Below, one piece after another: positions 1 through 64,000 of a DNA stretch of 64,000 nucleotides; position 1 is the first letter of the stretch; each line of letters opens with the position of its first letter. The translations under genes were made by a program, and so were the position numbers. This DNA is from Candidatus Omnitrophota bacterium (lineage in GTDB: Bacteria > Omnitrophota > Gorgyraeia > Gygaellales > Profunditerraquicolaceae), in the NCBI GenBank assembly GCA_022710715.1, contig JAKLGJ010000001.1, forward strand, positions 234,041 through 298,040, given 5' to 3'. The notes under the pieces are model-generated. The model was not told the origin of the DNA, ran no database searches, and was given only the letters and a program-made list of their open reading frames with translations.

Positions 1-1846
1 GCCTGACACCATTGCCTCCACGCTTGTGGAATTCGCCTACAAGCGTCAGGATAACGCGCAGGCTGAAGGAGATTTTACCCGCCGGGGCAATCTGCTCGAT
101 GTTTTTCCTTCCACCTTCGAACTTCCCATCCGCATTGAATTCGACGGCGACACTATCGTTTCCATCAAGACCTATGATCCGGTCCGGGGCGCTTCGCTCT
201 GGGATCACCGGATGCTCATCATCCTGCCCATCAAGAAAGTCTCTTCCGCCAAGGCCAGCTTCGGCGAGCAGTTTCCGCTGGATAATTTCGTAGACATCGC
301 TCTCGGCGATTATGTGGTGCATAACCAGTACGGCATCGGCCGCTTTAAAGGCATCGAGAAGATCAAGAAGGGCGATAAATCCAAAGATTTCCTGGTGCTG
401 GAATATGACCGCCAGGAAAAATTGTACGTGCCGGTAGACAAGATGCATCTGGTGCAGAAGTATATCGCTTTTCACATGCGCCGGCCCAAGCTGCACCGGC
501 TGGGCGGCAAAGAGTGGCAGCGGATCAAGAATCGCACCCGGAAAGGGATACAGAAACTGGCCTGGGACCTGTTGAGCCTGCAGGCAATGCGCATGAGCGC
601 TCAAGGATTCGCTTTTGCCCGGGATACCGAGTGGCAGGGGCAGTTCGAGAAAACCTTCCTCTACCGGGAGACCCCGGATCAGCTGACGGTTACCACCCAG
701 GTAAAGGCGGATATGGAAGCGGCTCGTCCGATGGACCGTTTGATCTGCGGCGATGTCGGTTACGGCAAGACCGAGGTGGCCATGCGCGCCGCTTTCAAGG
801 CGGTAATGGATAATAAACAGGTGGCTTATCTGGTGCCGACGACCATTCTGGCGGAGCAGCATTACAAGAATTTCACCCGGAGGCTCAAGGATTTTCCGGT
901 GAACGTGTCGATGCTCTCACGTTTCCGCACCCCGGGCCAGCAGCAGGAAATCGTCAAAGGGCTCGCCGCCGGCAGCGTGGATATCATCATCGGCACGCAC
1001 CGGCTCCTCTCGGATGACGTTTACTTCAAGGACCTGGGGCTGGTGATCATCGACGAGGAACAGCGCTTCGGCGTGCAGGCCAAAGAGAAACTCAAAAAAC
1101 TGCGTTTAAGCACGGATGTGATCACTCTGACCGCAACGCCCATACCGCGCACTCTCTACATGAGCCTGATGGGAGCCAAGGATTTGTCGGTGATCAATAC
1201 TCCTCCGGAAAATCGTTTGCCGATAAAAACGATAGTGGTAGAATATGATGAGGAGTTGCTGCGCCAGGCTCTGGTTCAGGAGCTTAACCGTAAAGGGCAG
1301 ATTTATTTCCTGCATAACCGGGTACACGATATACACAGGATACGTGACCGGCTGGCGGCATTGTTGCCTTCCGGAACGCGGCTGGCCGTGGCCCACGGCC
1401 AGATGCCCTCGCGCGAGCTTGAGCAGGTAATGGCGGATTTTCTGGACGGCAAGGTCGATGTCATACTCTGCACCATGATCATCGAGTCCGGTATCGATAT
1501 TCCCAATGCCAATACCCTGATCGTACACAACGCGCATACGTTCGGTTTATCCGATTTGCATCAGCTCCGGGGCAGGGTGGGCAGGTTCGACCGGCCGGCG
1601 TACGCTTATTTCACCGTGCCGCCTTCCGGGGTCCTTTCCACGGCAGCCCGGAAACGGCTGACCGCGCTGCAGGAATACACTCAATTGGGCGCGGGTTTCA
1701 AGATCGCCATGGAGGATCTCGAGATCAGGGGCGCGGGGAATCTGCTGGGCATTCAACAGCACGGTTTCATCAATGCAGTGGGATTTGACCTGTACTGCAG
1801 ATTATTAAAAGAAGCGATCGCAACTTTGAAGAAGGTGGTTAAATGA
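1..1846 (+). CDS. mfd: Transcription-repair coupling factor Mfd, C-terminal about 600 aa; the 5' end is outside the window.
   Basis: Superfamily-2 helicase motifs are present ([52 protein letters not shown]) and the TRCF C-terminal domain follows. The ORF runs from the window edge; the M at 26 is probably internal. Confidence 0.9.
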
Positions 1847-2769
1847 ACAGATACGCTCGATGTATCCGGTATGGCATGATTGGCGGCGTGGCCCTGTGTT
1901 TATTGTGCGCCGCGGTTCCGTCCGTCCGCGCGCAGGACAGTATTGTGGCGGTGGTCAATAACGAAATTATCACCCAGAAGGATCTGGATGATTTCATGAA
2001 TTTTATGCGCATTCAACTCTCCAGCCAGTATCAGGGGGAGAGCCTTGAACGCAAGATCAAATCGATGAAGTCGGATCTTTTGCAGCGGTTGATCGAAGAT
2101 CGCCTGTTGCTGCAGGAAGCGCATAAGAGCGGCATTACGGTGGAAGACGCCCGGATCAAGGCGAAGATCCAGGAACTCAAAAAGAACTATTCTTCCGACC
2201 GGGAATTCGAGGAAGGGCTCCTGTCGCAGGGGATGACCCAGCAGAGCCTGGAAAAAAAGATGCGCGACCAGATGCTTATCTATACGGTGATCGAACAGAA
2301 GGTCAAAGGAAAGATCGTCAGCCGTCCTTCGGAAATCACCGAGTATTACAATCAGCATCCGGGCGGGTTTATCGTTCCCGAGAGAAGGGAATTCATCTCG
2401 GCGATGGTCACGGACAAAGGTATGGTCGAAGATATCGACGAACTGTTAGCCGAAGGCAAGACGCTGGACGCTATCTGTCAGGAATATTCGCTCAAACTCA
2501 ACAGTTTCATCGCTTCCAAAGGCGGTGAATTGAGGAAAGAGATCGAGGATGTGGTGTTTACCCTCAACGTCGGCCAGACCTCCGGGGCGATCCTGATCGG
2601 ATCGACGTATTACTATTTCCGGGTGAATCAGATCTTCCCGGCCCGTCAGCAGGAATTGAAGGAAGTCCAGAGCGAAATCGCGACCATGCTCTATGAAAAA
2701 AGACTTCAGGAGGGCGTGATCAGCCTGCTCGAAGAACTTAAGAAGCACGCCTACATCCGCATTATCTAA
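1843..2769 (+). CDS. surA: SurA-like periplasmic chaperone / peptidyl-prolyl isomerase family protein. It is short and looks like the SurA N-terminal chaperone domain.
   Basis: N-terminal signal peptide. Its start overlaps the mfd stop (ATGA). It sits upstream of pdxA and rsmA as in the classical surA-pdxA-ksgA operon. The SurA_N-like region reads VVNNEIITQKDLD. No obvious second parvulin domain. Confidence 0.6.
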   Translation: MNRYARCIRYGMIGGVALCLLCAAVPSVRAQDSIVAVVNNEIITQKDLDDFMNFMRIQLSSQYQGESLERKIKSMKSDLLQRLIEDRLLLQEAHKSGITVEDARIKAKIQELKKNYSSDREFEEGLLSQGMTQQSLEKKMRDQMLIYTVIEQKVKGKIVSRPSEITEYYNQHPGGFIVPERREFISAMVTDKGMVEDIDELLAEGKTLDAICQEYSLKLNSFIASKGGELRKEIEDVVFTLNVGQTSGAILIGSTYYYFRVNQIFPARQQELKEVQSEIATMLYEKRLQEGVISLLEELKKHAYIRII

Positions 2770-2773
2770 AACG

Positions 2774-3730
2774 ATGAAACCACTGCGCATCGGCATAACC
2801 ATGGGCGATCCGTCGGGTATCGGTCCGGAGATCCTGGGAAAGATCCTGCGTCTTCCCGGGGCGCAGGTGCGCGATTGTTTGATCATCGGCGATCGCTGGG
2901 TTATGGAGCAGGCCGCAGGCAGGCGGCAGCGGCCGGTTGCCGGGCAATTCCTGGATGTGTCCAACGTCAAACGCGCGTCATTCCGTTTCGGCCGCGTGCA
3001 GGCTGTTTACGGAAAAGCCTCCATGGAATACCTGGATACGGCGCTGGCGTTGCTCGCCGAAGGCACGATCGACTGCCTGGTGACCTGTCCGATCTCCAAA
3101 GAAGCGGTGCATCTCGCGGGATACCGCCATTTCAGCGGACATACCGAATATCTCGCCGCCCGAAGCGGTTCGCAGGATACGGTGATGATGCTGCTCAACG
3201 ATTGCCTGAAGTTCAGCCTGGTCACCCGGCATATCCCTCTGGAGAACGTCGCCGCAGCGCTCAAGCCCCGGGATATCCGTTTCGTGGTGCGTACAACCCA
3301 CGAGTCGTTGCAAACGCTTTTTTCCATCCGCCGGCCCCGTCTGGGCGTCTGCGCCGTGAATCCGCATGCTTCGGACAACGGATTGATCGGCGATCAGGAG
3401 AACCGCGTCCTCAAGCCGGTCATCCGCGGTTTGCAGAAGCGATATAAGGGCGTCTGCGGCCCGGAGCCCGCGGACAGCGCCATCGCCAAAGCGGTCAAAG
3501 GCGGCTACGACGCGTTGATCGCCATGTATCACGATCAGGCGCTTATTCCGCTTAAACTCACCGGCGCGCAGAGCGGCGTGAACATCACCCTGGGATTACC
3601 GTATGTCCGGACTTCGCCCTTACACGGCACCGCCTTTGATATTGCCGGCAAAGGCGTAGCCGATCCGTCTTCGTTGCTGGCAGCCATCCGTCGAGCCCGT
3701 CAATGCGCGCACGCCCTAAAAAAAGCCTAG
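2774..3730 (+). CDS. pdxA: 4-hydroxythreonine-4-phosphate dehydrogenase PdxA.
   Basis: MKPLRIGITMGDPSGIGPEI N-terminus. The C-terminal region reads GLPYVRTSPLHGTAFDIAGKGVADPSSL, which is typical of the PdxA family. Confidence 0.85.
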   Translation: MKPLRIGITMGDPSGIGPEILGKILRLPGAQVRDCLIIGDRWVMEQAAGRRQRPVAGQFLDVSNVKRASFRFGRVQAVYGKASMEYLDTALALLAEGTIDCLVTCPISKEAVHLAGYRHFSGHTEYLAARSGSQDTVMMLLNDCLKFSLVTRHIPLENVAAALKPRDIRFVVRTTHESLQTLFSIRRPRLGVCAVNPHASDNGLIGDQENRVLKPVIRGLQKRYKGVCGPEPADSAIAKAVKGGYDALIAMYHDQALIPLKLTGAQSGVNITLGLPYVRTSPLHGTAFDIAGKGVADPSSLLAAIRRARQCAHALKKA

Positions 3731-4488
3731 GCCAGAACTTCCTGGTCGATCCGCATACGCAGCGTAAAATTTTCAACGCCTGCGGTTTCAAGGATTCCGA
3801 TAGCGTGGTCGAGATCGGGCCGGGCAAAGGGGCAATGACCAAATTGCTCGCGCCGGCGGTGCGGCATGTCTATGCCATCGATCTTGACGCCGGCCTGGTA
3901 GAGATGTTACAGCGGGAGTACGGCCAGGCGGGCAACGTTACGATCATCCATCACGACATTCTCACCTTTGATCTCTCCCCGGTTATCGCCGCGGCGAAAA
4001 AGAAGATCGTTGTTTTCGGCAATATCCCGTACTATATCACCACGCCGATCATCGAATATCTGTTTGAATACCGCCGGCATATCGACACGGTCTTTTTGAC
4101 CATACAGAAGGAGGTGGCTGACCGTATCTGCGCTGAACCCGGAAGCAAGATCTACGGTTCGTTAAGCTGTTTTGTCCAGTATTACGCGCACGCCTCAAAG
4201 CTGGTCAGGATCCCCCGCGGCTGCTTTTATCCCATCCCCAAAGTCGATTCCTGCTGTATCCGTTTGCAGATGCTGCCTGAACCTTCGGTGAGGGTGAAGG
4301 ATGAGGTGGCGTTCTTCGATCTCATCCACGCGGCTTTCCAGCAGCGGCGCAAGACGTTGCGTAACAGCCTCAAGGAGATTATTCCCGAGGATAAACTTGA
4401 CGCGTTCTTCCGCTCGCGCGGGATTTTTCCTTTGATCCGGCCGGAAAAATTGAGCCTGGAGAACTTTGCCGCCCTGGCCAACCTGTAA
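3703..4488 (+). CDS. rsmA: 16S rRNA (adenine1518/1519-N6)-dimethyltransferase RsmA/KsgA.
   Basis: SLGQNFLVD motif, SAM-binding VVEIGPGKGAMT, and FGNIPYYITTPI. It overlaps the 3' end of pdxA. Confidence 0.9.
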   Translation: MRARPKKSLGQNFLVDPHTQRKIFNACGFKDSDSVVEIGPGKGAMTKLLAPAVRHVYAIDLDAGLVEMLQREYGQAGNVTIIHHDILTFDLSPVIAAAKKKIVVFGNIPYYITTPIIEYLFEYRRHIDTVFLTIQKEVADRICAEPGSKIYGSLSCFVQYYAHASKLVRIPRGCFYPIPKVDSCCIRLQMLPEPSVRVKDEVAFFDLIHAAFQQRRKTLRNSLKEIIPEDKLDAFFRSRGIFPLIRPEKLSLENFAALANL

Positions 4489-4530
4489 ATGCCTTTTTAA
4501 GAAAGCAGTTCCATCTCCGCTTAATTTCTT

Positions 4531-4561
4531 TTGACAACAAAGGTGAAATTATATATACTAT
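4531..4561 (+). promoter_or_regulatory. Sigma70-like promoter upstream of pgk-tpiA-secG.
   Basis: TTGACA, a 17-nt spacer, then TATATA/TATACT. A GAGGAGG ribosome-binding site follows, 6 nt before the pgk ATG. Confidence 0.5.
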
Positions 4562-4587
4562 TCTTCTACTTTATGAGGAGGTAACCC

Positions 4588-5769
4588 ATGGCTAAAATGA
4601 CTGTTAGAGATCTCGATCTTAAAGGAAAAACCGTGCTGATGCGCGCGGATTTCAATGTGCCGCTGGACGCCAATCTGGCGATCACCGATGATACCCGCAT
4701 CCGCGAAACCGTGCCTACGATCAAATTTATCCTGGAGAAGGGCGCGAAGAAGCTGGTGTTGATGAGCCATCTGGGACGCCCGGACGGCAAGCGCGTGGAC
4801 AAATACAGCCTGAAACCCGTCGCCCAGCGCCTGGAAGAGCTGGCCGGCACCAAAGTCGCTTTTTTGAACGATTGCATAGGTGAAGAAGTCAAGAAAGGCG
4901 TGGCCGCGGCTTCCGAGAAGATCGTGCTGCTGGAAAATCTGCGCTATTACGCCCAGGAAGAGGGAAATGATCCGGAATTCGCCAGGCAACTGGCCGGTCT
5001 CGCGGAAGTGTTCGTCAACGACGCATTCGGCACCGCGCACCGGGCGCACGCTTCTACCGCGGGAGTGAACAAATACCTGAAATCTGCGGCAGGCCTGCTG
5101 CTTGAAAAAGAGATCAAATATTTAGGCGACGCGGTGGCTGATCCCGCCAAGCCTTTCATGGTGATCCTGGGCGGTTCCAAGGTGTCGGATAAGATCGGGG
5201 TGATCGATAATCTTTTGCCCAAATGCGATGCGATCATCGTAGGCGGCGGCATGGCCTATACTTTCCTGAAGGCGCAGGGCAAGTCCATCGGCAATTCCAA
5301 GCTGGAAAAAGACAAGATCGACCTGGCCAAGAGCATCCTGGACAAAGCCGCGGCGCAGAAGAAAGAGATCGTGCTTCCGGTCGATCACGTGATCGTGGAT
5401 ACCGTGGATGCCAACGCCAGGACCGAAATCTGCGGGCAGGATATCCCGGACGGCAAGATCGCGGTGGATATCGGACCGAAGACCGTAGAATTGTTCAACC
5501 AGAAATTATCCGCGGCCAGGACTATTGTCTGGAACGGGCCGGTAGGTATTTTTGAAATGGACGCGTTCAGCAAAGGCACCAAAGCGCTGGGCGAGTTCAT
5601 CGGTTCATTGAAGGCAGTAACGATCATCGGCGGCGGAGATACCGCTGCGGCGGTGGCTAAATTCAAATTGCAGGGTAAAATGACGCATATCTCCACCGGC
5701 GGTGGAGCCAGCCTTGAATTCCTGGAGGGTAAAACCCTGCCCGGCATTGCGGCGTTGTCCGACAAATAG
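4588..5769 (+). CDS. pgk: Phosphoglycerate kinase.
   Basis: Full-length PGK with RADFNVP, the hinge, and C-terminal GGGDTAAAV / STGGGASLE motifs. Confidence 0.95.
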
Positions 5770-5778
5770 AGGAGTTCC

Positions 5779-6552
5779 ATGCGTAAAACAATCATAGCAG
5801 GTAACTGGAAATTATATAAGACCATTCCTGAAGCCATCGAACTGGCTAACGGATTGAAAAGGGAGTTGTTCCAGCTCGACGCCCAGGATATCGAGATCGT
5901 CATCTGTCCGGTGTATACCGCCTTGACCGAGGTTTTCGAGGTGATCCAGAATTCCGCTATCGGTATGGGCGCGCAGGATGCCTACTGGCAGGACGAAGGG
6001 GCTTTTACGGGAGAAGTTTCCTGTAAGATGCTCAAAGACGCCGGGTGTACATACGTGATCATCGGCCATTCCGAACGCAGACAGTTCTTCGGCGAGACCA
6101 ATGAAACCGTGAACAAGAAAGTTAAAGCGGTGCTGGCTGCCGGGTTAACCCCGATCATGTGCGTGGGGGAAACGCTGGCCGAGCGCGAGGCGAATAAGAC
6201 GTTCGCCGTGCTCGAAGATCACGTGGCGGGCGGCCTGAAGGGGTTTTCGGCGGAAGACGCGGTCAAGATCGTGATCGCCTATGAGCCGGTCTGGGCCATC
6301 GGCACGGGAAAGACCGCGACCCCGGCGCAGGCGCAGGAAGCGCACGCGTATATCCGCGGTTTGCTGGCGAAATTATATTCTAAAGAAGTTGCTGCGAAAA
6401 TGAGAATTCAATACGGTGGATCGGTGAAGCCGGATAATATCGAGGAACTTATGCATCAGCCGGATGTAGACGGCGCGCTGGTCGGCGGAGCGAGCCTGAA
6501 GGTTGATTCATTTGCGGATATTGTGAAGAAAGCAGCCAAGATAAGAAAGTAA
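5779..6552 (+). CDS. tpiA: Triosephosphate isomerase.
   Basis: Motifs AGNWKLY, IIGHSERR, AYEPVWAIGTGKTAT and QYGGSV. Confidence 0.95.
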   Translation: MRKTIIAGNWKLYKTIPEAIELANGLKRELFQLDAQDIEIVICPVYTALTEVFEVIQNSAIGMGAQDAYWQDEGAFTGEVSCKMLKDAGCTYVIIGHSERRQFFGETNETVNKKVKAVLAAGLTPIMCVGETLAEREANKTFAVLEDHVAGGLKGFSAEDAVKIVIAYEPVWAIGTGKTATPAQAQEAHAYIRGLLAKLYSKEVAAKMRIQYGGSVKPDNIEELMHQPDVDGALVGGASLKVDSFADIVKKAAKIRK

Positions 6553-6562
6553 AGGTGGAATT

Positions 6563-6904
6563 ATGATGGGATTAGTGATTGCGATACATGTGATTTCCTG
6601 TGTGATATTGATTACCATCGTTCTGGTGCAGCGGGGCAGAGGCGGCGGCTTCGTGGAAAATCTCTCCGGCCTGGAAAACATGTTCGGGACCAAGACCAGC
6701 GCGATCCTCACCAAAGCTACGACGATCTGCGCGGTGGTGTTTTTCATCACCTGCCTGCTTCTGGCTCTGCAGGGGGTTAATCGCAGCCGTTCTCTGATGG
6801 AGGGCGTGCGTCCGGCACCGGCTTCAGCTCCAGTTTCAGCTCCGGTTCCAGCTTCAACTCCAACTCCAGCACCGACAGAAGCAACTCCGGCAGCCTCTAA
6901 ATAA
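6563..6904 (+). CDS. secG: Preprotein translocase subunit SecG with a low-complexity Pro/Ala/Ser/Thr C-terminal tail.
   Basis: Two transmembrane segments. The conserved LVQRGRGGG loop is present. It sits downstream of tpiA, which is conserved synteny. The tail reads PAPASAPVSAPVPASTPTPAPTEATPAASK. Confidence 0.8.
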   Translation: MMGLVIAIHVISCVILITIVLVQRGRGGGFVENLSGLENMFGTKTSAILTKATTICAVVFFITCLLLALQGVNRSRSLMEGVRPAPASAPVSAPVPASTPTPAPTEATPAASK

Positions 6905-6932
6905 GCAGGCCGGGCAACGGTTTCTAAAAACC

Positions 6933-8573
6933 TTGACCAATTATTTCGCGTATTTAAACCTGAAAAGACTACCAGCTCTGCTGGTAGTCTTTTTGCTTGC
7001 GGTCATTCTGCCGATCGTCCGGGCTGCCTGGGGTTTCGCGCAGGAGCCGGACCGGGGCGACGCCATTGTCAGCGGTTCGATTGCTGACGCCAGCACGCTC
7101 ATTCCCATTCTGGCTTCGGATTCCGCTTCCAGCGAAGTGTGCGGGCTGCTCTACAACGGTCTGGTAAAATATGACAAGGATCTGCAGCTGGTCGGCGATC
7201 TCGCTGAAAGCTGGGAGATACAGGATGAGGGTCTGACCATCGTTTTTCATCTGCGCCGCAATGTCGTCTGGCACGACGGCCGGCCGTTCACCGCCCGCGA
7301 CGTGGAATTTACCTATCAGAAGCTGATCGATCCGCAGGTGCGCACTCCGTACGGCGGAGATTTCGAGCGGGTTAAAGCGCTGGAAGTCCCGGATGAGTTC
7401 ACGGTGCGGGTTACGTACAAAGAAGCTTTTGCTCCGGCGCTGTCCAGCTGGGGCATGCCCATACTGCCCAGGCACGTCCTGGAAAAAGAGGATCTTAATA
7501 CCACGCGTTTTGCCCGCCAGCCGATCGGCCTGGGGCCGTACCGGTTCAAGTCCTGGAAAACCCAGGAAAAGATCGAGTTGATTTCCAATCCGGCGTATTT
7601 CGAGCATCAGCCGTTTATCGACCGGGCGATTTACCGGGTGATCCCGGATGTGTCCACCATTTTTCTCGAGCTGCAGACCCAGGGGCTGGATTCCGCGGGT
7701 CTGACCCCGCTGCAATTCACCCGGCAGACCGATACCGCTTTTTTCAAAACGCACTATCGAAAGTTCCGGCTCCCCAGCTTTACCTACGTCTATCTCGGCT
7801 ACAATCTGGACCATCCTTTTTTCAGGGATAAGAAAGTCCGTCAGGCGTTGAATCATGCCGTGGACAAGGACGAGATCATCCGCATCGTGCATCTGGGGCT
7901 GGGCACGGTCTGCACCGGTCCGTTCATTCCCGGATCATGGGCGTACAATGACCGGGTCAAGCCTGCGGCGTTCGCGCCGGCGCTGGCGCGGCAATTGCTG
8001 GCGGAGGCGGGCTGGCGGGATACTGACGCCGACGGTTGGCTGGATAAAGAGGGTAAACCGTTCTCTTTTACCGTTATCACCAATCAGGGGAACGAGGAGC
8101 GCATCCGCAGCGCGGAGATCATCCAGCGCAGGCTTAAAGAAATCGGCGTAGAGATGAAGATCAAGGTGCTGGAATGGAGCGTGTTCATCCACCAGTTCGT
8201 GAACAAACGGAAGTTCGAGGCGGTCATCCTGGGATGGTCCCTGCCGCGGGAGCCGGATAACTTCGACATCTGGCATTCTTCCAAGACCAGGGAAGGGGAA
8301 TTCAATTTTGTCGGATACAGCAATCCGGAAGTGGATACTGCCCTGGTGGAAGCCAGAAAGATATTCGATCCGGAAAAGCGCAAGATCTATTATCAGCGCG
8401 TGCACCAGTTGCTGTATGAAGATCAACCGTATATGTTTTTGTACGTACCGGACAGCCTGTCCGTATTGCATAATCGTTTCCGCGGGGTCAAGCCCGCTCC
8501 CGCAGGCATAGGGTATAATTTCATCGACTGGTGGGTGGAGAAGAGCCGGCAGCGTTACCGTCTGACGCCGTGA
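6933..8573 (+). CDS. ABC transporter substrate-binding protein, family 5 (oligopeptide/dipeptide/nickel type).
   Basis: N-terminal signal/anchor sequence. Its length and sequence are typical of SBP family 5 (OppA/DppA-like). It is followed by two permeases and two ATPases. Confidence 0.8.
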   Translation: MTNYFAYLNLKRLPALLVVFLLAVILPIVRAAWGFAQEPDRGDAIVSGSIADASTLIPILASDSASSEVCGLLYNGLVKYDKDLQLVGDLAESWEIQDEGLTIVFHLRRNVVWHDGRPFTARDVEFTYQKLIDPQVRTPYGGDFERVKALEVPDEFTVRVTYKEAFAPALSSWGMPILPRHVLEKEDLNTTRFARQPIGLGPYRFKSWKTQEKIELISNPAYFEHQPFIDRAIYRVIPDVSTIFLELQTQGLDSAGLTPLQFTRQTDTAFFKTHYRKFRLPSFTYVYLGYNLDHPFFRDKKVRQALNHAVDKDEIIRIVHLGLGTVCTGPFIPGSWAYNDRVKPAAFAPALARQLLAEAGWRDTDADGWLDKEGKPFSFTVITNQGNEERIRSAEIIQRRLKEIGVEMKIKVLEWSVFIHQFVNKRKFEAVILGWSLPREPDNFDIWHSSKTREGEFNFVGYSNPEVDTALVEARKIFDPEKRKIYYQRVHQLLYEDQPYMFLYVPDSLSVLHNRFRGVKPAPAGIGYNFIDWWVEKSRQRYRLTP

Positions 8574-8598
8574 TCGCAGGGATGAACGGGGAACAGAT

Positions 8599-9576
8599 AT
8601 GAGCACATACATCATTCGCAGATTGCTGGGCATCATTCCGTTGCTCTTCGGGATCACCGTGGTCAGCTTTTTTATCATCCGCCTTGCTCCGGGCAAACCC
8701 GTGGCGGTGGAACAGTCGTTGAATCCCCGGGTTTCGCCGGAATTGCGGCTGCGGCTGGAGAAACAGTTCGGTCTGGATAAACCCCTGCATGTGCAATATC
8801 TGATCTGGATGAAACAGATCGTCAGACTGGATTTCGGCAGGTCGTATATCGACAGCCGGCCGGTAATGGAGAAGATCGCCGAGCGTATTCCGTTGACCCT
8901 GGGGTTGAATCTGGCTGCCCTGGTGCTGATTTTCCTGATCGCTGTACCCCTGGGCGTGCGCAGCGCGATCAAAGCCGATTCAGCTTTTGATCATTCAGTC
9001 ACTTTTTTAAGCTTCCTGTTCTTCGCCGCGCCCACCTTCTGGCTGGCGCTTCTGTTCATGCAATTCTTCTCCATTCAATTAGGGTGGTTTCCCATTTCCG
9101 GGTTGACTTCCCTGGATTTCGAGTATTTCTCGGCGTGGGGCAAGGCCGGGGATAGTATCCGGCATCTCTTCCTGCCGGTGTTTGTGGCAGCGATCGGCGG
9201 TTTTGCGGGTTTGACCCGGTATATGCGCTCGAATATGATCGAAGCCCTGCGCCAGCCGTATATCGCCACTGCCCGGGCCAAAGGACTGCCGGAATCGGCG
9301 GTTCTCTACAGCCATGCTTTGCGCAACGCGCTTTTGCCGGTGGTGACTATTCTGGGATTGTCTATTCCCGGTTTGCTGGGCGGCAGCGTGATCTTCGAGT
9401 CGATTTTCGCGCTGCCGGGTATCGGCAGGCTTTTTTATGAAGCGGTGATGACCCGGGATTATCCGTTGATCATGGCGGAAGTGGTGATCACCGCGGTTCT
9501 GACCATGCTCGGCAACCTGATCGCGGATATTTCCTATGCCTGCGTCGATCCGCGGATAAGCTATAAAGAGAGATGA
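8599..9576 (+). CDS. ABC transporter permease (OppB/DppB-like).
   Basis: Six-TM BPD_transp_1 permease carrying the EAA-like loop YIATARAKGL. Confidence 0.85.
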   Translation: MSTYIIRRLLGIIPLLFGITVVSFFIIRLAPGKPVAVEQSLNPRVSPELRLRLEKQFGLDKPLHVQYLIWMKQIVRLDFGRSYIDSRPVMEKIAERIPLTLGLNLAALVLIFLIAVPLGVRSAIKADSAFDHSVTFLSFLFFAAPTFWLALLFMQFFSIQLGWFPISGLTSLDFEYFSAWGKAGDSIRHLFLPVFVAAIGGFAGLTRYMRSNMIEALRQPYIATARAKGLPESAVLYSHALRNALLPVVTILGLSIPGLLGGSVIFESIFALPGIGRLFYEAVMTRDYPLIMAEVVITAVLTMLGNLIADISYACVDPRISYKER

Positions 9577-10370
9577 TGAAGCGTAATCCGTATCTGAAGA
9601 TCGGTTTGACCATTATCGGGCTGCTCATGCTGATCACGCTCTTCGCCCCGTGGCTGCGCAGCGCGGATCCGGCGCAGATCGACGCGGCGCAGCTGCTCAT
9701 GCCGCCTTCTTCAGCGCATCCTTTCGGCACCGACCAGCTGGGGCGCGACCTGTTGACCCGGATTATCTATGGCGCGCGCATTTCGTTGAGTATCGGCTTC
9801 ATTGCCATGGGTATCGCCGTGGCCGTGGGTATTCTGCTGGGTTCACTGGCCGGTTTTTACGGCCGCCTGGTGGACACGTTGATCATGCGCTGCGCGGACG
9901 TGATGCTTTGTTTCCCTACGTTCTTCCTGATCCTGGCGGTGGTGGCTTTTCTGGAGCCGTCGATTTTCAATATCATGGCGATCATCGGTTTGACCAGCTG
10001 GATGGGGCCGGCCCGGCTGATACGCGGCGAGATACTTTCTTTGAAAGAGAGGGAATTCATCCAGGCTGAACGCGCTCTGGGCGCGTCCGACGCGCGGATC
10101 ATTCTGCGTCATCTGGTGCCTAACGCTCTGGGGCCGGTGCTGGTCAATGCCACGCTGGGTATCAGCGCGGCGATACTGCTGGAAACCGGTTTGAGTTTTC
10201 TGGGGCTGGGGGTGCAGCCTCCGGTGCCCAGCTGGGGTAATATTCTTATCGAAGCCAAATCCACCCTGGGGGTGGCCTGGTGGATCATGATCTTTCCCGG
10301 GCTGGCGATCCTGGTAACCATCCTGGGATTCAATTTTATCGCTGAAGGGTTGAAGAAGATCATCGGTTAA
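9573..10370 (+). CDS. ABC transporter permease (OppC/DppC-like).
   Basis: Its start overlaps the upstream stop (ATGA). OppC-type N-terminus. EAA loop reads ERALGASDARII. Confidence 0.85.
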   Translation: MMKRNPYLKIGLTIIGLLMLITLFAPWLRSADPAQIDAAQLLMPPSSAHPFGTDQLGRDLLTRIIYGARISLSIGFIAMGIAVAVGILLGSLAGFYGRLVDTLIMRCADVMLCFPTFFLILAVVAFLEPSIFNIMAIIGLTSWMGPARLIRGEILSLKEREFIQAERALGASDARIILRHLVPNALGPVLVNATLGISAAILLETGLSFLGLGVQPPVPSWGNILIEAKSTLGVAWWIMIFPGLAILVTILGFNFIAEGLKKIIG

Positions 10371-10374
10371 GCCT

Positions 10375-11175
10375 ATGTCCGAACAGCCATTACTGGAGAT
10401 CACCGATTTAAGGGTCACGTTCGATCTGGAGGGACGCCGGCTCACCGCGGTGGACGGGGCGCAGTTCAGCGTTGCCCGCAATGAAACGGCGGTGCTGGCC
10501 GGCGAATCCGGATCAGGAAAGACCATCACCGCGCTGGCGATCAGCCGTTTGCTGCCGCCCAACGCCGCGATCAGCTCCGGCAGCATCCGGTTCAACGGCC
10601 ATGATATCCTGCGCATGTCTCAAGAAGAGTTGACCGGCATGCGCGGTAAAGAGATCGCCTATATTTTTCAGGAGCCGGTAAGTTTCCTGAACCCGGTATT
10701 TACCATCGGCGACCAGATCGCGGAGACGATCGTGCTGCATCAGCGCGTCGCGCCGCAGCAGGCGCGCAGGCAGGCCGCGCAGTTGCTCGAACAGGTGCGC
10801 ATCCCCGATCCGCAGCGCGTGCTTGCCAGTTATCCGCATCAGCTCTCCGGCGGGATGAACCAGCGGGCTTTTATCGCCATGAGCCTGGCCTGTCAACCGC
10901 GCCTGTTGGTGGCCGACGAGCCGACCACGTCTCTGGATGTGACGATAGAGAGAGAGATCCTGGATCTGCTCATGGAATTGAAAAAATCGCTGGGATTTTC
11001 TTTATTGTTCATCACGCACAACCTGGCTATCGCCCGGAAGATCAGCGACCGGGTGATCATCATGTTCCAGGGGAAAGTGGTGGATCAGGGGGCGACCGAT
11101 ACTGTTTTCCGCTGTCCCCGGCATCACCATACCCGGGAACTGATCCAGGCTTACGAAAAGATCGGCAAACTATGA
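10375..11175 (+). CDS. ABC transporter ATP-binding protein (OppD/DppD-like).
   Basis: Walker A GESGSGKT, signature LSGGMNQR, Walker B LLVADEPT. Confidence 0.9.
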   Translation: MSEQPLLEITDLRVTFDLEGRRLTAVDGAQFSVARNETAVLAGESGSGKTITALAISRLLPPNAAISSGSIRFNGHDILRMSQEELTGMRGKEIAYIFQEPVSFLNPVFTIGDQIAETIVLHQRVAPQQARRQAAQLLEQVRIPDPQRVLASYPHQLSGGMNQRAFIAMSLACQPRLLVADEPTTSLDVTIEREILDLLMELKKSLGFSLLFITHNLAIARKISDRVIIMFQGKVVDQGATDTVFRCPRHHHTRELIQAYEKIGKL

Positions 11176-11921
11176 TCCTGGAAATACGCGATGTTTCCAA
11201 AGCATATGCGGTGGAAAAAGGCATGCTGCGTTCTGCCGCGGGAAGTGTACGGGCGCTGGACCGGGTCAGTTTGAGCGTGCGCGAATTCAGCACTATGGGC
11301 ATAGTCGGGGAGTCCGGTTCAGGCAAGACTACCCTGGCCAAGATCATCATGGGGCTGGTCGAACAGAGCAGCGGGGAAGTGGTTTTTAACCCCGCATTCA
11401 TCCGGACTTTTCACAAGGACGTGCAGATCATCTTCCAGAATCCTTTCAACAGTTTGGATCCTAAAATGCGGGTGGTGGATCTGGTGGGCGAACCGTTAGT
11501 GATCCACAAGCTGGCTCGCGGCAGGCGGCAGATCAAGGAAAGGGTCGCCGGTTTGCTGGAAACCGTGGAATTACCGGCAGACATTCTTTCCCGTTATCCC
11601 CACGAGTTCTCCGGAGGCCAGCGCCAGCGTATCTGTATCGCCCGCGCTCTGGCTTGCGAGCCGAAATTCCTGGTCCTGGATGAACCGATCTCGTCTCTGG
11701 ACCTGACTATCCAGGCCAGGATGCTGGACCTGTTCCTGGATCTGAAACAGCGCTATAAGCTGACCTATGTTTTTATCAGTCATAACCTGGCTGTAGTCAA
11801 GCACATAGCGGATGATCTGGTCGTTCTGCATCAGGGCAGGGTGGTGGAGCAGGGGGTGGCCCAGGATATTTTCGCCCGGCCGGCTGCGGACTACACGCGT
11901 TTACTCCTGGCCGCAGCTTAA
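11172..11921 (+). CDS. ABC transporter ATP-binding protein (OppF/DppF-like).
   Basis: Walker A GESGSGKTT, signature FSGGQRQR, Walker B LVLDEP. Confidence 0.9.
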   Translation: MILEIRDVSKAYAVEKGMLRSAAGSVRALDRVSLSVREFSTMGIVGESGSGKTTLAKIIMGLVEQSSGEVVFNPAFIRTFHKDVQIIFQNPFNSLDPKMRVVDLVGEPLVIHKLARGRRQIKERVAGLLETVELPADILSRYPHEFSGGQRQRICIARALACEPKFLVLDEPISSLDLTIQARMLDLFLDLKQRYKLTYVFISHNLAVVKHIADDLVVLHQGRVVEQGVAQDIFARPAADYTRLLLAAA

Positions 11922-11940
11922 AAAAAAGTTAAAAAAATAA

Positions 11941-11968
11941 TTGACACTAAAATAGATTGTGGTATACT
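11941..11968 (+). promoter_or_regulatory. Sigma70-like promoter for rplM-rpsI.
   Basis: TTGACA, a 16-17-nt spacer, then TATACT. The -10 ends about 10 nt before the rplM ATG and there is no Shine-Dalgarno sequence. Confidence 0.45.
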
Positions 11969-11977
11969 TTTAGAACT

Positions 11978-12409
11978 ATGCAAAAAACATATCTTCCCAA
12001 AGCAGCAGACATCAAAAGAAAGTGGTATCTGGTTGACGCCAAGGATCAGATCCTGGGCAGGCTTGCCAGCAGGGTAGCGATGGTGCTCCGGGGCAAGCAT
12101 AAACCCATGTTCACTCCTTCTATGGATACCGGCGATGGCGTTATTGTGATCAATGCCGCCAAAGTCAAAGTTACCGGCAGGAAGCTCAAAGACAAAGTAT
12201 ACAGGAGGTATTCTGGCTATCCCGGTGGACTTAAAGAGGTAACCCTGGAGAACATGCTCAAAAATCGACCGGAAACCGTGTTCAAGCTCGCCGTGGAACG
12301 CATGTTGCCCAAAGGCGCCTTGAGCGAAAAGACGATTTCGAAGCTTAAAGTGTATGCGGATGACAAACACAGTCATGCCGGATTAAAACCAGAAGCGATA
12401 AAATTATAA
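11978..12409 (+). CDS. rplM: 50S ribosomal protein L13.
   Basis: MQKTYLPKAADIKRKWYLVDA aligns with the canonical L13 N-terminus. The track ORF begins 21 nt upstream at an ATG inside the promoter, which I judge not to be the real start. Confidence 0.9.
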   Translation: MQKTYLPKAADIKRKWYLVDAKDQILGRLASRVAMVLRGKHKPMFTPSMDTGDGVIVINAAKVKVTGRKLKDKVYRRYSGYPGGLKEVTLENMLKNRPETVFKLAVERMLPKGALSEKTISKLKVYADDKHSHAGLKPEAIKL

Positions 12410-12413
12410 CCTT

Positions 12414-12809
12414 ATGGAAACATTAACCTATTACAGAACAGTCGGGCGCAGGAAGGAAGCCATAGCGCGTATCGCGCTGGCGCTGGGAAAAGGGTCTATT
12501 GTCGTCAACGGCAGGGACCTGGACGCGTATTTCACCCGTGAGACCGACCGGATCATTATCCGGCAGCCGCTGCGGGCGACCAATACCGTGACCAAATACG
12601 ATGTGACCGCCAATGTCAAAGGCGGTGGTCTTCCCGGACAGGCCGGAGCGATCCGCCATGCCTTATCCAGAGCGCTCATGCAGGCGGAACCGGAACTCAA
12701 GGATATTCTGCGTAAAAGCGGATTCCTCACCCGTGATCCCCGCATGAAGGAGCGCAAGAAGTCTGGACAGAAAGGCGCGCGTAAACGCTTCCAGTGGACT
12801 AAGAGGTAA
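12414..12809 (+). CDS. rpsI: 30S ribosomal protein S9.
   Basis: S9 family protein with the characteristic basic C-terminus GARKRFQWTKR. Confidence 0.9.
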   Translation: METLTYYRTVGRRKEAIARIALALGKGSIVVNGRDLDAYFTRETDRIIIRQPLRATNTVTKYDVTANVKGGGLPGQAGAIRHALSRALMQAEPELKDILRKSGFLTRDPRMKERKKSGQKGARKRFQWTKR

Positions 12810-12847
12810 TTTCGTAGCACCCGATAGACATGGTTTTTTACACACAA

Positions 12848-12879
12848 GAGTCCCGCGAGGAGCGGGACTCTTTGTTTTT
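12848..12879 (+). terminator. Rho-independent terminator after rpsI.
   Basis: GAGTCCCGC-GAGGA-GCGGGACTC hairpin followed by TTTGTTTTTG. Confidence 0.7.
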
Positions 12880-12919
12880 GCCCGCCGGAGAAAGGCAGGC
12901 TTGCCGACGAGAAAAATAC

Positions 12920-12947
12920 TTGCACTTGCCGGTATTATCGCTATAAT
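12920..12947 (+). promoter_or_regulatory. Sigma70-like promoter upstream of the arg operon.
   Basis: TTGCAC, a 16-nt spacer, then TATAAT. A GGAGGAAG ribosome-binding site precedes the argC ATG. Confidence 0.45.
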
Positions 12948-12976
12948 AATCATAGAGTACCCAGTCGGAGGAAGAG

Positions 12977-14002
12977 ATGATAATCAAAGCGGGAATTGTT
13001 GGAGCGACGGGATACGCCGGTCAGGCCCTGGTCGATATTCTGCTGCATCATCCGCAGGTGCGTATCAGCGGGTTGTATTCGACGACGGATGAACCCCGGC
13101 CTTTCGCGCAGGTCTGTCCGCGTTTCGCGGGTCTCGTTCCTTTATCGGTCAAGAAGTTTGCGGTCAAAGATCTGATCGCTTCCGCCGATGTGGCTTTTCT
13201 GGCTTTGCCGCACACCGCGTCGATGAGCGTGGTCCCGGCGCTGCTCAAGGCGGGAAAACGGGTCATTGATTTGAGCGCGGATTACCGGCTCAAAGACAGC
13301 AAAACATACGCGCGGGCCTATGGCCTGGCGCACAGGGATAAACAGAATATCGCGCGTTCGGTCTACGGCCTGCCGGAACTCTATCGGCAGAAAATCGGCA
13401 AAGCCAGGCTCGTTGCCAATCCGGGGTGTTACCCCACCGGCGCGATCCTGGGACTGGCTCCGCTTGCCGCTATTCACGGCAAGGATATCCTTTGCGTGTA
13501 TATCGACGCGAAATCCGGCGCCAGCGGCGCAGGTAAAAAAGCGGTGCAGGAAATGCTTTTTACCGAAGTCGATGAGGATTTCCGGGCCTATAAAGTCAAT
13601 ACGCATCAGCATCTCCCCGAGATCGCGCAGGAGCTTTCCCATCTGGCCGGCAGGAAACAAAAGCCGGTGTTTGTGCCGCATCTGTTGCCTTTGAAATCGG
13701 GCATCCTTGAGACCATCTATGTCAAGATGCGCGCGCCGCGGGCAATGACGACCCAGTCGGTTATCGCGCTGTATAAGAAATTCTATCAGCGCGAGCCGTT
13801 CGTGCGTATCCGGGAAAAAGGTCAGTTTCCCGCGCTTAAAGATGTCGCAGGATCGAATTTTTGCGATATCGGCCTTCAGGCAGACGGCGATGATATTATT
13901 GTCATCGTTGCTCTGGATAATCTGATCAAAGGGGCGGCCGGGCAGGCAGTGCAGAATTTGAATATCATGTTCGGGTTTCCCGAGACAACCGCGCTCGTAT
14001 GA
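12977..14002 (+). CDS. argC: N-acetyl-gamma-glutamyl-phosphate reductase.
   Basis: GATGYAGQ NAD-binding N-terminus. The catalytic Cys is in context ANPGCYPT. Confidence 0.9.
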   Translation: MIIKAGIVGATGYAGQALVDILLHHPQVRISGLYSTTDEPRPFAQVCPRFAGLVPLSVKKFAVKDLIASADVAFLALPHTASMSVVPALLKAGKRVIDLSADYRLKDSKTYARAYGLAHRDKQNIARSVYGLPELYRQKIGKARLVANPGCYPTGAILGLAPLAAIHGKDILCVYIDAKSGASGAGKKAVQEMLFTEVDEDFRAYKVNTHQHLPEIAQELSHLAGRKQKPVFVPHLLPLKSGILETIYVKMRAPRAMTTQSVIALYKKFYQREPFVRIREKGQFPALKDVAGSNFCDIGLQADGDDIIVIVALDNLIKGAAGQAVQNLNIMFGFPETTALV

Positions 14003-14030
14003 TCCGGCGCATCCAGCGTTCTCTATCCAC

Positions 14031-15167
14031 ATGAACATACTCCATAAAGCTGTTTTACCGGGTGGATTTACTGCCAGCGGCGTTGCCTGCGGATTGAAAA
14101 AATCCGGCAAGCCGGATCTGGCGTTGATCTATTCCCGGCGGCCGGCTCTGGCCTGCGGCATGTTTACCACCAATACCATACCCGCGGCGCCGGTCGTGCT
14201 TTGCCGGAAGCATCTTGCTGCCGCCAGGGAGGTGCACGCTATCGTCGCTAACAGCGGCAACGCCAATTGTTTTACCGGAAAAGCCGGCATGGCCGACGCA
14301 CGGCTTATGACCGGGTTGACCGCCCGCCAGTTGCACGTCGATCCGCAGCAGGTGCTGGTCGGTTCTACCGGGATCATCGGCAAGCGGATGAATATGCAGG
14401 CGGTCAAAACCGGTATTCCGCCGTTGATCGGGGCGCTTTCGGTCAGAGGTATCGCGCAGGCCAAGAAAGCGATCATGACCACCGATCGATTGGCCAAAGA
14501 GATTACCGTCCGGGTGGCTGTCGGCGGCGCAACAGTGACTGTTTGCGGTATCGCCAAGGGGGCGGGGATGATCGCTCCGAACATGGCGACCATGCTTTGT
14601 TTTATCATGACCGACGCCCGGATCTCCAGAAGCGCTCTGGAGCAGGCAATGCGGTCCGCAGTCGATCGTTCCTTCAACTGTATTACGGTGGACGGCTGCA
14701 TGAGCACCAACGATACGGTGATCGTGATGGCTAACGGTCACGCGGGAAATGTGCCTATCCGGCAGGGCAGCGAGTATCAGCTTTTTTACCGGGCGCTCTC
14801 TGCGGTCTGCCAGCATCTGGCTACGATGATGGTCAGGGATGGGGAAGGCGCGAGCAAATGCATCCGGATCCGGGTCAGGCATGCCCGGGATTTCCGGGAG
14901 GCTAAAACCGCCGCGCTGGCGATCGCCAATTCCAATCTGTTCAAAACCGCGATGTTCGGCGAAAATCCGAATTTCGGCAGAATCGTGGCCAGCGTGGGCG
15001 CCAGCGGCATCGGCGTGCGAGAACAGGATCTGAAGATCAAGCTCGGCCCTTTGAGCGGCAAAGACGTTTCGGTGGACGTGAGTTTATCCCGCGGCAAAGC
15101 GGAGTGCACGGTGTACACGTCAGACCTGACCAACACGTATATCAAAATAAACGCGGCATATAATTAA
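14031..15167 (+). CDS. argJ: Bifunctional glutamate N-acetyltransferase / ornithine acetyltransferase ArgJ.
   Basis: The autoproteolysis site ATMLCFIMTDA is present, along with other ArgJ family signatures. Confidence 0.9.
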   Translation: MNILHKAVLPGGFTASGVACGLKKSGKPDLALIYSRRPALACGMFTTNTIPAAPVVLCRKHLAAAREVHAIVANSGNANCFTGKAGMADARLMTGLTARQLHVDPQQVLVGSTGIIGKRMNMQAVKTGIPPLIGALSVRGIAQAKKAIMTTDRLAKEITVRVAVGGATVTVCGIAKGAGMIAPNMATMLCFIMTDARISRSALEQAMRSAVDRSFNCITVDGCMSTNDTVIVMANGHAGNVPIRQGSEYQLFYRALSAVCQHLATMMVRDGEGASKCIRIRVRHARDFREAKTAALAIANSNLFKTAMFGENPNFGRIVASVGASGIGVREQDLKIKLGPLSGKDVSVDVSLSRGKAECTVYTSDLTNTYIKINAAYN

Positions 15168-15179
15168 GAGAGGTTTACT

Positions 15180-16034
15180 ATGCAGGACGCAATCAGGAAA
15201 GCGGATGTATTGATCGAGGCGCTGCCGTATATCCGGCAGTTCCATAACAAGATCATCGTGATCAAATACGGCGGCAGCATTCTGGGCGAAGAGAAGATCC
15301 GCAAGGGAGTGCTGGAAGACATTGTTTTCATGAATTTCATGGGATTGCGTCCGGTGCTGGTTCACGGCGGCGGACCGAATATCAGCGACCGCATGCGTCA
15401 ATCCGGCAAAAAAACCGATTTCGTAGACGGGATGCGGGTGACCGATGAGCAGACCCTGGCCGTGGTGGAAGAAGAATTGAAAAAACTCAACGATCTGATC
15501 GTCAAAGAGATCGCCGAATTGGGAGCCAGGGCCGTGGGCTTGAACGGTAAGGAAAATGAACTCATCCAGGTGGAGAAAAAGAAGGCGAAGATCGACCTCG
15601 GGCTGGTCGGCCATATTACCGGCATCAATACCGCGCCTATTTTGAAAGCCGCCGACGAAGATAAAGTGGTGGTGGTCCTGCCGATGGGCGGGGGCAAGGA
15701 CGGCAAGACGTACAATGTCAATGCCGATGAAGCGGCCGCGAATGTCGCCGAAGCGCTGAAAGCGGAGAAGCTGGTTTTATTGACCAACGTCAAAGGCATC
15801 ATGCGTAACGCCGAAGATCCCAGCTCTTTCATCTCTACCCTCAATCGGGAAGAGACCGAGGCTCTCATGAAGGATAAAGTGATCCAGCAGGGTATGATCC
15901 CCAAGGTCGATGCGTGTATCCACGCGTTGAACAAAGGGGTAAAGAAAACGCATATTGTGGATGCCTGTATCCCGCACGCGTTATTGCTGGAGATTTTTAC
16001 GGTAAAAGGGATCGGTACGGAGATCGTCAAATAA
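15180..16034 (+). CDS. argB: Acetylglutamate kinase.
   Basis: Amino-acid kinase family motifs VIKYGGS and LVHGGGP. Its stop overlaps the argD start (ATAATG). Confidence 0.9.
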   Translation: MQDAIRKADVLIEALPYIRQFHNKIIVIKYGGSILGEEKIRKGVLEDIVFMNFMGLRPVLVHGGGPNISDRMRQSGKKTDFVDGMRVTDEQTLAVVEEELKKLNDLIVKEIAELGARAVGLNGKENELIQVEKKKAKIDLGLVGHITGINTAPILKAADEDKVVVVLPMGGGKDGKTYNVNADEAAANVAEALKAEKLVLLTNVKGIMRNAEDPSSFISTLNREETEALMKDKVIQQGMIPKVDACIHALNKGVKKTHIVDACIPHALLLEIFTVKGIGTEIVK

Positions 16035-17224
16035 TGAAGATGCAGGAAGTTTTCGACAACTACAAAGAATATATCGTGCCCAGCTATACCAAAGTTCCTT
16101 TGATCTTCGTCAAGGGCAAAGGGAATTATCTCTGGGATGTTCAGGGCAGGAAGTATCTTGATTTCTTCCCCGGCTGGGGCGTGGGGAATCTCGGTCATTG
16201 CCATTTCAAAGTGATGTGCGCGGTACGCGATCAGATCTCCAAATTGATCTTCGTGCCGAATAATTATTTCACCCTGCCGCAGGCGCAGCTGGCCAAAGAG
16301 TTGAATTTCTGGACCAAAGAACCGTTCAAGGTTTTTTACGCCAATTCCGGCGCCGAGGCGAATGAAGCGGCGATCAAGCTTAGCCGCAAGTTCGGCAACG
16401 GCCGGTATGAGATCATTACCTTCGAGAACGCTTTTCACGGCCGGACCATCGGCGCTCTGTCGGCCACCGGCCAGGCTAAATATCAGCAGGGATTCGCTCC
16501 GCTGGTCGAGGGATTCAAGTCCGTCCGGTTCAACGACATTGCCGCGGTGCAGGCGGCGCTGGGTCCGCAAACCGCGGCGGTCATGCTTGAGCTGGTCCAG
16601 GGAGAAGGCGGGATCAACATTGCCACCGCGGAATTCGTGCAGTCACTGCGCCGGTTATGCGACGAGAAAAAACTGCTTTTGATCATCGATGAAGTGCAGA
16701 CCGGCATCGGCCGCACCGGGACCATGTTCGGCTGGCAGCAGTACGGGATCGTTCCGGACGTGTTCACTCTGGCCAAGGCGCTCGGCGGCGGGTTGCCGAT
16801 CGGAGCGATGCTGGCCAGAAAGGAACTGGCCGACCTGTTGACCCCGGGCACCCACGCGTCCACGTTCGGGGGAGGGCCGGTGATCTGCAAAGCCGCTCTG
16901 GCAGTGCTGCGGACCGTGCAGCAGGAAAAACTGCTGCAGAATGCCAAAGAAGCCGGCGCGTACCTGCGCGCGGCATTGGAGAACCTGAAGAAAAAATACG
17001 CCCAGATCAAGGACGTCAGAGGCGTAGGTTTGATGTGCGGGGTGGAATTGACCGTGCCCGGCAAGTCCGTTGTGGAAGAATGCGCCAAAAACGGTCTGTT
17101 GATCAACTGCACGCATGACACGGTGCTGCGGATCATGCCGGCATTGAATATCACCACGCGCGAGATAAACAAAGCGGTAGCGATCCTGGATTGCAGTCTG
17201 GACGCGGTTTTGAAACAGGGGTAG
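16034..17224 (+). CDS. argD: Acetylornithine aminotransferase.
   Basis: Class III PLP aminotransferase with IIDEVQTGIGRTG and the PLP-Lys region. I place the start at the internal MKMQEVF (16034) rather than the track ORF start at 15914, which would overlap argB by 120 nt. Confidence 0.85.
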   Translation: MKMQEVFDNYKEYIVPSYTKVPLIFVKGKGNYLWDVQGRKYLDFFPGWGVGNLGHCHFKVMCAVRDQISKLIFVPNNYFTLPQAQLAKELNFWTKEPFKVFYANSGAEANEAAIKLSRKFGNGRYEIITFENAFHGRTIGALSATGQAKYQQGFAPLVEGFKSVRFNDIAAVQAALGPQTAAVMLELVQGEGGINIATAEFVQSLRRLCDEKKLLLIIDEVQTGIGRTGTMFGWQQYGIVPDVFTLAKALGGGLPIGAMLARKELADLLTPGTHASTFGGGPVICKAALAVLRTVQQEKLLQNAKEAGAYLRAALENLKKKYAQIKDVRGVGLMCGVELTVPGKSVVEECAKNGLLINCTHDTVLRIMPALNITTREINKAVAILDCSLDAVLKQG

Positions 17225-17247
17225 CGTGAAAGAAGGGAAAAAGCGTC

Positions 17248-18162
17248 ATGAATAAAGACCTGATTACCATACGTCAGTTGAACGTGAAGGAAATCGATGA
17301 GATTTTTGCTCTGACCGCCCGGATCAAGAAAACGCCCGGCCGGTTCAGCCGGACGCTGCAGGGTAAGAGCCTGGCCATGATCTTTCAGAAACCGTCGAAC
17401 CGGACCTATGTGTCTTTCTCGGTAGGGATGTTCGAACTCGGCGGCCATGCTCTTTATCTGGGGCCGGAACATATTAACCTGGGCGTGCGCGAAACCGTAG
17501 CCGATGTGGCCAGGACGTTGAGCCGTTTTGTGAGCGGGATCGTGCTGCGGACCTTTGCCCATCAGACGGTGCTGGATATGGCGGAGGCAGCCAGCGTGCC
17601 GGTGATCAACGGCCTGTCGGATTATTCCCATCCTTGCCAGGCGCTGGCGGATATTTTTACCATCAAAGAGAGATTCGGTAAAGTCAAAGGATTGACCCTG
17701 GCCTATGTGGGCGACGGAAACAATGTCTGTAATTCCCTGCTCTACGCGGCTTCAAAGCTCGGGTTACATATGCGCGTGGCTACTCCGAAAGGATATGAGC
17801 CGGATCAAGAACTGATGCGGCTGGTGCTCGAATCGGCCCGGGCGACCGGCGCACGCATTGAGCTGCTCCGTTCGCCGCAGGATGCGGCGCGCAATGCCGA
17901 TGTGCTCTATACGGACGTCTGGACGTCCATGGGCCAGGAGAGCGAATTCAAGAAACGGCTGCGCGTTTTTAAAACCTATCAGATCAACGCCCGGCTGGTG
18001 TCTCTGGCTAAGAAAACGTGCCTGGTGATGCATTGTCTGCCTGCGCATCGCGGCGACGAGATCACCGATGAAGTCATAGACGGCAAGCATTCGGTGGTAT
18101 TCGACCAGGCGGAAAACCGCCTGCATGTGCAGAAAGCGGTACTGGTCAAACTGTTGAAATAA
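17248..18162 (+). CDS. argF: Ornithine carbamoyltransferase.
   Basis: STRTR-like motif SNRTYVSF, the HPCQ motif, and HCLPAHRG. Confidence 0.9.
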   Translation: MNKDLITIRQLNVKEIDEIFALTARIKKTPGRFSRTLQGKSLAMIFQKPSNRTYVSFSVGMFELGGHALYLGPEHINLGVRETVADVARTLSRFVSGIVLRTFAHQTVLDMAEAASVPVINGLSDYSHPCQALADIFTIKERFGKVKGLTLAYVGDGNNVCNSLLYAASKLGLHMRVATPKGYEPDQELMRLVLESARATGARIELLRSPQDAARNADVLYTDVWTSMGQESEFKKRLRVFKTYQINARLVSLAKKTCLVMHCLPAHRGDEITDEVIDGKHSVVFDQAENRLHVQKAVLVKLLK

Positions 18163-18190
18163 AACCGTATCTAACAATCGAGGTATAAGC

Positions 18191-19360
18191 ATGAAAAAGA
18201 TCGTTCTGGCGTACTCCGGAGGGTTGGATACCTCGTGCGCCATCAAATGGTTCAAAGATAAAGGGTACGACGTGGTCTGTTTTATCGCCGATCTGGGCCA
18301 GGGCGAGGATTTTCAGAAGATCGAGGAGCGCGGTCTGGCCGGCGGCGCGTCCAAGGTGTACTGTAAGAATTTGCAGGAAGAATTCATCGACGATTTCATC
18401 GTCCCGTCGCTCAAGGCCAATGCCGTCTATGAGGGTAAATACCTGCTGGCTACGGCTCTGGGCCGGCCGCTGATCGCCAAATACCTGGTAGAAGTGGCGC
18501 ACAAGGAAAAGGCGGAAGCCGTGGCGCACGGTTGTACCGGCAAAGGCAATGATCAGGTCCGCCTGGAAGTGACTACCGGCATCCTTGACCCGAAACTCAA
18601 GATACTCGCGCCCTTGCGCGAATGGGAGTTCAAGTCTCGCGATGAAGAGATCGAATACGCCAGGAAACACAACATCCCGATCGACGTGACCAAGAAGAAG
18701 CCGTACAGTATCGATCGTAACCTCTGGGGCATTTCCATCGAAGCCGGTATCCTGGAAAATCTCGATCAGGAGCCGCCGGAAGATTGTTACCTTATCACCA
18801 AAAGCCCGACCGGCACCGCGACCTATCCGAAATATGTGGAGATCGCTTTTGAAAAGGGCGTACCGAAAAAACTCGACGGCAAGAATGTGAAGCTCAAAGA
18901 TCTGATCATGAGCCTGAACGAGATCGGCGGCAGTTACGGTATCGGCAGGTATGATATGGTGGAGAACCGCCTGGTGGGCATCAAGTCGCGCGAGATCTAC
19001 GAAGCGCCTGCCGCCACCATGCTGCATATCGCTCACCGCGAGCTGGAAGCGCTGGTTCTCGACCGCGACCTGATGCATTTCAAGGAGATGATCTCCCAGA
19101 AGTATGCGGAATTGATCTATTACGGATTGTGGTATTCGCATCTTAAGGAGTCTCTGGACGCTTTTGTCGAAACCACGCAGAAGTATGTCACCGGCTCGAT
19201 CCGCCTGAAGCTGTTCAAAGGCAATTGCGTGCCGGTGGGCAGATCCTCCGCGCATTCGCTCTATAAAAAAGAGTTGGCGACTTACGGCAGCGAAGATAAG
19301 TTCGACCAGCGGTTGGCGGAAGGATTCATCAGGCTCTGGGGTATGCCGTATAAGCGATAA
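18191..19360 (+). CDS. argG: Argininosuccinate synthase.
   Basis: PP-loop AYSGGLDTS and other ArgG family signatures. Confidence 0.9.
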   Translation: MKKIVLAYSGGLDTSCAIKWFKDKGYDVVCFIADLGQGEDFQKIEERGLAGGASKVYCKNLQEEFIDDFIVPSLKANAVYEGKYLLATALGRPLIAKYLVEVAHKEKAEAVAHGCTGKGNDQVRLEVTTGILDPKLKILAPLREWEFKSRDEEIEYARKHNIPIDVTKKKPYSIDRNLWGISIEAGILENLDQEPPEDCYLITKSPTGTATYPKYVEIAFEKGVPKKLDGKNVKLKDLIMSLNEIGGSYGIGRYDMVENRLVGIKSREIYEAPAATMLHIAHRELEALVLDRDLMHFKEMISQKYAELIYYGLWYSHLKESLDAFVETTQKYVTGSIRLKLFKGNCVPVGRSSAHSLYKKELATYGSEDKFDQRLAEGFIRLWGMPYKR

Positions 19361-19376
19361 CTATCGAGGTTCGATC

Positions 19377-20729
19377 ATGACGAAAAAATTGTGGGGCGGC
19401 AGGTTCAAGAAAGAAATGAACAAGGATTTTTACCGGTTCCAGCAATCCATTCAGTATGACTGGCGGCTGGGCATGTACGATGTTTTTCACTCGCTGATCC
19501 ATATCCGCGCGCTGGTGCACACCAACGTTTTAAGCGCTTCCGAAGCCTACAAGCTCGAGCGGGCGCTGGCGGATATACTCAAAGAAATACAGTCCGGCGA
19601 ATTCCGCTATCATCCCGGCTCCGAAGACATACATACCGAGATACAGAACCGGCTGGAGACCAGGGTCGGGGAAATCGCTCTGAAGCTGCACAGCTTCCGT
19701 TCCCGCAACGATCAGATCGCCTTTGACGTTACGTTCTTCTGCGTGCATGAGGCGCAGCGGATCTTCGCGCTGCTGCTTGCCCTTCAGGCCAATCTGCATG
19801 AACTCGCCCGCGAACATAAACACGATTTCTTTATCGGCTATACGCACACCCGCAGGGCGCAGGTCATCCGTTTCTCCCAGTACCTGCTGGGATTCGAATC
19901 GATGCTGCACCGCGATCAGCACCGATTCGATGATTTCGCCAAACACACCTATGTTTTTATCGGTTCAGGCGCGCTGGCCGGCAGCTATATCAAATCCGAA
20001 GATTATACCAAAGCGATCACCCGGTTTACGCATACCTACTGCAAGCATCTGCCGGTAAAGATCTCGCTGGTCAAGAATTCCCTGGATAATGTTTCCAACC
20101 GGGACACGGCCATACAGTTCTTGAGCCACATCGCCACCCTGCAGATGCATCTGTCGCGCATGGCCGAGGATTTTATCCTGTATTCTACCCCGGAGTTCGC
20201 TTATCTCGAACTCCCCGAGGAATTCTGCACCGGTTCCAGCTACATGCCGCATAAGAAGAACCCGGATTTCCTGGAGCTGGTCAGAGGACAGACCGGCAGG
20301 ATTTACGGTAATCTTACCGCACTCCTGACCACGATGAAGGGTTTACCTTCGACGTATAACCGGGACATGCAGCTGGACAAGGAACCGCTTTTCTCATCGG
20401 TCGATATCATCAAAGAGGAATTGACGCTGATGGCGGAATTCGTCAAAGGTTTGAACCTGAACCGGGAGACGGTCGCCGCGGTGCTCAAGGACGAGACATT
20501 GTACGCCACCGAGATCGCCGAATTTCTGGTGGGTAAAGGCGTAGCTTTTCGCAAGGCGCACGAGATTGTCGGCAAACTGGTCATGCATGCAGAAGACAAC
20601 GAAGTCAGGCTCACGGATATGACGGATAACGGCCTGAAAACATTTTCCGAACATCTGAATAAGAAGGTTTTGCATAAGATCATTTCTCCAGCTTTTGCGG
20701 TTTCGTCAAAGCGGTCGTTGCGCAGGTAA
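19377..20729 (+). CDS. argH: Argininosuccinate lyase.
   Basis: Fumarate-lyase signature GSSYMPHKKNPD. Confidence 0.9.
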   Translation: MTKKLWGGRFKKEMNKDFYRFQQSIQYDWRLGMYDVFHSLIHIRALVHTNVLSASEAYKLERALADILKEIQSGEFRYHPGSEDIHTEIQNRLETRVGEIALKLHSFRSRNDQIAFDVTFFCVHEAQRIFALLLALQANLHELAREHKHDFFIGYTHTRRAQVIRFSQYLLGFESMLHRDQHRFDDFAKHTYVFIGSGALAGSYIKSEDYTKAITRFTHTYCKHLPVKISLVKNSLDNVSNRDTAIQFLSHIATLQMHLSRMAEDFILYSTPEFAYLELPEEFCTGSSYMPHKKNPDFLELVRGQTGRIYGNLTALLTTMKGLPSTYNRDMQLDKEPLFSSVDIIKEELTLMAEFVKGLNLNRETVAAVLKDETLYATEIAEFLVGKGVAFRKAHEIVGKLVMHAEDNEVRLTDMTDNGLKTFSEHLNKKVLHKIISPAFAVSSKRSLRR

Positions 20730-20770
20730 GACCGGACGTAAAGCCGATCCATTAACCTTTAAACAAGGCG

Positions 20771-21673
20771 GTGGGTATGATGCGGCGGGCTGTAGCGGCG
20801 ATTCTGATAGCGGCATGGGGTGTTTCATCTGCGTTCGCGCAGAATCCGACGAAAGAAGAACACCTGACTATTACCACCTATTATCCCAGCCCGTATGGCG
20901 TCTATGAAAAACTTCAGTCCAATTACTTCGCAGTGGGAGATACCAATCATAACGCGGGATTGGATTCGGGCGATCTGCCTCCCAACAGCGGCAGCCTGGC
21001 GGTGGAGAACGACGCCATCATCGGTCGTGACGCGAATATCGGCAATGACGGGAATATCGGTCGTGACGCGAATATCGGTCATGACGCGGGTATCGGCAAT
21101 GACGCGACCATCAACAGGAATGCCAAGGTAGGCGGAACGCTGGAAGTTCAGGATCGGATGGCGGTGAACGCCGGGATTTCCAGCCAGTACCGGCTGAATG
21201 TCGGAGGCACGATCTATGCTTCCGGAGGAGGCGATCTGGCCGAGTATTTCAGCGTGACCGGCAACGTGGAACCGGGGGATGTGGTGATCGTTAATCCTTC
21301 GGTGGCCAACATGCTCATAAAAACCGAAGTTCCCTATGACGTGCGTATCGCCGGAGTGATTGCCGAGAATCCGGGTTTTCTTATCGGCGCGAAAAAAAGC
21401 GAGCAGGACAAACCGTTGGTCCTGATCGGCCAGATCAATTGCAAGGTGACTTCCGACGGCGGGCCGATCAGTCCCGGGGATTTTCTGACCACTTCCGCCA
21501 AGCCCGGGTATGCCATGAAATTCACCCTGCTGGACTGCGAGAAAGCCAGGGATATTCAGGAGCTCAAATCGATGGTTAAAGAGAACGACCGCAGGAAGCT
21601 GGCTATCGTGGGCAAGGCCCTCGAAGGGCTGGAAAAGGGCGAGGGCAAAATCAAGGTCCTGGTAGTGCGATGA
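20771..21673 (+). CDS. Secreted hypothetical protein with tandem hexapeptide (IGxDAN) repeats.
   Basis: N-terminal signal peptide MGMMRRAVAAILIAAWGVSSAFA. Five to six perfect or near-perfect 18-bp tandem repeats at about 21013-21120 encode IGRDAN IGNDGN IGRDAN IGHDAG IGNDAT. I recognise no catalytic motif. Confidence 0.5.
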   Translation: MGMMRRAVAAILIAAWGVSSAFAQNPTKEEHLTITTYYPSPYGVYEKLQSNYFAVGDTNHNAGLDSGDLPPNSGSLAVENDAIIGRDANIGNDGNIGRDANIGHDAGIGNDATINRNAKVGGTLEVQDRMAVNAGISSQYRLNVGGTIYASGGGDLAEYFSVTGNVEPGDVVIVNPSVANMLIKTEVPYDVRIAGVIAENPGFLIGAKKSEQDKPLVLIGQINCKVTSDGGPISPGDFLTTSAKPGYAMKFTLLDCEKARDIQELKSMVKENDRRKLAIVGKALEGLEKGEGKIKVLVVR

Positions 21674-22239
21674 AAAGAACGCGCAGCGTATGTAGATTGA
21701 AGCTTCTGTTGCTGCTGGCAGGGGTATCGGTCACGGTGTTTGCCGGTGTTCTGCGTTTGCCTGCTGCCGAGGTTTGTCCCCCGCCCGCTGTGCCGGGCGC
21801 TGATCCCTGTCCCTGCGGCGGCGGAGACTGGAAATGTGACGAATGGGTGGAAGAGTGTTATCAGATCGCCAATGCCGAAGATAAGCATTCGGATACCCTG
21901 CCGTTTGAATATACTTCGCCTTCGGGCGGCGGGGCTGCGCGCTGCAGCGGCGGCAACTGCTGCTGTTTTATCTGCGATCCTCCGGGAAGCAACAATTGCG
22001 GCAATCTATTGCTTCCTCCGAATATGGGGATCTCTCATCCCGACGGAGGCGGCCAGACTTCGGTGTACCATGAACTGCCGCTGGAGAACCAGGGACAGTG
22101 CGAGAGCAGGAATACGCTTCCTTTCGATACCGTTTGCACATATTATACCTATGGGTGGCAGACCACGCATTGCATGAAAGGGCATTGGGATTGCCCGCCG
22201 TGTCCGCCGCCGACCACGAATACCACTGCCACGCCGTAA
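21670..22239 (+). CDS. Secreted cysteine-rich, proline-rich hypothetical protein.
   Basis: Its start overlaps the upstream stop (ATGA), so the two are translationally coupled. Signal peptide present. About 17 Cys occur in clusters (CPCGGG, NCCCFIC, DCPPCPPP), and the tail is Pro/Thr-rich. Confidence 0.45.
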   Translation: MKRTRSVCRLKLLLLLAGVSVTVFAGVLRLPAAEVCPPPAVPGADPCPCGGGDWKCDEWVEECYQIANAEDKHSDTLPFEYTSPSGGGAARCSGGNCCCFICDPPGSNNCGNLLLPPNMGISHPDGGGQTSVYHELPLENQGQCESRNTLPFDTVCTYYTYGWQTTHCMKGHWDCPPCPPPTTNTTATP

Positions 22240-22263
22240 GCAAAAGGAGAGAATACCGCATCC

Positions 22264-23514
22264 ATGCATGAGTTCAACTTCAAAGACCGGCGGCTGTACT
22301 GTGAAAACGTTCCGGTGGACAGAATTGTCAAAGAGTTCAAGACGCCGCTGTACGTTTACAGTTACGCCACTTTTGTCGGCCATTTCCTGAAATTGCAGAA
22401 GGCTTTCAAAGATATCGATCCGTTGATCTGTTATTCGGTCAAGGCTAATTCCAATCTCTCCGTATTGAAGGCCCTGGTGGACAAAGGCGCGGGCCTGGAT
22501 ATCGTTTCCGGCGGCGAATTGTTCCGCGCTTTGCAGGTCGGCTGTCCGCCCGAAAGAATCGTCTACGCTTCGGTGGGCAAGACCGAGGTGGAGATAGAAG
22601 CGGCGATAAAGAAGGGAATACTCTTTTTTAACGTGGAATCCCTGCCGGAGCTGGAGAATATCAACCGCATCGCCGCAAGGCTGGGGAAATGCACCCGCGT
22701 GGCCCTGCGCATCAATCCGGACGTCGAACCCAGAACGCACCATTATATCACTACCGGAAAACTGACCAATAAATTCGGCATCGACTTTCAGACCGCCGGA
22801 AAGATCATTCTGGAATCCGGCAGGTTGTCTCATGTCAGGATCAAGGGGATACACATCCATATCGGGTCCCAGATCACCATCGGCGCGCCTTTTGTCGAAG
22901 CGATCCGGAAAGTTATCGCTTTTATCAGGAAGCTCAAAGCCGCAGGCATCTCCATCGAGTATTTGAATATCGGCGGCGGCCTGGGCATTATCTACAAGAA
23001 TGAACGGCCGCAGACTGCGCAGCAGTACGCCGACAAAGTGCTGCCGATCCTTAAAAAGAGCGGATTGCGGATCATTATGGAGCCGGGCAGGTTCATTATC
23101 GGTTCCGCGGCTATCCTGGTGACCCGGGTGCTTTACGTAAAGAAAACCCCGTTGAAAAAATTCGTTATTGTCGACGCCGGGATGAACGATCTGATCCGGC
23201 CCGCGCTGTATAGCGCGCATCATGAAATTGTCCCGCTGACTTTTTCTCCGGGGGCGAAAGAGAAGGTCGACATTGTCGGTCCGATCTGCGAAAGCGGCGA
23301 TTTCCTGGCCAAGGAACGGGTCCTGCCTGCAATGAAAGAAGGCGATCTTCTGGCGGTCATGTGCGCCGGCGCGTACGGGTTCAGCATGGCCAGTAATTAT
23401 AACTCCCGCAAGCGTGCGGCGGAAGTATTGGTTAAGAACAAAGCGGTAAAGCTTATCCGGCGCCGGGAGAATAATGACGATCTGGTGCGCAATGAGTTTA
23501 TCGTTGAGACGTGA
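22264..23514 (+). CDS. lysA: Diaminopimelate decarboxylase.
   Basis: Fold-III PLP decarboxylase with YSVKAN (PLP-Lys), HIHIGSQ, and CESGD near the C-terminus. Confidence 0.9.
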   Translation: MHEFNFKDRRLYCENVPVDRIVKEFKTPLYVYSYATFVGHFLKLQKAFKDIDPLICYSVKANSNLSVLKALVDKGAGLDIVSGGELFRALQVGCPPERIVYASVGKTEVEIEAAIKKGILFFNVESLPELENINRIAARLGKCTRVALRINPDVEPRTHHYITTGKLTNKFGIDFQTAGKIILESGRLSHVRIKGIHIHIGSQITIGAPFVEAIRKVIAFIRKLKAAGISIEYLNIGGGLGIIYKNERPQTAQQYADKVLPILKKSGLRIIMEPGRFIIGSAAILVTRVLYVKKTPLKKFVIVDAGMNDLIRPALYSAHHEIVPLTFSPGAKEKVDIVGPICESGDFLAKERVLPAMKEGDLLAVMCAGAYGFSMASNYNSRKRAAEVLVKNKAVKLIRRRENNDDLVRNEFIVET

Positions 23515-23610
23515 GTAAAAGTAGGTAAATTTAAGTAAGTTTGAGTAACAATGTAATAAATTATTATAATATAAATATAATTACTGTAAAGTAAGTAAGT
23601 TGAGGCGTGC

Positions 23611-24468
23611 ATGGTTAAAAAAATTCTTTTCCGAAAATTAGTTGCCGCGGGGAATGATTTTGTACTGATCGATAATCGCGCGCACCGGTTTGTTTCGCAG
23701 CGGGCGCTGGCGGCTTTTGCCCGGAAAATGTGCGAGCGTAAATTCGGCGCCGGGGCCGACGGTTTGCTGGTTGTGGAGCGGTCCAGACGCGCAGATTTCA
23801 GAATGCGCATTTTTAACGCCGACGGTTCAGAAGCGGAGATGTGCGGAAACGGCGCGCGCTGTTTCGCTTTGCATTGCGCGGGAATGAAGAAAAAAAAGGA
23901 TCTCGACCTGACCATCGAAACGCTGGCAGGGATCGTTCATGCGCAGGTGCGCGCTGAACAGGTCAAGATCAATCTTCCCCCGCCGAAGGGATTAAAACTT
24001 GATATTCCCATACGGATCGCGGGGCTTAAAAGGAAAATGCGGGTGCATTGTATCGATACCGGCGTGCCGCATACCGTGGTTTTTGTCCAGGGTATCGACG
24101 AGATAGATGTCTACGCGATCGGCAGAGAGATCCGTTATCATAAAGCGTTCGCTCCCCGGGGCACGAACGTCGATTTCGTGGAAGTGCTCAACGATCATTT
24201 TGTGGAGGTTCGGACGTACGAACGCGGGGTGGAAGGCGAGACTCTCGCCTGCGGGACCGGGTCGGTGGCCAGCGCGCTCATTACCGGCTATACGCTGGCC
24301 CGCACGGCTGCGGTTCAAACTGCCGGCGCAGTGAAAAAAGTTTTCCAGGTTCAGACCAGAAGCGGCGAAGTTCTGACTATTTATTTTACGCTCTCCGGCA
24401 ACGTCGTGACCGACGTGTGGCTGCAAGGTAAAGCGGAAAGCGTCTATGAGGGGGTCTACCATGTATAA
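23611..24468 (+). CDS. dapF: Diaminopimelate epimerase.
   Basis: AAGNDFVLID N-terminus. Catalytic cysteines are in MCGNGARC and CGTGS. Confidence 0.9.
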   Translation: MVKKILFRKLVAAGNDFVLIDNRAHRFVSQRALAAFARKMCERKFGAGADGLLVVERSRRADFRMRIFNADGSEAEMCGNGARCFALHCAGMKKKKDLDLTIETLAGIVHAQVRAEQVKINLPPPKGLKLDIPIRIAGLKRKMRVHCIDTGVPHTVVFVQGIDEIDVYAIGREIRYHKAFAPRGTNVDFVEVLNDHFVEVRTYERGVEGETLACGTGSVASALITGYTLARTAAVQTAGAVKKVFQVQTRSGEVLTIYFTLSGNVVTDVWLQGKAESVYEGVYHV

Positions 24469-25336
24469 GGGTTCGATTGTCGCTATCGTTACGCCGTTCA
24501 AAAACAACAAAGTCGACGAGAAAAAATTAAAAGAGCTTATCGAGATGCATAGTAAAAGCGGCACTGCCGGGATACTTCCCTGCGGGACTACCGGCGAATC
24601 CGCCACCCTTTCCATGGCCGAACACGAGCGGGTGATCGAAATTACCATCGATACGGTCAACAAGCGTATCCCGGTGATCGCCGGAACAGGTTCGAATTCC
24701 ACCGAAGAAGCCATCCGGTTGACCCAGCACGCCGCAGCCGCCGGCGCGGACGCCTCGTTGCAGGTCTCTCCCTATTACAATCGGCCCACGCAAAAAGGGC
24801 TGTACGAGCATTTTAAAGCCATCGCCGATTCCGTGGATATCCCGATCATTCTGTACAACATCGCTTCGCGCACCGGGGTGAATATCGAGCCGGAGACTAT
24901 GGCCAAACTGGCCCATGATTGCAAAAATATCGTGGGAGTAAAAGAAGCTTCCGCAAATCTGGAACAGATGTCGCGGATCAAAGCTTTGTGCGGAGAGGAA
25001 TTCGATGTGCTCTCCGGCGATGACGCGCTTACCTTGCCGCTTTTGGCGGTGGGCGGAACCGGGATTATTTCGGTAGTGGCGAATATCGTTCCCAAAGACG
25101 TAGCGGCGATGGTCGCGGAATTCGAAAAAGGTCATATCGCCAAAGCCAGGAAATGGCATTATAAACTGCTGCCGCTGGTCAAAGCCATGTTCATCGAAAC
25201 CAATCCGATCCCGGTAAAGACCGCGATGGGCATGCTGGGTATGTGCGAGCCGGCGTTGCGGCTGCCCATGACCTCGATGCTGCCCGAGAATCAGGAAAAA
25301 CTCAAAAAAGCGTTAAAAGACTACGGTCTGTTGTAA
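24461..25336 (+). CDS. dapA: 4-hydroxy-tetrahydrodipicolinate synthase.
   Basis: DapA family protein (GTTGES and downstream motifs). The track ORF begins at 24446; the MYKGSIVAIVTPF start at 24461 matches the family N-terminus better. Confidence 0.85.
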   Translation: MYKGSIVAIVTPFKNNKVDEKKLKELIEMHSKSGTAGILPCGTTGESATLSMAEHERVIEITIDTVNKRIPVIAGTGSNSTEEAIRLTQHAAAAGADASLQVSPYYNRPTQKGLYEHFKAIADSVDIPIILYNIASRTGVNIEPETMAKLAHDCKNIVGVKEASANLEQMSRIKALCGEEFDVLSGDDALTLPLLAVGGTGIISVVANIVPKDVAAMVAEFEKGHIAKARKWHYKLLPLVKAMFIETNPIPVKTAMGMLGMCEPALRLPMTSMLPENQEKLKKALKDYGLL

Positions 25337-25347
25337 GGAGATAAACG

Positions 25348-26061
25348 ATGATCAAACTAGGTATCACCGGTGTATGCGGAAAAATGGGTAAAAGGCTGTT
25401 CGATATGGCTTCGCATGACAAAGCCTTCGAAGTGACTCTGGCGCTGGAACGGCGCGGGATACCCGAGATCGGCAGGGAACTGGGCAAGATCAAGGTATCT
25501 TCGAGTCCGGACGGCGTTTTTCTCATCGACGTGCTGGTCGATTTCACCGTAGCTGAAGCCAGCGAAGCGCTGCTGGATTATGTAGCCAAGTATAGAAAAG
25601 CGCTGGTTCTGGGCACGACCGGTTTCAACGATGCCCAGATCAGGAAAGTCGAAGAGATCTCCAGAGTGGTTCCGGTGGTCTTTTCTCCCAACATGTCCAT
25701 CGGGGTGAACGTGCTTTTTAAAATTCTCCCCGAGTTGTCCAGGAAACTCGGGAACGACTACAGCATCGAGATCGTGGAGGCGCATCATAAAGCCAAGAAA
25801 GACGCGCCTTCGGGAACCGCCAAAAAGCTGGCCCAGTCGATACAGGAAGCGACTCCGAAAGATATCCCCATGCATTCGGTGCGCCTGGGAGATATCGTGG
25901 GAGATCACACCGTGATCTTTTGCGGCAATTCCGAACGCATCGAAGTCAAGCATCAGGCGCATACCCGGGATTTATTTGCCGTAGGAGCGTTGAAAGCGGC
26001 CAAATGGATCGCCGACAAACCCGCGGGATTGTATACCATGCAGGATGTTCTGTTCAAATAA
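25348..26061 (+). CDS. dapB: 4-hydroxy-tetrahydrodipicolinate reductase.
   Basis: NAD-binding GVCGKMG and the DapB C-terminal domain EAHHKAKKDAPSGTA. Confidence 0.85.
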   Translation: MIKLGITGVCGKMGKRLFDMASHDKAFEVTLALERRGIPEIGRELGKIKVSSSPDGVFLIDVLVDFTVAEASEALLDYVAKYRKALVLGTTGFNDAQIRKVEEISRVVPVVFSPNMSIGVNVLFKILPELSRKLGNDYSIEIVEAHHKAKKDAPSGTAKKLAQSIQEATPKDIPMHSVRLGDIVGDHTVIFCGNSERIEVKHQAHTRDLFAVGALKAAKWIADKPAGLYTMQDVLFK

Positions 26062-26076
26062 AAGGAGATCGACCCT

Positions 26077-27111
26077 ATGGATCCGTTATTGAAGAAAGTG
26101 CTCGACGCCTCGGGAATTTCCGGTTACGAGAAGGAGATCGGCGAATTGATGAAGCAGGAACTCAAGAAAAGCTGCGACGAGGTCAGTATCGATGCCTTCG
26201 GCAATGTCATCGCCAGGAAAGGTAAGGGCAGGAAAAAGATCATGCTCGCCAGCCATATGGATGAGATCGGGCTGCTGGTCAAATACATCACCAAAGAAGG
26301 TTTTCTCAATTTCATCAAGGTCGGCGGCATCGACGACCGGATATTGCTGGGGCAGCGGGTGATCGTCAAATCCAAGCACGGAGATGTATTCGGGATCATC
26401 GGCGCCAAACCGCCGCATCTGCAGAAGGATGACGAACGCCGGCATACGGTCAAATACGAAGATCTCTTCATCGATATCGGCTGCAAGAACAAGGAGGAAG
26501 CCGAAAAGAAAGTGGCTATCGCCGACCCCGTGGTTTTCAATACCGATTCCGGACAGCTCAACGGTACGCTGTATTACGGCAAAGCCATCGATAACCGGGT
26601 GGGTTGTTACGCGCTTTTGAAGATCATGGAAAAACTGCATGTGCCCGCAGAAGTATACGCGGTTGCCACGGTGCAGGAAGAAGTGGGGTTGAAGGGCGCG
26701 CGCACTTCTTCATTCAAGATCGACCCTGATTTCGCCATCGCTATCGATACTACGGTTGCCGGCGATACTCCCGGGATCAAAGAAACCGAATCCGCCTTGA
26801 AACTCGGCCAGGGCGTGGCCATTACTGTTATGGAAGCGGCGGGGCGGGGCGTGATTGTCAGCGAAAAGGTCAGGGAGATGTTCATCGAGGCGGCCAGGAA
26901 GAACAAGATCAAGTTCCAGCTGGATGTGATCGAAGGCGGGATGACCGACGGAGCGATCATTTACATGAATCGCGCCGGGATCCCCACCGGCGTCTTGAGC
27001 ATACCCACGCGCTATGTCCACGCTCCGACAAGCGTATTTTCCCTGGACGACCTTAACGCCACCATTGAATTGACCAGAGCCGTGGTCGCCAGAGTAGCGC
27101 AGGAAAAATAG
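26077..27111 (+). CDS. M42 family metallopeptidase (glutamyl aminopeptidase / FrvX-like).
   Basis: M42 motifs HMDEIGL, NRVGC, QEEVGLKGA. Its length is typical of the family. Confidence 0.7.
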   Translation: MDPLLKKVLDASGISGYEKEIGELMKQELKKSCDEVSIDAFGNVIARKGKGRKKIMLASHMDEIGLLVKYITKEGFLNFIKVGGIDDRILLGQRVIVKSKHGDVFGIIGAKPPHLQKDDERRHTVKYEDLFIDIGCKNKEEAEKKVAIADPVVFNTDSGQLNGTLYYGKAIDNRVGCYALLKIMEKLHVPAEVYAVATVQEEVGLKGARTSSFKIDPDFAIAIDTTVAGDTPGIKETESALKLGQGVAITVMEAAGRGVIVSEKVREMFIEAARKNKIKFQLDVIEGGMTDGAIIYMNRAGIPTGVLSIPTRYVHAPTSVFSLDDLNATIELTRAVVARVAQEK

Positions 27112-27134
27112 ACAGCCAGAGGAGACAGGAAGCT

Positions 27135-28298
27135 ATGAGTTTTGAACTTTCCGGGAGATTACAAGCATTGCCTCCGTATCTGTTCGTGGAAATAGATAAA
27201 GCCAAGCGTAAAGCGCGCCAGGAAGGCAGGGACATCATCGATCTGGGTATCGGCGATCCGGATCAACCCACTCCGCGGTTCATCATCGATTCGTTATATC
27301 AGGCCGCGCAGAATCCGTCGAATCACCGCTACGCCCTGGACCAGGGTATGCCGGCGTTGCGCACGGCTATCGCCGGCTGGTACGACCGCCGTTTCGCGGT
27401 CAAGCTCGATCCGGACACGGAAGTGCTGCCGTTGATCGGGTCAAAAGAAGGGATCGCGCATTTCCCTCTGGCCTACATCAATCCCGGCGATTATTCGCTG
27501 GTGCCCGATCCGTGTTATCCTCCCTATAAAGGCGGGACGATTTTCGCCGGCGGCAAACCGTATTTGATGCCTTTGCTCGCGGAGAATCAGTTCCTGCCGG
27601 ACCTGAAGAAGATCCCCGCAACGGTGCTCAAAAAAGCCAGGCTTTTGTACGTAAACTATCCCAATAATCCCACCGGCGCGGTATGCGACGGGAAATTCTA
27701 TCGACAGATCCTGGCTTTTGCCCGCAAGCATAAGCTGATCGTGATCTCCGACCTGGCTTATTCCGAGATGTCCTATGACGGATATCAGCCGATGAGCATG
27801 CTGGAAGTGGACGGGGCCCGGGACTGCGTGATCGAATTTCATTCGCATTCCAAAACCTACAATATGACCGGCTGGAGGGTGGGGTGGGCCTGCGGCAACA
27901 AAGCGCTGGTTGCCGCTTTAGGCAAGGTCAAATCCAATATCGATTCCGGTATCTTTTCGGCGATTCAGGTAGCTGCGGTCAGCGCTCTGGAAAGCGATCA
28001 GGAGCATGTGCGGTCGATGTCCCGGTTGTACCAGGAGCGCCGCGATGCGCTGGTCGACGGCTTGAACGGTCTGGGCTGGAAGGTGCAGAAACCCCGCGCC
28101 ACGTTTTATATCTGGGCGGGGATCCCCGGGGGGCGAAAGTCGATCGATTTTGCCGCGGACGTTCTGGCCAGGGCCGATATCGTGATCACTCCGGGAGTCG
28201 GTTTCGGCGCCGCCGGAGAAGGCTACGTGCGTTTTGCCCTGACCGTGGATAAAGCACGGATGAAAGAAGCGGTAACGCGGTTACGCGCTATTCTCTAA
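27135..28298 (+). CDS. dapL: LL-diaminopimelate aminotransferase (DapL-type class I aminotransferase).
   Basis: The N-terminus LPPYLFVEIDKAK...GIGDPDQPTP is characteristic of DapL. The PLP-Lys is in context SHSKTYNMTGWRVGW. It sits in the lys/dap cluster, where dapD/dapC/dapE are absent. Confidence 0.7.
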   Translation: MSFELSGRLQALPPYLFVEIDKAKRKARQEGRDIIDLGIGDPDQPTPRFIIDSLYQAAQNPSNHRYALDQGMPALRTAIAGWYDRRFAVKLDPDTEVLPLIGSKEGIAHFPLAYINPGDYSLVPDPCYPPYKGGTIFAGGKPYLMPLLAENQFLPDLKKIPATVLKKARLLYVNYPNNPTGAVCDGKFYRQILAFARKHKLIVISDLAYSEMSYDGYQPMSMLEVDGARDCVIEFHSHSKTYNMTGWRVGWACGNKALVAALGKVKSNIDSGIFSAIQVAAVSALESDQEHVRSMSRLYQERRDALVDGLNGLGWKVQKPRATFYIWAGIPGGRKSIDFAADVLARADIVITPGVGFGAAGEGYVRFALTVDKARMKEAVTRLRAIL

Positions 28299-28302
28299 AC
28301 GT

Positions 28303-28815
28303 ATGACCATCTGTTATATCGGTATCGGTTCCAATCTGGGCGATCGCAAAAAGCGCATTGAGACCGCGATCAGACGGATGAAGATGATCGCCGCCACAAA
28401 AGTAGGCAAGGTCTCGCGGATCATCGAAACCCCGGCGCAGGGCGGTCCGGCGCAGGGTCCGTTTCTCAATGCGGTAGCCGAGATCCGGACCGACTTAACG
28501 CCGTATCAGTTGCTTCAAGAGCTACAGCAGATAGAGTCGCTGCTGGGCAGGATACGCACGGTACGCAACGGCCCGAGGACTATCGATCTGGATATCCTGA
28601 CCTTCGGGGAGATCCGCATGGATGAGCCGGCTTTAACCATTCCTCATCCGCGTATCCTGGAGCGCGCGTTTGTGGCGGTCCCGCTCCGGGAAATCGCGCC
28701 GCAGGCTCTGGCTATGGTGCGTTCGAAAACCAGGAAACGTCCGGCAGCAGTACGCAGAAAGAAGACCGTATGCAGGTCATCAAGACCATCAAAAAGATGC
28801 AGGCGACAAGCCTGA
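28303..28815 (+). CDS. folK: 2-amino-4-hydroxy-6-hydroxymethyldihydropteridine pyrophosphokinase (HPPK).
   Basis: Motifs IGIGSNLGD, TIDLDIL and HPR. The basic C-terminal extension overlaps panC by 46 nt in another frame. Confidence 0.8.
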   Translation: MTICYIGIGSNLGDRKKRIETAIRRMKMIAATKVGKVSRIIETPAQGGPAQGPFLNAVAEIRTDLTPYQLLQELQQIESLLGRIRTVRNGPRTIDLDILTFGEIRMDEPALTIPHPRILERAFVAVPLREIAPQALAMVRSKTRKRPAAVRRKKTVCRSSRPSKRCRRQA

Positions 28816-29633
28816 ACCTGAAACGTACCCGCGCATCCATCGGTTTTGTCCCTACTATGGGCGCTCTGCACGAAGGGCATTTGAGCCTGATCCGGCGCTC
28901 TCGCCGGGAAAACGACGTCACCGTTGTCAGTATTTTTGTCAATCCCATCCAGTTCGGTCCTTCCGAAGACCTCAACCGTTATCCTCGTCCCTTGCAACAA
29001 GATCTCCGGTTATGCATGCAGGAAAAAGTGGAGTATGTGTTTTGTCCCCGTCCCGAGGATATGTATCCCGAAGGATTCAAGACGTTCGTGGAAGTCCGGG
29101 AATTAGGCGCGGTGCTTTGCGGAGCGAGCCGTCCGACGCATTTCCGCGGCGTGACTACCGTAGTGGCAAAACTTTTCAATGCGGTTTTCCCGGACCGCGC
29201 ATATTTCGGTCAGAAAGACTGTCAGCAGGCGGTGATTATCGAACGCATGGCCCGGGATCTGAACTTTCCGGTGATGATCGAAGTTCTGCCTATTATCCGG
29301 GAACGCAGCGGTCTGGCTTTAAGTTCGCGCAACGCGTATCTCGATCCGGCGCAGAAGAAAGACGCGCTGGTGCTCTCAAAGGCCTTGTCCAGCGCTGCCG
29401 TTCTTATTCGCGGAGGAACGCGCGATGCGGCCCGGATCAAACGCGTGATCCGAACCATGGTTTCGGCAGCGCATTCGGTAAAGATCGATTATATCGCGAT
29501 AGTGGATAAACAAACCCTCAAACCGGTCAAGAAGATCCAGGACAGCTGTTTGATCGCTCTGGCGATGTGGATCGGGAAGACCCGGTTGATCGATAATATC
29601 GTAGTCAACGCGCAGAACAGGAAGGCGGGATAA
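28770..29633 (+). CDS. panC: Pantoate--beta-alanine ligase.
   Basis: VPTMGALHEGH (HIGH-type motif) and a PanC-like N-terminus MQVIKTIKKMQ. Confidence 0.9.
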   Translation: MQVIKTIKKMQATSLNLKRTRASIGFVPTMGALHEGHLSLIRRSRRENDVTVVSIFVNPIQFGPSEDLNRYPRPLQQDLRLCMQEKVEYVFCPRPEDMYPEGFKTFVEVRELGAVLCGASRPTHFRGVTTVVAKLFNAVFPDRAYFGQKDCQQAVIIERMARDLNFPVMIEVLPIIRERSGLALSSRNAYLDPAQKKDALVLSKALSSAAVLIRGGTRDAARIKRVIRTMVSAAHSVKIDYIAIVDKQTLKPVKKIQDSCLIALAMWIGKTRLIDNIVVNAQNRKAG

Positions 29634-30448
29634 TGGTGCGTATCGGAATTGTCGGTTGCGGAGCGATAGGTTCTTCTCTGGCAGAGATTATTCGCAAGGA
29701 ACTGCGCGGCAAGGCTGAAGTCGCTGCGGTTTTTGACGTTGATACGCCTAAAGCGCTCAAGCTCGCTGCTGCGCTGGGAAAGAGCAAAAACGCGGTAGCC
29801 GCAGATCTTTCCCGGCTGATCAGTCGCTCGGATCTGGTCATTGAAGCCGCTTCTGCCGCTGCCGCCTGGACGATCTGCAAACAGGTTCTCTCCCGCGGCC
29901 GGGATGCGATGATCATGAGTGTGGGGGGTATCGTCGCCCATGCGCGGGAGCTGTCGGCTCTGGCCGCGCGCAAAAAAGCGCGCGTGTATGTCCCCAGCGG
30001 AGCGATCAGCGGTATAGACGGTTTGAAGGCGTCCGCCCGGGCAGGGTTGCGCCGGGTGACGTTGACTACCCGCAAGCCGCCGCAGGGGTTCAAATCCGTA
30101 GCGTACGTGCAGGCGAAAAAGATCGATCTGGAGCATATTACAAAAGACACGGTTTTGTTTTCCGGCACCGCCCGGCAGGCCATGAGCTATTTCCCGCAGA
30201 ATATCAATGTCGCCGGCGTCTTGAGCCTGGCGGGATTGGGAGACGCCAGGACCCGGGTCAGGATCATCGCTTCGCCCGGATTAACCCGCAATATTCATGA
30301 GATAGAGATCGTTTCGGCGGCCGGGACAGTCTTTACCCGGACCGAGAACGTGGTGCATCCGCACAATCCCAAGACGAGTTTTCTGGCAGTGCTGGCTGCG
30401 GCGGCTATGCTCCGGCAGATCGTTTCGCCGGTGAGAATCGGGACATAG
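29633..30448 (+). CDS. nadX: L-aspartate dehydrogenase (NadX-like).
   Basis: IGIVGCGAIG Rossmann N-terminus. Motifs PSGAISGIDGL, FPQNINVAGV and HNPKTSFLAVL match the aspartate dehydrogenase family closely. Confidence 0.75.
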   Translation: MVRIGIVGCGAIGSSLAEIIRKELRGKAEVAAVFDVDTPKALKLAAALGKSKNAVAADLSRLISRSDLVIEAASAAAAWTICKQVLSRGRDAMIMSVGGIVAHARELSALAARKKARVYVPSGAISGIDGLKASARAGLRRVTLTTRKPPQGFKSVAYVQAKKIDLEHITKDTVLFSGTARQAMSYFPQNINVAGVLSLAGLGDARTRVRIIASPGLTRNIHEIEIVSAAGTVFTRTENVVHPHNPKTSFLAVLAAAAMLRQIVSPVRIGT

Positions 30449-30493
30449 ATGTAGTTGTAGTATAAAATCTAATCCGAAAGGGGGTGAGCACAC

Positions 30494-30736
30494 ATGGCGG
30501 AAAAGGTAGTCAAAGCGGGTATCAAGAGACAGAAGGGTTACCTGTATTATCTTGACAAACAGGGTGATGTCTCCTGTGCCAAAATGGCAAGAGGTAAGGA
30601 GAAAGGCGGTAAGCCCAAGAAAGTCGCGAAATGCGGCGTCAAGAGAAAAGAAGGTTACCTCTATTTCATCGACAAGCAGGGTGATGTTTCCTGCGCGAAG
30701 ATGGTCAGAGGTGGCAAGAAAAAGAAAAAGAGATAA
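30494..30736 (+). CDS. Small lysine-rich protein built from an internal tandem duplication; function unknown.
   Basis: Two copies of about 38 aa, G[IV]KR.KGYLY[YF][LI]DKQGDVSCAKM.RG, then a poly-Lys tail. A good ribosome-binding site (AAAGGGGGTGAG) precedes it and a strong terminator follows. No signal peptide. Confidence 0.55.
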   Translation: MAEKVVKAGIKRQKGYLYYLDKQGDVSCAKMARGKEKGGKPKKVAKCGVKRKEGYLYFIDKQGDVSCAKMVRGGKKKKKR

Positions 30737-30761
30737 GCAGTTCGCATCATGAACCAAAGCC

Positions 30762-30796
30762 GGGGTCAGACCCTTTGGGGTCTGACCCCGATTTTC
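30762..30796 (+). terminator. Rho-independent terminator.
   Basis: GGGGTCAGACCC-TTTG-GGGTCTGACCCC perfect hairpin followed by GATTTTC. Confidence 0.75.
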
Positions 30797-30809
30797 AACG
30801 GATACGCTC

Positions 30810-33608
30810 ATGGAAGAATATATTTTCATCAAAGGCGCCCGGCAGCATAATCTCAAAAATATCGATTTGAAGCTGCCGCGCAACCAGTTTATCGTGGTTA
30901 CCGGATTGTCGGGTTCGGGGAAATCCAGCCTGGCATTCGACACTATCTACGCCGAAGGCCAGCGCCGGTATGTGGAGAGCCTTTCGAGTTACGCCCGGCA
31001 GTTCCTGGAGCAGTTGCAGAAACCCGACGTGGAATATATCGAAGGATTGTCTCCGGCTATAGCGATCGAGCAGCGGACCGCCGGCGGTAATCCCCGTTCC
31101 ACGGTCGGCACGCAGACCGAAATCTACGACTACCTGCGTTTGTTATTCGCGCGCATCGGGACCGTTTCGTGTTTCCAGTGCGGACAGCCCATCGAGCGGC
31201 AGAGCAGTCAGGAGATCGTCGAGCGCATACTGGCCATGCCGCAGAACACGCCTGTGCAGATCCTGGCTCCGATGATCAGCGGCCGCAAAGGCGAATACAA
31301 GGATATCTTCAGCCAGATCCAGAAAGCCGGATTCGTGCGGTGCCGCATCGACGGCGTCCAGTATGAACTGCCCGCGCCCAGAGTGAAACTGGCTAAATAC
31401 CAGACGCATTCCATTGAAGTGGTGGTGGATCGCCTGGCGATCAAGCCCGAGATCAAAACCCGGCTGACCGATTCCGTGGAGACCGCGCTCAAGACCGGCA
31501 AAGGCATAGTGATCGTCGCCGCCGGCAACGGCAAGGATATGGTTTTCAGCGAGCACTATGCCTGTTCGAAATGCGGCATCAGTATTCCCGAAGTAGAACC
31601 GCGTCTTTTTTCCTTCAATTCTCCTTTCGGCGCCTGTCCGGCCTGCAATGGTCTGGGTATCAAGCTGGAATTCGATCCGGACCTGGTCATTCCCGATAAA
31701 ACAAAATCCATCAACGAAGGGGCGATCGAAGCATGGAAACGCGGAGGGCGGGGGTATATTCTCTACTACCGCTGGTTGATCCGGGAATTGGCCCATCAGA
31801 TGCGTTTCAGCCTGGATGCGCCGTTCAATAAGCTGGGTAAACAGGCGCAGCAGGCGATTCTTTTCGGCAGCGAGGAATACGCCGGCGGAAAGCCGTTCGA
31901 AGGAGTGATCCCGCATCTGGAGCGCCTTTTCCGGGATTCGGACAGCGAATATCTCAAACAGGAGATCTCCCGTTTCATGTCCAGCCTGGATTGCCCGTTA
32001 TGTCACGGTAACCGCCTGAAAAAGGAAGCGCTGGCCGTGACCATTGCCGGTAAGAACATAGCCCAGGTCTGTAACCTGTCGATGCTGGAGAGCCGGCATT
32101 TCTTTCAATCTGTCAAGTTGAATGAGCGCCAGCAGATCATTGCCCACCAGATTTTCAAAGAGATCTGCCAGCGGTTGCAGTTCTGTATCGATGTGGGGCT
32201 GGATTATCTGACCCTGGACCGCAAGAGTTCGACCTTATCCGGGGGAGAAGCGCAGCGGGTGCGTCTGGCCACGCAGGTCGGTTCCGGACTGGTGGGGGTG
32301 CTGTACATACTGGATGAGCCGAGCATCGGTTTGCATCAGCGGGATACCGCTCGCCTGATCAATACGCTTAAAGCTTTACGCGACCTGGGCAATACCCTGA
32401 TCGTAGTCGAGCATGACGAATCGGTGATCATGTCCTCTGATTTCGTGGTTGATCTGGGTCCGGGAGCAGGCAGGCACGGCGGCGAGATCGTGTATGCCGG
32501 TACCCGGGAAGCGATGCTCAAGGGATCGGATTGTTTGACTGCCCGTTACCTGCGCGATGAACTGCAGATAGACGTTCCGGCTGCGCGCCGGCCGTGGAAA
32601 GATAAGCCCTGTCTGGAAATACTGGGCGCGGCGGAACATAATCTCAAGAATATTGACGTGAAGTTCCCTCTGGGGGTGTTTATCGGCGTAAGCGGGGTTT
32701 CCGGTTCAGGCAAATCCACGCTGATCAATGAGATATTCTATAAAGGTCTGGTCCGTGAATTGTATTCATCCCGGGAAAAAGCCGGCAAGCATAAACGTAT
32801 CTCCGGGATGCAGTTGATCGATAAAGTGATCATGGTCGACCAGGATCCTATCGGCAGGACCCCGCGTTCTAATCCGGCGACCTATACCGGGTTATATACT
32901 CCTATTCGCGATCTTTTCAGCCAGCTGCCGGAAGCCAAACTGCGGGGGTTCCGGCCGGGCAGGTTCTCGTTCAATGTCAAAGGCGGACGCTGCGAAGCCT
33001 GCGCCGGAGACGGGATCAAGAAAATCGAGATGCATTTCCTGCCCGATGTGTACGTTACCTGCGACGTCTGCAAGGGCAAGCGTTTCAACGAAGCCACGCT
33101 GGAAGTTAAATATAAAGGTAAGTCCATAGCTGATGTCCTGGAGATGACCGTGGAGGAAGGGCTGGACCTGTTCAGCGGCATACCCGGGATCAGGAATACG
33201 CTGCTGACGTTGTTCGACGTGGGGCTGGGGTATATTCAACTCGGCCAGCCCGCCACTACGTTATCCGGAGGCGAAGCGCAGCGCATTAAACTTTCTTCGG
33301 AGTTGAGCCGCCGGGCTACCGGGAAGACCATCTATATCCTGGACGAACCGACGACGGGTTTGCATTTTGCCGACGTTCAAAAGCTCATCAGCGTGCTGCA
33401 GCGGCTGGTGGATAAGGGGAATACCGTGTTGGTGATCGAGCATAACCTGGAAGTGATCAAATCCGCGGACTACATTGTCGATCTGGGGCCGGAAGGCGGC
33501 GATAAAGGCGGTGAAGTCGTGGCTGCCGGATCGCCGGAGGAATTGACCGCAGTGGCGGCTTCTTTTACCGGTCAGTACCTGAAGAAAGTATTGAAAACCC
33601 GCAGATAA
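30810..33608 (+). CDS. uvrA: Excinuclease ABC subunit A.
   Basis: Two ABC ATPase modules ([20 protein letters not shown]), both LSGGE signatures, and zinc-finger cysteines ([20 protein letters not shown]). Confidence 0.95.
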
Positions 33609-33623
33609 GTTATATAATGAACT

Positions 33624-36119
33624 ATGCGATTTTTACGTCCGATCAAGATTATTTTCTGTTTGCTCATTCTGCTCGGCGCCTGGCGCCCGGCGCCTGTTGC
33701 CGCCCAGCAGGATGACGCCACCCGCCAGGAAGAGGCGCTGTTCGTCGCGCAGCGCGCCTTTGACGACGGATTCTACGATGTGGCACTCTCCATGCTGGAG
33801 CGTTTCCAGCTGAATTATCCTTCCTCGGCCAAGAATAACGAAGTCAACCTGCTCATGGGCCAGTGCCTGTTCCATCAGAACCGTTTTTATGAGGCACTGA
33901 AGAAATTTGAGGAATTGATCAGCCAACCCGACGCGAAATCCCTCAAAGACGCCGCGCTTTACTGGATAGCCGAAGTGCATTTCCGCGGCAACAATTTTGA
34001 GAAGGCCGCCGGCTATTATAAATCCATTATCACCGATTTTCCCCAGTCCCAGTATCTTTCTTCGGCTTATTATTCCATAGGGTGGTGCCTGTTCCAGGAT
34101 CAGCACTACAAAGAGGCGCTGGAGTATTTTTCCATGATGGAAGAAAAATTCCCCAAGCAGGCGCAGGCGGAAGAGGCCAACTTCAAGATCCTGGAATGCC
34201 TGTATAATCTTAAAGAATACACTGCTTTAAAAGACCGTGTTCAGCTGTATCTGCGCAGCTACGCCCAGGATAAGCTTAAAAGCGCGTATCTGTATTTCTA
34301 TTGGGCGGAAGCGGCGTTTTATCTGAATAGTTACCAGGAAGCCATCGAGTATTATACTCTGGCTGTCGCCAATACCGCCGATGAAAAACTGCAGGCTGTC
34401 GCCAAACTCGGGCTGGGGTGGTCGTCTTTGAAGTTAAAACAGTACAGCCAGGCCCAGGAGGCTTTCTCGGAGATCAAGATCGAGGCGCTGGGTAAAAAGA
34501 GCGCCGATGTGCTGTATCTGGGGCAGGCAGTGGTATTGTTCGAAACCGGAAAATTCGCCGAAGCCAGGAATATGTATGATCAGCTTTTGAAAAGCTCCAG
34601 CGATCCGGCAACGGTTTTTCAATCATATCTGGGCAAGGCGGACGCTTTGTACAGTCTGGGTGATTTCAAAGCCGCGAAAGACACGTATCAGGCCGCCGCG
34701 GCGAAGTTCCTCGATCAGAACGCCGCTTCCGCGTCCATCCCCGCGGAGATGGTGGATAAGCTGCATTACGGTATGGCCTGGGCGTATCTGAAAGAAGGGG
34801 CTTTTAAGGAAGCGATCCAGGAATTCAAGAAGATCGTCAAGTTGAGCGAAGACAAGATATTTAAAGTGAGCGCTCTCTGCCAGATCGGAGACGCGTACCA
34901 GGATTCCGGCGACTACGCCAAGGCGCTGGAGACCTACGACAGCATTTTACGCGATTTCCCGGACAGTTTCTATACCGATTATGTCCAGTATCAACTGGGC
35001 GTTACCCAGCTCAAGCTTTCCAATTACGAAGGCGCGATCGTCAGCTTTTCCAATCTCAAGCAACAATTCCCCTCGTCCAAACTGGTGGATGACGCTACCT
35101 ATGCTTTGGGCCTGGCGTATTTCCAGAAACAGGACTATGCCGCCAGCAAGGATATTTTCGAGAAATTCAGCGCTGAATTCAAGGACAGCAATCTGGCCGC
35201 CCAGGCGATGTACCTGTTAGGCAGCAGTCTCTACAACCTGGGGAAATACGAAGAGTCGATCGAGATCTTCAAGGATATCACGCGTCTCTACGGCAAGGAC
35301 GCCGAGCTGGTCCAGAAAGCGGAGTACGAGATTGCCGATTGTTTCTACCAGCTGGGAAATGAGAAAGAAGCGCTGGCGCGGTTCAATGCCCTGCGCGCGA
35401 AATATCCCGATTCCAGCCTGACCGTGGAGATCATGTGGTGGCTGGGCGATTATTATTACCGCCATGACGATCTGAACCTGGCGTTGCGGTATTTTTCATC
35501 GCTGATCCAGGATTTTCCGCAATCGAGCCTGGTGGCGGACGCGTATTACGCGCTGGGCTCGATCTACGCCCAGGAGGAGAAATATCCGGAGGCGATGGAC
35601 TATTTCCAGAAAGTCATCGACCTGCGTAAATCCGATCTTGCCGGGCAGGCGGCCGTTGCCATCGCCGATATCTTCGTCAAGAAAGGCGAACTGGATAATG
35701 CCATCCAGCGGTATGAAGAAAAACTCAAAGAATATCCTCATCTGGCGCATTTGATCTATCCCAAAATCGGTGATATCTATTACCGGAAAAATGATTTTGC
35801 CCGGGCGCTGGAACAGTATCGCAGGAGCATGGAATCGGTACCGCTGCGGCAGATGGCGGATATCCAGTTCAAGATAGCCGAGATTTTTCAGACCGAGGGC
35901 AAGAGTAAAGAAGCGGTTGAAGAATACCTGAAGGTCCTGTATCTGTATTCCGGCAACAAGGCGCTGGAAGTCAAAGCCCTCCTGCGCATCGCCCAGATGT
36001 ATGAGAATGAGGAAAACTGGCCCGAGGCAAAGAAGGCTTATCAGAAAATCATCGATATGAAAGTCCCGGAATCGCAGATTGCCCGGGAGCGGCTGGAAGC
36101 AATGGCTCAACAGAAATAA
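33624..36119 (+). CDS. Periplasmic tetratricopeptide-repeat (TPR) protein.
   Basis: Signal peptide. Many 34-residue TPR-like units repeat throughout the 831 aa (motifs of the form A..Y..G..Y....Y..A). It sits upstream of exbB/exbD-like genes. Confidence 0.75.
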   Translation: MRFLRPIKIIFCLLILLGAWRPAPVAAQQDDATRQEEALFVAQRAFDDGFYDVALSMLERFQLNYPSSAKNNEVNLLMGQCLFHQNRFYEALKKFEELISQPDAKSLKDAALYWIAEVHFRGNNFEKAAGYYKSIITDFPQSQYLSSAYYSIGWCLFQDQHYKEALEYFSMMEEKFPKQAQAEEANFKILECLYNLKEYTALKDRVQLYLRSYAQDKLKSAYLYFYWAEAAFYLNSYQEAIEYYTLAVANTADEKLQAVAKLGLGWSSLKLKQYSQAQEAFSEIKIEALGKKSADVLYLGQAVVLFETGKFAEARNMYDQLLKSSSDPATVFQSYLGKADALYSLGDFKAAKDTYQAAAAKFLDQNAASASIPAEMVDKLHYGMAWAYLKEGAFKEAIQEFKKIVKLSEDKIFKVSALCQIGDAYQDSGDYAKALETYDSILRDFPDSFYTDYVQYQLGVTQLKLSNYEGAIVSFSNLKQQFPSSKLVDDATYALGLAYFQKQDYAASKDIFEKFSAEFKDSNLAAQAMYLLGSSLYNLGKYEESIEIFKDITRLYGKDAELVQKAEYEIADCFYQLGNEKEALARFNALRAKYPDSSLTVEIMWWLGDYYYRHDDLNLALRYFSSLIQDFPQSSLVADAYYALGSIYAQEEKYPEAMDYFQKVIDLRKSDLAGQAAVAIADIFVKKGELDNAIQRYEEKLKEYPHLAHLIYPKIGDIYYRKNDFARALEQYRRSMESVPLRQMADIQFKIAEIFQTEGKSKEAVEEYLKVLYLYSGNKALEVKALLRIAQMYENEENWPEAKKAYQKIIDMKVPESQIARERLEAMAQQK

Positions 36120-36131
36120 TCGGGGGGAAAG

Positions 36132-36764
36132 ATGACCACAACGGTATACAGCGCCTGGCAGCTTTTTATCAGCGGCGGCCCGATGATGTGGCCGATCCTG
36201 CTGTGTTCGATCTTTGCCTGCGCCATCGTGCTGGAAAAGATGGTTTATTTACGCGCTATCCGCATGGATATCCGGAATTTTTTGAGCGAGCTGCTGGGAA
36301 AGATCAAACATCATCAGATCAAGGAAGCGTTGCAACTCTGCGACACTGCCAGGCATCCGGTCAGCGCGATACTCAAGGCCGGTATACTCAAATACGACCG
36401 TTCCCGCGTGCAGATCAAGGAGGCGATCGAAGACGCCTCCTTATATGAAATACCCAAGCTGGAACAGCATCTGCCCGCTCTGGCGGTCATTGCCCATATC
36501 TGTCCGCTGCTGGGGTTTCTGGGCACGCTGGCGGGTCTGGCCAGGTATTTCCAGGCGTTTGCCGCCCGGGCCCAGGCAACGCAGGCTATCACCGTAGCCG
36601 CGGTCAGCGCCGGTCTCTGGGAAGCGCTGTTGACGTCCATCGCCGGGCTGCTGGTGGCTATTCCGGTTTTTGTGGCCTATAACTATCTTGTCGGCCAGGT
36701 CAACGGCGTCATCCTCGATATGGAGAAGGCCAGTACGGAACTGGTTAACTTCCTTTCGGAGTAA
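36132..36764 (+). CDS. MotA/TolQ/ExbB family proton-channel protein.
   Basis: Three-TM topology with the conserved C-terminal TM pair (LGFLGTLAGL...GLLVAIPV). Confidence 0.8.
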   Translation: MTTTVYSAWQLFISGGPMMWPILLCSIFACAIVLEKMVYLRAIRMDIRNFLSELLGKIKHHQIKEALQLCDTARHPVSAILKAGILKYDRSRVQIKEAIEDASLYEIPKLEQHLPALAVIAHICPLLGFLGTLAGLARYFQAFAARAQATQAITVAAVSAGLWEALLTSIAGLLVAIPVFVAYNYLVGQVNGVILDMEKASTELVNFLSE

Positions 36765-36779
36765 GCAGGAGAGGCTGAC

Positions 36780-37181
36780 ATGAGATTCAAGCGCCGCATC
36801 AGTTACGACTATTCGATCGCCTCCATCACCTTTATCCCGCTGATCAATCTGCTGTGTTTATTGTTCTTCTTTTCCGCGGTGCAGTGCGGTCTTTTCGCGC
36901 AGCCCGGAGGCGTTCCGGTACGGCTGCCGTCTCTGTTGACCAGCGATGTTCTGCGTCGCGACCATATCCGCTTGACGTTGTCTGCCGACGCGCAGCTCTA
37001 TTATGCCAACGACCGGATATCGTTAAGCGATCTATCCCGTTTTTTGAAACTGGTCGGCCCGCGTGATCCCGCCGTTTTGATCCAGGCGCATAAAAAAACG
37101 CCGCTGGAGATAATCGCGCGCGTCTGGGATATCTGTCGTAAAGCCGGGATTACCGGCGTAAGCCTGGTGACCGAACCATGA
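36780..37181 (+). CDS. ExbD/TolR family biopolymer transport protein.
   Basis: About 130 aa with an N-terminal TM anchor (ITFIPLINLLCLLFFF) and a periplasmic domain. It is adjacent to the exbB-like gene. Confidence 0.75.
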   Translation: MRFKRRISYDYSIASITFIPLINLLCLLFFFSAVQCGLFAQPGGVPVRLPSLLTSDVLRRDHIRLTLSADAQLYYANDRISLSDLSRFLKLVGPRDPAVLIQAHKKTPLEIIARVWDICRKAGITGVSLVTEP

Positions 37182-37813
37182 TAACCGTTGCCTTACCCAG
37201 GAAATCGTTAGTGGCGGCTATTCTGGGCCATTGCGTTGCGCTGGGGTTGTTTATTTTTTCTTTCCCCGGCGGGCAGCTCCGGGAAGGGCTTCAGCCGGCG
37301 CTGGCGCCGCTGGTTTATTGCGGGTTGTTAGCCGTCAAACCGGCGCTTCAGCCGCAGAGCGCAGTTATCGCGGCCGGACGCGCTCTGCAGGCGCACCCCG
37401 CGGATATGGCCGCGTTGGCCCGCAGCAGGGAGGGATTTGTCCGGCGGGAGTATTATTATAAACCGGTTGCCGAAGAGCTTCAGGCGGAGAAAAAACTGTT
37501 TCTTGAACGCGCGCCGGTTTTCAACACGTTGCCGCAGCAGAGAGAGCCGGTATTATTATTCCATCCGCTGTTGCCGTATCAACTGCAATTATATTTCAAG
37601 GACCGGCAGGACGTTCATATAGAGCTGCAGTTCAAGATTCACGAGACGCTCAACCGCAATGCCATCGAGATCAAAAGAAAGGTATCCTCGGGCAATATCG
37701 AAGCCGATCTTTTGAGCCTGCGGTATATCAGCCATTATCTGTTTATACAGAAAGGCGGGTTCCAGACGAACCGATGGCATCCGGTAAAGATCGATCTCTC
37801 TACCGCGGAATAA
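37178..37813 (+). CDS. Hypothetical membrane-anchored protein. It occupies the position of a TonB/TolA partner but lacks recognisable TonB motifs.
   Basis: Translationally coupled to the exbD-like gene (ATGA overlap). One N-terminal TM segment. No Pro-rich spacer or TonB C-terminal signature seen. Confidence 0.35.
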   Translation: MITVALPRKSLVAAILGHCVALGLFIFSFPGGQLREGLQPALAPLVYCGLLAVKPALQPQSAVIAAGRALQAHPADMAALARSREGFVRREYYYKPVAEELQAEKKLFLERAPVFNTLPQQREPVLLFHPLLPYQLQLYFKDRQDVHIELQFKIHETLNRNAIEIKRKVSSGNIEADLLSLRYISHYLFIQKGGFQTNRWHPVKIDLSTAE

Positions 37814-37814
37814 G

Positions 37815-38036
37815 ATGATTACCATCGATTTTGTTTATGCGCTCGCTTTATTCTCGGGCGGCGCGCTTATCTGTCTCTTCGGTATCTGGTGCCTGGCCAG
37901 ACAGCAGCAGAAGAAAGAGATGTTCCTGAACCCGCGCTTCATCTGGTTTTGCGCAGTCTGCACTTACTCGTATATAAATACCAAAGACGAGGCTATCTCC
38001 CTGTGTCCCCGTTGCGGAAGTTACAACAGAAAATGA
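37815..38036 (+). CDS. Small membrane protein with a C-terminal zinc-ribbon.
   Basis: N-terminal TM helix, then CAVC...(19 aa)...CPRCGSY. Confidence 0.4.
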   Translation: MITIDFVYALALFSGGALICLFGIWCLARQQQKKEMFLNPRFIWFCAVCTYSYINTKDEAISLCPRCGSYNRK

Positions 38037-38082
38037 TTGACAGTAATACCCTTTGCCCATAGAATACATCAAAGGAGGTCGC

Positions 38083-38289
38083 ATGATTACTCAAATCGGT
38101 ATCGTTGCGGGAGAAATATGGCATTACCTGGATCAGCACGGCGGGGTCAACGTGTCTGAACTTACCAAAGGCATTGATCGGTCCAGAGATAATATTCTGA
38201 TGAGCCTGGGCTGGCTTGCCCGCGAGGGGCACGTTATTCTGCAGGAAAGTAACGGCGACTACAAAGTTTCTTTACGCAAGAATGGTTGA
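38083..38289 (+). CDS. Winged helix-turn-helix domain protein (DUF2582-like).
   Basis: MITQIGIVAGEIWHYLDQHGGVNVSELTKGI... resembles the small wHTH family common in anaerobes. The track ORF begins at 38053. Confidence 0.5.
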   Translation: MITQIGIVAGEIWHYLDQHGGVNVSELTKGIDRSRDNILMSLGWLAREGHVILQESNGDYKVSLRKNG

Positions 38290-38704
38290 CGGCCGGTTGA
38301 AGCTTGATAAAAAAGGCATTGCCATTTATCTGGTGCTGGGAGTGCTTCTTATCGTAGTGTTTCTGGGTGGCATGTTCATGACCTTTGTGGTCAGCCAGAG
38401 CCGCTTCAGCCACCATCAATTGAGCCGGATACAGGCGCTCTATGCGGCCAAAGCCGGGATGTATTATGCGATCGACCGGCTTAGTCAGCAGGATCCGAAC
38501 TGGTCGGCTGCGACGCCTTTCGAACGGTTTATCTGCCGGGAATCCGGCGCTGCCCATTGCAGCGACGCTACCACGCTGATCGATCCGCTGTTACCACATA
38601 CCATTAAATTGGTCAAGATCGCGGTCGGCGCTGCAAACTCCGGCATTCAGAACACCCGCACCATCAATATTACCGTAGATTATACCTATTCCGACAAGCA
38701 GTAA
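38282..38704 (+). CDS. PilX-like type IV pilus minor component (PilX_N-type).
   Basis: N-terminal TM segment followed by IQALYAAKAGMYYAIDRL, the hallmark PilX N-domain motif. I place the start at MVDGRLKL (38282) rather than the track ORF start at 38216. Confidence 0.5.
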   Translation: MVDGRLKLDKKGIAIYLVLGVLLIVVFLGGMFMTFVVSQSRFSHHQLSRIQALYAAKAGMYYAIDRLSQQDPNWSAATPFERFICRESGAAHCSDATTLIDPLLPHTIKLVKIAVGAANSGIQNTRTINITVDYTYSDKQ

Positions 38705-38953
38705 TCCCTTTCCCGAAAAATTGCTCAAATCCCTCGAATTCCTGCCGATACAATAACTGTATTCGTCATTCCCGGTTGGCGTCTGTGCGGTAACAAGTTC
38801 ATTACTTACAAACGGGCGGCAGTAAGCTGAAGTATGGATATAGTAGTATGCGGAAGTATAAGTAAAGCCGAGTAAGTTTAATGTAGATAATTATAGCGAT
38901 TAGTATAAAAACATAGAATTTATATCGTGATTATAAAAAAACACAAATTTTTC

Positions 38954-38983
38954 TTGACAATAATAAGATTTTATGTTTAAATT
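38954..38983 (+). promoter_or_regulatory. Sigma70-like promoter inside an AT-rich island upstream of the pilus operon.
   Basis: TTGACA, a 17-18-nt spacer, then TTAAAT/TAAATT. The surrounding roughly 300-bp intergenic region is markedly AT-rich compared with flanking coding DNA. Confidence 0.45.
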
Positions 38984-39022
38984 GAAAACAGTTAGACCTG
39001 GATACGCTAAACATAGAATATT

Positions 39023-39214
39023 ATGTCGAGATTAATCAATATTGAAGAGTTGGCAGACTACCTAAGAATACAGAAACAGACTATTTATAACTGGCTGTAT
39101 CAGGGTAAGATTGCCGGTATTAAAGTCGGCGGCGTCTGGAGATTTGACAGAAGAGAGATCGATGCTTGGTTGAAGAGCAGAAGGCGAATGCCTAAATCCG
39201 GAGACAGGCAATGA
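39023..39214 (+). CDS. Excisionase-family / MerR-like helix-turn-helix DNA-binding protein.
   Basis: 63 aa. EELADYLRIQKQTIYNWLYQGKIAGIKVGGVWRFDRREIDAWL is a typical HTH_17 motif. Its stop overlaps the pilM start. Confidence 0.65.
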   Translation: MSRLINIEELADYLRIQKQTIYNWLYQGKIAGIKVGGVWRFDRREIDAWLKSRRRMPKSGDRQ

Positions 39215-40755
39215 AAGTTCTTGGTATTTATTTAGGCCCAACGCAGGTTACGCTGGTCGAATGCGACGCAAAGAAGATCGTGAACAGTTTCGCCATTCCT
39301 TTGCCCAAACCAGATGCCGTTGACATTGAGCTCAAGGCTCCGGATCTCAACGCATTACAGGCATTGATCAAGGATGGCATGAAGCGCCATCTGATCGAAG
39401 CGAAGTCCGCATTCCTGGTCGTGCCCGGCAAGGATCTGATTATCCGGTCTTTCCATATGAATCCCTTGCCGGCCAAAGAGCTTAATAACGCCGTTAAATA
39501 CGAAGTCAAAAAGTATATTCCTTTCAAACTGGAAGAACTGGTCGCGGATTACCGCGCTATCTTTGACCGGTCGAACAAGAAGAACCTCATTCTTTTCGTG
39601 GGTATCAAAAAAGATGTTTTGGAAAAATACAACGGTTTGCTGACGCAGCTGGGATTGAAAGCGGAATCGGTGGAGTATTCGGGTTTCAGCATGCTCCGGA
39701 TGCTGCAACTGGCCATGGTCAAGGAAAAAGAAACCGTGGCAGTGGTGAATGCCGATCCTCTGGAGGAAGATGAAGTCAATTTTATCGTGATGGAAGACGG
39801 CTTCCCGCTGTTTAACCGCGATATCATCCTTACCGGTACCATGCCGGAGCAGGGCATGATCAAAGCGGAAAAGCTGGAAATGGGAGAGCGTCAGGAAAAG
39901 CTGAAGATCGAGTTGCGCCTCTCGATGGATTTCTACCTGCGTAAATTCCCCACGAAAAACCTCAAGAAATTCATTTTTATCTGTCCTCCTGAAATTAAAG
40001 CCGACCTGGAAATTTTCAGCAAGGAAAGAGGTCTGGCTTCGCGGTATATAGACTCCAAAACGTTCATGGACAAGCCGGGTTCTTTCTCTTTGAGCCTGGC
40101 TAAGGCTTACAGCGGCGCTTTAAACAAGATTGTGCCGGTTAAGACCAAGGTCGACCTGTTATCCATTCCCAGCAAAGTCGCCGGTCCCTCCATGGCGCCG
40201 AGTTTCGTGTACCCTGCGGAAATAAAATTCGATCCCCGGTTCCTGATATTCGGCATCCTGTCGTGTCTGGTCGCTTTCGGTCTGGGCACGTTCCAGAAAA
40301 ATCCGGTCAAGCAGCAGCTCGACGACGAAATTGCCAACCGTCCGCGCGTGGGGTCTTTCAATCCCAACGTCGAGATTACGCTCGAGGCCGCTACGGCAAA
40401 GCGCCAGCAGTTCAGTACGCTGGTGAAAGAAGTCGACGCGGTGATAAAGAAGCGCTTATTGATCACCGGACAACTGGACGGCATCCCGCGGCTTATCCCT
40501 GAAGGGGTATGGTTGAAGGATCTGCGTTACAAGCAGGAGAAAGACAACATTACGCTGGTTCTTCAGGGATTGGCGTTCCTGGACGATAGCAACAAGGAAA
40601 TCGAGACGATCAACAAGTTCGTGCAGAATCTGCGCGACAGCGATCAGTTCAAGAAAGATTTCAAGGAATTCGTGATGGAGAACGTGAATAAGGAGAAGGT
40701 GGAAGATAAATCGGTGACCGGTTTTTCCATACTCTGCAAGACACTAAAGAGATAA
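39211..40755 (+). CDS. pilM: Type IV pilus assembly protein PilM fused to PilN.
   Basis: The N-terminal roughly 340 aa is an actin-like PilM fold. It is followed by a TM helix (FLIFGILSCLVAFGLGTF) and a PilN-like periplasmic domain. Total 514 aa. Confidence 0.7.
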   Translation: MKVLGIYLGPTQVTLVECDAKKIVNSFAIPLPKPDAVDIELKAPDLNALQALIKDGMKRHLIEAKSAFLVVPGKDLIIRSFHMNPLPAKELNNAVKYEVKKYIPFKLEELVADYRAIFDRSNKKNLILFVGIKKDVLEKYNGLLTQLGLKAESVEYSGFSMLRMLQLAMVKEKETVAVVNADPLEEDEVNFIVMEDGFPLFNRDIILTGTMPEQGMIKAEKLEMGERQEKLKIELRLSMDFYLRKFPTKNLKKFIFICPPEIKADLEIFSKERGLASRYIDSKTFMDKPGSFSLSLAKAYSGALNKIVPVKTKVDLLSIPSKVAGPSMAPSFVYPAEIKFDPRFLIFGILSCLVAFGLGTFQKNPVKQQLDDEIANRPRVGSFNPNVEITLEAATAKRQQFSTLVKEVDAVIKKRLLITGQLDGIPRLIPEGVWLKDLRYKQEKDNITLVLQGLAFLDDSNKEIETINKFVQNLRDSDQFKKDFKEFVMENVNKEKVEDKSVTGFSILCKTLKR

Positions 40756-40758
40756 CCT

Positions 40759-41301
40759 ATGATTGATCAGACCAAGATCGTGAGCTGGATACAGAAGAAT
40801 ATCATCAACCTGGTAGTCCTGGGCGTGTTGATCGTTGTGGCGGTTATCGTGTATCAGAAGAAGCAGGAAGAGATCGCCGCGCTGCGCGTTGATATCGAGA
40901 CTGCGCAGAAGACCAATCAGATCCTTGCCGAGTTAGGAGGTCTGGAGAAGAAGGCCAAGGAACTGCGCAAGGTTATTAACGTCAAGGACCCGCAGAAAAT
41001 AGTGGATAAGCTTAACGGTATTGCCAAGCAGGCGGGGGTGACGATCACTTCGCTGAAGCCGAAAACCGAATCCAAGGCTCCGCAGGATCCGAATAAACCG
41101 TTCATCCGTTATGCTTTCGACGTGGTGGTGAGCGCGGAAAATTACCACGCGAACGGGAAATTCATCAGCTTGCTGGAGCAGTCGCCCGATATGTATACGG
41201 TGGATAGAATGGGCTTCCGCCCGATATATAAGGATGAAGGCAACAAATTCCGTCTTGAAATCACTATGGAAATCAGCACCATCATGATGAAAGAGGATTA
41301 A
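40759..41301 (+). CDS. pilO: Type IV pilus assembly protein PilO.
   Basis: N-terminal TM helix, a coiled-coil, then a PilO-type periplasmic domain. Position in the pilMNOPQ order supports the call. Confidence 0.6.
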   Translation: MIDQTKIVSWIQKNIINLVVLGVLIVVAVIVYQKKQEEIAALRVDIETAQKTNQILAELGGLEKKAKELRKVINVKDPQKIVDKLNGIAKQAGVTITSLKPKTESKAPQDPNKPFIRYAFDVVVSAENYHANGKFISLLEQSPDMYTVDRMGFRPIYKDEGNKFRLEITMEISTIMMKED

Positions 41302-41304
41302 GCT

Positions 41305-41781
41305 GTGAAGAGACGAACTCGACTGAATGCTGCGATGGTAATCGGAACTGGCGCGTGGGTACTTTTGATTTCCTGTTTCTTGCTGCCTCCGGAGGCGGTG
41401 AACGCCGCGGAAGATAAGCCGGCGGGGATCGCGTTGCCCGTCGGCGTGAAATATTCCGCCGAGAAGCTGCGCGATCCGTTTGAACCGTACGTCAAGAAAA
41501 AAGAGCCGATGCTTTCGACGCAGCAGTTGACCAAACAGGAGGATTTTAAGCCGCCGTCTATGACGATACAGGGCATTTCCTGGGGCGGCAGATATCCGCA
41601 GGCCATTGTCAATAATAAAGTCGTCAGGGTCGGCGACACGGTCAGCGACGCCGTGGTAGTCGAAATCAGGAGAGACGGCATAGTTTTCTCTTTTAAGAAT
41701 CGTCAATTCGGGGTCATGGCTCCGGCTCTTGATCCGGCGAGCCAGAAAACAAAAACGTCCAAATACAGAACGAGAAAATGA
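41305..41781 (+). CDS. pilP: Type IV pilus assembly protein PilP.
   Basis: Lipoprotein-like N-terminus (LLISCFLL). The C-terminal beta domain reads GISWGGRYPQAIVNNKVVRVGDTVSDAVVVEIRRDGIVF. It lies between pilO and pilQ. Confidence 0.6.
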   Translation: MKRRTRLNAAMVIGTGAWVLLISCFLLPPEAVNAAEDKPAGIALPVGVKYSAEKLRDPFEPYVKKKEPMLSTQQLTKQEDFKPPSMTIQGISWGGRYPQAIVNNKVVRVGDTVSDAVVVEIRRDGIVFSFKNRQFGVMAPALDPASQKTKTSKYRTRK

Positions 41782-41807
41782 CGGTGCATGTCCAAAGGAG
41801 GCTATCG

Positions 41808-43457
41808 ATGAATCTCTATGCTCAAAGTGTGGTGGTAATCATCGTCTGCGCGCTTGCCGCTCCGACGCCCGGTTATGCCCAGCAGGAAATGAAATCCGCT
41901 CCTGCGCAGGCGGCGCCGGCAGCCAAAGCGGCCGCTCCGGCAACCGCGCCGGCTCCAGCGCCCGCAGCAGCGCCCATGTCTCTACAGGCGATACAGGATC
42001 TGCTGGCTCCCGAGCAGGCGATCTCCATCGACCTCCAGGATGCTTTCTTGAAGGACGTTTTGAAGATATTTTCGGTTCAGTCCGGCCTGAATTTCATCGC
42101 TTCCGAATCCATACAGGACAAAAAGGTCACCCTGTATCTGGACAAAGTCCCGATCAAACAGGCGATGGACAAGCTTTTCGAGACCAATAAACTCATTTAC
42201 GAATTCGATGAAGAAGCCAATATGTTCATCGTCCGCGGCAAAGAGGATGAATCGGAATTGATCACCCGCGTCTTCCAGTTGAAATACCGCAGCGTGTCCA
42301 CTTCCAACATGGAACAGCAGCGGGTCGGTTTGTTCGGCGGTTCGCAGTCCGGCGGCGGCAGCAGCAGCAGCAAGAACAACGAGATCGACAATACCATCGC
42401 CAAGATTTCGGATATTACCAAAACCATACAACAGATATTGAGCAAACAGGGAAAGGTCAGCGAAGATAACAAAACCAACAGTCTGATCGTCACCGATATT
42501 GCCAGCCGTTTCCCGATGATCCGGCAGGTAATCGCCAGCCTGGATATCCGGCAGCCGCAGGTAATGCTGGAAATCGAGATGCTGGATGTGAGCAAGGATA
42601 TCGTTGATAACCTCGGGCTCAAGTTCGGGCAGTCGCCTTTTAACCTGACCATGATCTGGGGTACGAAAGGGACCAATTTCCCCTTTACCCGTAATCTCGG
42701 CGGGACCGATCCCAATCAGATCGGTTCGATGGCCTGGTCGGACAGCTCGAATCCGTATACCATGCTTTTCGATTTTCTCAAAACCAAAACCGATACTAAA
42801 TTCCTGGCCCGGCCGAGGATACTGGCGTTGAACAATGAGACCGCGGAAATCAGCGTGACCAAGGATGAAGTGGTTACCAAGAGAGTGGTCTGGGTGCAGG
42901 ATACGGATTCTTCCGGCCACACCGAAGATGTTTATGAGCGCGCCACGTCTCTGGAGTTGACCCCGGAAGGTATCGGCGTCTTTTTGCGGGTAACGCCGAT
43001 GATCAATACCGATACCGGCGAGATCACCATGGTGGTCTTCCCCAAGACCAGCTCGGCCCTGCAGAGCCCCAACGTCACGGATGGTTCGTTAGCCCTTGAC
43101 CCGGAAGTGCGCAGCACTAAATCCGTGATCAAGGTCCGCGACGGAGAAACAGTGATCATGGGCGGTCTGATCCATCAGGACAAACAGAAGGTGTCCACCA
43201 AGGTGCCGATCTTCAGCGACATTCCGATCCTGGGTATGTTGTTCCGTCACAAGCAGATTCCCATGAACAAGGACCGGGAACTGCTGGTTTTCATCACCCC
43301 GCATATCCTGAAAGACGAACCGGCGATGCCTGTCAAAACGACATTCAACAAACGTAGAGCTCCCGGCAACCGGGTGAGCCAGGCCCAGGGCGGCGATAAA
43401 GTCACGCTTTTTACCCGGCATGAGGCAGTGAATACCGCGCTGAACAACCTGGAATAA
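41808..43457 (+). CDS. pilQ: Type IV pilus secretin PilQ.
   Basis: Signal peptide, Ala/Pro-rich linker and N domains. The secretin C-domain reads VMLEIEMLDVS...VPIFSDIPILGMLFRHK. I chose the MNLYAQS start (41808) because an AAGGAGG ribosome-binding site precedes it; the track ORF starts at 41778. Confidence 0.85.
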   Translation: MNLYAQSVVVIIVCALAAPTPGYAQQEMKSAPAQAAPAAKAAAPATAPAPAPAAAPMSLQAIQDLLAPEQAISIDLQDAFLKDVLKIFSVQSGLNFIASESIQDKKVTLYLDKVPIKQAMDKLFETNKLIYEFDEEANMFIVRGKEDESELITRVFQLKYRSVSTSNMEQQRVGLFGGSQSGGGSSSSKNNEIDNTIAKISDITKTIQQILSKQGKVSEDNKTNSLIVTDIASRFPMIRQVIASLDIRQPQVMLEIEMLDVSKDIVDNLGLKFGQSPFNLTMIWGTKGTNFPFTRNLGGTDPNQIGSMAWSDSSNPYTMLFDFLKTKTDTKFLARPRILALNNETAEISVTKDEVVTKRVVWVQDTDSSGHTEDVYERATSLELTPEGIGVFLRVTPMINTDTGEITMVVFPKTSSALQSPNVTDGSLALDPEVRSTKSVIKVRDGETVIMGGLIHQDKQKVSTKVPIFSDIPILGMLFRHKQIPMNKDRELLVFITPHILKDEPAMPVKTTFNKRRAPGNRVSQAQGGDKVTLFTRHEAVNTALNNLE

Positions 43458-43547
43458 GTGCGTTTAAGAACAATCCATTGTTGCGTGCTTACACCCACGG
43501 ACCTGCCGAGCGCGGGGAAGTGGGTGTAATCAAAATACACGGACGCC

Positions 43548-45257
43548 ATGAGCAAAGATAAATATTTTAAACTCGGTGAACTGCTGATCAAGGAAGGGTT
43601 GATCAAAGATAACGATCTGGAAAAGGCGATCAGCGTTCAACGTAAAGAAGGCGGCCGGCTGGGAGAAGTGATCATCAAGCTCGGCCTGGTCAGCGAAGAG
43701 CAGATTGTCCGGGTAGTGGGAAAGCAGCTGGATATCCCTTTTTTCCCTCTGGGCACCGGCATGCTCAAACCTGCCGCCGAACAGAACCTGGAGAAGTTCA
43801 TCCCGCAGGAGTTCGCGGTCAAGAATTATGTCCTGCCTATCTCGCATACCCTGAAGTCTCTCACGGTAGCCATGTCGGATCCGCTGGATCTGATACTGAT
43901 CGATAACCTTAGAAAACTGACCGGCTGCGAGATCAACCGGGTGATCGCCACCAAGTCCGACATTCTCAAAGCCATAGACGAGTTTTACGGTAAGTCGAGC
44001 ATGTTGAAAACAGCGGTCAACGCTTCCTACGAAGCGGAAAGCGAACTTGCTGTCGAGGCCCGGGAAGAAGAGTTGAGCCTGGATAAGCTGGTAGCGCGCG
44101 CCGAAGAAGCTCCGGTGGTAAAACTGGTGGATCTGATCATCCGGCAGGCCATCGCGGAGCGCGCTTCGGATATCCATGTCGAGCCGTTCAAAGACAGGAT
44201 TTGCCTGCGGTACCGTATCGACGGCAAGCTGTATGAGATACCGCCTCCCGCAAAACATTTGCAGCTGGCGATCGTCTCCCGCGTCAAGATCCTGGCCAAG
44301 CTGGATATAGCCGAGAAGCGCCTGCCCCAGGACGGGGCGATCATGGTTAAGATCGAGGATCGCGTTATCGACTTGCGCGTATCGACTATCCCGACTATTC
44401 ACGGCGAGAAATGCGTTTTGAGGATCCTGGATAAAGGTTCCTCGCTTTTGTCTTTGAGCCAGATGGGATTTGACGCCGGGCAGCTGGAGCTGATCCGCAA
44501 ATGCATTATGATGCCGTACGGCATGGTCCTGGTGACCGGTCCTACCGGCAGCGGTAAATCCACGTCTCTTTACGCCATGCTCAACGAGATCAAGAGCCCG
44601 GAGCGCAATATCGTTACGGTCGAAGACCCGGTCGAATTCAAGCTGGACGGCGTTAACCAGGTGCAGATCAAACCGGATATCGGTCTGACTTTTGCCACGG
44701 CGTTGCGCAGCTTCCTGCGCCAGGATCCGGACGTGATGCTGGTCGGCGAGGTAAGAGATCTGGAAACAGCGGAGATTTGCGTTCGTTCGGCGTTGACCGG
44801 CCATCTTGTTTTGAGCACGCTGCATACCAATGACGCTCCATCGGCGATCACCCGCCTGATCGACATCGGTATCGAACCGTATTTGATCTCTCCGTCTTTA
44901 TTATGCGTGATCGCGCAAAGGCTCCTGCGCCGTCTCTGCCCGGACTGCAAAGAAGCGTACGAGCCTTCCGCCGATGAACTTAAAGGCACCAAGATCAAAG
45001 CGGAATTGCTCTTTCGTCCCAAGGGATGCCCCAAATGCAATCAGATCGGCTACCGCGGCAGGACCTGCGTTTCCGAAGTGATGATGGTCGACGCCGAGAT
45101 CCGCGATCTCATCACGCAGCGCGCGCCGTTCCAGAAGATCCGTAAGACCGCGATTGAAACGGGCGCGATGCAGTCTCTGTATGAATCCGCCCTGAAGAAA
45201 GTGGAAGCGGGAATGACTTCATTCGAGGAAGCGCTTTCAGTCACTATAGGAGTTTAA
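43548..45257 (+). CDS. pilB: Type IV pilus assembly ATPase PilB (GspE family).
   Basis: T2SSE_N domain at the N-terminus. Walker A GPTGSGKST, Asp box and His box are present. Tetracysteine motif CPDC...CPKC. Confidence 0.9.
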   Translation: MSKDKYFKLGELLIKEGLIKDNDLEKAISVQRKEGGRLGEVIIKLGLVSEEQIVRVVGKQLDIPFFPLGTGMLKPAAEQNLEKFIPQEFAVKNYVLPISHTLKSLTVAMSDPLDLILIDNLRKLTGCEINRVIATKSDILKAIDEFYGKSSMLKTAVNASYEAESELAVEAREEELSLDKLVARAEEAPVVKLVDLIIRQAIAERASDIHVEPFKDRICLRYRIDGKLYEIPPPAKHLQLAIVSRVKILAKLDIAEKRLPQDGAIMVKIEDRVIDLRVSTIPTIHGEKCVLRILDKGSSLLSLSQMGFDAGQLELIRKCIMMPYGMVLVTGPTGSGKSTSLYAMLNEIKSPERNIVTVEDPVEFKLDGVNQVQIKPDIGLTFATALRSFLRQDPDVMLVGEVRDLETAEICVRSALTGHLVLSTLHTNDAPSAITRLIDIGIEPYLISPSLLCVIAQRLLRRLCPDCKEAYEPSADELKGTKIKAELLFRPKGCPKCNQIGYRGRTCVSEVMMVDAEIRDLITQRAPFQKIRKTAIETGAMQSLYESALKKVEAGMTSFEEALSVTIGV

Positions 45258-45260
45258 ACC

Positions 45261-46508
45261 ATGGCTCGCTTTTTTTACGTAGCGCGGGATGTAACGGGGA
45301 AGCGCGTTGCCGGCAACGAAGAAGCGGTTAATGAAGAAGATCTGATCAGCCGTCTTCAGGGAATGGAGTTGACGGTCGTGGAAGTCAGCGCCGCGGGCAA
45401 GTCCGACCAGGGCCGGTTCACCTCGGATACCGCCGGGATCGCCCCCGGTACCAAGTTCAGGCATCGTCATTTCGGTATCAGCAGCACGGACCTGGTTTTA
45501 TTCTGCCGTCAGCTCGCCACTTTGCTGGGATCCGGCGTCACCATTCTGGCCAGCCTGGAGACGATCGGCAAACAGGTCGGCAGTCAGAGGCTTTATACCA
45601 TCATCAAGAACCTCCAGAAAGACATGGAGGGAGGCTTGAGCTTTCACGAGACCCTGGCCCGGCACAAAGATGTTTTTTCCGAACTGTGGGTCAACCTGGT
45701 GGAGAGCGGCGAGGCTTCCGGAAACCTGGCAGTGGTTCTGGACCGCCTGGCCAATTATCTGGAACGTAATGCCGAATTCAAACGCAAACTCATTTCCAGC
45801 CTTATTTACCCGGCGATTCTGCTTTTCGGTTCCCTGGGCGCGTTGCTCTTCTTGACCATCAAGATCGTTCCCACCTTTGCCGAAGTGTTCAAAGGGTTCA
45901 ATGTCGAATTACCCCGCCCGACAATCATCCTGATGGCGGTCAGCGATTTTATCCGGGCGAACTTGCTGTTTATCATTATCGCCCTGATCGTGTTCGGCTT
46001 TATGTTCAAAAGCTATATCAGCACCAAGGAAGGCCGGCGCCAGTGGGAAACGCTCCTGTATAAAGTGCCGCTTTTCGGCGAATTCTTCCGCGCGCTGGCG
46101 GTAGAGCGTTTTTCCTCGGAGATGTCCACTCTGGTGGAAAGCGGCGTTCCCATCCTGTATTCGCTGGAGATCGCCGAACAGAGCGTGGGCAGCATTATCA
46201 TGTCGGAGATCGTGCACAAAGTCAAAGAGGACGTGCGCTCCGGCAAGACCTTGAGCAAACCTATGGAGCAGAGCGGGTTCTTCGAGCCGATGGTGGTGCA
46301 GATGGTCAGTATCGGCGAGGAGATCGGCGAACTTTCCCAGATGTTCAAACGTATCAACGTCTTCTACCAGGAGTACGTGGAGACTTTTCTGGAGCGCGTA
46401 TTGACCTTGTTTGAGCCGATGATGCTCATTTTTATGGGCGTAATCATCGGTTTGATGGTGGTCGGCATGTTCCTGCCCATCTTCCAGATGACCAAGATCG
46501 GCTCGTAG
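45261..46508 (+). CDS. pilC: Type IV pilus platform protein PilC (GspF family).
   Basis: Two T2SSF repeats, three TM segments, and the typical C-terminal LEPMMLIFMGVIIG. Confidence 0.9.
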   Translation: MARFFYVARDVTGKRVAGNEEAVNEEDLISRLQGMELTVVEVSAAGKSDQGRFTSDTAGIAPGTKFRHRHFGISSTDLVLFCRQLATLLGSGVTILASLETIGKQVGSQRLYTIIKNLQKDMEGGLSFHETLARHKDVFSELWVNLVESGEASGNLAVVLDRLANYLERNAEFKRKLISSLIYPAILLFGSLGALLFLTIKIVPTFAEVFKGFNVELPRPTIILMAVSDFIRANLLFIIIALIVFGFMFKSYISTKEGRRQWETLLYKVPLFGEFFRALAVERFSSEMSTLVESGVPILYSLEIAEQSVGSIIMSEIVHKVKEDVRSGKTLSKPMEQSGFFEPMVVQMVSIGEEIGELSQMFKRINVFYQEYVETFLERVLTLFEPMMLIFMGVIIGLMVVGMFLPIFQMTKIGS

Positions 46509-46590
46509 TGACGAGCGCCTTGACACCAGGGGTTACTTTGAGGTATACTATTACTGTAACTTCAAGTGACACTTTGAGAAAGGAGGAAGC

Positions 46591-47037
46591 TTGAGAAAAG
46601 GATTTACGCTCATTGAACTACTGGTAGTGTTGATCGTGATTGCCATTCTGGTGGTCCTGGCTTTTGTAGCCTATCAATTCATTATTGAACGTTCGCGCGG
46701 CACCGAAGCCAGAGAGGCGCTGGGGTATTTTCGCAAGATGTGCGCCGGGATTTACGACCGCGACGGCTCGGTGAGTAACTGTGACGATAAAACCTTGCAC
46801 GTAGGCAACTGGACGCTGGATCAAAGCGAAATATCCTATCCTTCGGAATGTCTGCCCAGCAATTATTTCAACTATAGCGTTTTTCTGGACGATGAGGAAA
46901 ACGGGGTAATCAGCTTTATAGCTTCCCGCTGCCGGAAAGGCGGCCGGAAACCGGACGCGACCCGCGCGGGATCGATCAGCCTTACGGTGGATTACAAGAC
47001 CAACAAAAATACCTGGACGACCAAGGGTATCTACTAA
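46591..47037 (+). CDS. Type IV pilin (prepilin, paralog 1).
   Basis: MRKG|FTLIELLVVLIVIAIL class III signal with Glu at +5. Cys pair in the C-terminal domain. Sequons NWT and NYS. Confidence 0.85.
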   Translation: MRKGFTLIELLVVLIVIAILVVLAFVAYQFIIERSRGTEAREALGYFRKMCAGIYDRDGSVSNCDDKTLHVGNWTLDQSEISYPSECLPSNYFNYSVFLDDEENGVISFIASRCRKGGRKPDATRAGSISLTVDYKTNKNTWTTKGIY

Positions 47038-47051
47038 GAAAGGAGTCACAG

Positions 47052-47501
47052 ATGAAAAAGGGGTTTACGCTTATCGAACTGATGATCGTTATCATTATCA
47101 TCGGTATACTCGCCACGGTGGGTATTATCCAGTATCAGACCGCAGTGGAGAAATCCCGCGGTTCGGAAGCCAAACAGTTCCTGGGCCATTTGCGCGGGTT
47201 ATGCGCGGCTATTTACCTGGAAACCGAGGACGCCCAGGATTGTCAGAAGGATGACGGTCGTGATTTGACTATCGGACAGACCGGCGGTATTCCCGGTCCG
47301 AAGATCACCGACTGCGAGTTGTCCAATTTTTTCGCATATGCAGTCGAAGACTGCGACCAGACTTCGTGTAAGTTCGTTGCGAGGCGTTGCGCGGTCAATA
47401 CCGGTAAAAAGCCCGGTTCCACCAAGGCTTTTGAGCTTCATTTGACTACTGATTTCGCGACGGGCAACGATACCTGGTATTCTCCTGACGGTACGTATTA
47501 A
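47052..47501 (+). CDS. Type IV pilin (prepilin, paralog 2).
   Basis: MKKG|FTLIELMIVIIIIGIL. Several Cys. Sequon NDT near the C-terminus. Confidence 0.85.
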   Translation: MKKGFTLIELMIVIIIIGILATVGIIQYQTAVEKSRGSEAKQFLGHLRGLCAAIYLETEDAQDCQKDDGRDLTIGQTGGIPGPKITDCELSNFFAYAVEDCDQTSCKFVARRCAVNTGKKPGSTKAFELHLTTDFATGNDTWYSPDGTY

Positions 47502-47905
47502 TGTATCAGCCGGATACGATGTTGACAACGCGGCGTAAAGGATTTACCCTGATCGAGCTTCTCGTTGTGCTGATCATCATCGGGATCCTGGCGACGATCT
47601 CTATCAACCAATTCATCGGTCCGCGGGAATCAGCTTTGAATAAGGAGGCCATTGCCAACCTCAAGCTGATTGCCGCGGCCGAACGAATGTACCGCATGGA
47701 AACCGGTAGTTATGTGTCTGCCGCTACCGAAACCGACCTGAACGATAAGCTCAAGCTGCTGCTGCCTGCGGTGAACCGGAAATGGCAGTATGCGGTGGAT
47801 GCTCCCACCAAGGATACTTTTCGCGCTACCGCGGTTCGCGCCGACAAGCGCCTGAATCGAACGTATTTTGTGAATGAGAGCCTTGAAGAACCTGTAAAGC
47901 AATAG
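47501..47905 (+). CDS. Type IV pilin (prepilin, paralog 3).
   Basis: RRKG|FTLIELLVVLIIIGIL. The real start may be the internal MLTTRRKG at 47519. Sequons NRT and NES near the C-terminus. Confidence 0.8.
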   Translation: MYQPDTMLTTRRKGFTLIELLVVLIIIGILATISINQFIGPRESALNKEAIANLKLIAAAERMYRMETGSYVSAATETDLNDKLKLLLPAVNRKWQYAVDAPTKDTFRATAVRADKRLNRTYFVNESLEEPVKQ

Positions 47906-47915
47906 AGGGTACGTT

Positions 47916-48296
47916 ATGCATAGAACCGGCAGCCGCGGGGTTACGATCATCGAAATTCTTGTGGCTTTATTCATCCTGGCGCTGGTCATGGCCGCATTCC
48001 TGAACGTGTTCGTCATCGGCAAAAAATTCATTTTTCACAGTCGTTCACGGGTGGTCAGCGCGGAACTGGGAAAGCATTTTTTCGAACAACCCGGGCCGCT
48101 GGACGTCAGGCAGGACACCTGGGGGACGAATTGCGTCAGCAATAACAACAACTGCGTCAATCCCGCACCCTTGACGGTGGATTCTATCGTGTATAACGGC
48201 AAGTATGAATCGTCGGCAATCAACACCCCGGATGGGACGCCGACTACTTTACGAAGAGTAGTGGTTAACGTGACCTGGAATGAATCTGATTTCTGA
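47916..48296 (+). CDS. Minor pilin / pseudopilin (prepilin-type N-terminus).
   Basis: SRG|VTIIEILVALFILAL. The C-terminus carries NVTWNES. Confidence 0.7.
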   Translation: MHRTGSRGVTIIEILVALFILALVMAAFLNVFVIGKKFIFHSRSRVVSAELGKHFFEQPGPLDVRQDTWGTNCVSNNNNCVNPAPLTVDSIVYNGKYESSAINTPDGTPTTLRRVVVNVTWNESDF

Positions 48297-48867
48297 TCGG
48301 TCTAAAGCGGTTACTCTGGTGGAACTCCTGATCGGCGTGGTGCTGCTCGGTCTTATCGTGCTGGGTCTGTCCGGTATAGAATTGTTTTGCCGCTATCATT
48401 TTGTCGCTTCGGACCGCAAGGTCAAAGTGGTCAATCAGGCGACCTACCTGCTGGAACACATGACCAAGAATATCGGCCAGGGGATCGGCACGGTCAACGA
48501 GCCCCCGGTGGATGGCACTGCGCAACCGCCTTTCGATACCTCGATCCGCGCCGTTATCGACAGCAACCAGAACGCGATCCGCGACGCCGACGATCTTACC
48601 GTTGCCTATATGTTCCGGCGGTCCACGCATGAAGTTTTTTATTATCCCGATTTCAACGGCGCCGCCGCCGGCCACGGAGAAAAGCTGGGCGCGCAGATCC
48701 GGGATTTCACGGTAAGCGTTCCGGCAAACAATATCGTGGAAGTGAATCTGACCGCCTGCTGGGACGCTTCTATCCCGGACTCCAGTTCCAAACATTGCGG
48801 TACGCCGGATAATCCCGGGGTTTCCATGCAAACCCGTATTTACCTGCCTTCAGTATCAATCAATTAA
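48280..48867 (+). CDS. Minor pilin / pseudopilin (PilW/GspJ-like).
   Basis: KA|VTLVELLIGVVLLGL prepilin-like N-terminus. Sequon NLT near the C-terminus. It overlaps the preceding minor pilin gene. Confidence 0.65.
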   Translation: MNLISDRSKAVTLVELLIGVVLLGLIVLGLSGIELFCRYHFVASDRKVKVVNQATYLLEHMTKNIGQGIGTVNEPPVDGTAQPPFDTSIRAVIDSNQNAIRDADDLTVAYMFRRSTHEVFYYPDFNGAAAGHGEKLGAQIRDFTVSVPANNIVEVNLTACWDASIPDSSSKHCGTPDNPGVSMQTRIYLPSVSIN

Positions 48868-48885
48868 AATCACGTTTGTATTCTC

Positions 48886-51483
48886 GTGCGGTTATGGTAT
48901 AATTCACCTATGAAAAAATACATCCTCTGGGCCGGAAAACGGCTCGCGCGGGTAAAACAGTACGTTCCCCGGGTCAGGAAATACGCTTTCTGGATCAGCC
49001 TGGGGGCAGTTCTGGGGTTTAATCTCGCCGTTCGCTCCTATCCCGTTAATTTTCCGCAGTATGCCACTCTCGCCAAAGAACAGGCGGAAGAAGAAATCTA
49101 CCGTAATGCTTCGGCCGCAGTAAGAAAAGAGTTCCCCGCGCTGTCGGAAGCCTCGCGCCGGACCGTATTCGGTGAAATGGTAAAACAATACCATAAAACC
49201 AACGCAAAGGAATTTCAACAGCGGGTACGGGAAAAATACCAGCAACTGCGCGATTCCGTGCAGGATAAAACCGGCCAGACGTACCTGATGGAACTGGATT
49301 GCTGGCACTGGGCGCGTTATGTGGAGAATGTGTACCGTCTCGGCCATCCCGGCGACCGGGTCGTCGGCGGCAAACAGCAGGATATGCTGATGACTGCCCC
49401 CTGGGGGTCGGATATCGGATGGACCACCTGCGTTTTTTATCTTTCCGCTTTCCTTTTTCGTCTCGCTTCATTCGCGGTGCATCTGCCGTTGACTACTTTT
49501 CTTTTCTACCTGCCGCTGGTTTTCATTACCGTTTTCATCCTGGTCTTATTCTGGTTGTGCCGGCGTTTTTACGGCACGCTTGCCGCTATCACTACCAGTT
49601 TAGTGGTGGGCATGGGGCCGATCTTCGTGCCCAGAAGCTGCGCGGGATGGTTCGATATGGATATCCTGCAGCTTCTCTTACCGCTGGCGTGCGTATTCGG
49701 TTATCTGATGGCGTACGAAAGCGGCTCTTCCCGAAGCCTGTGGCTCTGGGCTGCGGTTTCTTCATTCCTGCTGGGGATTTTCTCCTGGATGTGGCCGTAC
49801 TGGTGGTTTATCGGTTTGATCATCCTGGTTTATGAAGGGTATACCGTCCTGGACCTGTTCTCCGAACAGTTGCAGTATAAGGAGGATATGACGGAGGATA
49901 TGCGCCGTCACGGGTTGATGTTGCTGGCATTCTCGGTTTTTACCGTTGGTTGGGTACTGGTTTTTTCCGGGCCGCAGCCGTTCAGCCAGTTGTTTACGCA
50001 ATTCAAGGATTCCCTGCTGCTTAATGACCCTTTGCGGGCGAATATCTGGCCGAATGTGTATTCAACCGTCGGAGAACTGCGCCGTCCGGATCTGCGCGAG
50101 ATCATCAAATCGGTGGGAGGGCTATGGGTTTTTCTCCCCAGCCTGATCGCGATGTTAGTGCTGATTTTGCACAACAGGCGGTTCAGCGGATTAAAGAGGG
50201 AAATGCTTTTCTTGATGTTTACCTGGTTTATGGTCATGCTGCTGGCTTCTTTCAAAGGGGTGAGGCTGACGATGTTCCTGCTCATTCCTCTGGGTGTCAT
50301 GCTGGGGTGGGGGGCGCAGGAGCTGCTGGGCGCCGTTCGCAGGAAAAAGAAGTTCGCAGCGCGGGGTACGGCAATTGTCGCGGGCGTCATCGTTGTATTC
50401 TGGGCATCCCTCATCTATCAGGGGAATATGGCGGGATTGCGTTGCCGGCCGCTCATGGATGACGATTGGTACGATATCCTGAATACGATCAAAGAGAATA
50501 CGCCCCGGGAGGCGATCATCAACTCCTGGTGGGATTACGGGGACTGGTTCAAATCGGTTGCCCGGCGGCGGGTTATTTTTGACGGCCACAGCCAGAATAT
50601 TCCGCAGGCTTACTGGATGGCCAGGGTATTTCTGTCGGATTCCGAAGAAAAGGCGCTGCGCATACTGCGCATGCTTAATAACAGCGGCAACCGCGTGTTT
50701 GAGATCGTGGATAGTTATCTGCACGATCCTTTTGAATCGATCCGGCTGGTGGAGCAGGCGCTTGAGCTGGATAAAGCTAAAGCCAGGCAGCTGCTGGCGG
50801 GCGCGCTCCCGGCTGAAGCGGTCGAAAAGGTCAGCGGATATCTTTTTAATAAACCGCCGCCGGCTTATTTTGTGGTCGAATATTCACTGATGGATAAGAT
50901 CGATCCTATTTCTTTTATCGGCAACTGGGATTTTTCGAAGGTGTATCTGGTCAAGAACTTCGATAAGCAGAGCAGGGAGACGATCATCGGCCGTTTGACC
51001 CGGTGGGGCATGCCGGCGGAGAAAGCCGAGGCGCTGTATCAGGATTTCAGCCTGTTGCCGTCGGATCAGCAGCGCGATTCCTGGGTTTCCCGGCGATTGC
51101 GGTTTTATACGTCGTGGGTTCCCGGGCGGGTAAAGAAGGGGCTGGTGTTGTTCGAAAACGGCCTGGTCTATACTCCTTCGGAAAACGCGGTATTCGGTTA
51201 CAACGCCTATCAATCCGGGTTCGCCACTCCTAAAAACCTTTTTCTCTGGGAGGAGAATCAACTGGTGGAAACACCGTTCGCGCAGCCGGATTCGCCGACT
51301 TCGATCCTCATCATGCGCAAAGCCGATGAGTATACGTCATTCGAGTTCGATCCGGAACTGGCGCGCAGCTGCTTTACCCGCCTGTACCTGTTCAACGCCG
51401 CGGGCATGAAGCATTTCAAACCTTTTGCCGAACATGTGAAAGACGGCCGGAATATCCGGGTGTTCGAGATTATCTGGGATTGA
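48886..51483 (+). CDS. STT3/AglB/PglB-family oligosaccharyltransferase (GT-C), about 865 aa.
   Basis: Polytopic N-terminal membrane domain with an acidic first-loop motif (ELDCWHWARY). The family hallmark WWDYGDWF is followed by a DG element (INSWWDYGDWFKSVARRRVIFDGHSQN), and a C-terminal periplasmic domain follows. Size fits archaeal-type AglB. The start may instead be the MKKYILW at 48910. Confidence 0.7.
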   Translation: MRLWYNSPMKKYILWAGKRLARVKQYVPRVRKYAFWISLGAVLGFNLAVRSYPVNFPQYATLAKEQAEEEIYRNASAAVRKEFPALSEASRRTVFGEMVKQYHKTNAKEFQQRVREKYQQLRDSVQDKTGQTYLMELDCWHWARYVENVYRLGHPGDRVVGGKQQDMLMTAPWGSDIGWTTCVFYLSAFLFRLASFAVHLPLTTFLFYLPLVFITVFILVLFWLCRRFYGTLAAITTSLVVGMGPIFVPRSCAGWFDMDILQLLLPLACVFGYLMAYESGSSRSLWLWAAVSSFLLGIFSWMWPYWWFIGLIILVYEGYTVLDLFSEQLQYKEDMTEDMRRHGLMLLAFSVFTVGWVLVFSGPQPFSQLFTQFKDSLLLNDPLRANIWPNVYSTVGELRRPDLREIIKSVGGLWVFLPSLIAMLVLILHNRRFSGLKREMLFLMFTWFMVMLLASFKGVRLTMFLLIPLGVMLGWGAQELLGAVRRKKKFAARGTAIVAGVIVVFWASLIYQGNMAGLRCRPLMDDDWYDILNTIKENTPREAIINSWWDYGDWFKSVARRRVIFDGHSQNIPQAYWMARVFLSDSEEKALRILRMLNNSGNRVFEIVDSYLHDPFESIRLVEQALELDKAKARQLLAGALPAEAVEKVSGYLFNKPPPAYFVVEYSLMDKIDPISFIGNWDFSKVYLVKNFDKQSRETIIGRLTRWGMPAEKAEALYQDFSLLPSDQQRDSWVSRRLRFYTSWVPGRVKKGLVLFENGLVYTPSENAVFGYNAYQSGFATPKNLFLWEENQLVETPFAQPDSPTSILIMRKADEYTSFEFDPELARSCFTRLYLFNAAGMKHFKPFAEHVKDGRNIRVFEIIWD

Positions 51484-51489
51484 CAGGCT

Positions 51490-52656
51490 ATGACAGAGAT
51501 CGACGTTTCCGTAGTGATGCCCTGTTTGAACGAAGAAAAGGGCATTCGCATCTGTATAGACAAGATCGCCAGGGTATTTGCCGCGCACGGCGTGTCGGGC
51601 GAGATCATTGTAGCCGATAACGGCTCCACGGACCGTTCCCGGCAGATAGCTCAAGCCGCCGGCGCCCGGGTAGTGGAAGAGCCTGTGCCGGGATATGGTT
51701 CGGCGTATCTGCGGGGTTTGTCCGAGGCGCGCGGGAAGTACATTATCATCGCCGACAGCGATAACACCTATGATTTTAACGATATCCCCCGTTTTCTCGA
51801 CGCTTTACGCGCCGGGCGCGATTTCGTGATGGGATCCCGTTTCAAAGGCACGATACACAAAGGCGCGATGCCCTGGGCGCACCGTTATATCGGCAATCCC
51901 ATTCTTTCCTGGATGACCCGGATGTTCTTCCATACCCGCCTTTCCGATATCCATTGCGGCATGCGGGCGTTCACCCGCCAGGCTTACCAGAAGATGAAGC
52001 TGCATACGCTGGGCATGGAATTTGCCACGGAAATGGTGGTTTCGGCGATTACCAATCAGCTCGACATCCATGAGATCCCGATCAATTATTATCCTCGTCA
52101 GGGAGAATCCAAGCTGAAATCGTTCTCGGACGCCTGGCGGCATATCCGTTTCATGCTGATCTACTGTCCGGTCTGGTTATATCTGATCCCGGGATTGATC
52201 GGTTTCTTCGCGGGCATGGCATTGCTTTTCATTTTGCTTAAAGGCCCGGTGTTGTTTTTAGGGCATTACTGGGATGTGCATCTGGTGGTGCTCTCCAGTC
52301 TGATATCGATTGTTTCCTATCAACTGGTGCATATGGGACTGTACGCCCATACGTTCGCGGTGGGGCAGGGGCTGTTGCGTCAGGACCGGATCATCCAGCT
52401 GCTTCAGCGCCACTTTAATTTAGAGAAATGGCTGCTTATCGGTTTCGTTTTCTTCGCCGCCGGCATAGCCATCAACCTGCTCATTTTCTGGGAGTGGTTT
52501 ACCCAGAATTTCGGGCCGCTGTACCGGATACGCGAGTCGGTGCTGGCGATGACCCTGCTGGTCATCGGTTTGCAGACGATGTTTTCGTCGTTTTTCTTGA
52601 GCCTGCTGTTCCTGAAGAAGAGGGAATCCGCCAATGGCAAAAATACTGATCATTAA
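51490..52656 (+). CDS. GT2 polyprenol-phosphate sugar synthase (DPM1/GtrB-like) with a C-terminal multi-TM domain.
   Basis: VSVVMPCLNEE...ADNGSTD...IIADSD DxD-type GT2 N-terminal domain, followed by four or more TM helices. Confidence 0.75.
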   Translation: MTEIDVSVVMPCLNEEKGIRICIDKIARVFAAHGVSGEIIVADNGSTDRSRQIAQAAGARVVEEPVPGYGSAYLRGLSEARGKYIIIADSDNTYDFNDIPRFLDALRAGRDFVMGSRFKGTIHKGAMPWAHRYIGNPILSWMTRMFFHTRLSDIHCGMRAFTRQAYQKMKLHTLGMEFATEMVVSAITNQLDIHEIPINYYPRQGESKLKSFSDAWRHIRFMLIYCPVWLYLIPGLIGFFAGMALLFILLKGPVLFLGHYWDVHLVVLSSLISIVSYQLVHMGLYAHTFAVGQGLLRQDRIIQLLQRHFNLEKWLLIGFVFFAAGIAINLLIFWEWFTQNFGPLYRIRESVLAMTLLVIGLQTMFSSFFLSLLFLKKRESANGKNTDH

Positions 52657-53563
52657 GCTCGGCTATTCCGAAACGCTGGACAAGGAGATTTCCACCACTA
52701 CATCGCTGGGCGACGTGGTGCGCACGACGGTGCTGCTTAATTTTTTCAAAGACGACGAAGTCAGCTGGCTGGTTGACGATAAGGCCAGGGTATTGCTTGA
52801 GCGTAATCCGTTGATCAAACGCGTGCTGGTGTATAACCTGGAAACGGTTCTCCAGTTGCAGCGGGAACGTTTTGACGTGGTGATCAACCTGGAGAAGGTT
52901 CCGGGGATATGCGCGTTAGCCGATTCCATCAACGCCTGGAAGCGTTACGGCTTCCGTTTCGATGAATATAACGGCATTGCCCAGAGTTATGACGGCGCGG
53001 AAAAAGTGCTGGCGTTATCCTTGAGCCTGAACAAGAAAAAGAAGAACAAGATGTTCTGGCAACAGGCGCTGGTGGAGATGATCGGCCGTCAGTGGGAAGG
53101 TCAGGAATACCGCGTTTCCTATAAACCCAGGGTTAAGACCACCTACGATGTGGGGTTGAATTGGCTGGTGGGGAACAAATGGAACAACAAGGCCTGGCCG
53201 AAAGAAAACTGGAAGAAGCTGGAAGAGTTGCTTCGGGATACGTATGCGGTGAGCTGGCAGGCGGGATTCGACGATTTGTATGAGTACATGGACTGGATCA
53301 GCTCAAATCGTCTGATCGTGACCAATGACAGCCTGGGTATGCATCTGGGGATAGCTTTAAAAAAGAAAGTCGTGGCTTTGTTCGGACCCACGTCTTCGCA
53401 GGAAGTTTATCTGTACGGCCGCGGGGAGATCGTGTGTCCCCAGTCCGCGTATCGCTGTGTTCCTTGCCTGAAACAGGAATGTTTCCAGCCGACCTCGTGT
53501 ATGCATTTTATCTCTCCGGATGCGGTAGCCCGGGCCGTGGAAAGAATCCTCAAACATGGATAA
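52634..53563 (+). CDS. Glycosyltransferase family 9 (heptosyltransferase-like).
   Basis: The C-terminal motif LIVTNDSLGMHLGIALKKKVVALFGPT is the GT9 RfaF/RfaC-type signature. Confidence 0.7.
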   Translation: MAKILIIKLGYSETLDKEISTTTSLGDVVRTTVLLNFFKDDEVSWLVDDKARVLLERNPLIKRVLVYNLETVLQLQRERFDVVINLEKVPGICALADSINAWKRYGFRFDEYNGIAQSYDGAEKVLALSLSLNKKKKNKMFWQQALVEMIGRQWEGQEYRVSYKPRVKTTYDVGLNWLVGNKWNNKAWPKENWKKLEELLRDTYAVSWQAGFDDLYEYMDWISSNRLIVTNDSLGMHLGIALKKKVVALFGPTSSQEVYLYGRGEIVCPQSAYRCVPCLKQECFQPTSCMHFISPDAVARAVERILKHG

Positions 53564-54620
53564 GTTCAGGATCGATTCGCATAAGCTGCTTTATCATGTT
53601 GAGCGGGTTGCCGGATGGCTGCGCCGCGGGGATACCTATCCGGTGTATATTGAGATTTCTCCCAGCGGGGCCTGTAATCACCGCTGCCGGTTTTGCGCGC
53701 TGGACTATCTGAAGTATAAGCCGACGTTGCTGGAAACCGCGGCCACGCTGCGGTTCCTCAAAGAGATAGCCGGTCTGGGGGTCAAGAGCGTGATGTTCGC
53801 CGGGGAAGGGGAACCGTTTCTCCACCCTGATTGCGCGCGGATGATCGCGGCGGCCAAAAAGAGCGGGCTGGATGTGGCGGCGACCACCAACGCTGCGCTG
53901 TTGACCCCGGCACTGCTGGAAAAGGCGCTTCCATACTTGAGCTGGTTGCGGGTGAGCGTCAATGCCGGCGTTGCCAGGACCTATAGCCGGCTGCACCGTT
54001 GCCGGGAAACGGATTTCGCCAGAGTGCTCGCGGTGATCCGCGCGGCCAGCGCTTTGCGGAAAAAGAAAAAGTACGGCTGTGCTATCGGCGGTCAGATCCT
54101 GTTATTCCGGGAGAATATGAATGAAGTCGGCCTGCTGGCAAAAAAGCTCGCCGCTGCCGGAGCGGATTATCTGATCGTCAAACCGTATTCGCAGCATCCC
54201 ATGAGCGTCAACCGGATGCATTCGCCGCTGCAGGAGAAGGTGTACGCGCAACTGGCGGTTGCGGCGCAACGTTATTCTTCGCAAACATTCCAGGTCATCG
54301 TTCGCCGCCGGACCATGGAGGACTCTTCGGTCGCCAAATCCTATAGCCGCTGCCTGGGGCTGCCGTTCTGGGCGTATGTGAATTCCTGCGGCGATATCTA
54401 CGGCTGCAGCGCTTTTCTGGGCGATAAGCGGTTTCTCTACGGTAACATCTACCGGCAGACATTCAAGGCTATCTGGAACGGCGACAGGCGCAGGCGTCAT
54501 CTGCGTCTGATGTCCGGAGAGTGGGATATACGCAGGTGCCGCGCGGTCTGCCGTCTGGATAAGATAAATCAGTATCTCTGGGACCTGAAAAATCCGCCGG
54601 AACACGTTAACTTTATCTGA
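53556..54620 (+). CDS. Radical SAM protein with a SPASM/twitch-like C-terminal Cys cluster.
   Basis: CNHRCRFC (CxxxCxxC). GGEP-like FAGEGEPFL. C-terminal cysteines NSCGDIYGCSAF...RRCRAVCRLD. Confidence 0.75.
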   Translation: MDKFRIDSHKLLYHVERVAGWLRRGDTYPVYIEISPSGACNHRCRFCALDYLKYKPTLLETAATLRFLKEIAGLGVKSVMFAGEGEPFLHPDCARMIAAAKKSGLDVAATTNAALLTPALLEKALPYLSWLRVSVNAGVARTYSRLHRCRETDFARVLAVIRAASALRKKKKYGCAIGGQILLFRENMNEVGLLAKKLAAAGADYLIVKPYSQHPMSVNRMHSPLQEKVYAQLAVAAQRYSSQTFQVIVRRRTMEDSSVAKSYSRCLGLPFWAYVNSCGDIYGCSAFLGDKRFLYGNIYRQTFKAIWNGDRRRRHLRLMSGEWDIRRCRAVCRLDKINQYLWDLKNPPEHVNFI

Positions 54621-54624
54621 AAAG

Positions 54625-55596
54625 ATGACCCGATTGCCTTTTCCCGTTACTCTCGCCAGGAAGATCTATACCAGCATGGTGCGTATCCGCAGCTTCGAAG
54701 AGCGTATCTGCCGGTTATACAGCCAGCAGGAGATGCGTTGCCCGGTGCATTTGTCCACCGGACAGGAAGCCATTGCCGCGGGCACGCTCATACAGCTGCG
54801 TCGGCAGGATTACGTGGTCAGCACTCATCGCAACCACGGGCATCTCATCGCTAAAGGGGCGGCGCTGAAATCCATGTTTGCGGAAATGTACGGCAGGCAG
54901 ACCGGTTGTTCGCGGGGCAAAGGCGGGTCGATGCACATGTCCTTTCCGCAGGCAGGGATCGCGGGTACCAGCGCTATCGTTGCCGGCGGCCTGCCCATTG
55001 CCGTCGGGCTGGCCTGGGGCTCGGTGCTGCAGAAGAACCGTCGCATCAGCGCGGTTTTCTTCGGCGATGGAGCGGTTGACGAAGGGACATTCTATGAAAG
55101 CCTGAATTTTGCCAGCCTGAAGAAACTTCCGGTCGTGTTCGTCTGCGAGAATAATTTTTACGCCACCAACTCTCCCCAGAAAGCCAGGCAAACCAATCCG
55201 CGTATCCATGAAATCGCCCGGTTTTTCAGGATCCCCGGGACGTGTATCGACGGCAATGACGTGGTCGCCGTGTACACCGCCGCCGCCGGGGCGATTGAGC
55301 GTTGCCGTAAGGGCGCCGGTCCCAGCCTGATCGAAGCCAGGACGTTCCGCTGGAAAACGCATGTGGGTGTGGAATCGGACCTGGAAAAAGGGTTTCGCCG
55401 GCAGGAAGAAGTTGCGCTTTGGTTCCGGCGCTGCCCGGTCAAACGGTTTGAGCGGTATCTGCTTAGCCGGGGAATGGTCAGCCAGCAATGGATAGACACG
55501 GTCAGGGAATCGGTTGACAAAGAGATCTCGCGGGCAGTCGAGTTTGCCCGGAACAGTCCGTATCCCCGGCCGGAAACGGAGAGTACCGATGTATAG
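54625..55596 (+). CDS. Thiamine-diphosphate-dependent dehydrogenase E1 component, alpha subunit (PDH/acetoin-DH E1-alpha family).
   Basis: The TPP-binding motif GDGAVDEGTFYESLNFA and the E1-alpha fold are present. No E2 or E3 is nearby. Confidence 0.8.
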   Translation: MTRLPFPVTLARKIYTSMVRIRSFEERICRLYSQQEMRCPVHLSTGQEAIAAGTLIQLRRQDYVVSTHRNHGHLIAKGAALKSMFAEMYGRQTGCSRGKGGSMHMSFPQAGIAGTSAIVAGGLPIAVGLAWGSVLQKNRRISAVFFGDGAVDEGTFYESLNFASLKKLPVVFVCENNFYATNSPQKARQTNPRIHEIARFFRIPGTCIDGNDVVAVYTAAAGAIERCRKGAGPSLIEARTFRWKTHVGVESDLEKGFRRQEEVALWFRRCPVKRFERYLLSRGMVSQQWIDTVRESVDKEISRAVEFARNSPYPRPETESTDV

Positions 55597-55614
55597 TAAT
55601 GCAAGGATAGTCTG

Positions 55615-56682
55615 ATGTGGGATAAAGCGCCCGAACAGTCATCGTCCGGCCGGAATCAAAAGCCGCGGGCCCGCGGCCGGGGCCGTCTGCTTTCTTATCG
55701 CGAAGCGATCCGCGAAGGTCTGCTCCAGGCAATGGAGCAGGACAGGCGGGTTTTTCTGTTCGGCGAAGGGATCGACGATCCGGCGGGAGTATTCGGGACC
55801 ACTGCGGGCTTGCAGCAGCGTTTCGGCGCCGGGCGCGTGTTCGATACGCCCATCTGCGAGAATACCCTGACCGGCATCGCCATCGGCAGCAGCCTGGCGG
55901 GTTTGCGGCCGGTGCTCATACATATGCGCACGGATTTTCTGCTGATGTCGATGGATCAACTGGCTAATCACGCCGCAAAGTGGAAGTATATGTTCGGAGG
56001 GGCGACGCCGTTGCCGATGGTCGTGCGGGCGGTAATCGGCGGAGGCTGGGGGTCGGCCGCGCAGCATTCCCAGCCGTTACAGGCGATTTTCGCCCATATT
56101 CCCGGGTTGAAAGTGGTTATGCCGGCCTGCGCATATGACGCCAAAGGGTTACTCTTGTCCGGCATTGCCGAGCAATCGCCGGTCCTTTTTATCGACCATC
56201 GCTGGTTATACGACGAGAAAGACGCCGTTCCCGCAGCTGCGTACCGGATTCCGCTGGGCAAGGCGCATGTGGTCAGGAAGGGAAGCCGGTTGTCTTTGAT
56301 CTGCGTTTCTTTTATGCGTAAACTCGCTTTGCAAGCGGCAGCGGAGCTGGCGAAAGAAGGCATAGATGTGGAAGTGATCGATGTGCGCACGATCAAGCCT
56401 CTGGATATGGTTACCATTAACCGTTCTGTGGGGAAAACCGGCAGAGCGCTGGTCCTTGATTTCGGCTATTCTTTCTGCGGGATCACCGCGGAGATCGCGG
56501 CGCGGATCAGCCGGGATGTGTTCGGCAGCCTGAAAGCTCCGGTATATCGGATAGGGTTGCCTGATACGCCTACGCCGGCCAGTCCGGTTTTAGAAAAATG
56601 TTTTTATCCCGGTCCTGACGCCATTACCGATACTATCCGCCGGATTATGCGCGGGCAAAAAAGAGTGGGCAAGCACAGATGA
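55615..56682 (+). CDS. Thiamine-diphosphate-dependent dehydrogenase E1 component, beta subunit (transketolase-like).
   Basis: FLFGEGIDDPAGVFGTT...FDTPICENTLTGIAIGSSLAGLRPV is E1-beta/transketolase Pyr-domain sequence. A C-terminal domain follows. Confidence 0.8.
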   Translation: MWDKAPEQSSSGRNQKPRARGRGRLLSYREAIREGLLQAMEQDRRVFLFGEGIDDPAGVFGTTAGLQQRFGAGRVFDTPICENTLTGIAIGSSLAGLRPVLIHMRTDFLLMSMDQLANHAAKWKYMFGGATPLPMVVRAVIGGGWGSAAQHSQPLQAIFAHIPGLKVVMPACAYDAKGLLLSGIAEQSPVLFIDHRWLYDEKDAVPAAAYRIPLGKAHVVRKGSRLSLICVSFMRKLALQAAAELAKEGIDVEVIDVRTIKPLDMVTINRSVGKTGRALVLDFGYSFCGITAEIAARISRDVFGSLKAPVYRIGLPDTPTPASPVLEKCFYPGPDAITDTIRRIMRGQKRVGKHR

Positions 56683-57419
56683 GCGCCAGCGAATTCCAGG
56701 TCAGCGTGGTTATGCCGGGATTGAATGAGCAGGAGAGCGTTTCCGGCGTGGTGGAGAGCACGGTAACCGCATTCAAAGAGCTGGGTATACGCGGCGAGCT
56801 GATAGTGATCGACGATGGCAGCACCGACCGGACAGGCGAACTTGTTCGACAGAAGATGCGCGAGTATCCCGGAGTGGTCCGGTTGATACGCCATGAAGTT
56901 CCTCACGGCATAGGAGGCTCGTTCTGGGACGGGGTGGCGCATGCCGCGGGCCGGGCAGTGGTTCTGTTGCCCGCAGACAACGAGATCGATCCCCGTCAGA
57001 TCCTGCGTTACCTCGACCTGATCGAGCACGTGGATATGGTGGTCCCGTACGTGGTCAATGCCGGGGTCAGGCCTTTCAGCCGGAGGCTGACGTCGTGGCT
57101 GTTTACCAGGATAATCAACGCTACTTTTTTCACGTCATTTCAATACACCAACGGAACGGTTATATACCGTCGGGAGAGATTGCTCTCTCTTGACTACCGG
57201 GTCAACAATTTCTTTTTTCAGACCGACATCCTGATCCGTCTGGCCAGAAAAGGCTGTCTCTACGCGCAGGTCCCGTATGCGCTCACCCCCAGGAAGGGCG
57301 GGGCATCGAAAGCCATTTCCTTACGATCTCTTGCGGCCGTCATCCGGGCCTATCTGCGATTGCTGGTGAATATCTACTTGCCTAAACATGAATCCCATTC
57401 CCATACCCGCCCGGTATAA
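56679..57419 (+). CDS. GT2 glycosyltransferase (DPM1-like, soluble/peripheral).
   Basis: VSVVMPGLNEQE...VIDDGSTDRTG...LPADNEID motifs. Confidence 0.75.
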   Translation: MSASEFQVSVVMPGLNEQESVSGVVESTVTAFKELGIRGELIVIDDGSTDRTGELVRQKMREYPGVVRLIRHEVPHGIGGSFWDGVAHAAGRAVVLLPADNEIDPRQILRYLDLIEHVDMVVPYVVNAGVRPFSRRLTSWLFTRIINATFFTSFQYTNGTVIYRRERLLSLDYRVNNFFFQTDILIRLARKGCLYAQVPYALTPRKGGASKAISLRSLAAVIRAYLRLLVNIYLPKHESHSHTRPV

Positions 57420-58281
57420 CTATATCGGCATATTCCTTACTTTTGACTGCAATCTGCGCTGCAGTTACTGCATCAACAATTTCGAGCGCAATCTTACAAA
57501 ACGGTTTCCTCTGGACGGCAAAGCCTGGGTGGCTGCCCTTAACCGGATACAGTCAAGGCCCGACCTGCCGGTGACCCTGCAGGGCGGAGAGCCCACGATG
57601 CATCCGGACTGTATTTTTATCATCAATAACCTCAAACCCGACCTGCATATCGACGTGCTTACCAACCTGCAGTTCGATATTCCCGCGTTCATCAAGCGGG
57701 TCGATCCGCAGCGGATCAAACGCGACGCGCCGTATGCTTCGATCCGGGTCAGTTATCATCCCGAGCAGATGAAGCTGCCCGATACCATCGAAAGGACGCT
57801 GGCGTTGCAGCGGGCGGGTTTCAGCGTGGGCATCTGGTCGGTTTTGCATCCGCGTTACGAAGAGCACATCCGTCAGGCGCAGAAAGAATGCCTGTCTCTG
57901 GGGATCGATTTCCGCTTCAAGGATTTTCTGGGCGAATATAACGGCAAGCTGTACGGAAGCTATAAGTATGCCGGCGCCTGCAGCCATAAGCCGCTGAAGC
58001 AGGTTTCCTGCCGGACCAGCGAGCTCCTGGTAGATCCGGCAGGACAGGTGTATCGCTGTCACCATGATGTCTATGAACGCTCTCATCCCGTCGGGTCTTT
58101 GCTGGATGAGGGATTCCTGATCGCGGACCGCTTCAGCCCTTGTTCGTATTTCGGCTGTTGCAATCCCTGCGACGTAAAAATAAAAACGAACCGTTTTCAG
58201 ACGTTCGGCCACACCTCGGTGGATATACGGTTTGAAGATCAAGCGGAGCAGCTCGATGAAAGGAGAAAGCTCGATGAGTAA
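57388..58281 (+). CDS. Radical SAM protein with a Cys-rich (SPASM-like) C-terminus.
   Basis: FDCNLRCSYC (CxxxCxxC). LQGGEPTMHPD. C-terminal cysteines CSHKP...CRTS...CHHD...CSYFGCCNPC. Confidence 0.75.
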   Translation: MNPIPIPARYNYIGIFLTFDCNLRCSYCINNFERNLTKRFPLDGKAWVAALNRIQSRPDLPVTLQGGEPTMHPDCIFIINNLKPDLHIDVLTNLQFDIPAFIKRVDPQRIKRDAPYASIRVSYHPEQMKLPDTIERTLALQRAGFSVGIWSVLHPRYEEHIRQAQKECLSLGIDFRFKDFLGEYNGKLYGSYKYAGACSHKPLKQVSCRTSELLVDPAGQVYRCHHDVYERSHPVGSLLDEGFLIADRFSPCSYFGCCNPCDVKIKTNRFQTFGHTSVDIRFEDQAEQLDERRKLDE

Positions 58282-59827
58282 AATGCGCAGTGCGCACGCG
58301 GTTATGGTGTTGAGTCTGGTTTTTCTCTTTCTGGCGTTCGCGCGGTTACAGGACCCGGAGCTCGATCATGGCGATGAATATGCCGATGCCGATGTGCTGC
58401 TTGCCGGCCAGAATTTCGTAAAACTGGGTTTTATCCAGACGCGCCTCCTGCCGGTATTCGATGTGCAGGAACCGGCGTATACGCATTATCCGCCCCTGCC
58501 CGAGATCACCAACGGAGTGTTGCAGCATATCTGGCCGGGTAATCTGGCGTTGTTTCGCCTGTTTGCCGTGATCTTCGCTTTCCTGAATATGCTCTTCTGG
58601 TTCTTTTTTACCCGGCGTATTTCCGGATCGGTGATCTTTGCTCTGATCGCCGGATTGTTCTACATCACCAATCCGTATTTCCTTTACGGGATGGATTCTT
58701 TGCAGCAGCTTTCTTATTCGGACTGTCTGCGGTCGTTGATCCTGCTGGTATTCGTGAGCATGCCGCAGGCGGGCCGGGGGAAGAAAGGGTGGCTGGCGCT
58801 GTTATGGGCACTGCTTTTTATCCAGTCCCTTGTCGGATTCGAGTACATTGTTTATCTCGCCCTGTTCATGGCTATCCTGGGCCGGGCGCTCAAGGAATTC
58901 CGTAAAAACGTTACCGCGCGGGAATGGATGATTCTGGCCGGCGCTTCGGTCGCCGGGGTCGGGCTTCATTTTCTGCAGAATGTCTGGTATTTCGGCAGCA
59001 TCGGTACGGCGCTGGCTGATTTCGCGGGGCGGGCCGTGTATCGTTCTGTTTCCCTGCCGCTGGATGGCCCGGCGGGTTTCAATCTTTTTAACTGGTTCCG
59101 GCTGGTCATTCTGCGGAATTTCTTCCTGGTGTTCATGTTCGGATTTTCCTTGCTGGCGGTGGGCGGTTACTGCGGGTACCTGTTATATAAGGGGCTGAAT
59201 ACTTCTGTTCGCCGGAAGATCCGCGACGTATTCAAACTTGCGGGAATATTCGGTATCTGCGGGATAACCTGGTATGTGATTTTTCCTTCGCATTCGTATG
59301 CCCACACCTATGTCCGGTTTCTCACCCGGCATCTGGTTCCCATGGCTTCGATCGGCTTCGCCGGTTTTTTCTACCTTTTGTTCGAATACATCAATGCCCG
59401 GGTGCAGCGCGCAACTATTCTTAAGGTGATCGGCGGGGCATTCGTAGCCGCGATTTGCCTGATCGGCCTTGCCCAGAGTGAGCTGCCGGTTACGGCGGAC
59501 CGGTTGCTGCGGGTCGAACAATTCAAAATTTTCAAAGAAAGTCTGCTGGAATTGAAAAGCGCGAGCGCAGCGGATGCCGTGATAGGCGTCAATTATTATC
59601 GCTATCCGTTCATCCGTTATTATACCGACCGGAGCGTAAAGATCGTTTTCGACAAGCAAACGCTGGAGAGCCTGCCGCGCCTGCCGGATTATTTTATCTT
59701 CATATTCTACGATAATGACGGCGCGCGCGCGTTCTTTGAAACGCTCAAACAGCAGTATCAACCTAAATTGCAGTGTAAATCGATGATCTTTCCCAGCGTC
59801 ATTATGGAGCGCAAGCAGCATGAATGA
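58274..59827 (+). CDS. Polytopic membrane protein, putative GT-C-fold glycosyltransferase (ArnT/PMT-like architecture).
   Basis: At least ten predicted TM helices. The first loop carries an acidic motif (DPELDHGDEYADAD) as in GT-C enzymes. A C-terminal soluble domain follows. The track ORF starts at 58232. Confidence 0.4.
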   Translation: MSKMRSAHAVMVLSLVFLFLAFARLQDPELDHGDEYADADVLLAGQNFVKLGFIQTRLLPVFDVQEPAYTHYPPLPEITNGVLQHIWPGNLALFRLFAVIFAFLNMLFWFFFTRRISGSVIFALIAGLFYITNPYFLYGMDSLQQLSYSDCLRSLILLVFVSMPQAGRGKKGWLALLWALLFIQSLVGFEYIVYLALFMAILGRALKEFRKNVTAREWMILAGASVAGVGLHFLQNVWYFGSIGTALADFAGRAVYRSVSLPLDGPAGFNLFNWFRLVILRNFFLVFMFGFSLLAVGGYCGYLLYKGLNTSVRRKIRDVFKLAGIFGICGITWYVIFPSHSYAHTYVRFLTRHLVPMASIGFAGFFYLLFEYINARVQRATILKVIGGAFVAAICLIGLAQSELPVTADRLLRVEQFKIFKESLLELKSASAADAVIGVNYYRYPFIRYYTDRSVKIVFDKQTLESLPRLPDYFIFIFYDNDGARAFFETLKQQYQPKLQCKSMIFPSVIMERKQHE

Positions 59828-60773
59828 TCCGGTCAGTATCATCATTGCCGTCAAGAACGGCGCGGCAACGCTGGTTCCCTGCCTGGATTCGGTGCTGCGG
59901 CTGGAGTATCCCGCGTTCGAGGTGATCGTTGTCGACGACGGGTCGACTGATCGCACGCCGGAGATACTCCGGGGTTACGCGCAGAGGATCAAGGTGATTA
60001 CGTTCGAGAAAAGCGCCGGGCCTTCGGCGGCGCGCAATCAGGCTGCGGCGCAAGCCAGGGGCGATTTTGTGGCTTTTACCGACGCGGATTGCATCGTGGC
60101 CCCGGATTGGCTTACTCGGCTGGTGGAGGCTTTGCGCGAGAAGCCGGAAGCGGTCTCTTGCGGCGGGTTACAGCTGGTTCCTGAACAAGCCGCGCTTTTC
60201 GAAAAACAGGTATTCGCCTTCATGTCCCGGGCCGGGATCATTACCGATTACGTTAAACCGGCGCGCGGCCGGGCGGCGTATCCGGTGCGCCATAACCCTT
60301 CGTGCAATTCTCTGTACCGCAGGCAGGTTTTTCTCGACGCCGGCGGCTTTCAGGAAGGTTTGTGGCCGGGGGAGGATGTAGAGCTGGATTATCGTTTGTG
60401 CCGCCGGGGGCTACTATTGTTATTCAATCCTCTGGCAGTGGTATACCATCATCGTCCCGCGGCGCTGCCGGCTTTTCGGCGGATGATGCGGCGTTACGGT
60501 TGGGCTCAAGCGGTTGTAGTCAAACACTACGGTCCGTTCCGCAGCATACATTTTTTGCCGGCAGTTTGCCTGACCGCGCTGTTGGGTTTTATAGCTTTGT
60601 TGTTCTGGGATCGGCTTGCGGCGCTCGGCGCGCTTCTGCTGACCGTGGCCGCGCTTGGCCTGTATCTGCGCGATGCGGCGACCTTCCGGCTGGTTTTGTG
60701 GGCATTGATTTCATGGCATGCCGGGTTCGTGCAGGGTTTGTTTTCGCAAAAAGCATTAGACAAAAAACCCTGA
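59820..60773 (+). CDS. GT2 glycosyltransferase with a C-terminal TM domain.
   Basis: VSIIIAVKNGA...VIVVDDGSTDRT...FTDADC motifs. Two or three C-terminal TM helices. Confidence 0.75.
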   Translation: MNDPVSIIIAVKNGAATLVPCLDSVLRLEYPAFEVIVVDDGSTDRTPEILRGYAQRIKVITFEKSAGPSAARNQAAAQARGDFVAFTDADCIVAPDWLTRLVEALREKPEAVSCGGLQLVPEQAALFEKQVFAFMSRAGIITDYVKPARGRAAYPVRHNPSCNSLYRRQVFLDAGGFQEGLWPGEDVELDYRLCRRGLLLLFNPLAVVYHHRPAALPAFRRMMRRYGWAQAVVVKHYGPFRSIHFLPAVCLTALLGFIALLFWDRLAALGALLLTVAALGLYLRDAATFRLVLWALISWHAGFVQGLFSQKALDKKP

Positions 60774-60804
60774 TGTGTATACAATAGAAGTCTTGAACGA
60801 AAAT

Positions 60805-60886
60805 AGATTCTTCCCGGTCGCATCCGCGGCCCGGGATGAAAAGTTCTCTCTATAGATAGTTATAAAACTTTTCAGGGGCTGTAGCT
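60805..60886 (+). repeat. Direct repeat copy 1 (82 bp), identical to the tRNA-Ala promoter/5' region except one mismatch.
   Basis: AGATTCTTCCCGGTCGCATCCGCGGCCCGGGATGAAAAGTTCTCTCTATAGATAGTTATAAAACTTTTCAGGGGCTGTAGCT. Copy 2 lies at 60989-61070 and continues into the tRNA. Confidence 0.9.
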
Positions 60887-60988
60887 TCCCGCTCATAGCC
60901 TAGTCATAGCGGCGGGACTCCGCTCCAGATATAGACTCACGGAGCTTCGCAGTTGGGCTTGCGCCCAACTTCGCTCCAGAAAACTAAC

Positions 60989-61070
60989 AGATTCCTCCCG
61001 GTCGCATCCGCGGCCCGGGATGAAAAGTTCTCTCTATAGATAGTTATAAAACTTTTCAGGGGCTGTAGCT
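60989..61070 (+). repeat. Direct repeat copy 2 (82 bp), comprising the promoter region plus the first 12 nt of tRNA-Ala.
   Basis: 81 of 82 nt match copy 1. It contains -35-like ATGAAA and -10 TATAAA about 8 nt upstream of the tRNA 5' end. Confidence 0.9.
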
Positions 61071-61134
61071 CAGTTGGGAGAGCACCTCGTTCGCAACGAG
61101 GGGGTCAGGGGTTCGACTCCCCTCAGCTCCACCA
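61059..61134 (+). tRNA. tRNA-Ala (anticodon CGC).
   Basis: The cloverleaf can be drawn by hand. The acceptor stem GGGGCUG/CAGCUCC has the G3:U70 alanine identity pair. Anticodon loop UUCGCAA. T-loop GGTTCGACTCC. The 3' CCA is encoded. Confidence 0.9.
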
Positions 61135-61140
61135 GATAAA

Positions 61141-61180
61141 AAATCCCCTCAAGGATAGTTTTTCCCTTGAGGGGATTTTC
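61141..61180 (+). terminator. Rho-independent terminator after tRNA-Ala.
   Basis: AAATCCCCTCAAGG...CCCTTGAGGGGATTT hairpin with a U-rich 3' side. Confidence 0.7.
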
Positions 61181-61210
61181 GGCTTAGCACCTTCTTTTTT
61201 TCGCGTAACC

Positions 61211-61239
61211 TTGAAAATCCGGCTTTTATATGCTATATT
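61211..61239 (+). promoter_or_regulatory. Sigma70-like promoter upstream of the terminal large ORF.
   Basis: TTGAAA, a 17-nt spacer, then TATATT. Confidence 0.45.
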
Positions 61240-61270
61240 TTACGGTATCAGGGAATGTTTTACGTAATCG

Positions 61271-61318
61271 CCACGGATCTTAAAGTCAACCGGCTTTAAG
61301 TACCGTGGAATTTTTTTT
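61271..61318 (+). promoter_or_regulatory. Terminator-like hairpin plus U-tract inside the 5' leader; possible attenuator or riboswitch expression platform.
   Basis: CCACGGATCTTAAAG-TCAACCGG-CTTTAAGTACCGTGG followed by AATTTTTTTTG. It lies between the predicted promoter and the GTG start at 61396. Confidence 0.4.
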
Positions 61319-61395
61319 GTGGGAAAAAGTGAAGTTTCGGAAAGATTTTATTAACGGGGATAACGGGGGGAGAGACCATACGATGGAGGAATAAA

Positions 61396-64000
61396 GTGAG
61401 AAAGTTAATTTCCCTGACCGTTATCTTTTGCCTTGTTTTCGAACAAAGCGGCTTTGCCCAGGTAGCTCCCCAGATCAACATTCCCGCCTATCTCAACGGC
61501 TATCTCTCGCCTGATCGTTTCCGGCCGGTTCATTTAAGGTCTCTTTCATTTGACCAGACCACGCATAATTTCAATCTTCTGCTCGATCAGGGCGATACAA
61601 AAAAGATCCCCGCCCGTCAGCTTGAAGAAACCACCCGCAGCTTATTTCAATACTTTCAGATCGGCCTGGCTTTGCCTAACAGCATGTTCTGGGTCAATCT
61701 GCGTCCGGACGATCCCGCAAATGTCATCGATCCATGGCTGGAAAAAACCGACCTGGGCAAAGTGCTGCTGGAAGCCGATCTGCAGCTCAAGAAAGATATC
61801 GCCGCGCTGACCTCGCCTGATACCCTGCTGGGTAAGAAATACTGGGAGAGATTGTACGCTAAAGCCGAATTACTGTTCGGCCAGGCCGATGTAAGTATTC
61901 CTACCATCAGCCGTCCCTGGATCGTGCCCGGAGAGATCATTCTGGCCCAATCCCGGGACAGCGCTTATGTTTATAAAGCCACCTTGAAAGTCATGCTGGA
62001 GCAGGATTATATCAAGGACGCGCCGGGTTACAACTCTAACGATCCCCGCCTCAAAGAACTCAATCTGTATTCCGCACAATTGATTCGAGAACTTATTCTG
62101 CCTCAATTGACCCGCGAGGTCAATTCAGCGAAGAAATATGCCGGGCTGCGTCAGGTTTATTATTCGCTCATCCTGGCCCAGTGGTTCAAACAGCAGAACA
62201 AAACCGCTGCCAGAGAGAGTAAAGATCTGACCGGTTTGACCTCAACAGAATCCTGGTCCAGGCAAACCTACTATCAGGCCTACAAGAATTCATTCGAGAG
62301 AGGGGAATATAATAAGGAAGTGGCGGTTCGCACCGGCCAGGGACTGGTGATACGCAGGTATTTCAGCGGGGGCATCAAGCCGGTTCCCGTACTCTTGGGG
62401 CCGAAGAATGTCACGGTGGTGCCTCTGAATCCGGCGATCAGCGATCAATTGCGCCGCGCGGATCAGGTGGTAAATACCGCAACCGGCGATCTCACGGTCA
62501 AAGTTTCTCTGCTGCCGGTTTCTGCCAGCCTGCAATCGGGAGAAACCGAAAATCCGGACGGCGGAATACGCGCTTCATATCTGAATACCAAACAGAAGAT
62601 AGGCTGGACGGCGTCGACTCTCCTGGGCATGGGGGTGGCTTTGACTATCGGCCGCGTATTCATGGATTGGTGGCTTTCTCCCGCAGCCCTTGACGCCGCA
62701 GCCGTTCCTTTCGTTCACGCATATTATGCATTTCTGGCCATTGCCGGCATCGAGATCGGTTCGGGATTAGGGCTCGCGTACCTCCTGGGTAGTTATCTGG
62801 AGAAACGCTGGTCGCCCTGGGCGCAGATGACCCCGGAAGAGAAAACGGCGCTTCTGGACAGAACGATCTCATCTCTGGAAAAAGACAACGACGGCGGCAG
62901 GGTGGCGGATGCGGGCCGCGAGATGTTCAAAATGCTGATACCCGCTAGAGATAATGCGGTTATTCCGACCATCGCCGGAATGTCGCTATTCGGTCTGGGC
63001 ATACTCGCCTTGACTAAAAGTCTATTCTTTGCTGTTCCGCTGGTGGTAGTTGCATTATATGCCGGATGGGCAGTGGGTACATTGATAATTAATTATACTT
63101 ATTCCAGTGCTATCCGGGAAATAAAGGATAAGGAAACGAAAAAAGTGGAAGTTCCGGTGGAAACAGTTCAAGATACGCAGCAGAATCTGAAGGCCCCAAA
63201 AGTCGAAGCTCCTGTGGAAAGAGTTGTGGATGAAGCCAAGCAGTATGGAGCGATCAGCGCAGGGTTTGATCTGGTGGAAGCGCATACGGTGCTTATCGGC
63301 GTGGTGCAGGAAAAGCTGGATCGCGCGCAGAACATCCCGATCCCGTATTTCGGAATGGCCTTCGCGCAAGTGTTGCAGGCGCACATGATGGAGATGATGC
63401 CCATGGGCAAACGCATGGAGAACTATCTGCTGCGGCATCTCAATCCTTCCTATGAAGATTTCGAGGAATTCAACAGCCGGTCGGCAAACGACCTGCTCAA
63501 GTATGCCGAGCTGGTGACCGGGAATCTTCAGGCTATGCTGCAATCTGAAGAAGATGATCCGGCAAGCGTCGAGAAGATATCGCAAGCCATCGGCAAGGCG
63601 ACAGCCGCTCAAACCGTGCTCCGGGAGTACGTCGCGCTTGCGCAGGGCGCGCCCGCTGCCGCAGCGCAGGACCAGGACGGCGGGTTGATACAGTCCATCG
63701 ACGCATCCTATAAGCTGGAAGCGGACGTGCACAGGATGCGGGCGATCTGGAGGGACCGCATCCGCCATATCGAGAATGCGATAGAATTGTTGAGGGAGAT
63801 TACTTTTGACGACGACGGGGTGCTGGGCAACGGCGAGAAACGCGAAACCGAGATCAAGAGGCTTCAGACCATTCTGGACGCTACCCGCGTTCAGCTCGAA
63901 GACAGCGATGATGCGCTGGTGCATATATGGACGGAAAGGGATAAACTCAAAGCGAAATCGAAGAATGCGTCCCGGGGCGGCGCAAAGGAGGATGCGGCTA
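61396..64000 (+). CDS. Large secreted/membrane protein of unknown function. The 3' end is outside the window. Probable GTG start.
   Basis: Frame 1 is open from 61396 to the window end, at least 868 codons, and is not in the ORF track because it has no in-window stop. GGAGGA ribosome-binding site 5 nt upstream of the GTG. N-terminal signal peptide (VRKLISLTVIFCLVFEQSGFAQ). A long soluble region is followed by three hydrophobic segments and a charged, coiled-coil-like C-terminal region. Confidence 0.55.
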   Translation, partial: MRKLISLTVIFCLVFEQSGFAQVAPQINIPAYLNGYLSPDRFRPVHLRSLSFDQTTHNFNLLLDQGDTKKIPARQLEETTRSLFQYFQIGLALPNSMFWVNLRPDDPANVIDPWLEKTDLGKVLLEADLQLKKDIAALTSPDTLLGKKYWERLYAKAELLFGQADVSIPTISRPWIVPGEIILAQSRDSAYVYKATLKVMLEQDYIKDAPGYNSNDPRLKELNLYSAQLIRELILPQLTREVNSAKKYAGLRQVYYSLILAQWFKQQNKTAARESKDLTGLTSTESWSRQTYYQAYKNSFERGEYNKEVAVRTGQGLVIRRYFSGGIKPVPVLLGPKNVTVVPLNPAISDQLRRADQVVNTATGDLTVKVSLLPVSASLQSGETENPDGGIRASYLNTKQKIGWTASTLLGMGVALTIGRVFMDWWLSPAALDAAAVPFVHAYYAFLAIAGIEIGSGLGLAYLLGSYLEKRWSPWAQMTPEEKTALLDRTISSLEKDNDGGRVADAGREMFKMLIPARDNAVIPTIAGMSLFGLGILALTKSLFFAVPLVVVALYAGWAVGTLIINYTYSSAIREIKDKETKKVEVPVETVQDTQQNLKAPKVEAPVERVVDEAKQYGAISAGFDLVEAHTVLIGVVQEKLDRAQNIPIPYFGMAFAQVLQAHMMEMMPMGKRMENYLLRHLNPSYEDFEEFNSRSANDLLKYAELVTGNLQAMLQSEEDDPASVEKISQAIGKATAAQTVLREYVALAQGAPAAAAQDQDGGLIQSIDASYKLEADVHRMRAIWRDRIRHIENAIELLREITFDDDGVLGNGEKRETEIKRLQTILDATRVQLEDSDDALVHIWTERDKLKAKSKNASRGGAKEDAA

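Follow-up and report, generated by a model that had tools for sequence, protein, structure and literature searches.

The five genes at 53556-58281 of the window (the 64-kb stretch of Candidatus Omnitrophota MAG DNA analyzed here) encode, in order, a radical-SAM enzyme of 354 aa (rSAM354), an E1-alpha subunit, an E1-beta subunit, a small GT2 (GT2_246), and a second radical-SAM enzyme of 297 aa (rSAM297). We tentatively favor the view that they are the central part of a sugar-tailoring cassette conserved across genomes, in which a lipoyl-independent TPP carboligase would act with an anaerobic radical-SAM enzyme that oxidizes or rearranges a sugar, jointly yielding a C2-modified sugar. Many uncultured anaerobic bacteria have the same cassette; hence, it most likely builds an unusual surface sugar rather than contributing to central metabolism. 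An earlier note on this DNA had suggested that the E1 pair and the radical-SAM enzymes make a heavily modified monosaccharide for a pilin glycan, an interpretation that our analysis supports in part.

The five genes lie within a run of 15 genes on the + strand (46591-60773), in which the intergenic gaps are at most 18 nt or the genes overlap (Table 1). The run comprises five pilin-like genes, an STT3/PglB-type oligosaccharyltransferase, a GT2, a GT9-like gene, the cassette, a GT-C-like membrane protein, and a final GT2. Its sole strong promoter-like site lies ahead of the pilin genes and is the probable operon start; judging by the gene packing, the pilins through the cassette look like a single operon. 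The closest relative locus (L087) keeps the order STT3-GT2-GT9-rSAM-E1ab-GT2-rSAM, with the STT3 gene in the same position.

Table 1. Features of the 15-gene run and its upstream region (window coordinates)
Feature	Coordinates	Strand	Supporting detail
Sigma-70-like promoter match (best)	46520..46549	+	TTGACA-18-TATACT, 11/12; just 5' of first pilin gene
Five pilin-like genes (148, 149, 134, 126, 195 aa)	46591..48867	+	N_methyl motif matches; GFTLIEL-type N-termini
STT3/PglB-type oligosaccharyltransferase (GT-C)	48886..51483	+	PF02516 STT3 82.8 bits; STT3-PglB_core; WWDYG at residue 548
GT2 with C-terminal membrane helices, AglJ/dolichyl-phosphate-hexose-synthase type	51490..52656	+	Glycos_transf_2 99.4 bits; GT2_TM_C
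GT9-like (heptosyltransferase-fold), divergent, conserved Cys cluster	52634..53563	+	Glyco_transf_9 56.4 bits, C-terminal part only
rSAM354, radical-SAM enzyme, 354 aa	53556..54620	+	Radical_SAM 65.9 bits; SPASM 30.4 bits; directly 5' of E1-alpha
E1-alpha-like TPP-binding subunit, 323 aa	54625..55596	+	E1_dh 249.6 bits, profile positions 2-300 of 300
E1-beta-like subunit, 355 aa	55615..56682	+	Transket_pyr + Transketolase_C
GT2_246, 246 aa, ArnC/DPMS-type catalytic domain	56679..57419	+	Glycos_transf_2 66.7 bits
rSAM297, compact radical-SAM enzyme, 297 aa	57388..58281	+	Radical_SAM 32.2 bits; Cys-rich C-terminal domain
Polytopic membrane protein (531 aa)	58232..59827	+	~8 hydrophobic segments
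GT2 (317 aa), final gene of run	59820..60773	+	Glycos_transf_2 140 bits; retained in L087

From its sequence, the E1 pair looks catalytically competent. E1-alpha carries the GDG...ENN TPP motif (residues 147-162 are GDGAVDEGTFYESLNF, with the ENN at 175-177) along with a GKGGSMH motif, and its His246 lines up with the YRYHGH-loop histidine of the human subunit; in E1-beta, Glu82 aligns with the glutamate of DTPLAES and His151 with His128 in the Geobacillus chain. All the inspected residues that a lipoyl-dependent E1 requires are retained. This conservation and the complete domain architecture are also compatible with an ordinary pyruvate or acetoin dehydrogenase E1 that has its E2 and E3 genes elsewhere and lies in a glycosylation cluster by coincidence, and the shortfall below the PDH family cut-offs is only modest (for E1-alpha, 321.6 bits with TIGR03182 against a cut-off of 393.85; for E1-beta, 318.2 bits with NF006667 against 321). 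Nevertheless, we regard such an explanation as extremely improbable. The absence of a nearby E2 or E3, pointed out in the earlier note, holds across the 64 kb: no called gene has a Pfam assignment to 2-oxoacid_dh, lipoyl, or Pyr_redox, and scanning all six frames for the DHRxxDG motif of E2, the redox-disulfide motif of E3, and the lipoyl motif gave zero matches. The E2/E3 motifs were likewise found in 0/80 of the nearest E1-alpha loci from other species (one genome per species), which constitute our comparison set. In 46 of these 80 loci a radical-SAM gene, the rSAM354 ortholog, is fixed at most 3 kb from E1-alpha, and sugar-pathway genes are found beside the pair otherwise. Scores under the NCBIfam cut-offs, an E1-alpha identity of ~32% to solved PDH-type E1-alphas (human and Thermus) versus 44-72% inside its own clade, and these neighbors set the pair apart from the housekeeping pyruvate and acetoin enzymes, which leaves the proposal of the earlier note unrefuted on this point. 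Further, the carriers belong mostly to strict-anaerobe lineages, which to our knowledge are generally without PDH complexes.

Across the comparison set, E1-beta adjoins E1-alpha in 77/80 loci, and the complete six-gene cassette is found in 20/80. Orthologs of the GT9-like protein occur in 25/80 and rSAM297 in 22/80, the latter being paired with a GT9-like gene in other genomes, while GT2_246 has orthologs (at least 40% identity) in 26/80, with more distant GT2s in the same position elsewhere. This conservation spans at least eight phyla, with loci from Omnitrophota, Thermodesulfobacteriota, Nitrospirota, Planctomycetota, Elusimicrobiota, Geobacteraceae, Nitrospinota, and others, and in a neighbor-joining tree the E1-alphas linked to a radical-SAM gene cluster together. 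The remaining E1 loci are classic sugar-nucleotide or polysaccharide clusters. The neighbors in related loci include an HldE-like kinase/nucleotidyltransferase, a GmhA-like isomerase, a GSU2086-family protein, and a GmhB-like phosphatase, as well as glucose-1-P cytidylyltransferase, SDR epimerase/dehydratases, DegT aminotransferases, a PglF-like 4,6-dehydratase, Bac_transf, and PMT_2, DUF2079, and YfhO membrane proteins; GT-C-like membrane proteins (sub-threshold PMT_2, DUF2079, YfhO-like, STT3) are present in nearly all locus types. NAD-dependent keto-sugar-forming enzymes are encoded within 4-5 kb in 12/17 E1 loci without a radical-SAM gene, as against 6/30 of the radical-SAM-adjacent ones (Fisher p = 0.0013, with genome relatedness ignored), and the window has neither such an enzyme nor a sugar-nucleotide synthesis gene.

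These contexts bear on what the E1 pair acts upon. Many loci place the radical-SAM and E1 genes right after the GmhA-like isomerase, the PfkB kinase/nucleotidyltransferase (HldE-like), and the phosphatase, enzymes that use sugar phosphates and not NDP-keto-sugars. Hence, rather than branching an NDP-keto-sugar, the pair might build or lengthen a sugar backbone by chemistry like that of DXS or transketolase: a 2-oxo-acid-derived C2 unit would be joined to an aldose phosphate or sugar aldehyde to yield a higher-carbon or deoxy-ketose, which is then activated and transferred. The neighbors score far under the heptose equivalog cut-offs (e.g., 156 versus 521 bits), which may mean that they act on a nonstandard sugar; moreover, E1 is homologous to DXS and transketolase, and weak matches to both are seen. 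We consider this possible but unlikely. The E1 loci without a radical-SAM gene lie in PglF/DegT/Bac_transf-type clusters, in which the obvious electrophile is an NDP-4-keto-6-deoxy sugar, the window holds none of the sugar-phosphate enzymes, and a 1-deoxy-ketose made from pyruvate is not isomerizable by a GmhA-type enzyme.

Alternatively, the substrate decarboxylated by the pair could be not pyruvate but a sugar-derived 2-keto acid (a Kdo-like ulosonic acid), with the sugar being shortened or reworked in the process. E1 enzymes use 2-oxo acids generally, GT9-family enzymes usually act beside Kdo in LPS cores, and BlsE, a related radical-SAM enzyme, is a sugar-acid decarboxylase. This option appears decidedly improbable to us: the GKGGSMH motif of E1-alpha is an exact match to that of human pyruvate dehydrogenase E1-alpha, the best family match of the subunit is to PDH E1-alpha, which argues for a small substrate such as pyruvate, and no ulosonic-acid synthase was seen in the examined loci.

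The signature motifs and Cys-rich C-termini that the earlier note ascribed to the two radical-SAM proteins are present in both (CNHRCRFC at residues 40-47 of rSAM354; CNLRCSYC at residues 21-28 of rSAM297). Its picture of an E1 pair flanked by them is accurate on one side, where rSAM354 adjoins E1-alpha, but on the other GT2_246 separates E1-beta from rSAM297. Similarly, its SPASM designation is imprecise. The invariant Cys residues of rSAM354 are C40/44/47 and, in the C-terminal part, only C266/284/328/332, a set of four that suffices for one auxiliary cluster; judging from these residues, it is an enzyme with one predicted auxiliary-cluster Cys set, either twitch-like or a partial SPASM. In rSAM297, which has no match to Pfam SPASM, C21/25/28 and C208/224/252/258/261 are invariant, and C168 and C198 are mostly kept. 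Neither protein reaches the cut-off of any family model, and both match the twitch dehydrogenase SpeY weakly in sequence. For rSAM354, the top matches in a PDB sequence search are BlsE and DesII, and DesII is also the top Foldseek match of its AF2 model (pLDDT 88.7; TM 0.71), a likeness that is remote at 15-20% identity. The reaction may be a dehydrogenation, dehydration, decarboxylation, or epimerization.

These comparisons also raise the prospect that one or both of the radical-SAM enzymes have a protein substrate; above all, rSAM297 and the Cys-cluster GT9-like protein could modify the pilins directly, by cross-linking, oxidation, or epimerization, with the E1 pair serving a glycan separately. 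In fold, the rSAM297 model (pLDDT 89.0) comes closest to anSME, a dehydrogenase that modifies proteins, with SuiB, DesII, and SpeY next, and the RiPP maturases SuiB and SkfB score nearly as high as DesII and BlsE against the rSAM354 structure. Additionally, a pilin gene directly adjoins GT9-rSAM297 in Thermodesulfobacteriota loci and lies one gene away from rSAM297 in another locus (L006), and the window pilins contain Cys pairs. Even so, protein as the substrate strikes us as improbable. The fold matches of rSAM297 are weak (TM ~0.5, 15% identity), and neither the domain calls nor the models display an N-terminal peptide-recognition domain in either enzyme, the radical-SAM core starting ~30 residues (rSAM354) and ~12 residues (rSAM297) from the N-terminus and so leaving no space for one. 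Near most cassette loci there is neither a pilin gene nor one for a small peptide, and rSAM354 is tied to E1-alpha/beta and to no protein-substrate gene. As for RiPP maturation, against which the earlier note had weighed its proposal, rSAM354 is without RiPP features; the genes abut or overlap, leaving no space for a precursor gene, and DesII and BlsE, both of which use sugar nucleotides, are the closest solved relatives of rSAM354 in sequence as well as in fold.

Returning to the sugar-tailoring cassette, its glycosyltransferases point to a lipid-linked sugar. GT2_246 is without membrane helices, and among solved proteins it is closest to ArnC, Pyrococcus DPMS, and GtrB, which suggests a polyprenyl-phosphate glycosyltransferase-like enzyme. 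The GT2 that follows the STT3 gene scores 171 bits with TIGR04182 (AglJ), under the cut-off. The GT9-like protein has weak PDB matches to GT9 proteins, with C93, C275, C278, C283, and C289 kept in 20-22/22 orthologs. The 531-aa protein, for which other gene callers give alternative starts at 58256 or 58274, has no significant Pfam match; it is homologous to its positional counterpart in the L033 locus (phmmer E = 2.5e-17), which clusters with an L026 protein whose PMT_2 match is sub-threshold, and it is probably an ArnT/PMT_2-like GT-C-type transferase.

With regard to the acceptor, the proposed link to a pilin glycan is favored by the operon-like packing and by the pilin genes found within 10 kb of 9/~47 cassette loci as opposed to 0/33 E1 loci without the cassette (genome relatedness ignored), though the acceptor itself is one that we infer. 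In two other Omnitrophota loci a large membrane protein comes after the pilins. N-X-S/T sequons are not enriched in the window pilins relative to composition (P = 0.16); the D/E-X-N-X-S/T form occurs only in the 195-aa protein (EVNLT, residue 154), which has a pilin-like hydrophobic N-terminus, and is statistically not meaningful.

Taking these observations together, we propose that E1-alpha/beta is a stand-alone TPP enzyme that would convert its presumed donor, pyruvate, by decarboxylation into hydroxyethyl-TPP and would place the two-carbon unit not on a lipoyl domain but on the carbonyl of a putative acceptor sugar in an acyloin-type carboligation, as put forward for AviB1/B2, Plm8/9, and EvdU5/S3. 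The twitch-like, DesII/BlsE-like rSAM354 might provide or rework this carbonyl without NAD or oxygen, through radical dehydrogenation, dehydration, or decarboxylation of the sugar. In the proposed order of steps, the ArnC-like GT2 would then load the sugar onto its predicted carrier, polyprenyl phosphate, for extracytoplasmic transfer by GT-C-type enzymes, namely, the 531-aa protein and/or the STT3 oligosaccharyltransferase. In this Omnitrophota genome the sugar would probably go to the pilins, whose genes open the run, or else to other surface acceptors. The GT9-like protein and rSAM297 might be a second module, separable from the first, for adding a sugar or modifying one further.

We found no description of this cassette in the literature, but its parts have several parallels. 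E1-like pairs are held to attach a pyruvate-derived C2 branch to NDP-keto-sugars (PMC4802897; PMC10338323), the antibiotic-pathway precedents being genetic or hypothesized, with EvdU5/S3 called “hypothesized” (PMC10338323). Passages of the same papers present YerE, of yersiniose A synthesis, as a biochemically characterized case of TPP-dependent C2 branching from pyruvate to an NDP-4-keto-sugar in a surface polysaccharide (PMC4802897; PMC10338323). YerE is, however, a single-chain flavoprotein of the acetolactate-synthase type with no radical-SAM partner, in contrast to the E1 alpha/beta pair of the cassette. With its four invariant auxiliary Cys residues, which fit a single twitch-type cluster, rSAM354 is comparable to the sugar radical-SAM enzymes DesII, BlsE, SpeY, and BtrN, the spacing of these residues presumably resembling that in BtrN. 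In the Arn pathway, ArnC makes a polyprenyl-phosphate sugar that the GT-C enzyme ArnT transfers, and the CsbB/YfhO and GtrB systems are similar; the nearest solved relatives of GT2_246 and the GT-C-like proteins accompanying the cassette recall this arrangement, but GT2_246 is without membrane helices, and the chemistry before transfer would be radical-SAM and TPP based instead of relying on NAD, PLP, and formyl steps. Pseudomonas pilin glycosylation loci are arranged pilA-tfpO or pilA-tfpW; the window recalls these and PglB N-glycosylation loci in that its STT3 gene, with the WWDYG motif, comes directly after the pilin genes, but it is without pgl-type bacillosamine genes and its sequons do not exceed composition. 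The E1-like pairs AviB1/AviB2 (avilamycin eurekanate), Plm8/Plm9 (paulomycose), and EvdU5/EvdS3 (everninomicin) likewise stand alone, without E2/E3, in sugar biosynthesis clusters. Those pairs belong to actinomycete secondary metabolism and use NDP-4-keto sugars from NAD-dependent SDR enzymes, whereas the cassette has an adjoining twitch-like radical-SAM gene and lies in a surface- or protein-glycosylation operon of uncultured anaerobes, in a window without an SDR.

The source MAG, assigned to Candidatus Omnitrophota, comes from anaerobic-digester metagenomes. The first 38 kb of the window hold housekeeping genes, downstream of which lies a type IV pilus/type II secretion-like set comprising PilM/N, a secretin, an MshEN-type ATPase and PilC. 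This set is followed by a run of 15 genes (46591-60773), in which no intergenic gap exceeds 18 nt and the sole strong promoter-like site is found just 5' of the first gene. The run opens with four pilins and a 195-aa pilin-like protein, followed by an STT3/PglB-type oligosaccharyltransferase, a membrane-anchored AglJ/DPM-like GT2 and a GT9-like protein; these are succeeded by a radical-SAM protein (rSAM354), the two subunits of a TPP-dependent pyruvate dehydrogenase (PDH) E1-like enzyme (E1-alpha and E1-beta), a glycosyltransferase (GT2_246), a second radical-SAM protein (rSAM297), a polytopic membrane protein of 531 aa and a further GT2. The five genes from rSAM354 to rSAM297 (53556-58281), all on the forward strand, abut or overlap, and with the GT9-like gene they make up the six-gene cassette considered here. 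The peptide strings quoted in the earlier note are present in the translated genes, and the two radical-SAM genes that it placed on either side of the E1 pair are both there, although it overlooked the GT2 gene lying between E1-beta and the second of them. An Rfam scan recovered tRNA-Ala only, with no TPP or SAM riboswitch.

Features of the window and of related E1-alpha loci (L numbers), with positions in the respective stretch
Feature	Locus	Position	Strand	Description
831-aa protein	window	33624-36119	+	between uvrA and ExbB/ExbD pair; no Pfam match
Pilus ATPase	window	43548-45257	+	carries MshEN domain
STT3/PglB-type protein	window	48886-51483	+	STT3 membrane domain, intact WWDYG motif
GT9-like protein	window	52634-53563	+	conserved Cys93 and C275-x2-C278-x4-C283-x5-C289
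rSAM354	window	53556-54620	+	354 aa; Radical_SAM 65.9 bits, SPASM 30.4 bits
E1-alpha	window	54625-55596	+	323 aa; full-length E1_dh domain, 249.6 bits (profile positions 2-300 of 300)
E1-beta	window	55615-56682	+	355 aa; Transket_pyr 108.7 bits, Transketolase_C 122.1 bits
GT2_246	window	56679-57419	+	246 aa; GT2 glycosyltransferase
rSAM297	window	57388-58281	+	297 aa; Radical_SAM 32.2 bits
531-aa membrane protein	window	58232-59827		polytopic
tRNA-Ala	window	61059-61134		
Giant HEAT-repeat protein	window	~61396 to beyond 64000	+	runs off window; 1861 aa in source contig
B12-binding radical-SAM enzyme	L087	11163-12593		HpnJ/BchE-like; 355.7 bits vs HpnJ, full length
B12-binding radical-SAM enzyme	L028	4512-5972		HpnJ/BchE-like
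Two ~170-aa proteins	L028	13906-14921		between second SPASM enzyme and rSAM297; no family match
YHS/HMA P-type ATPase	L010	5909-8698	-	copper-type; adjoins radical-SAM gene
YHS-ArsP permease	L051	15857-17023		beside radical-SAM gene

Outside the run, the MshEN domain of the pilus ATPase is of a kind that binds c-di-GMP in MSHA-type systems, and would suggest second-messenger control of the window's pilus. The gene for the giant HEAT-repeat protein starts just 3' of the tRNA-Ala; giant proteins of Omnitrophota often have pilus or secretion genes alongside (2026 preprint).

By their domains, E1-alpha and E1-beta belong to the heterotetramer-type 2-oxo-acid dehydrogenase E1 superfamily. E1-alpha displays the TPP/Mg-binding motif (G147-D-G...E175-N-N) and a GKGGSMH motif identical to that of human PDH E1-alpha, and its His246 aligns with the loop histidine of the human and Thermus E1-alpha subunits, with which it shares 32% identity. 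In E1-beta, Glu82 aligns with the glutamate of the DTPLAES motif, and His151 with His128 of the Geobacillus chain. In all three alignments the counterpart is a conserved residue of solved PDH E1s. We take these three positions to be catalytic, from the roles given to them in the literature. Judged from sequence, the pair looks catalytically competent, and pyruvate is probably its substrate; backbone-building (DXS-like) chemistry and ulosonic-acid decarboxylation were considered as alternative activities.

The more conventional alternative, a housekeeping E1, was also considered. E1-alpha falls below the NCBIfam PDH cut-off (TIGR03182, 321.6 vs 393.85), as does E1-beta with both of its models (NF006667, 318.2 vs 321; NF008854, 302.6 vs 454). 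The earlier observation that the pair lacks nearby E2/E3 partners (the lipoyl acyltransferase and dihydrolipoamide dehydrogenase) holds: the window genes give no lipoyl, 2-oxoacid_dh or Pyr_redox Pfam match, a six-frame motif scan of the 64 kb is empty, and motif scanning with cluster annotation found neither partner in 80 related loci. On this lack of E2/E3 motifs and on the synteny of the loci, a housekeeping PDH E1 is rejected as improbable.

These 80 loci are the E1-alpha loci closest to that of the window (44-58% identity) in a scan with one genome per species. E1-beta adjoins E1-alpha in 77 of them, an rSAM354 orthologue lies within 3 kb in 46, and orthologues of GT2_246, the GT9-like protein and rSAM297 are found in 26, 25 and 22, respectively, with the complete six-gene cassette in 20. 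Carriers include Omnitrophota, Thermodesulfobacteriota ("Deltaproteobacteria"), Nitrospirota, Planctomycetota, Elusimicrobiota, Geobacteraceae and Nitrospinota. Clustering of the flanking ORFs of all loci, with annotation of the recurrent clusters, yielded four recurring layouts. Type D corresponds to ordinary polysaccharide loci; in a neighbor-joining tree, their E1-alphas branch earlier and the radical-SAM-linked ones cluster together. The window has a minimal version of the cassette, and the HldE-like, GmhA-like and other sugar-nucleotide genes of related loci are absent from it altogether. Its nearest relative, L087 (72% identity), retains the order STT3, GT2, GT9, radical SAM, E1-alpha/beta, GT2, radical SAM and membrane protein, with an additional HpnJ-like B12-binding radical-SAM enzyme.

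Recurring layouts around the related E1-alpha loci
Type	Gene content	Carriers
A	GSU2086-family protein, adenylyltransferase, HldE-like, GmhA-like, radical SAM, E1-alpha/beta, GT2, second SPASM radical SAM, weakly PMT_2-like membrane protein	Nitrospirota, Geobacteraceae, others
B	B12-binding radical SAM, DUF2079, GT9, radical SAM, E1-alpha/beta, GT2, second radical SAM, two unknown 170-aa proteins, rSAM297	Omnitrophota, Planctomycetia
C	radical SAM, E1-alpha/beta, GT2, B12-binding radical SAM, GT9, rSAM297, pilin gene	Thermodesulfobacteriota
D	E1-alpha/beta without radical SAM, among PglF-like dehydratase, SDR, DegT, GFO/IDH/MocA, hexapeptide acyltransferase, methyltransferase, Bac_transf	Cyanobacteria, Planctomycetes, Patescibacteria, others

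The GSU2086 family has a member in the hldE-gmhA heptose operon of Geobacter (PMC5585712). Given these sugar-gene neighborhoods, the E1 clade as a whole is a sugar-pathway clade rather than one of central metabolism. Several further neighbors recur. HpnJ/BchE-like B12-binding radical-SAM enzymes stand beside the cassette in most related loci and are absent from the window; HpnJ has been linked to ring contraction of lipid-linked glucosamine, a hint at lipid-linked sugars as possible substrates of some cassette steps. The two conserved ~170-aa proteins of L028 recur in six other type B loci, with no counterpart in the window. In L010, L011, L013, L017 and L025, a YHS/HMA copper-type P-type ATPase adjoins the radical-SAM gene, its place being taken in L051 by a YHS-ArsP permease; this association is probably lineage synteny, though it recurs in two phyla.

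Both radical-SAM proteins fall within the radical SAM superfamily by Pfam match and cluster motif. The CX3CX2C motif of rSAM354 (C40/44/47) is invariant in 33 orthologues from the loci and in a 36-sequence alignment, and that of rSAM297 (C21/25/28) in 20 orthologues and a 34-sequence alignment. The earlier note had labeled both as radical SAM/SPASM enzymes; rSAM354 does exceed the Pfam SPASM threshold (30.4 vs 21.5 bits), but only C266, C284, C328 and C332 are invariant in its C-terminal region, against the seven cysteines of the SPASM motif. These four residues fit a single auxiliary cluster, which would make the enzyme twitch-like rather than fully SPASM. The rSAM354 family is uniform (354-356 aa) and unnamed: none of its more than 2,600 homologues bears a specific functional name, and a few carry automated MoaA/GTP 3',8-cyclase labels. 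Among solved structures, BlsE and DesII are closest to it in sequence, and its confident AF2 model (pLDDT 88.7) matches DesII best (TM 0.71), followed by SuiB, SkfB and BlsE. rSAM297, likewise with more than 2,600 homologues, is better conserved than rSAM354 (59-77% identity) and has five invariant additional cysteines (208, 224, 252, 258, 261) and two mostly conserved ones (168, 198), without a Pfam SPASM match. By fold it comes nearest to the SPASM enzyme anSME, a weak match (TM about 0.5), and its likeness to anSME, SuiB, DesII and SpeY is remote; protein modification by rSAM297 was considered as a rival to a role in sugar tailoring. No NCBIfam equivalog cut-off is reached by either radical-SAM protein, the E1 subunits, the GT9-like protein or the GT2s.

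A RiPP maturase role was considered for these two enzymes and is rejected on their architecture, the radical-SAM core starting near the N-terminus (around residue 30 in rSAM354 and 12 in rSAM297), and on the abutting or overlapping genes. The expected N-terminal peptide-recognition (RRE) domain and neighboring precursor-peptide gene are lacking, no RiPP family cut-off is reached, and rSAM354 lacks an N-terminal peptide-binding domain.

In other genomes, the partner of rSAM297 is the GT9-like protein, whose gene is nearly always accompanied by that of rSAM297. The cysteines of the GT9-like protein are conserved among orthologues in 22 loci and look like a metal or Fe-S site, which, to our knowledge, would be unexpected for an LPS heptosyltransferase.

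The supply of a keto-sugar is a further point of interest. The window cluster encodes no SDR or dehydratase, that is, no NAD-dependent maker of an NDP-keto-sugar. An NAD-dependent keto-sugar-forming enzyme occurs within 4-5 kb in 6 of 30 E1 loci with an adjacent radical-SAM gene versus 12 of 17 without one (Fisher p = 0.0013, uncorrected for phylogeny), an anticorrelation that hints at a sugar carbonyl made or reworked by the radical-SAM enzyme.

As for transfer, the catalytic domain of GT2_246 stands closest, among solved proteins, to ArnC (E = 6e-12), DPMS and GtrB, all polyprenyl-phosphate sugar synthases; inspection of its sequence revealed no obvious membrane-spanning helix. The 531-aa membrane protein has no significant Pfam match even at E = 0.1, and its PMT_2 link is only indirect: its homologue at the equivalent position in L033 falls in a cluster whose L026 member is a sub-threshold PMT_2 match. 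Other layouts bring DUF2079 or YfhO-like GT-C-type proteins. The arrangement resembles the Arn pathway, where polyprenyl phosphate receives a tailored sugar that a GT-C enzyme subsequently passes on. The STT3/PglB-type protein scores below the PglB and archaeal AglB equivalog models; its gene lies directly 3' of the five pilin-like genes and is kept in L087. We know of little work on bacterial N-oligosaccharyltransferases beyond Campylobacterota and Desulfovibrio.

The window shares with two other Omnitrophota loci, L006 and L028, an order in which pilin genes are followed by a large membrane protein and then the cassette, and in Thermodesulfobacteriota a pilin gene adjoins the GT9-rSAM297 pair. 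A pilin is encoded within 10 kb of 9 of about 47 cassette loci versus none of 33 cassette-less E1 loci (Fisher p = 0.009, uncorrected for phylogeny). N-X-S/T sequons are denser in the pilins (1.06 vs 0.22 per 100 aa), but P is 0.16 when sequences are shuffled with their composition preserved, so that sequon density is no evidence for pilin glycosylation; the lone D/E-X-N-X-S/T of the 195-aa pilin-like protein is not significant.

The cassette is thus real, conserved, uncharacterized and not part of ordinary metabolism. Because it is known almost only from MAGs, the claim rests on comparative genomics. Tentatively, we propose a hitherto unrecognized anaerobic sugar-tailoring pathway across many phyla, a reading that we consider possible rather than likely. 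A twitch radical-SAM enzyme would make or rework a sugar carbonyl anaerobically in place of NAD-dependent oxidation, and a lipoyl-independent E1-type TPP enzyme would C-acylate or extend that carbonyl with a pyruvate-derived C2 unit. Polyprenyl phosphate would carry the product, a new sugar that is C-branched or chain-extended, for transfer to surface acceptors, which in Omnitrophota might be type IV pilins modified by STT3 or another GT-C enzyme. If correct, this would bring TPP carboligation and radical-SAM chemistry together in the making of carbohydrates, a pairing of which we found no description: full-text literature searches on the gene combination returned no account of the cassette, only antibiotic-sugar precedents and the Geobacter heptose operon naming GSU2086. 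It would also offer a testable function for thousands of proteins labeled "pyruvate dehydrogenase E1" or "radical SAM protein"; anaerobes may be wrongly credited with pyruvate dehydrogenase in metabolic reconstructions. Omnitrophota are thought to be host-dependent nanobacteria relying on pili, and their attachment could be affected by a pilin glycan of unusual structure.

The closest parallels by gene context are the AviB1/B2, Plm8/9 and EvdU5/S3 pairs of antibiotic pathways, which, like the window pair and the whole of its clade, are alpha/beta pairs in sugar or glycosylation clusters without E2/E3. The addition of C2 branches by E1-like pairs has precedent in the work on paulomycin, avilamycin and everninomicin, direct biochemistry being sparse even there. 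Unlike those clusters, the window has no co-encoded 4,6-dehydratase or decarboxylase making the NDP-keto-sugar acceptor. If our proposal is correct, orphan E1 pairs, so far tied to a few antibiotic pathways of actinomycetes, would also serve the cell surfaces of large uncultured lineages (Omnitrophota, Thermodesulfobacteriota, Nitrospirota, Planctomycetota and Elusimicrobiota). The cassette would extend the known idea of sugar C2-branching by E1-like enzymes, adding a radical-SAM enzyme as fixed partner and a setting at the cell surface or on pilins.
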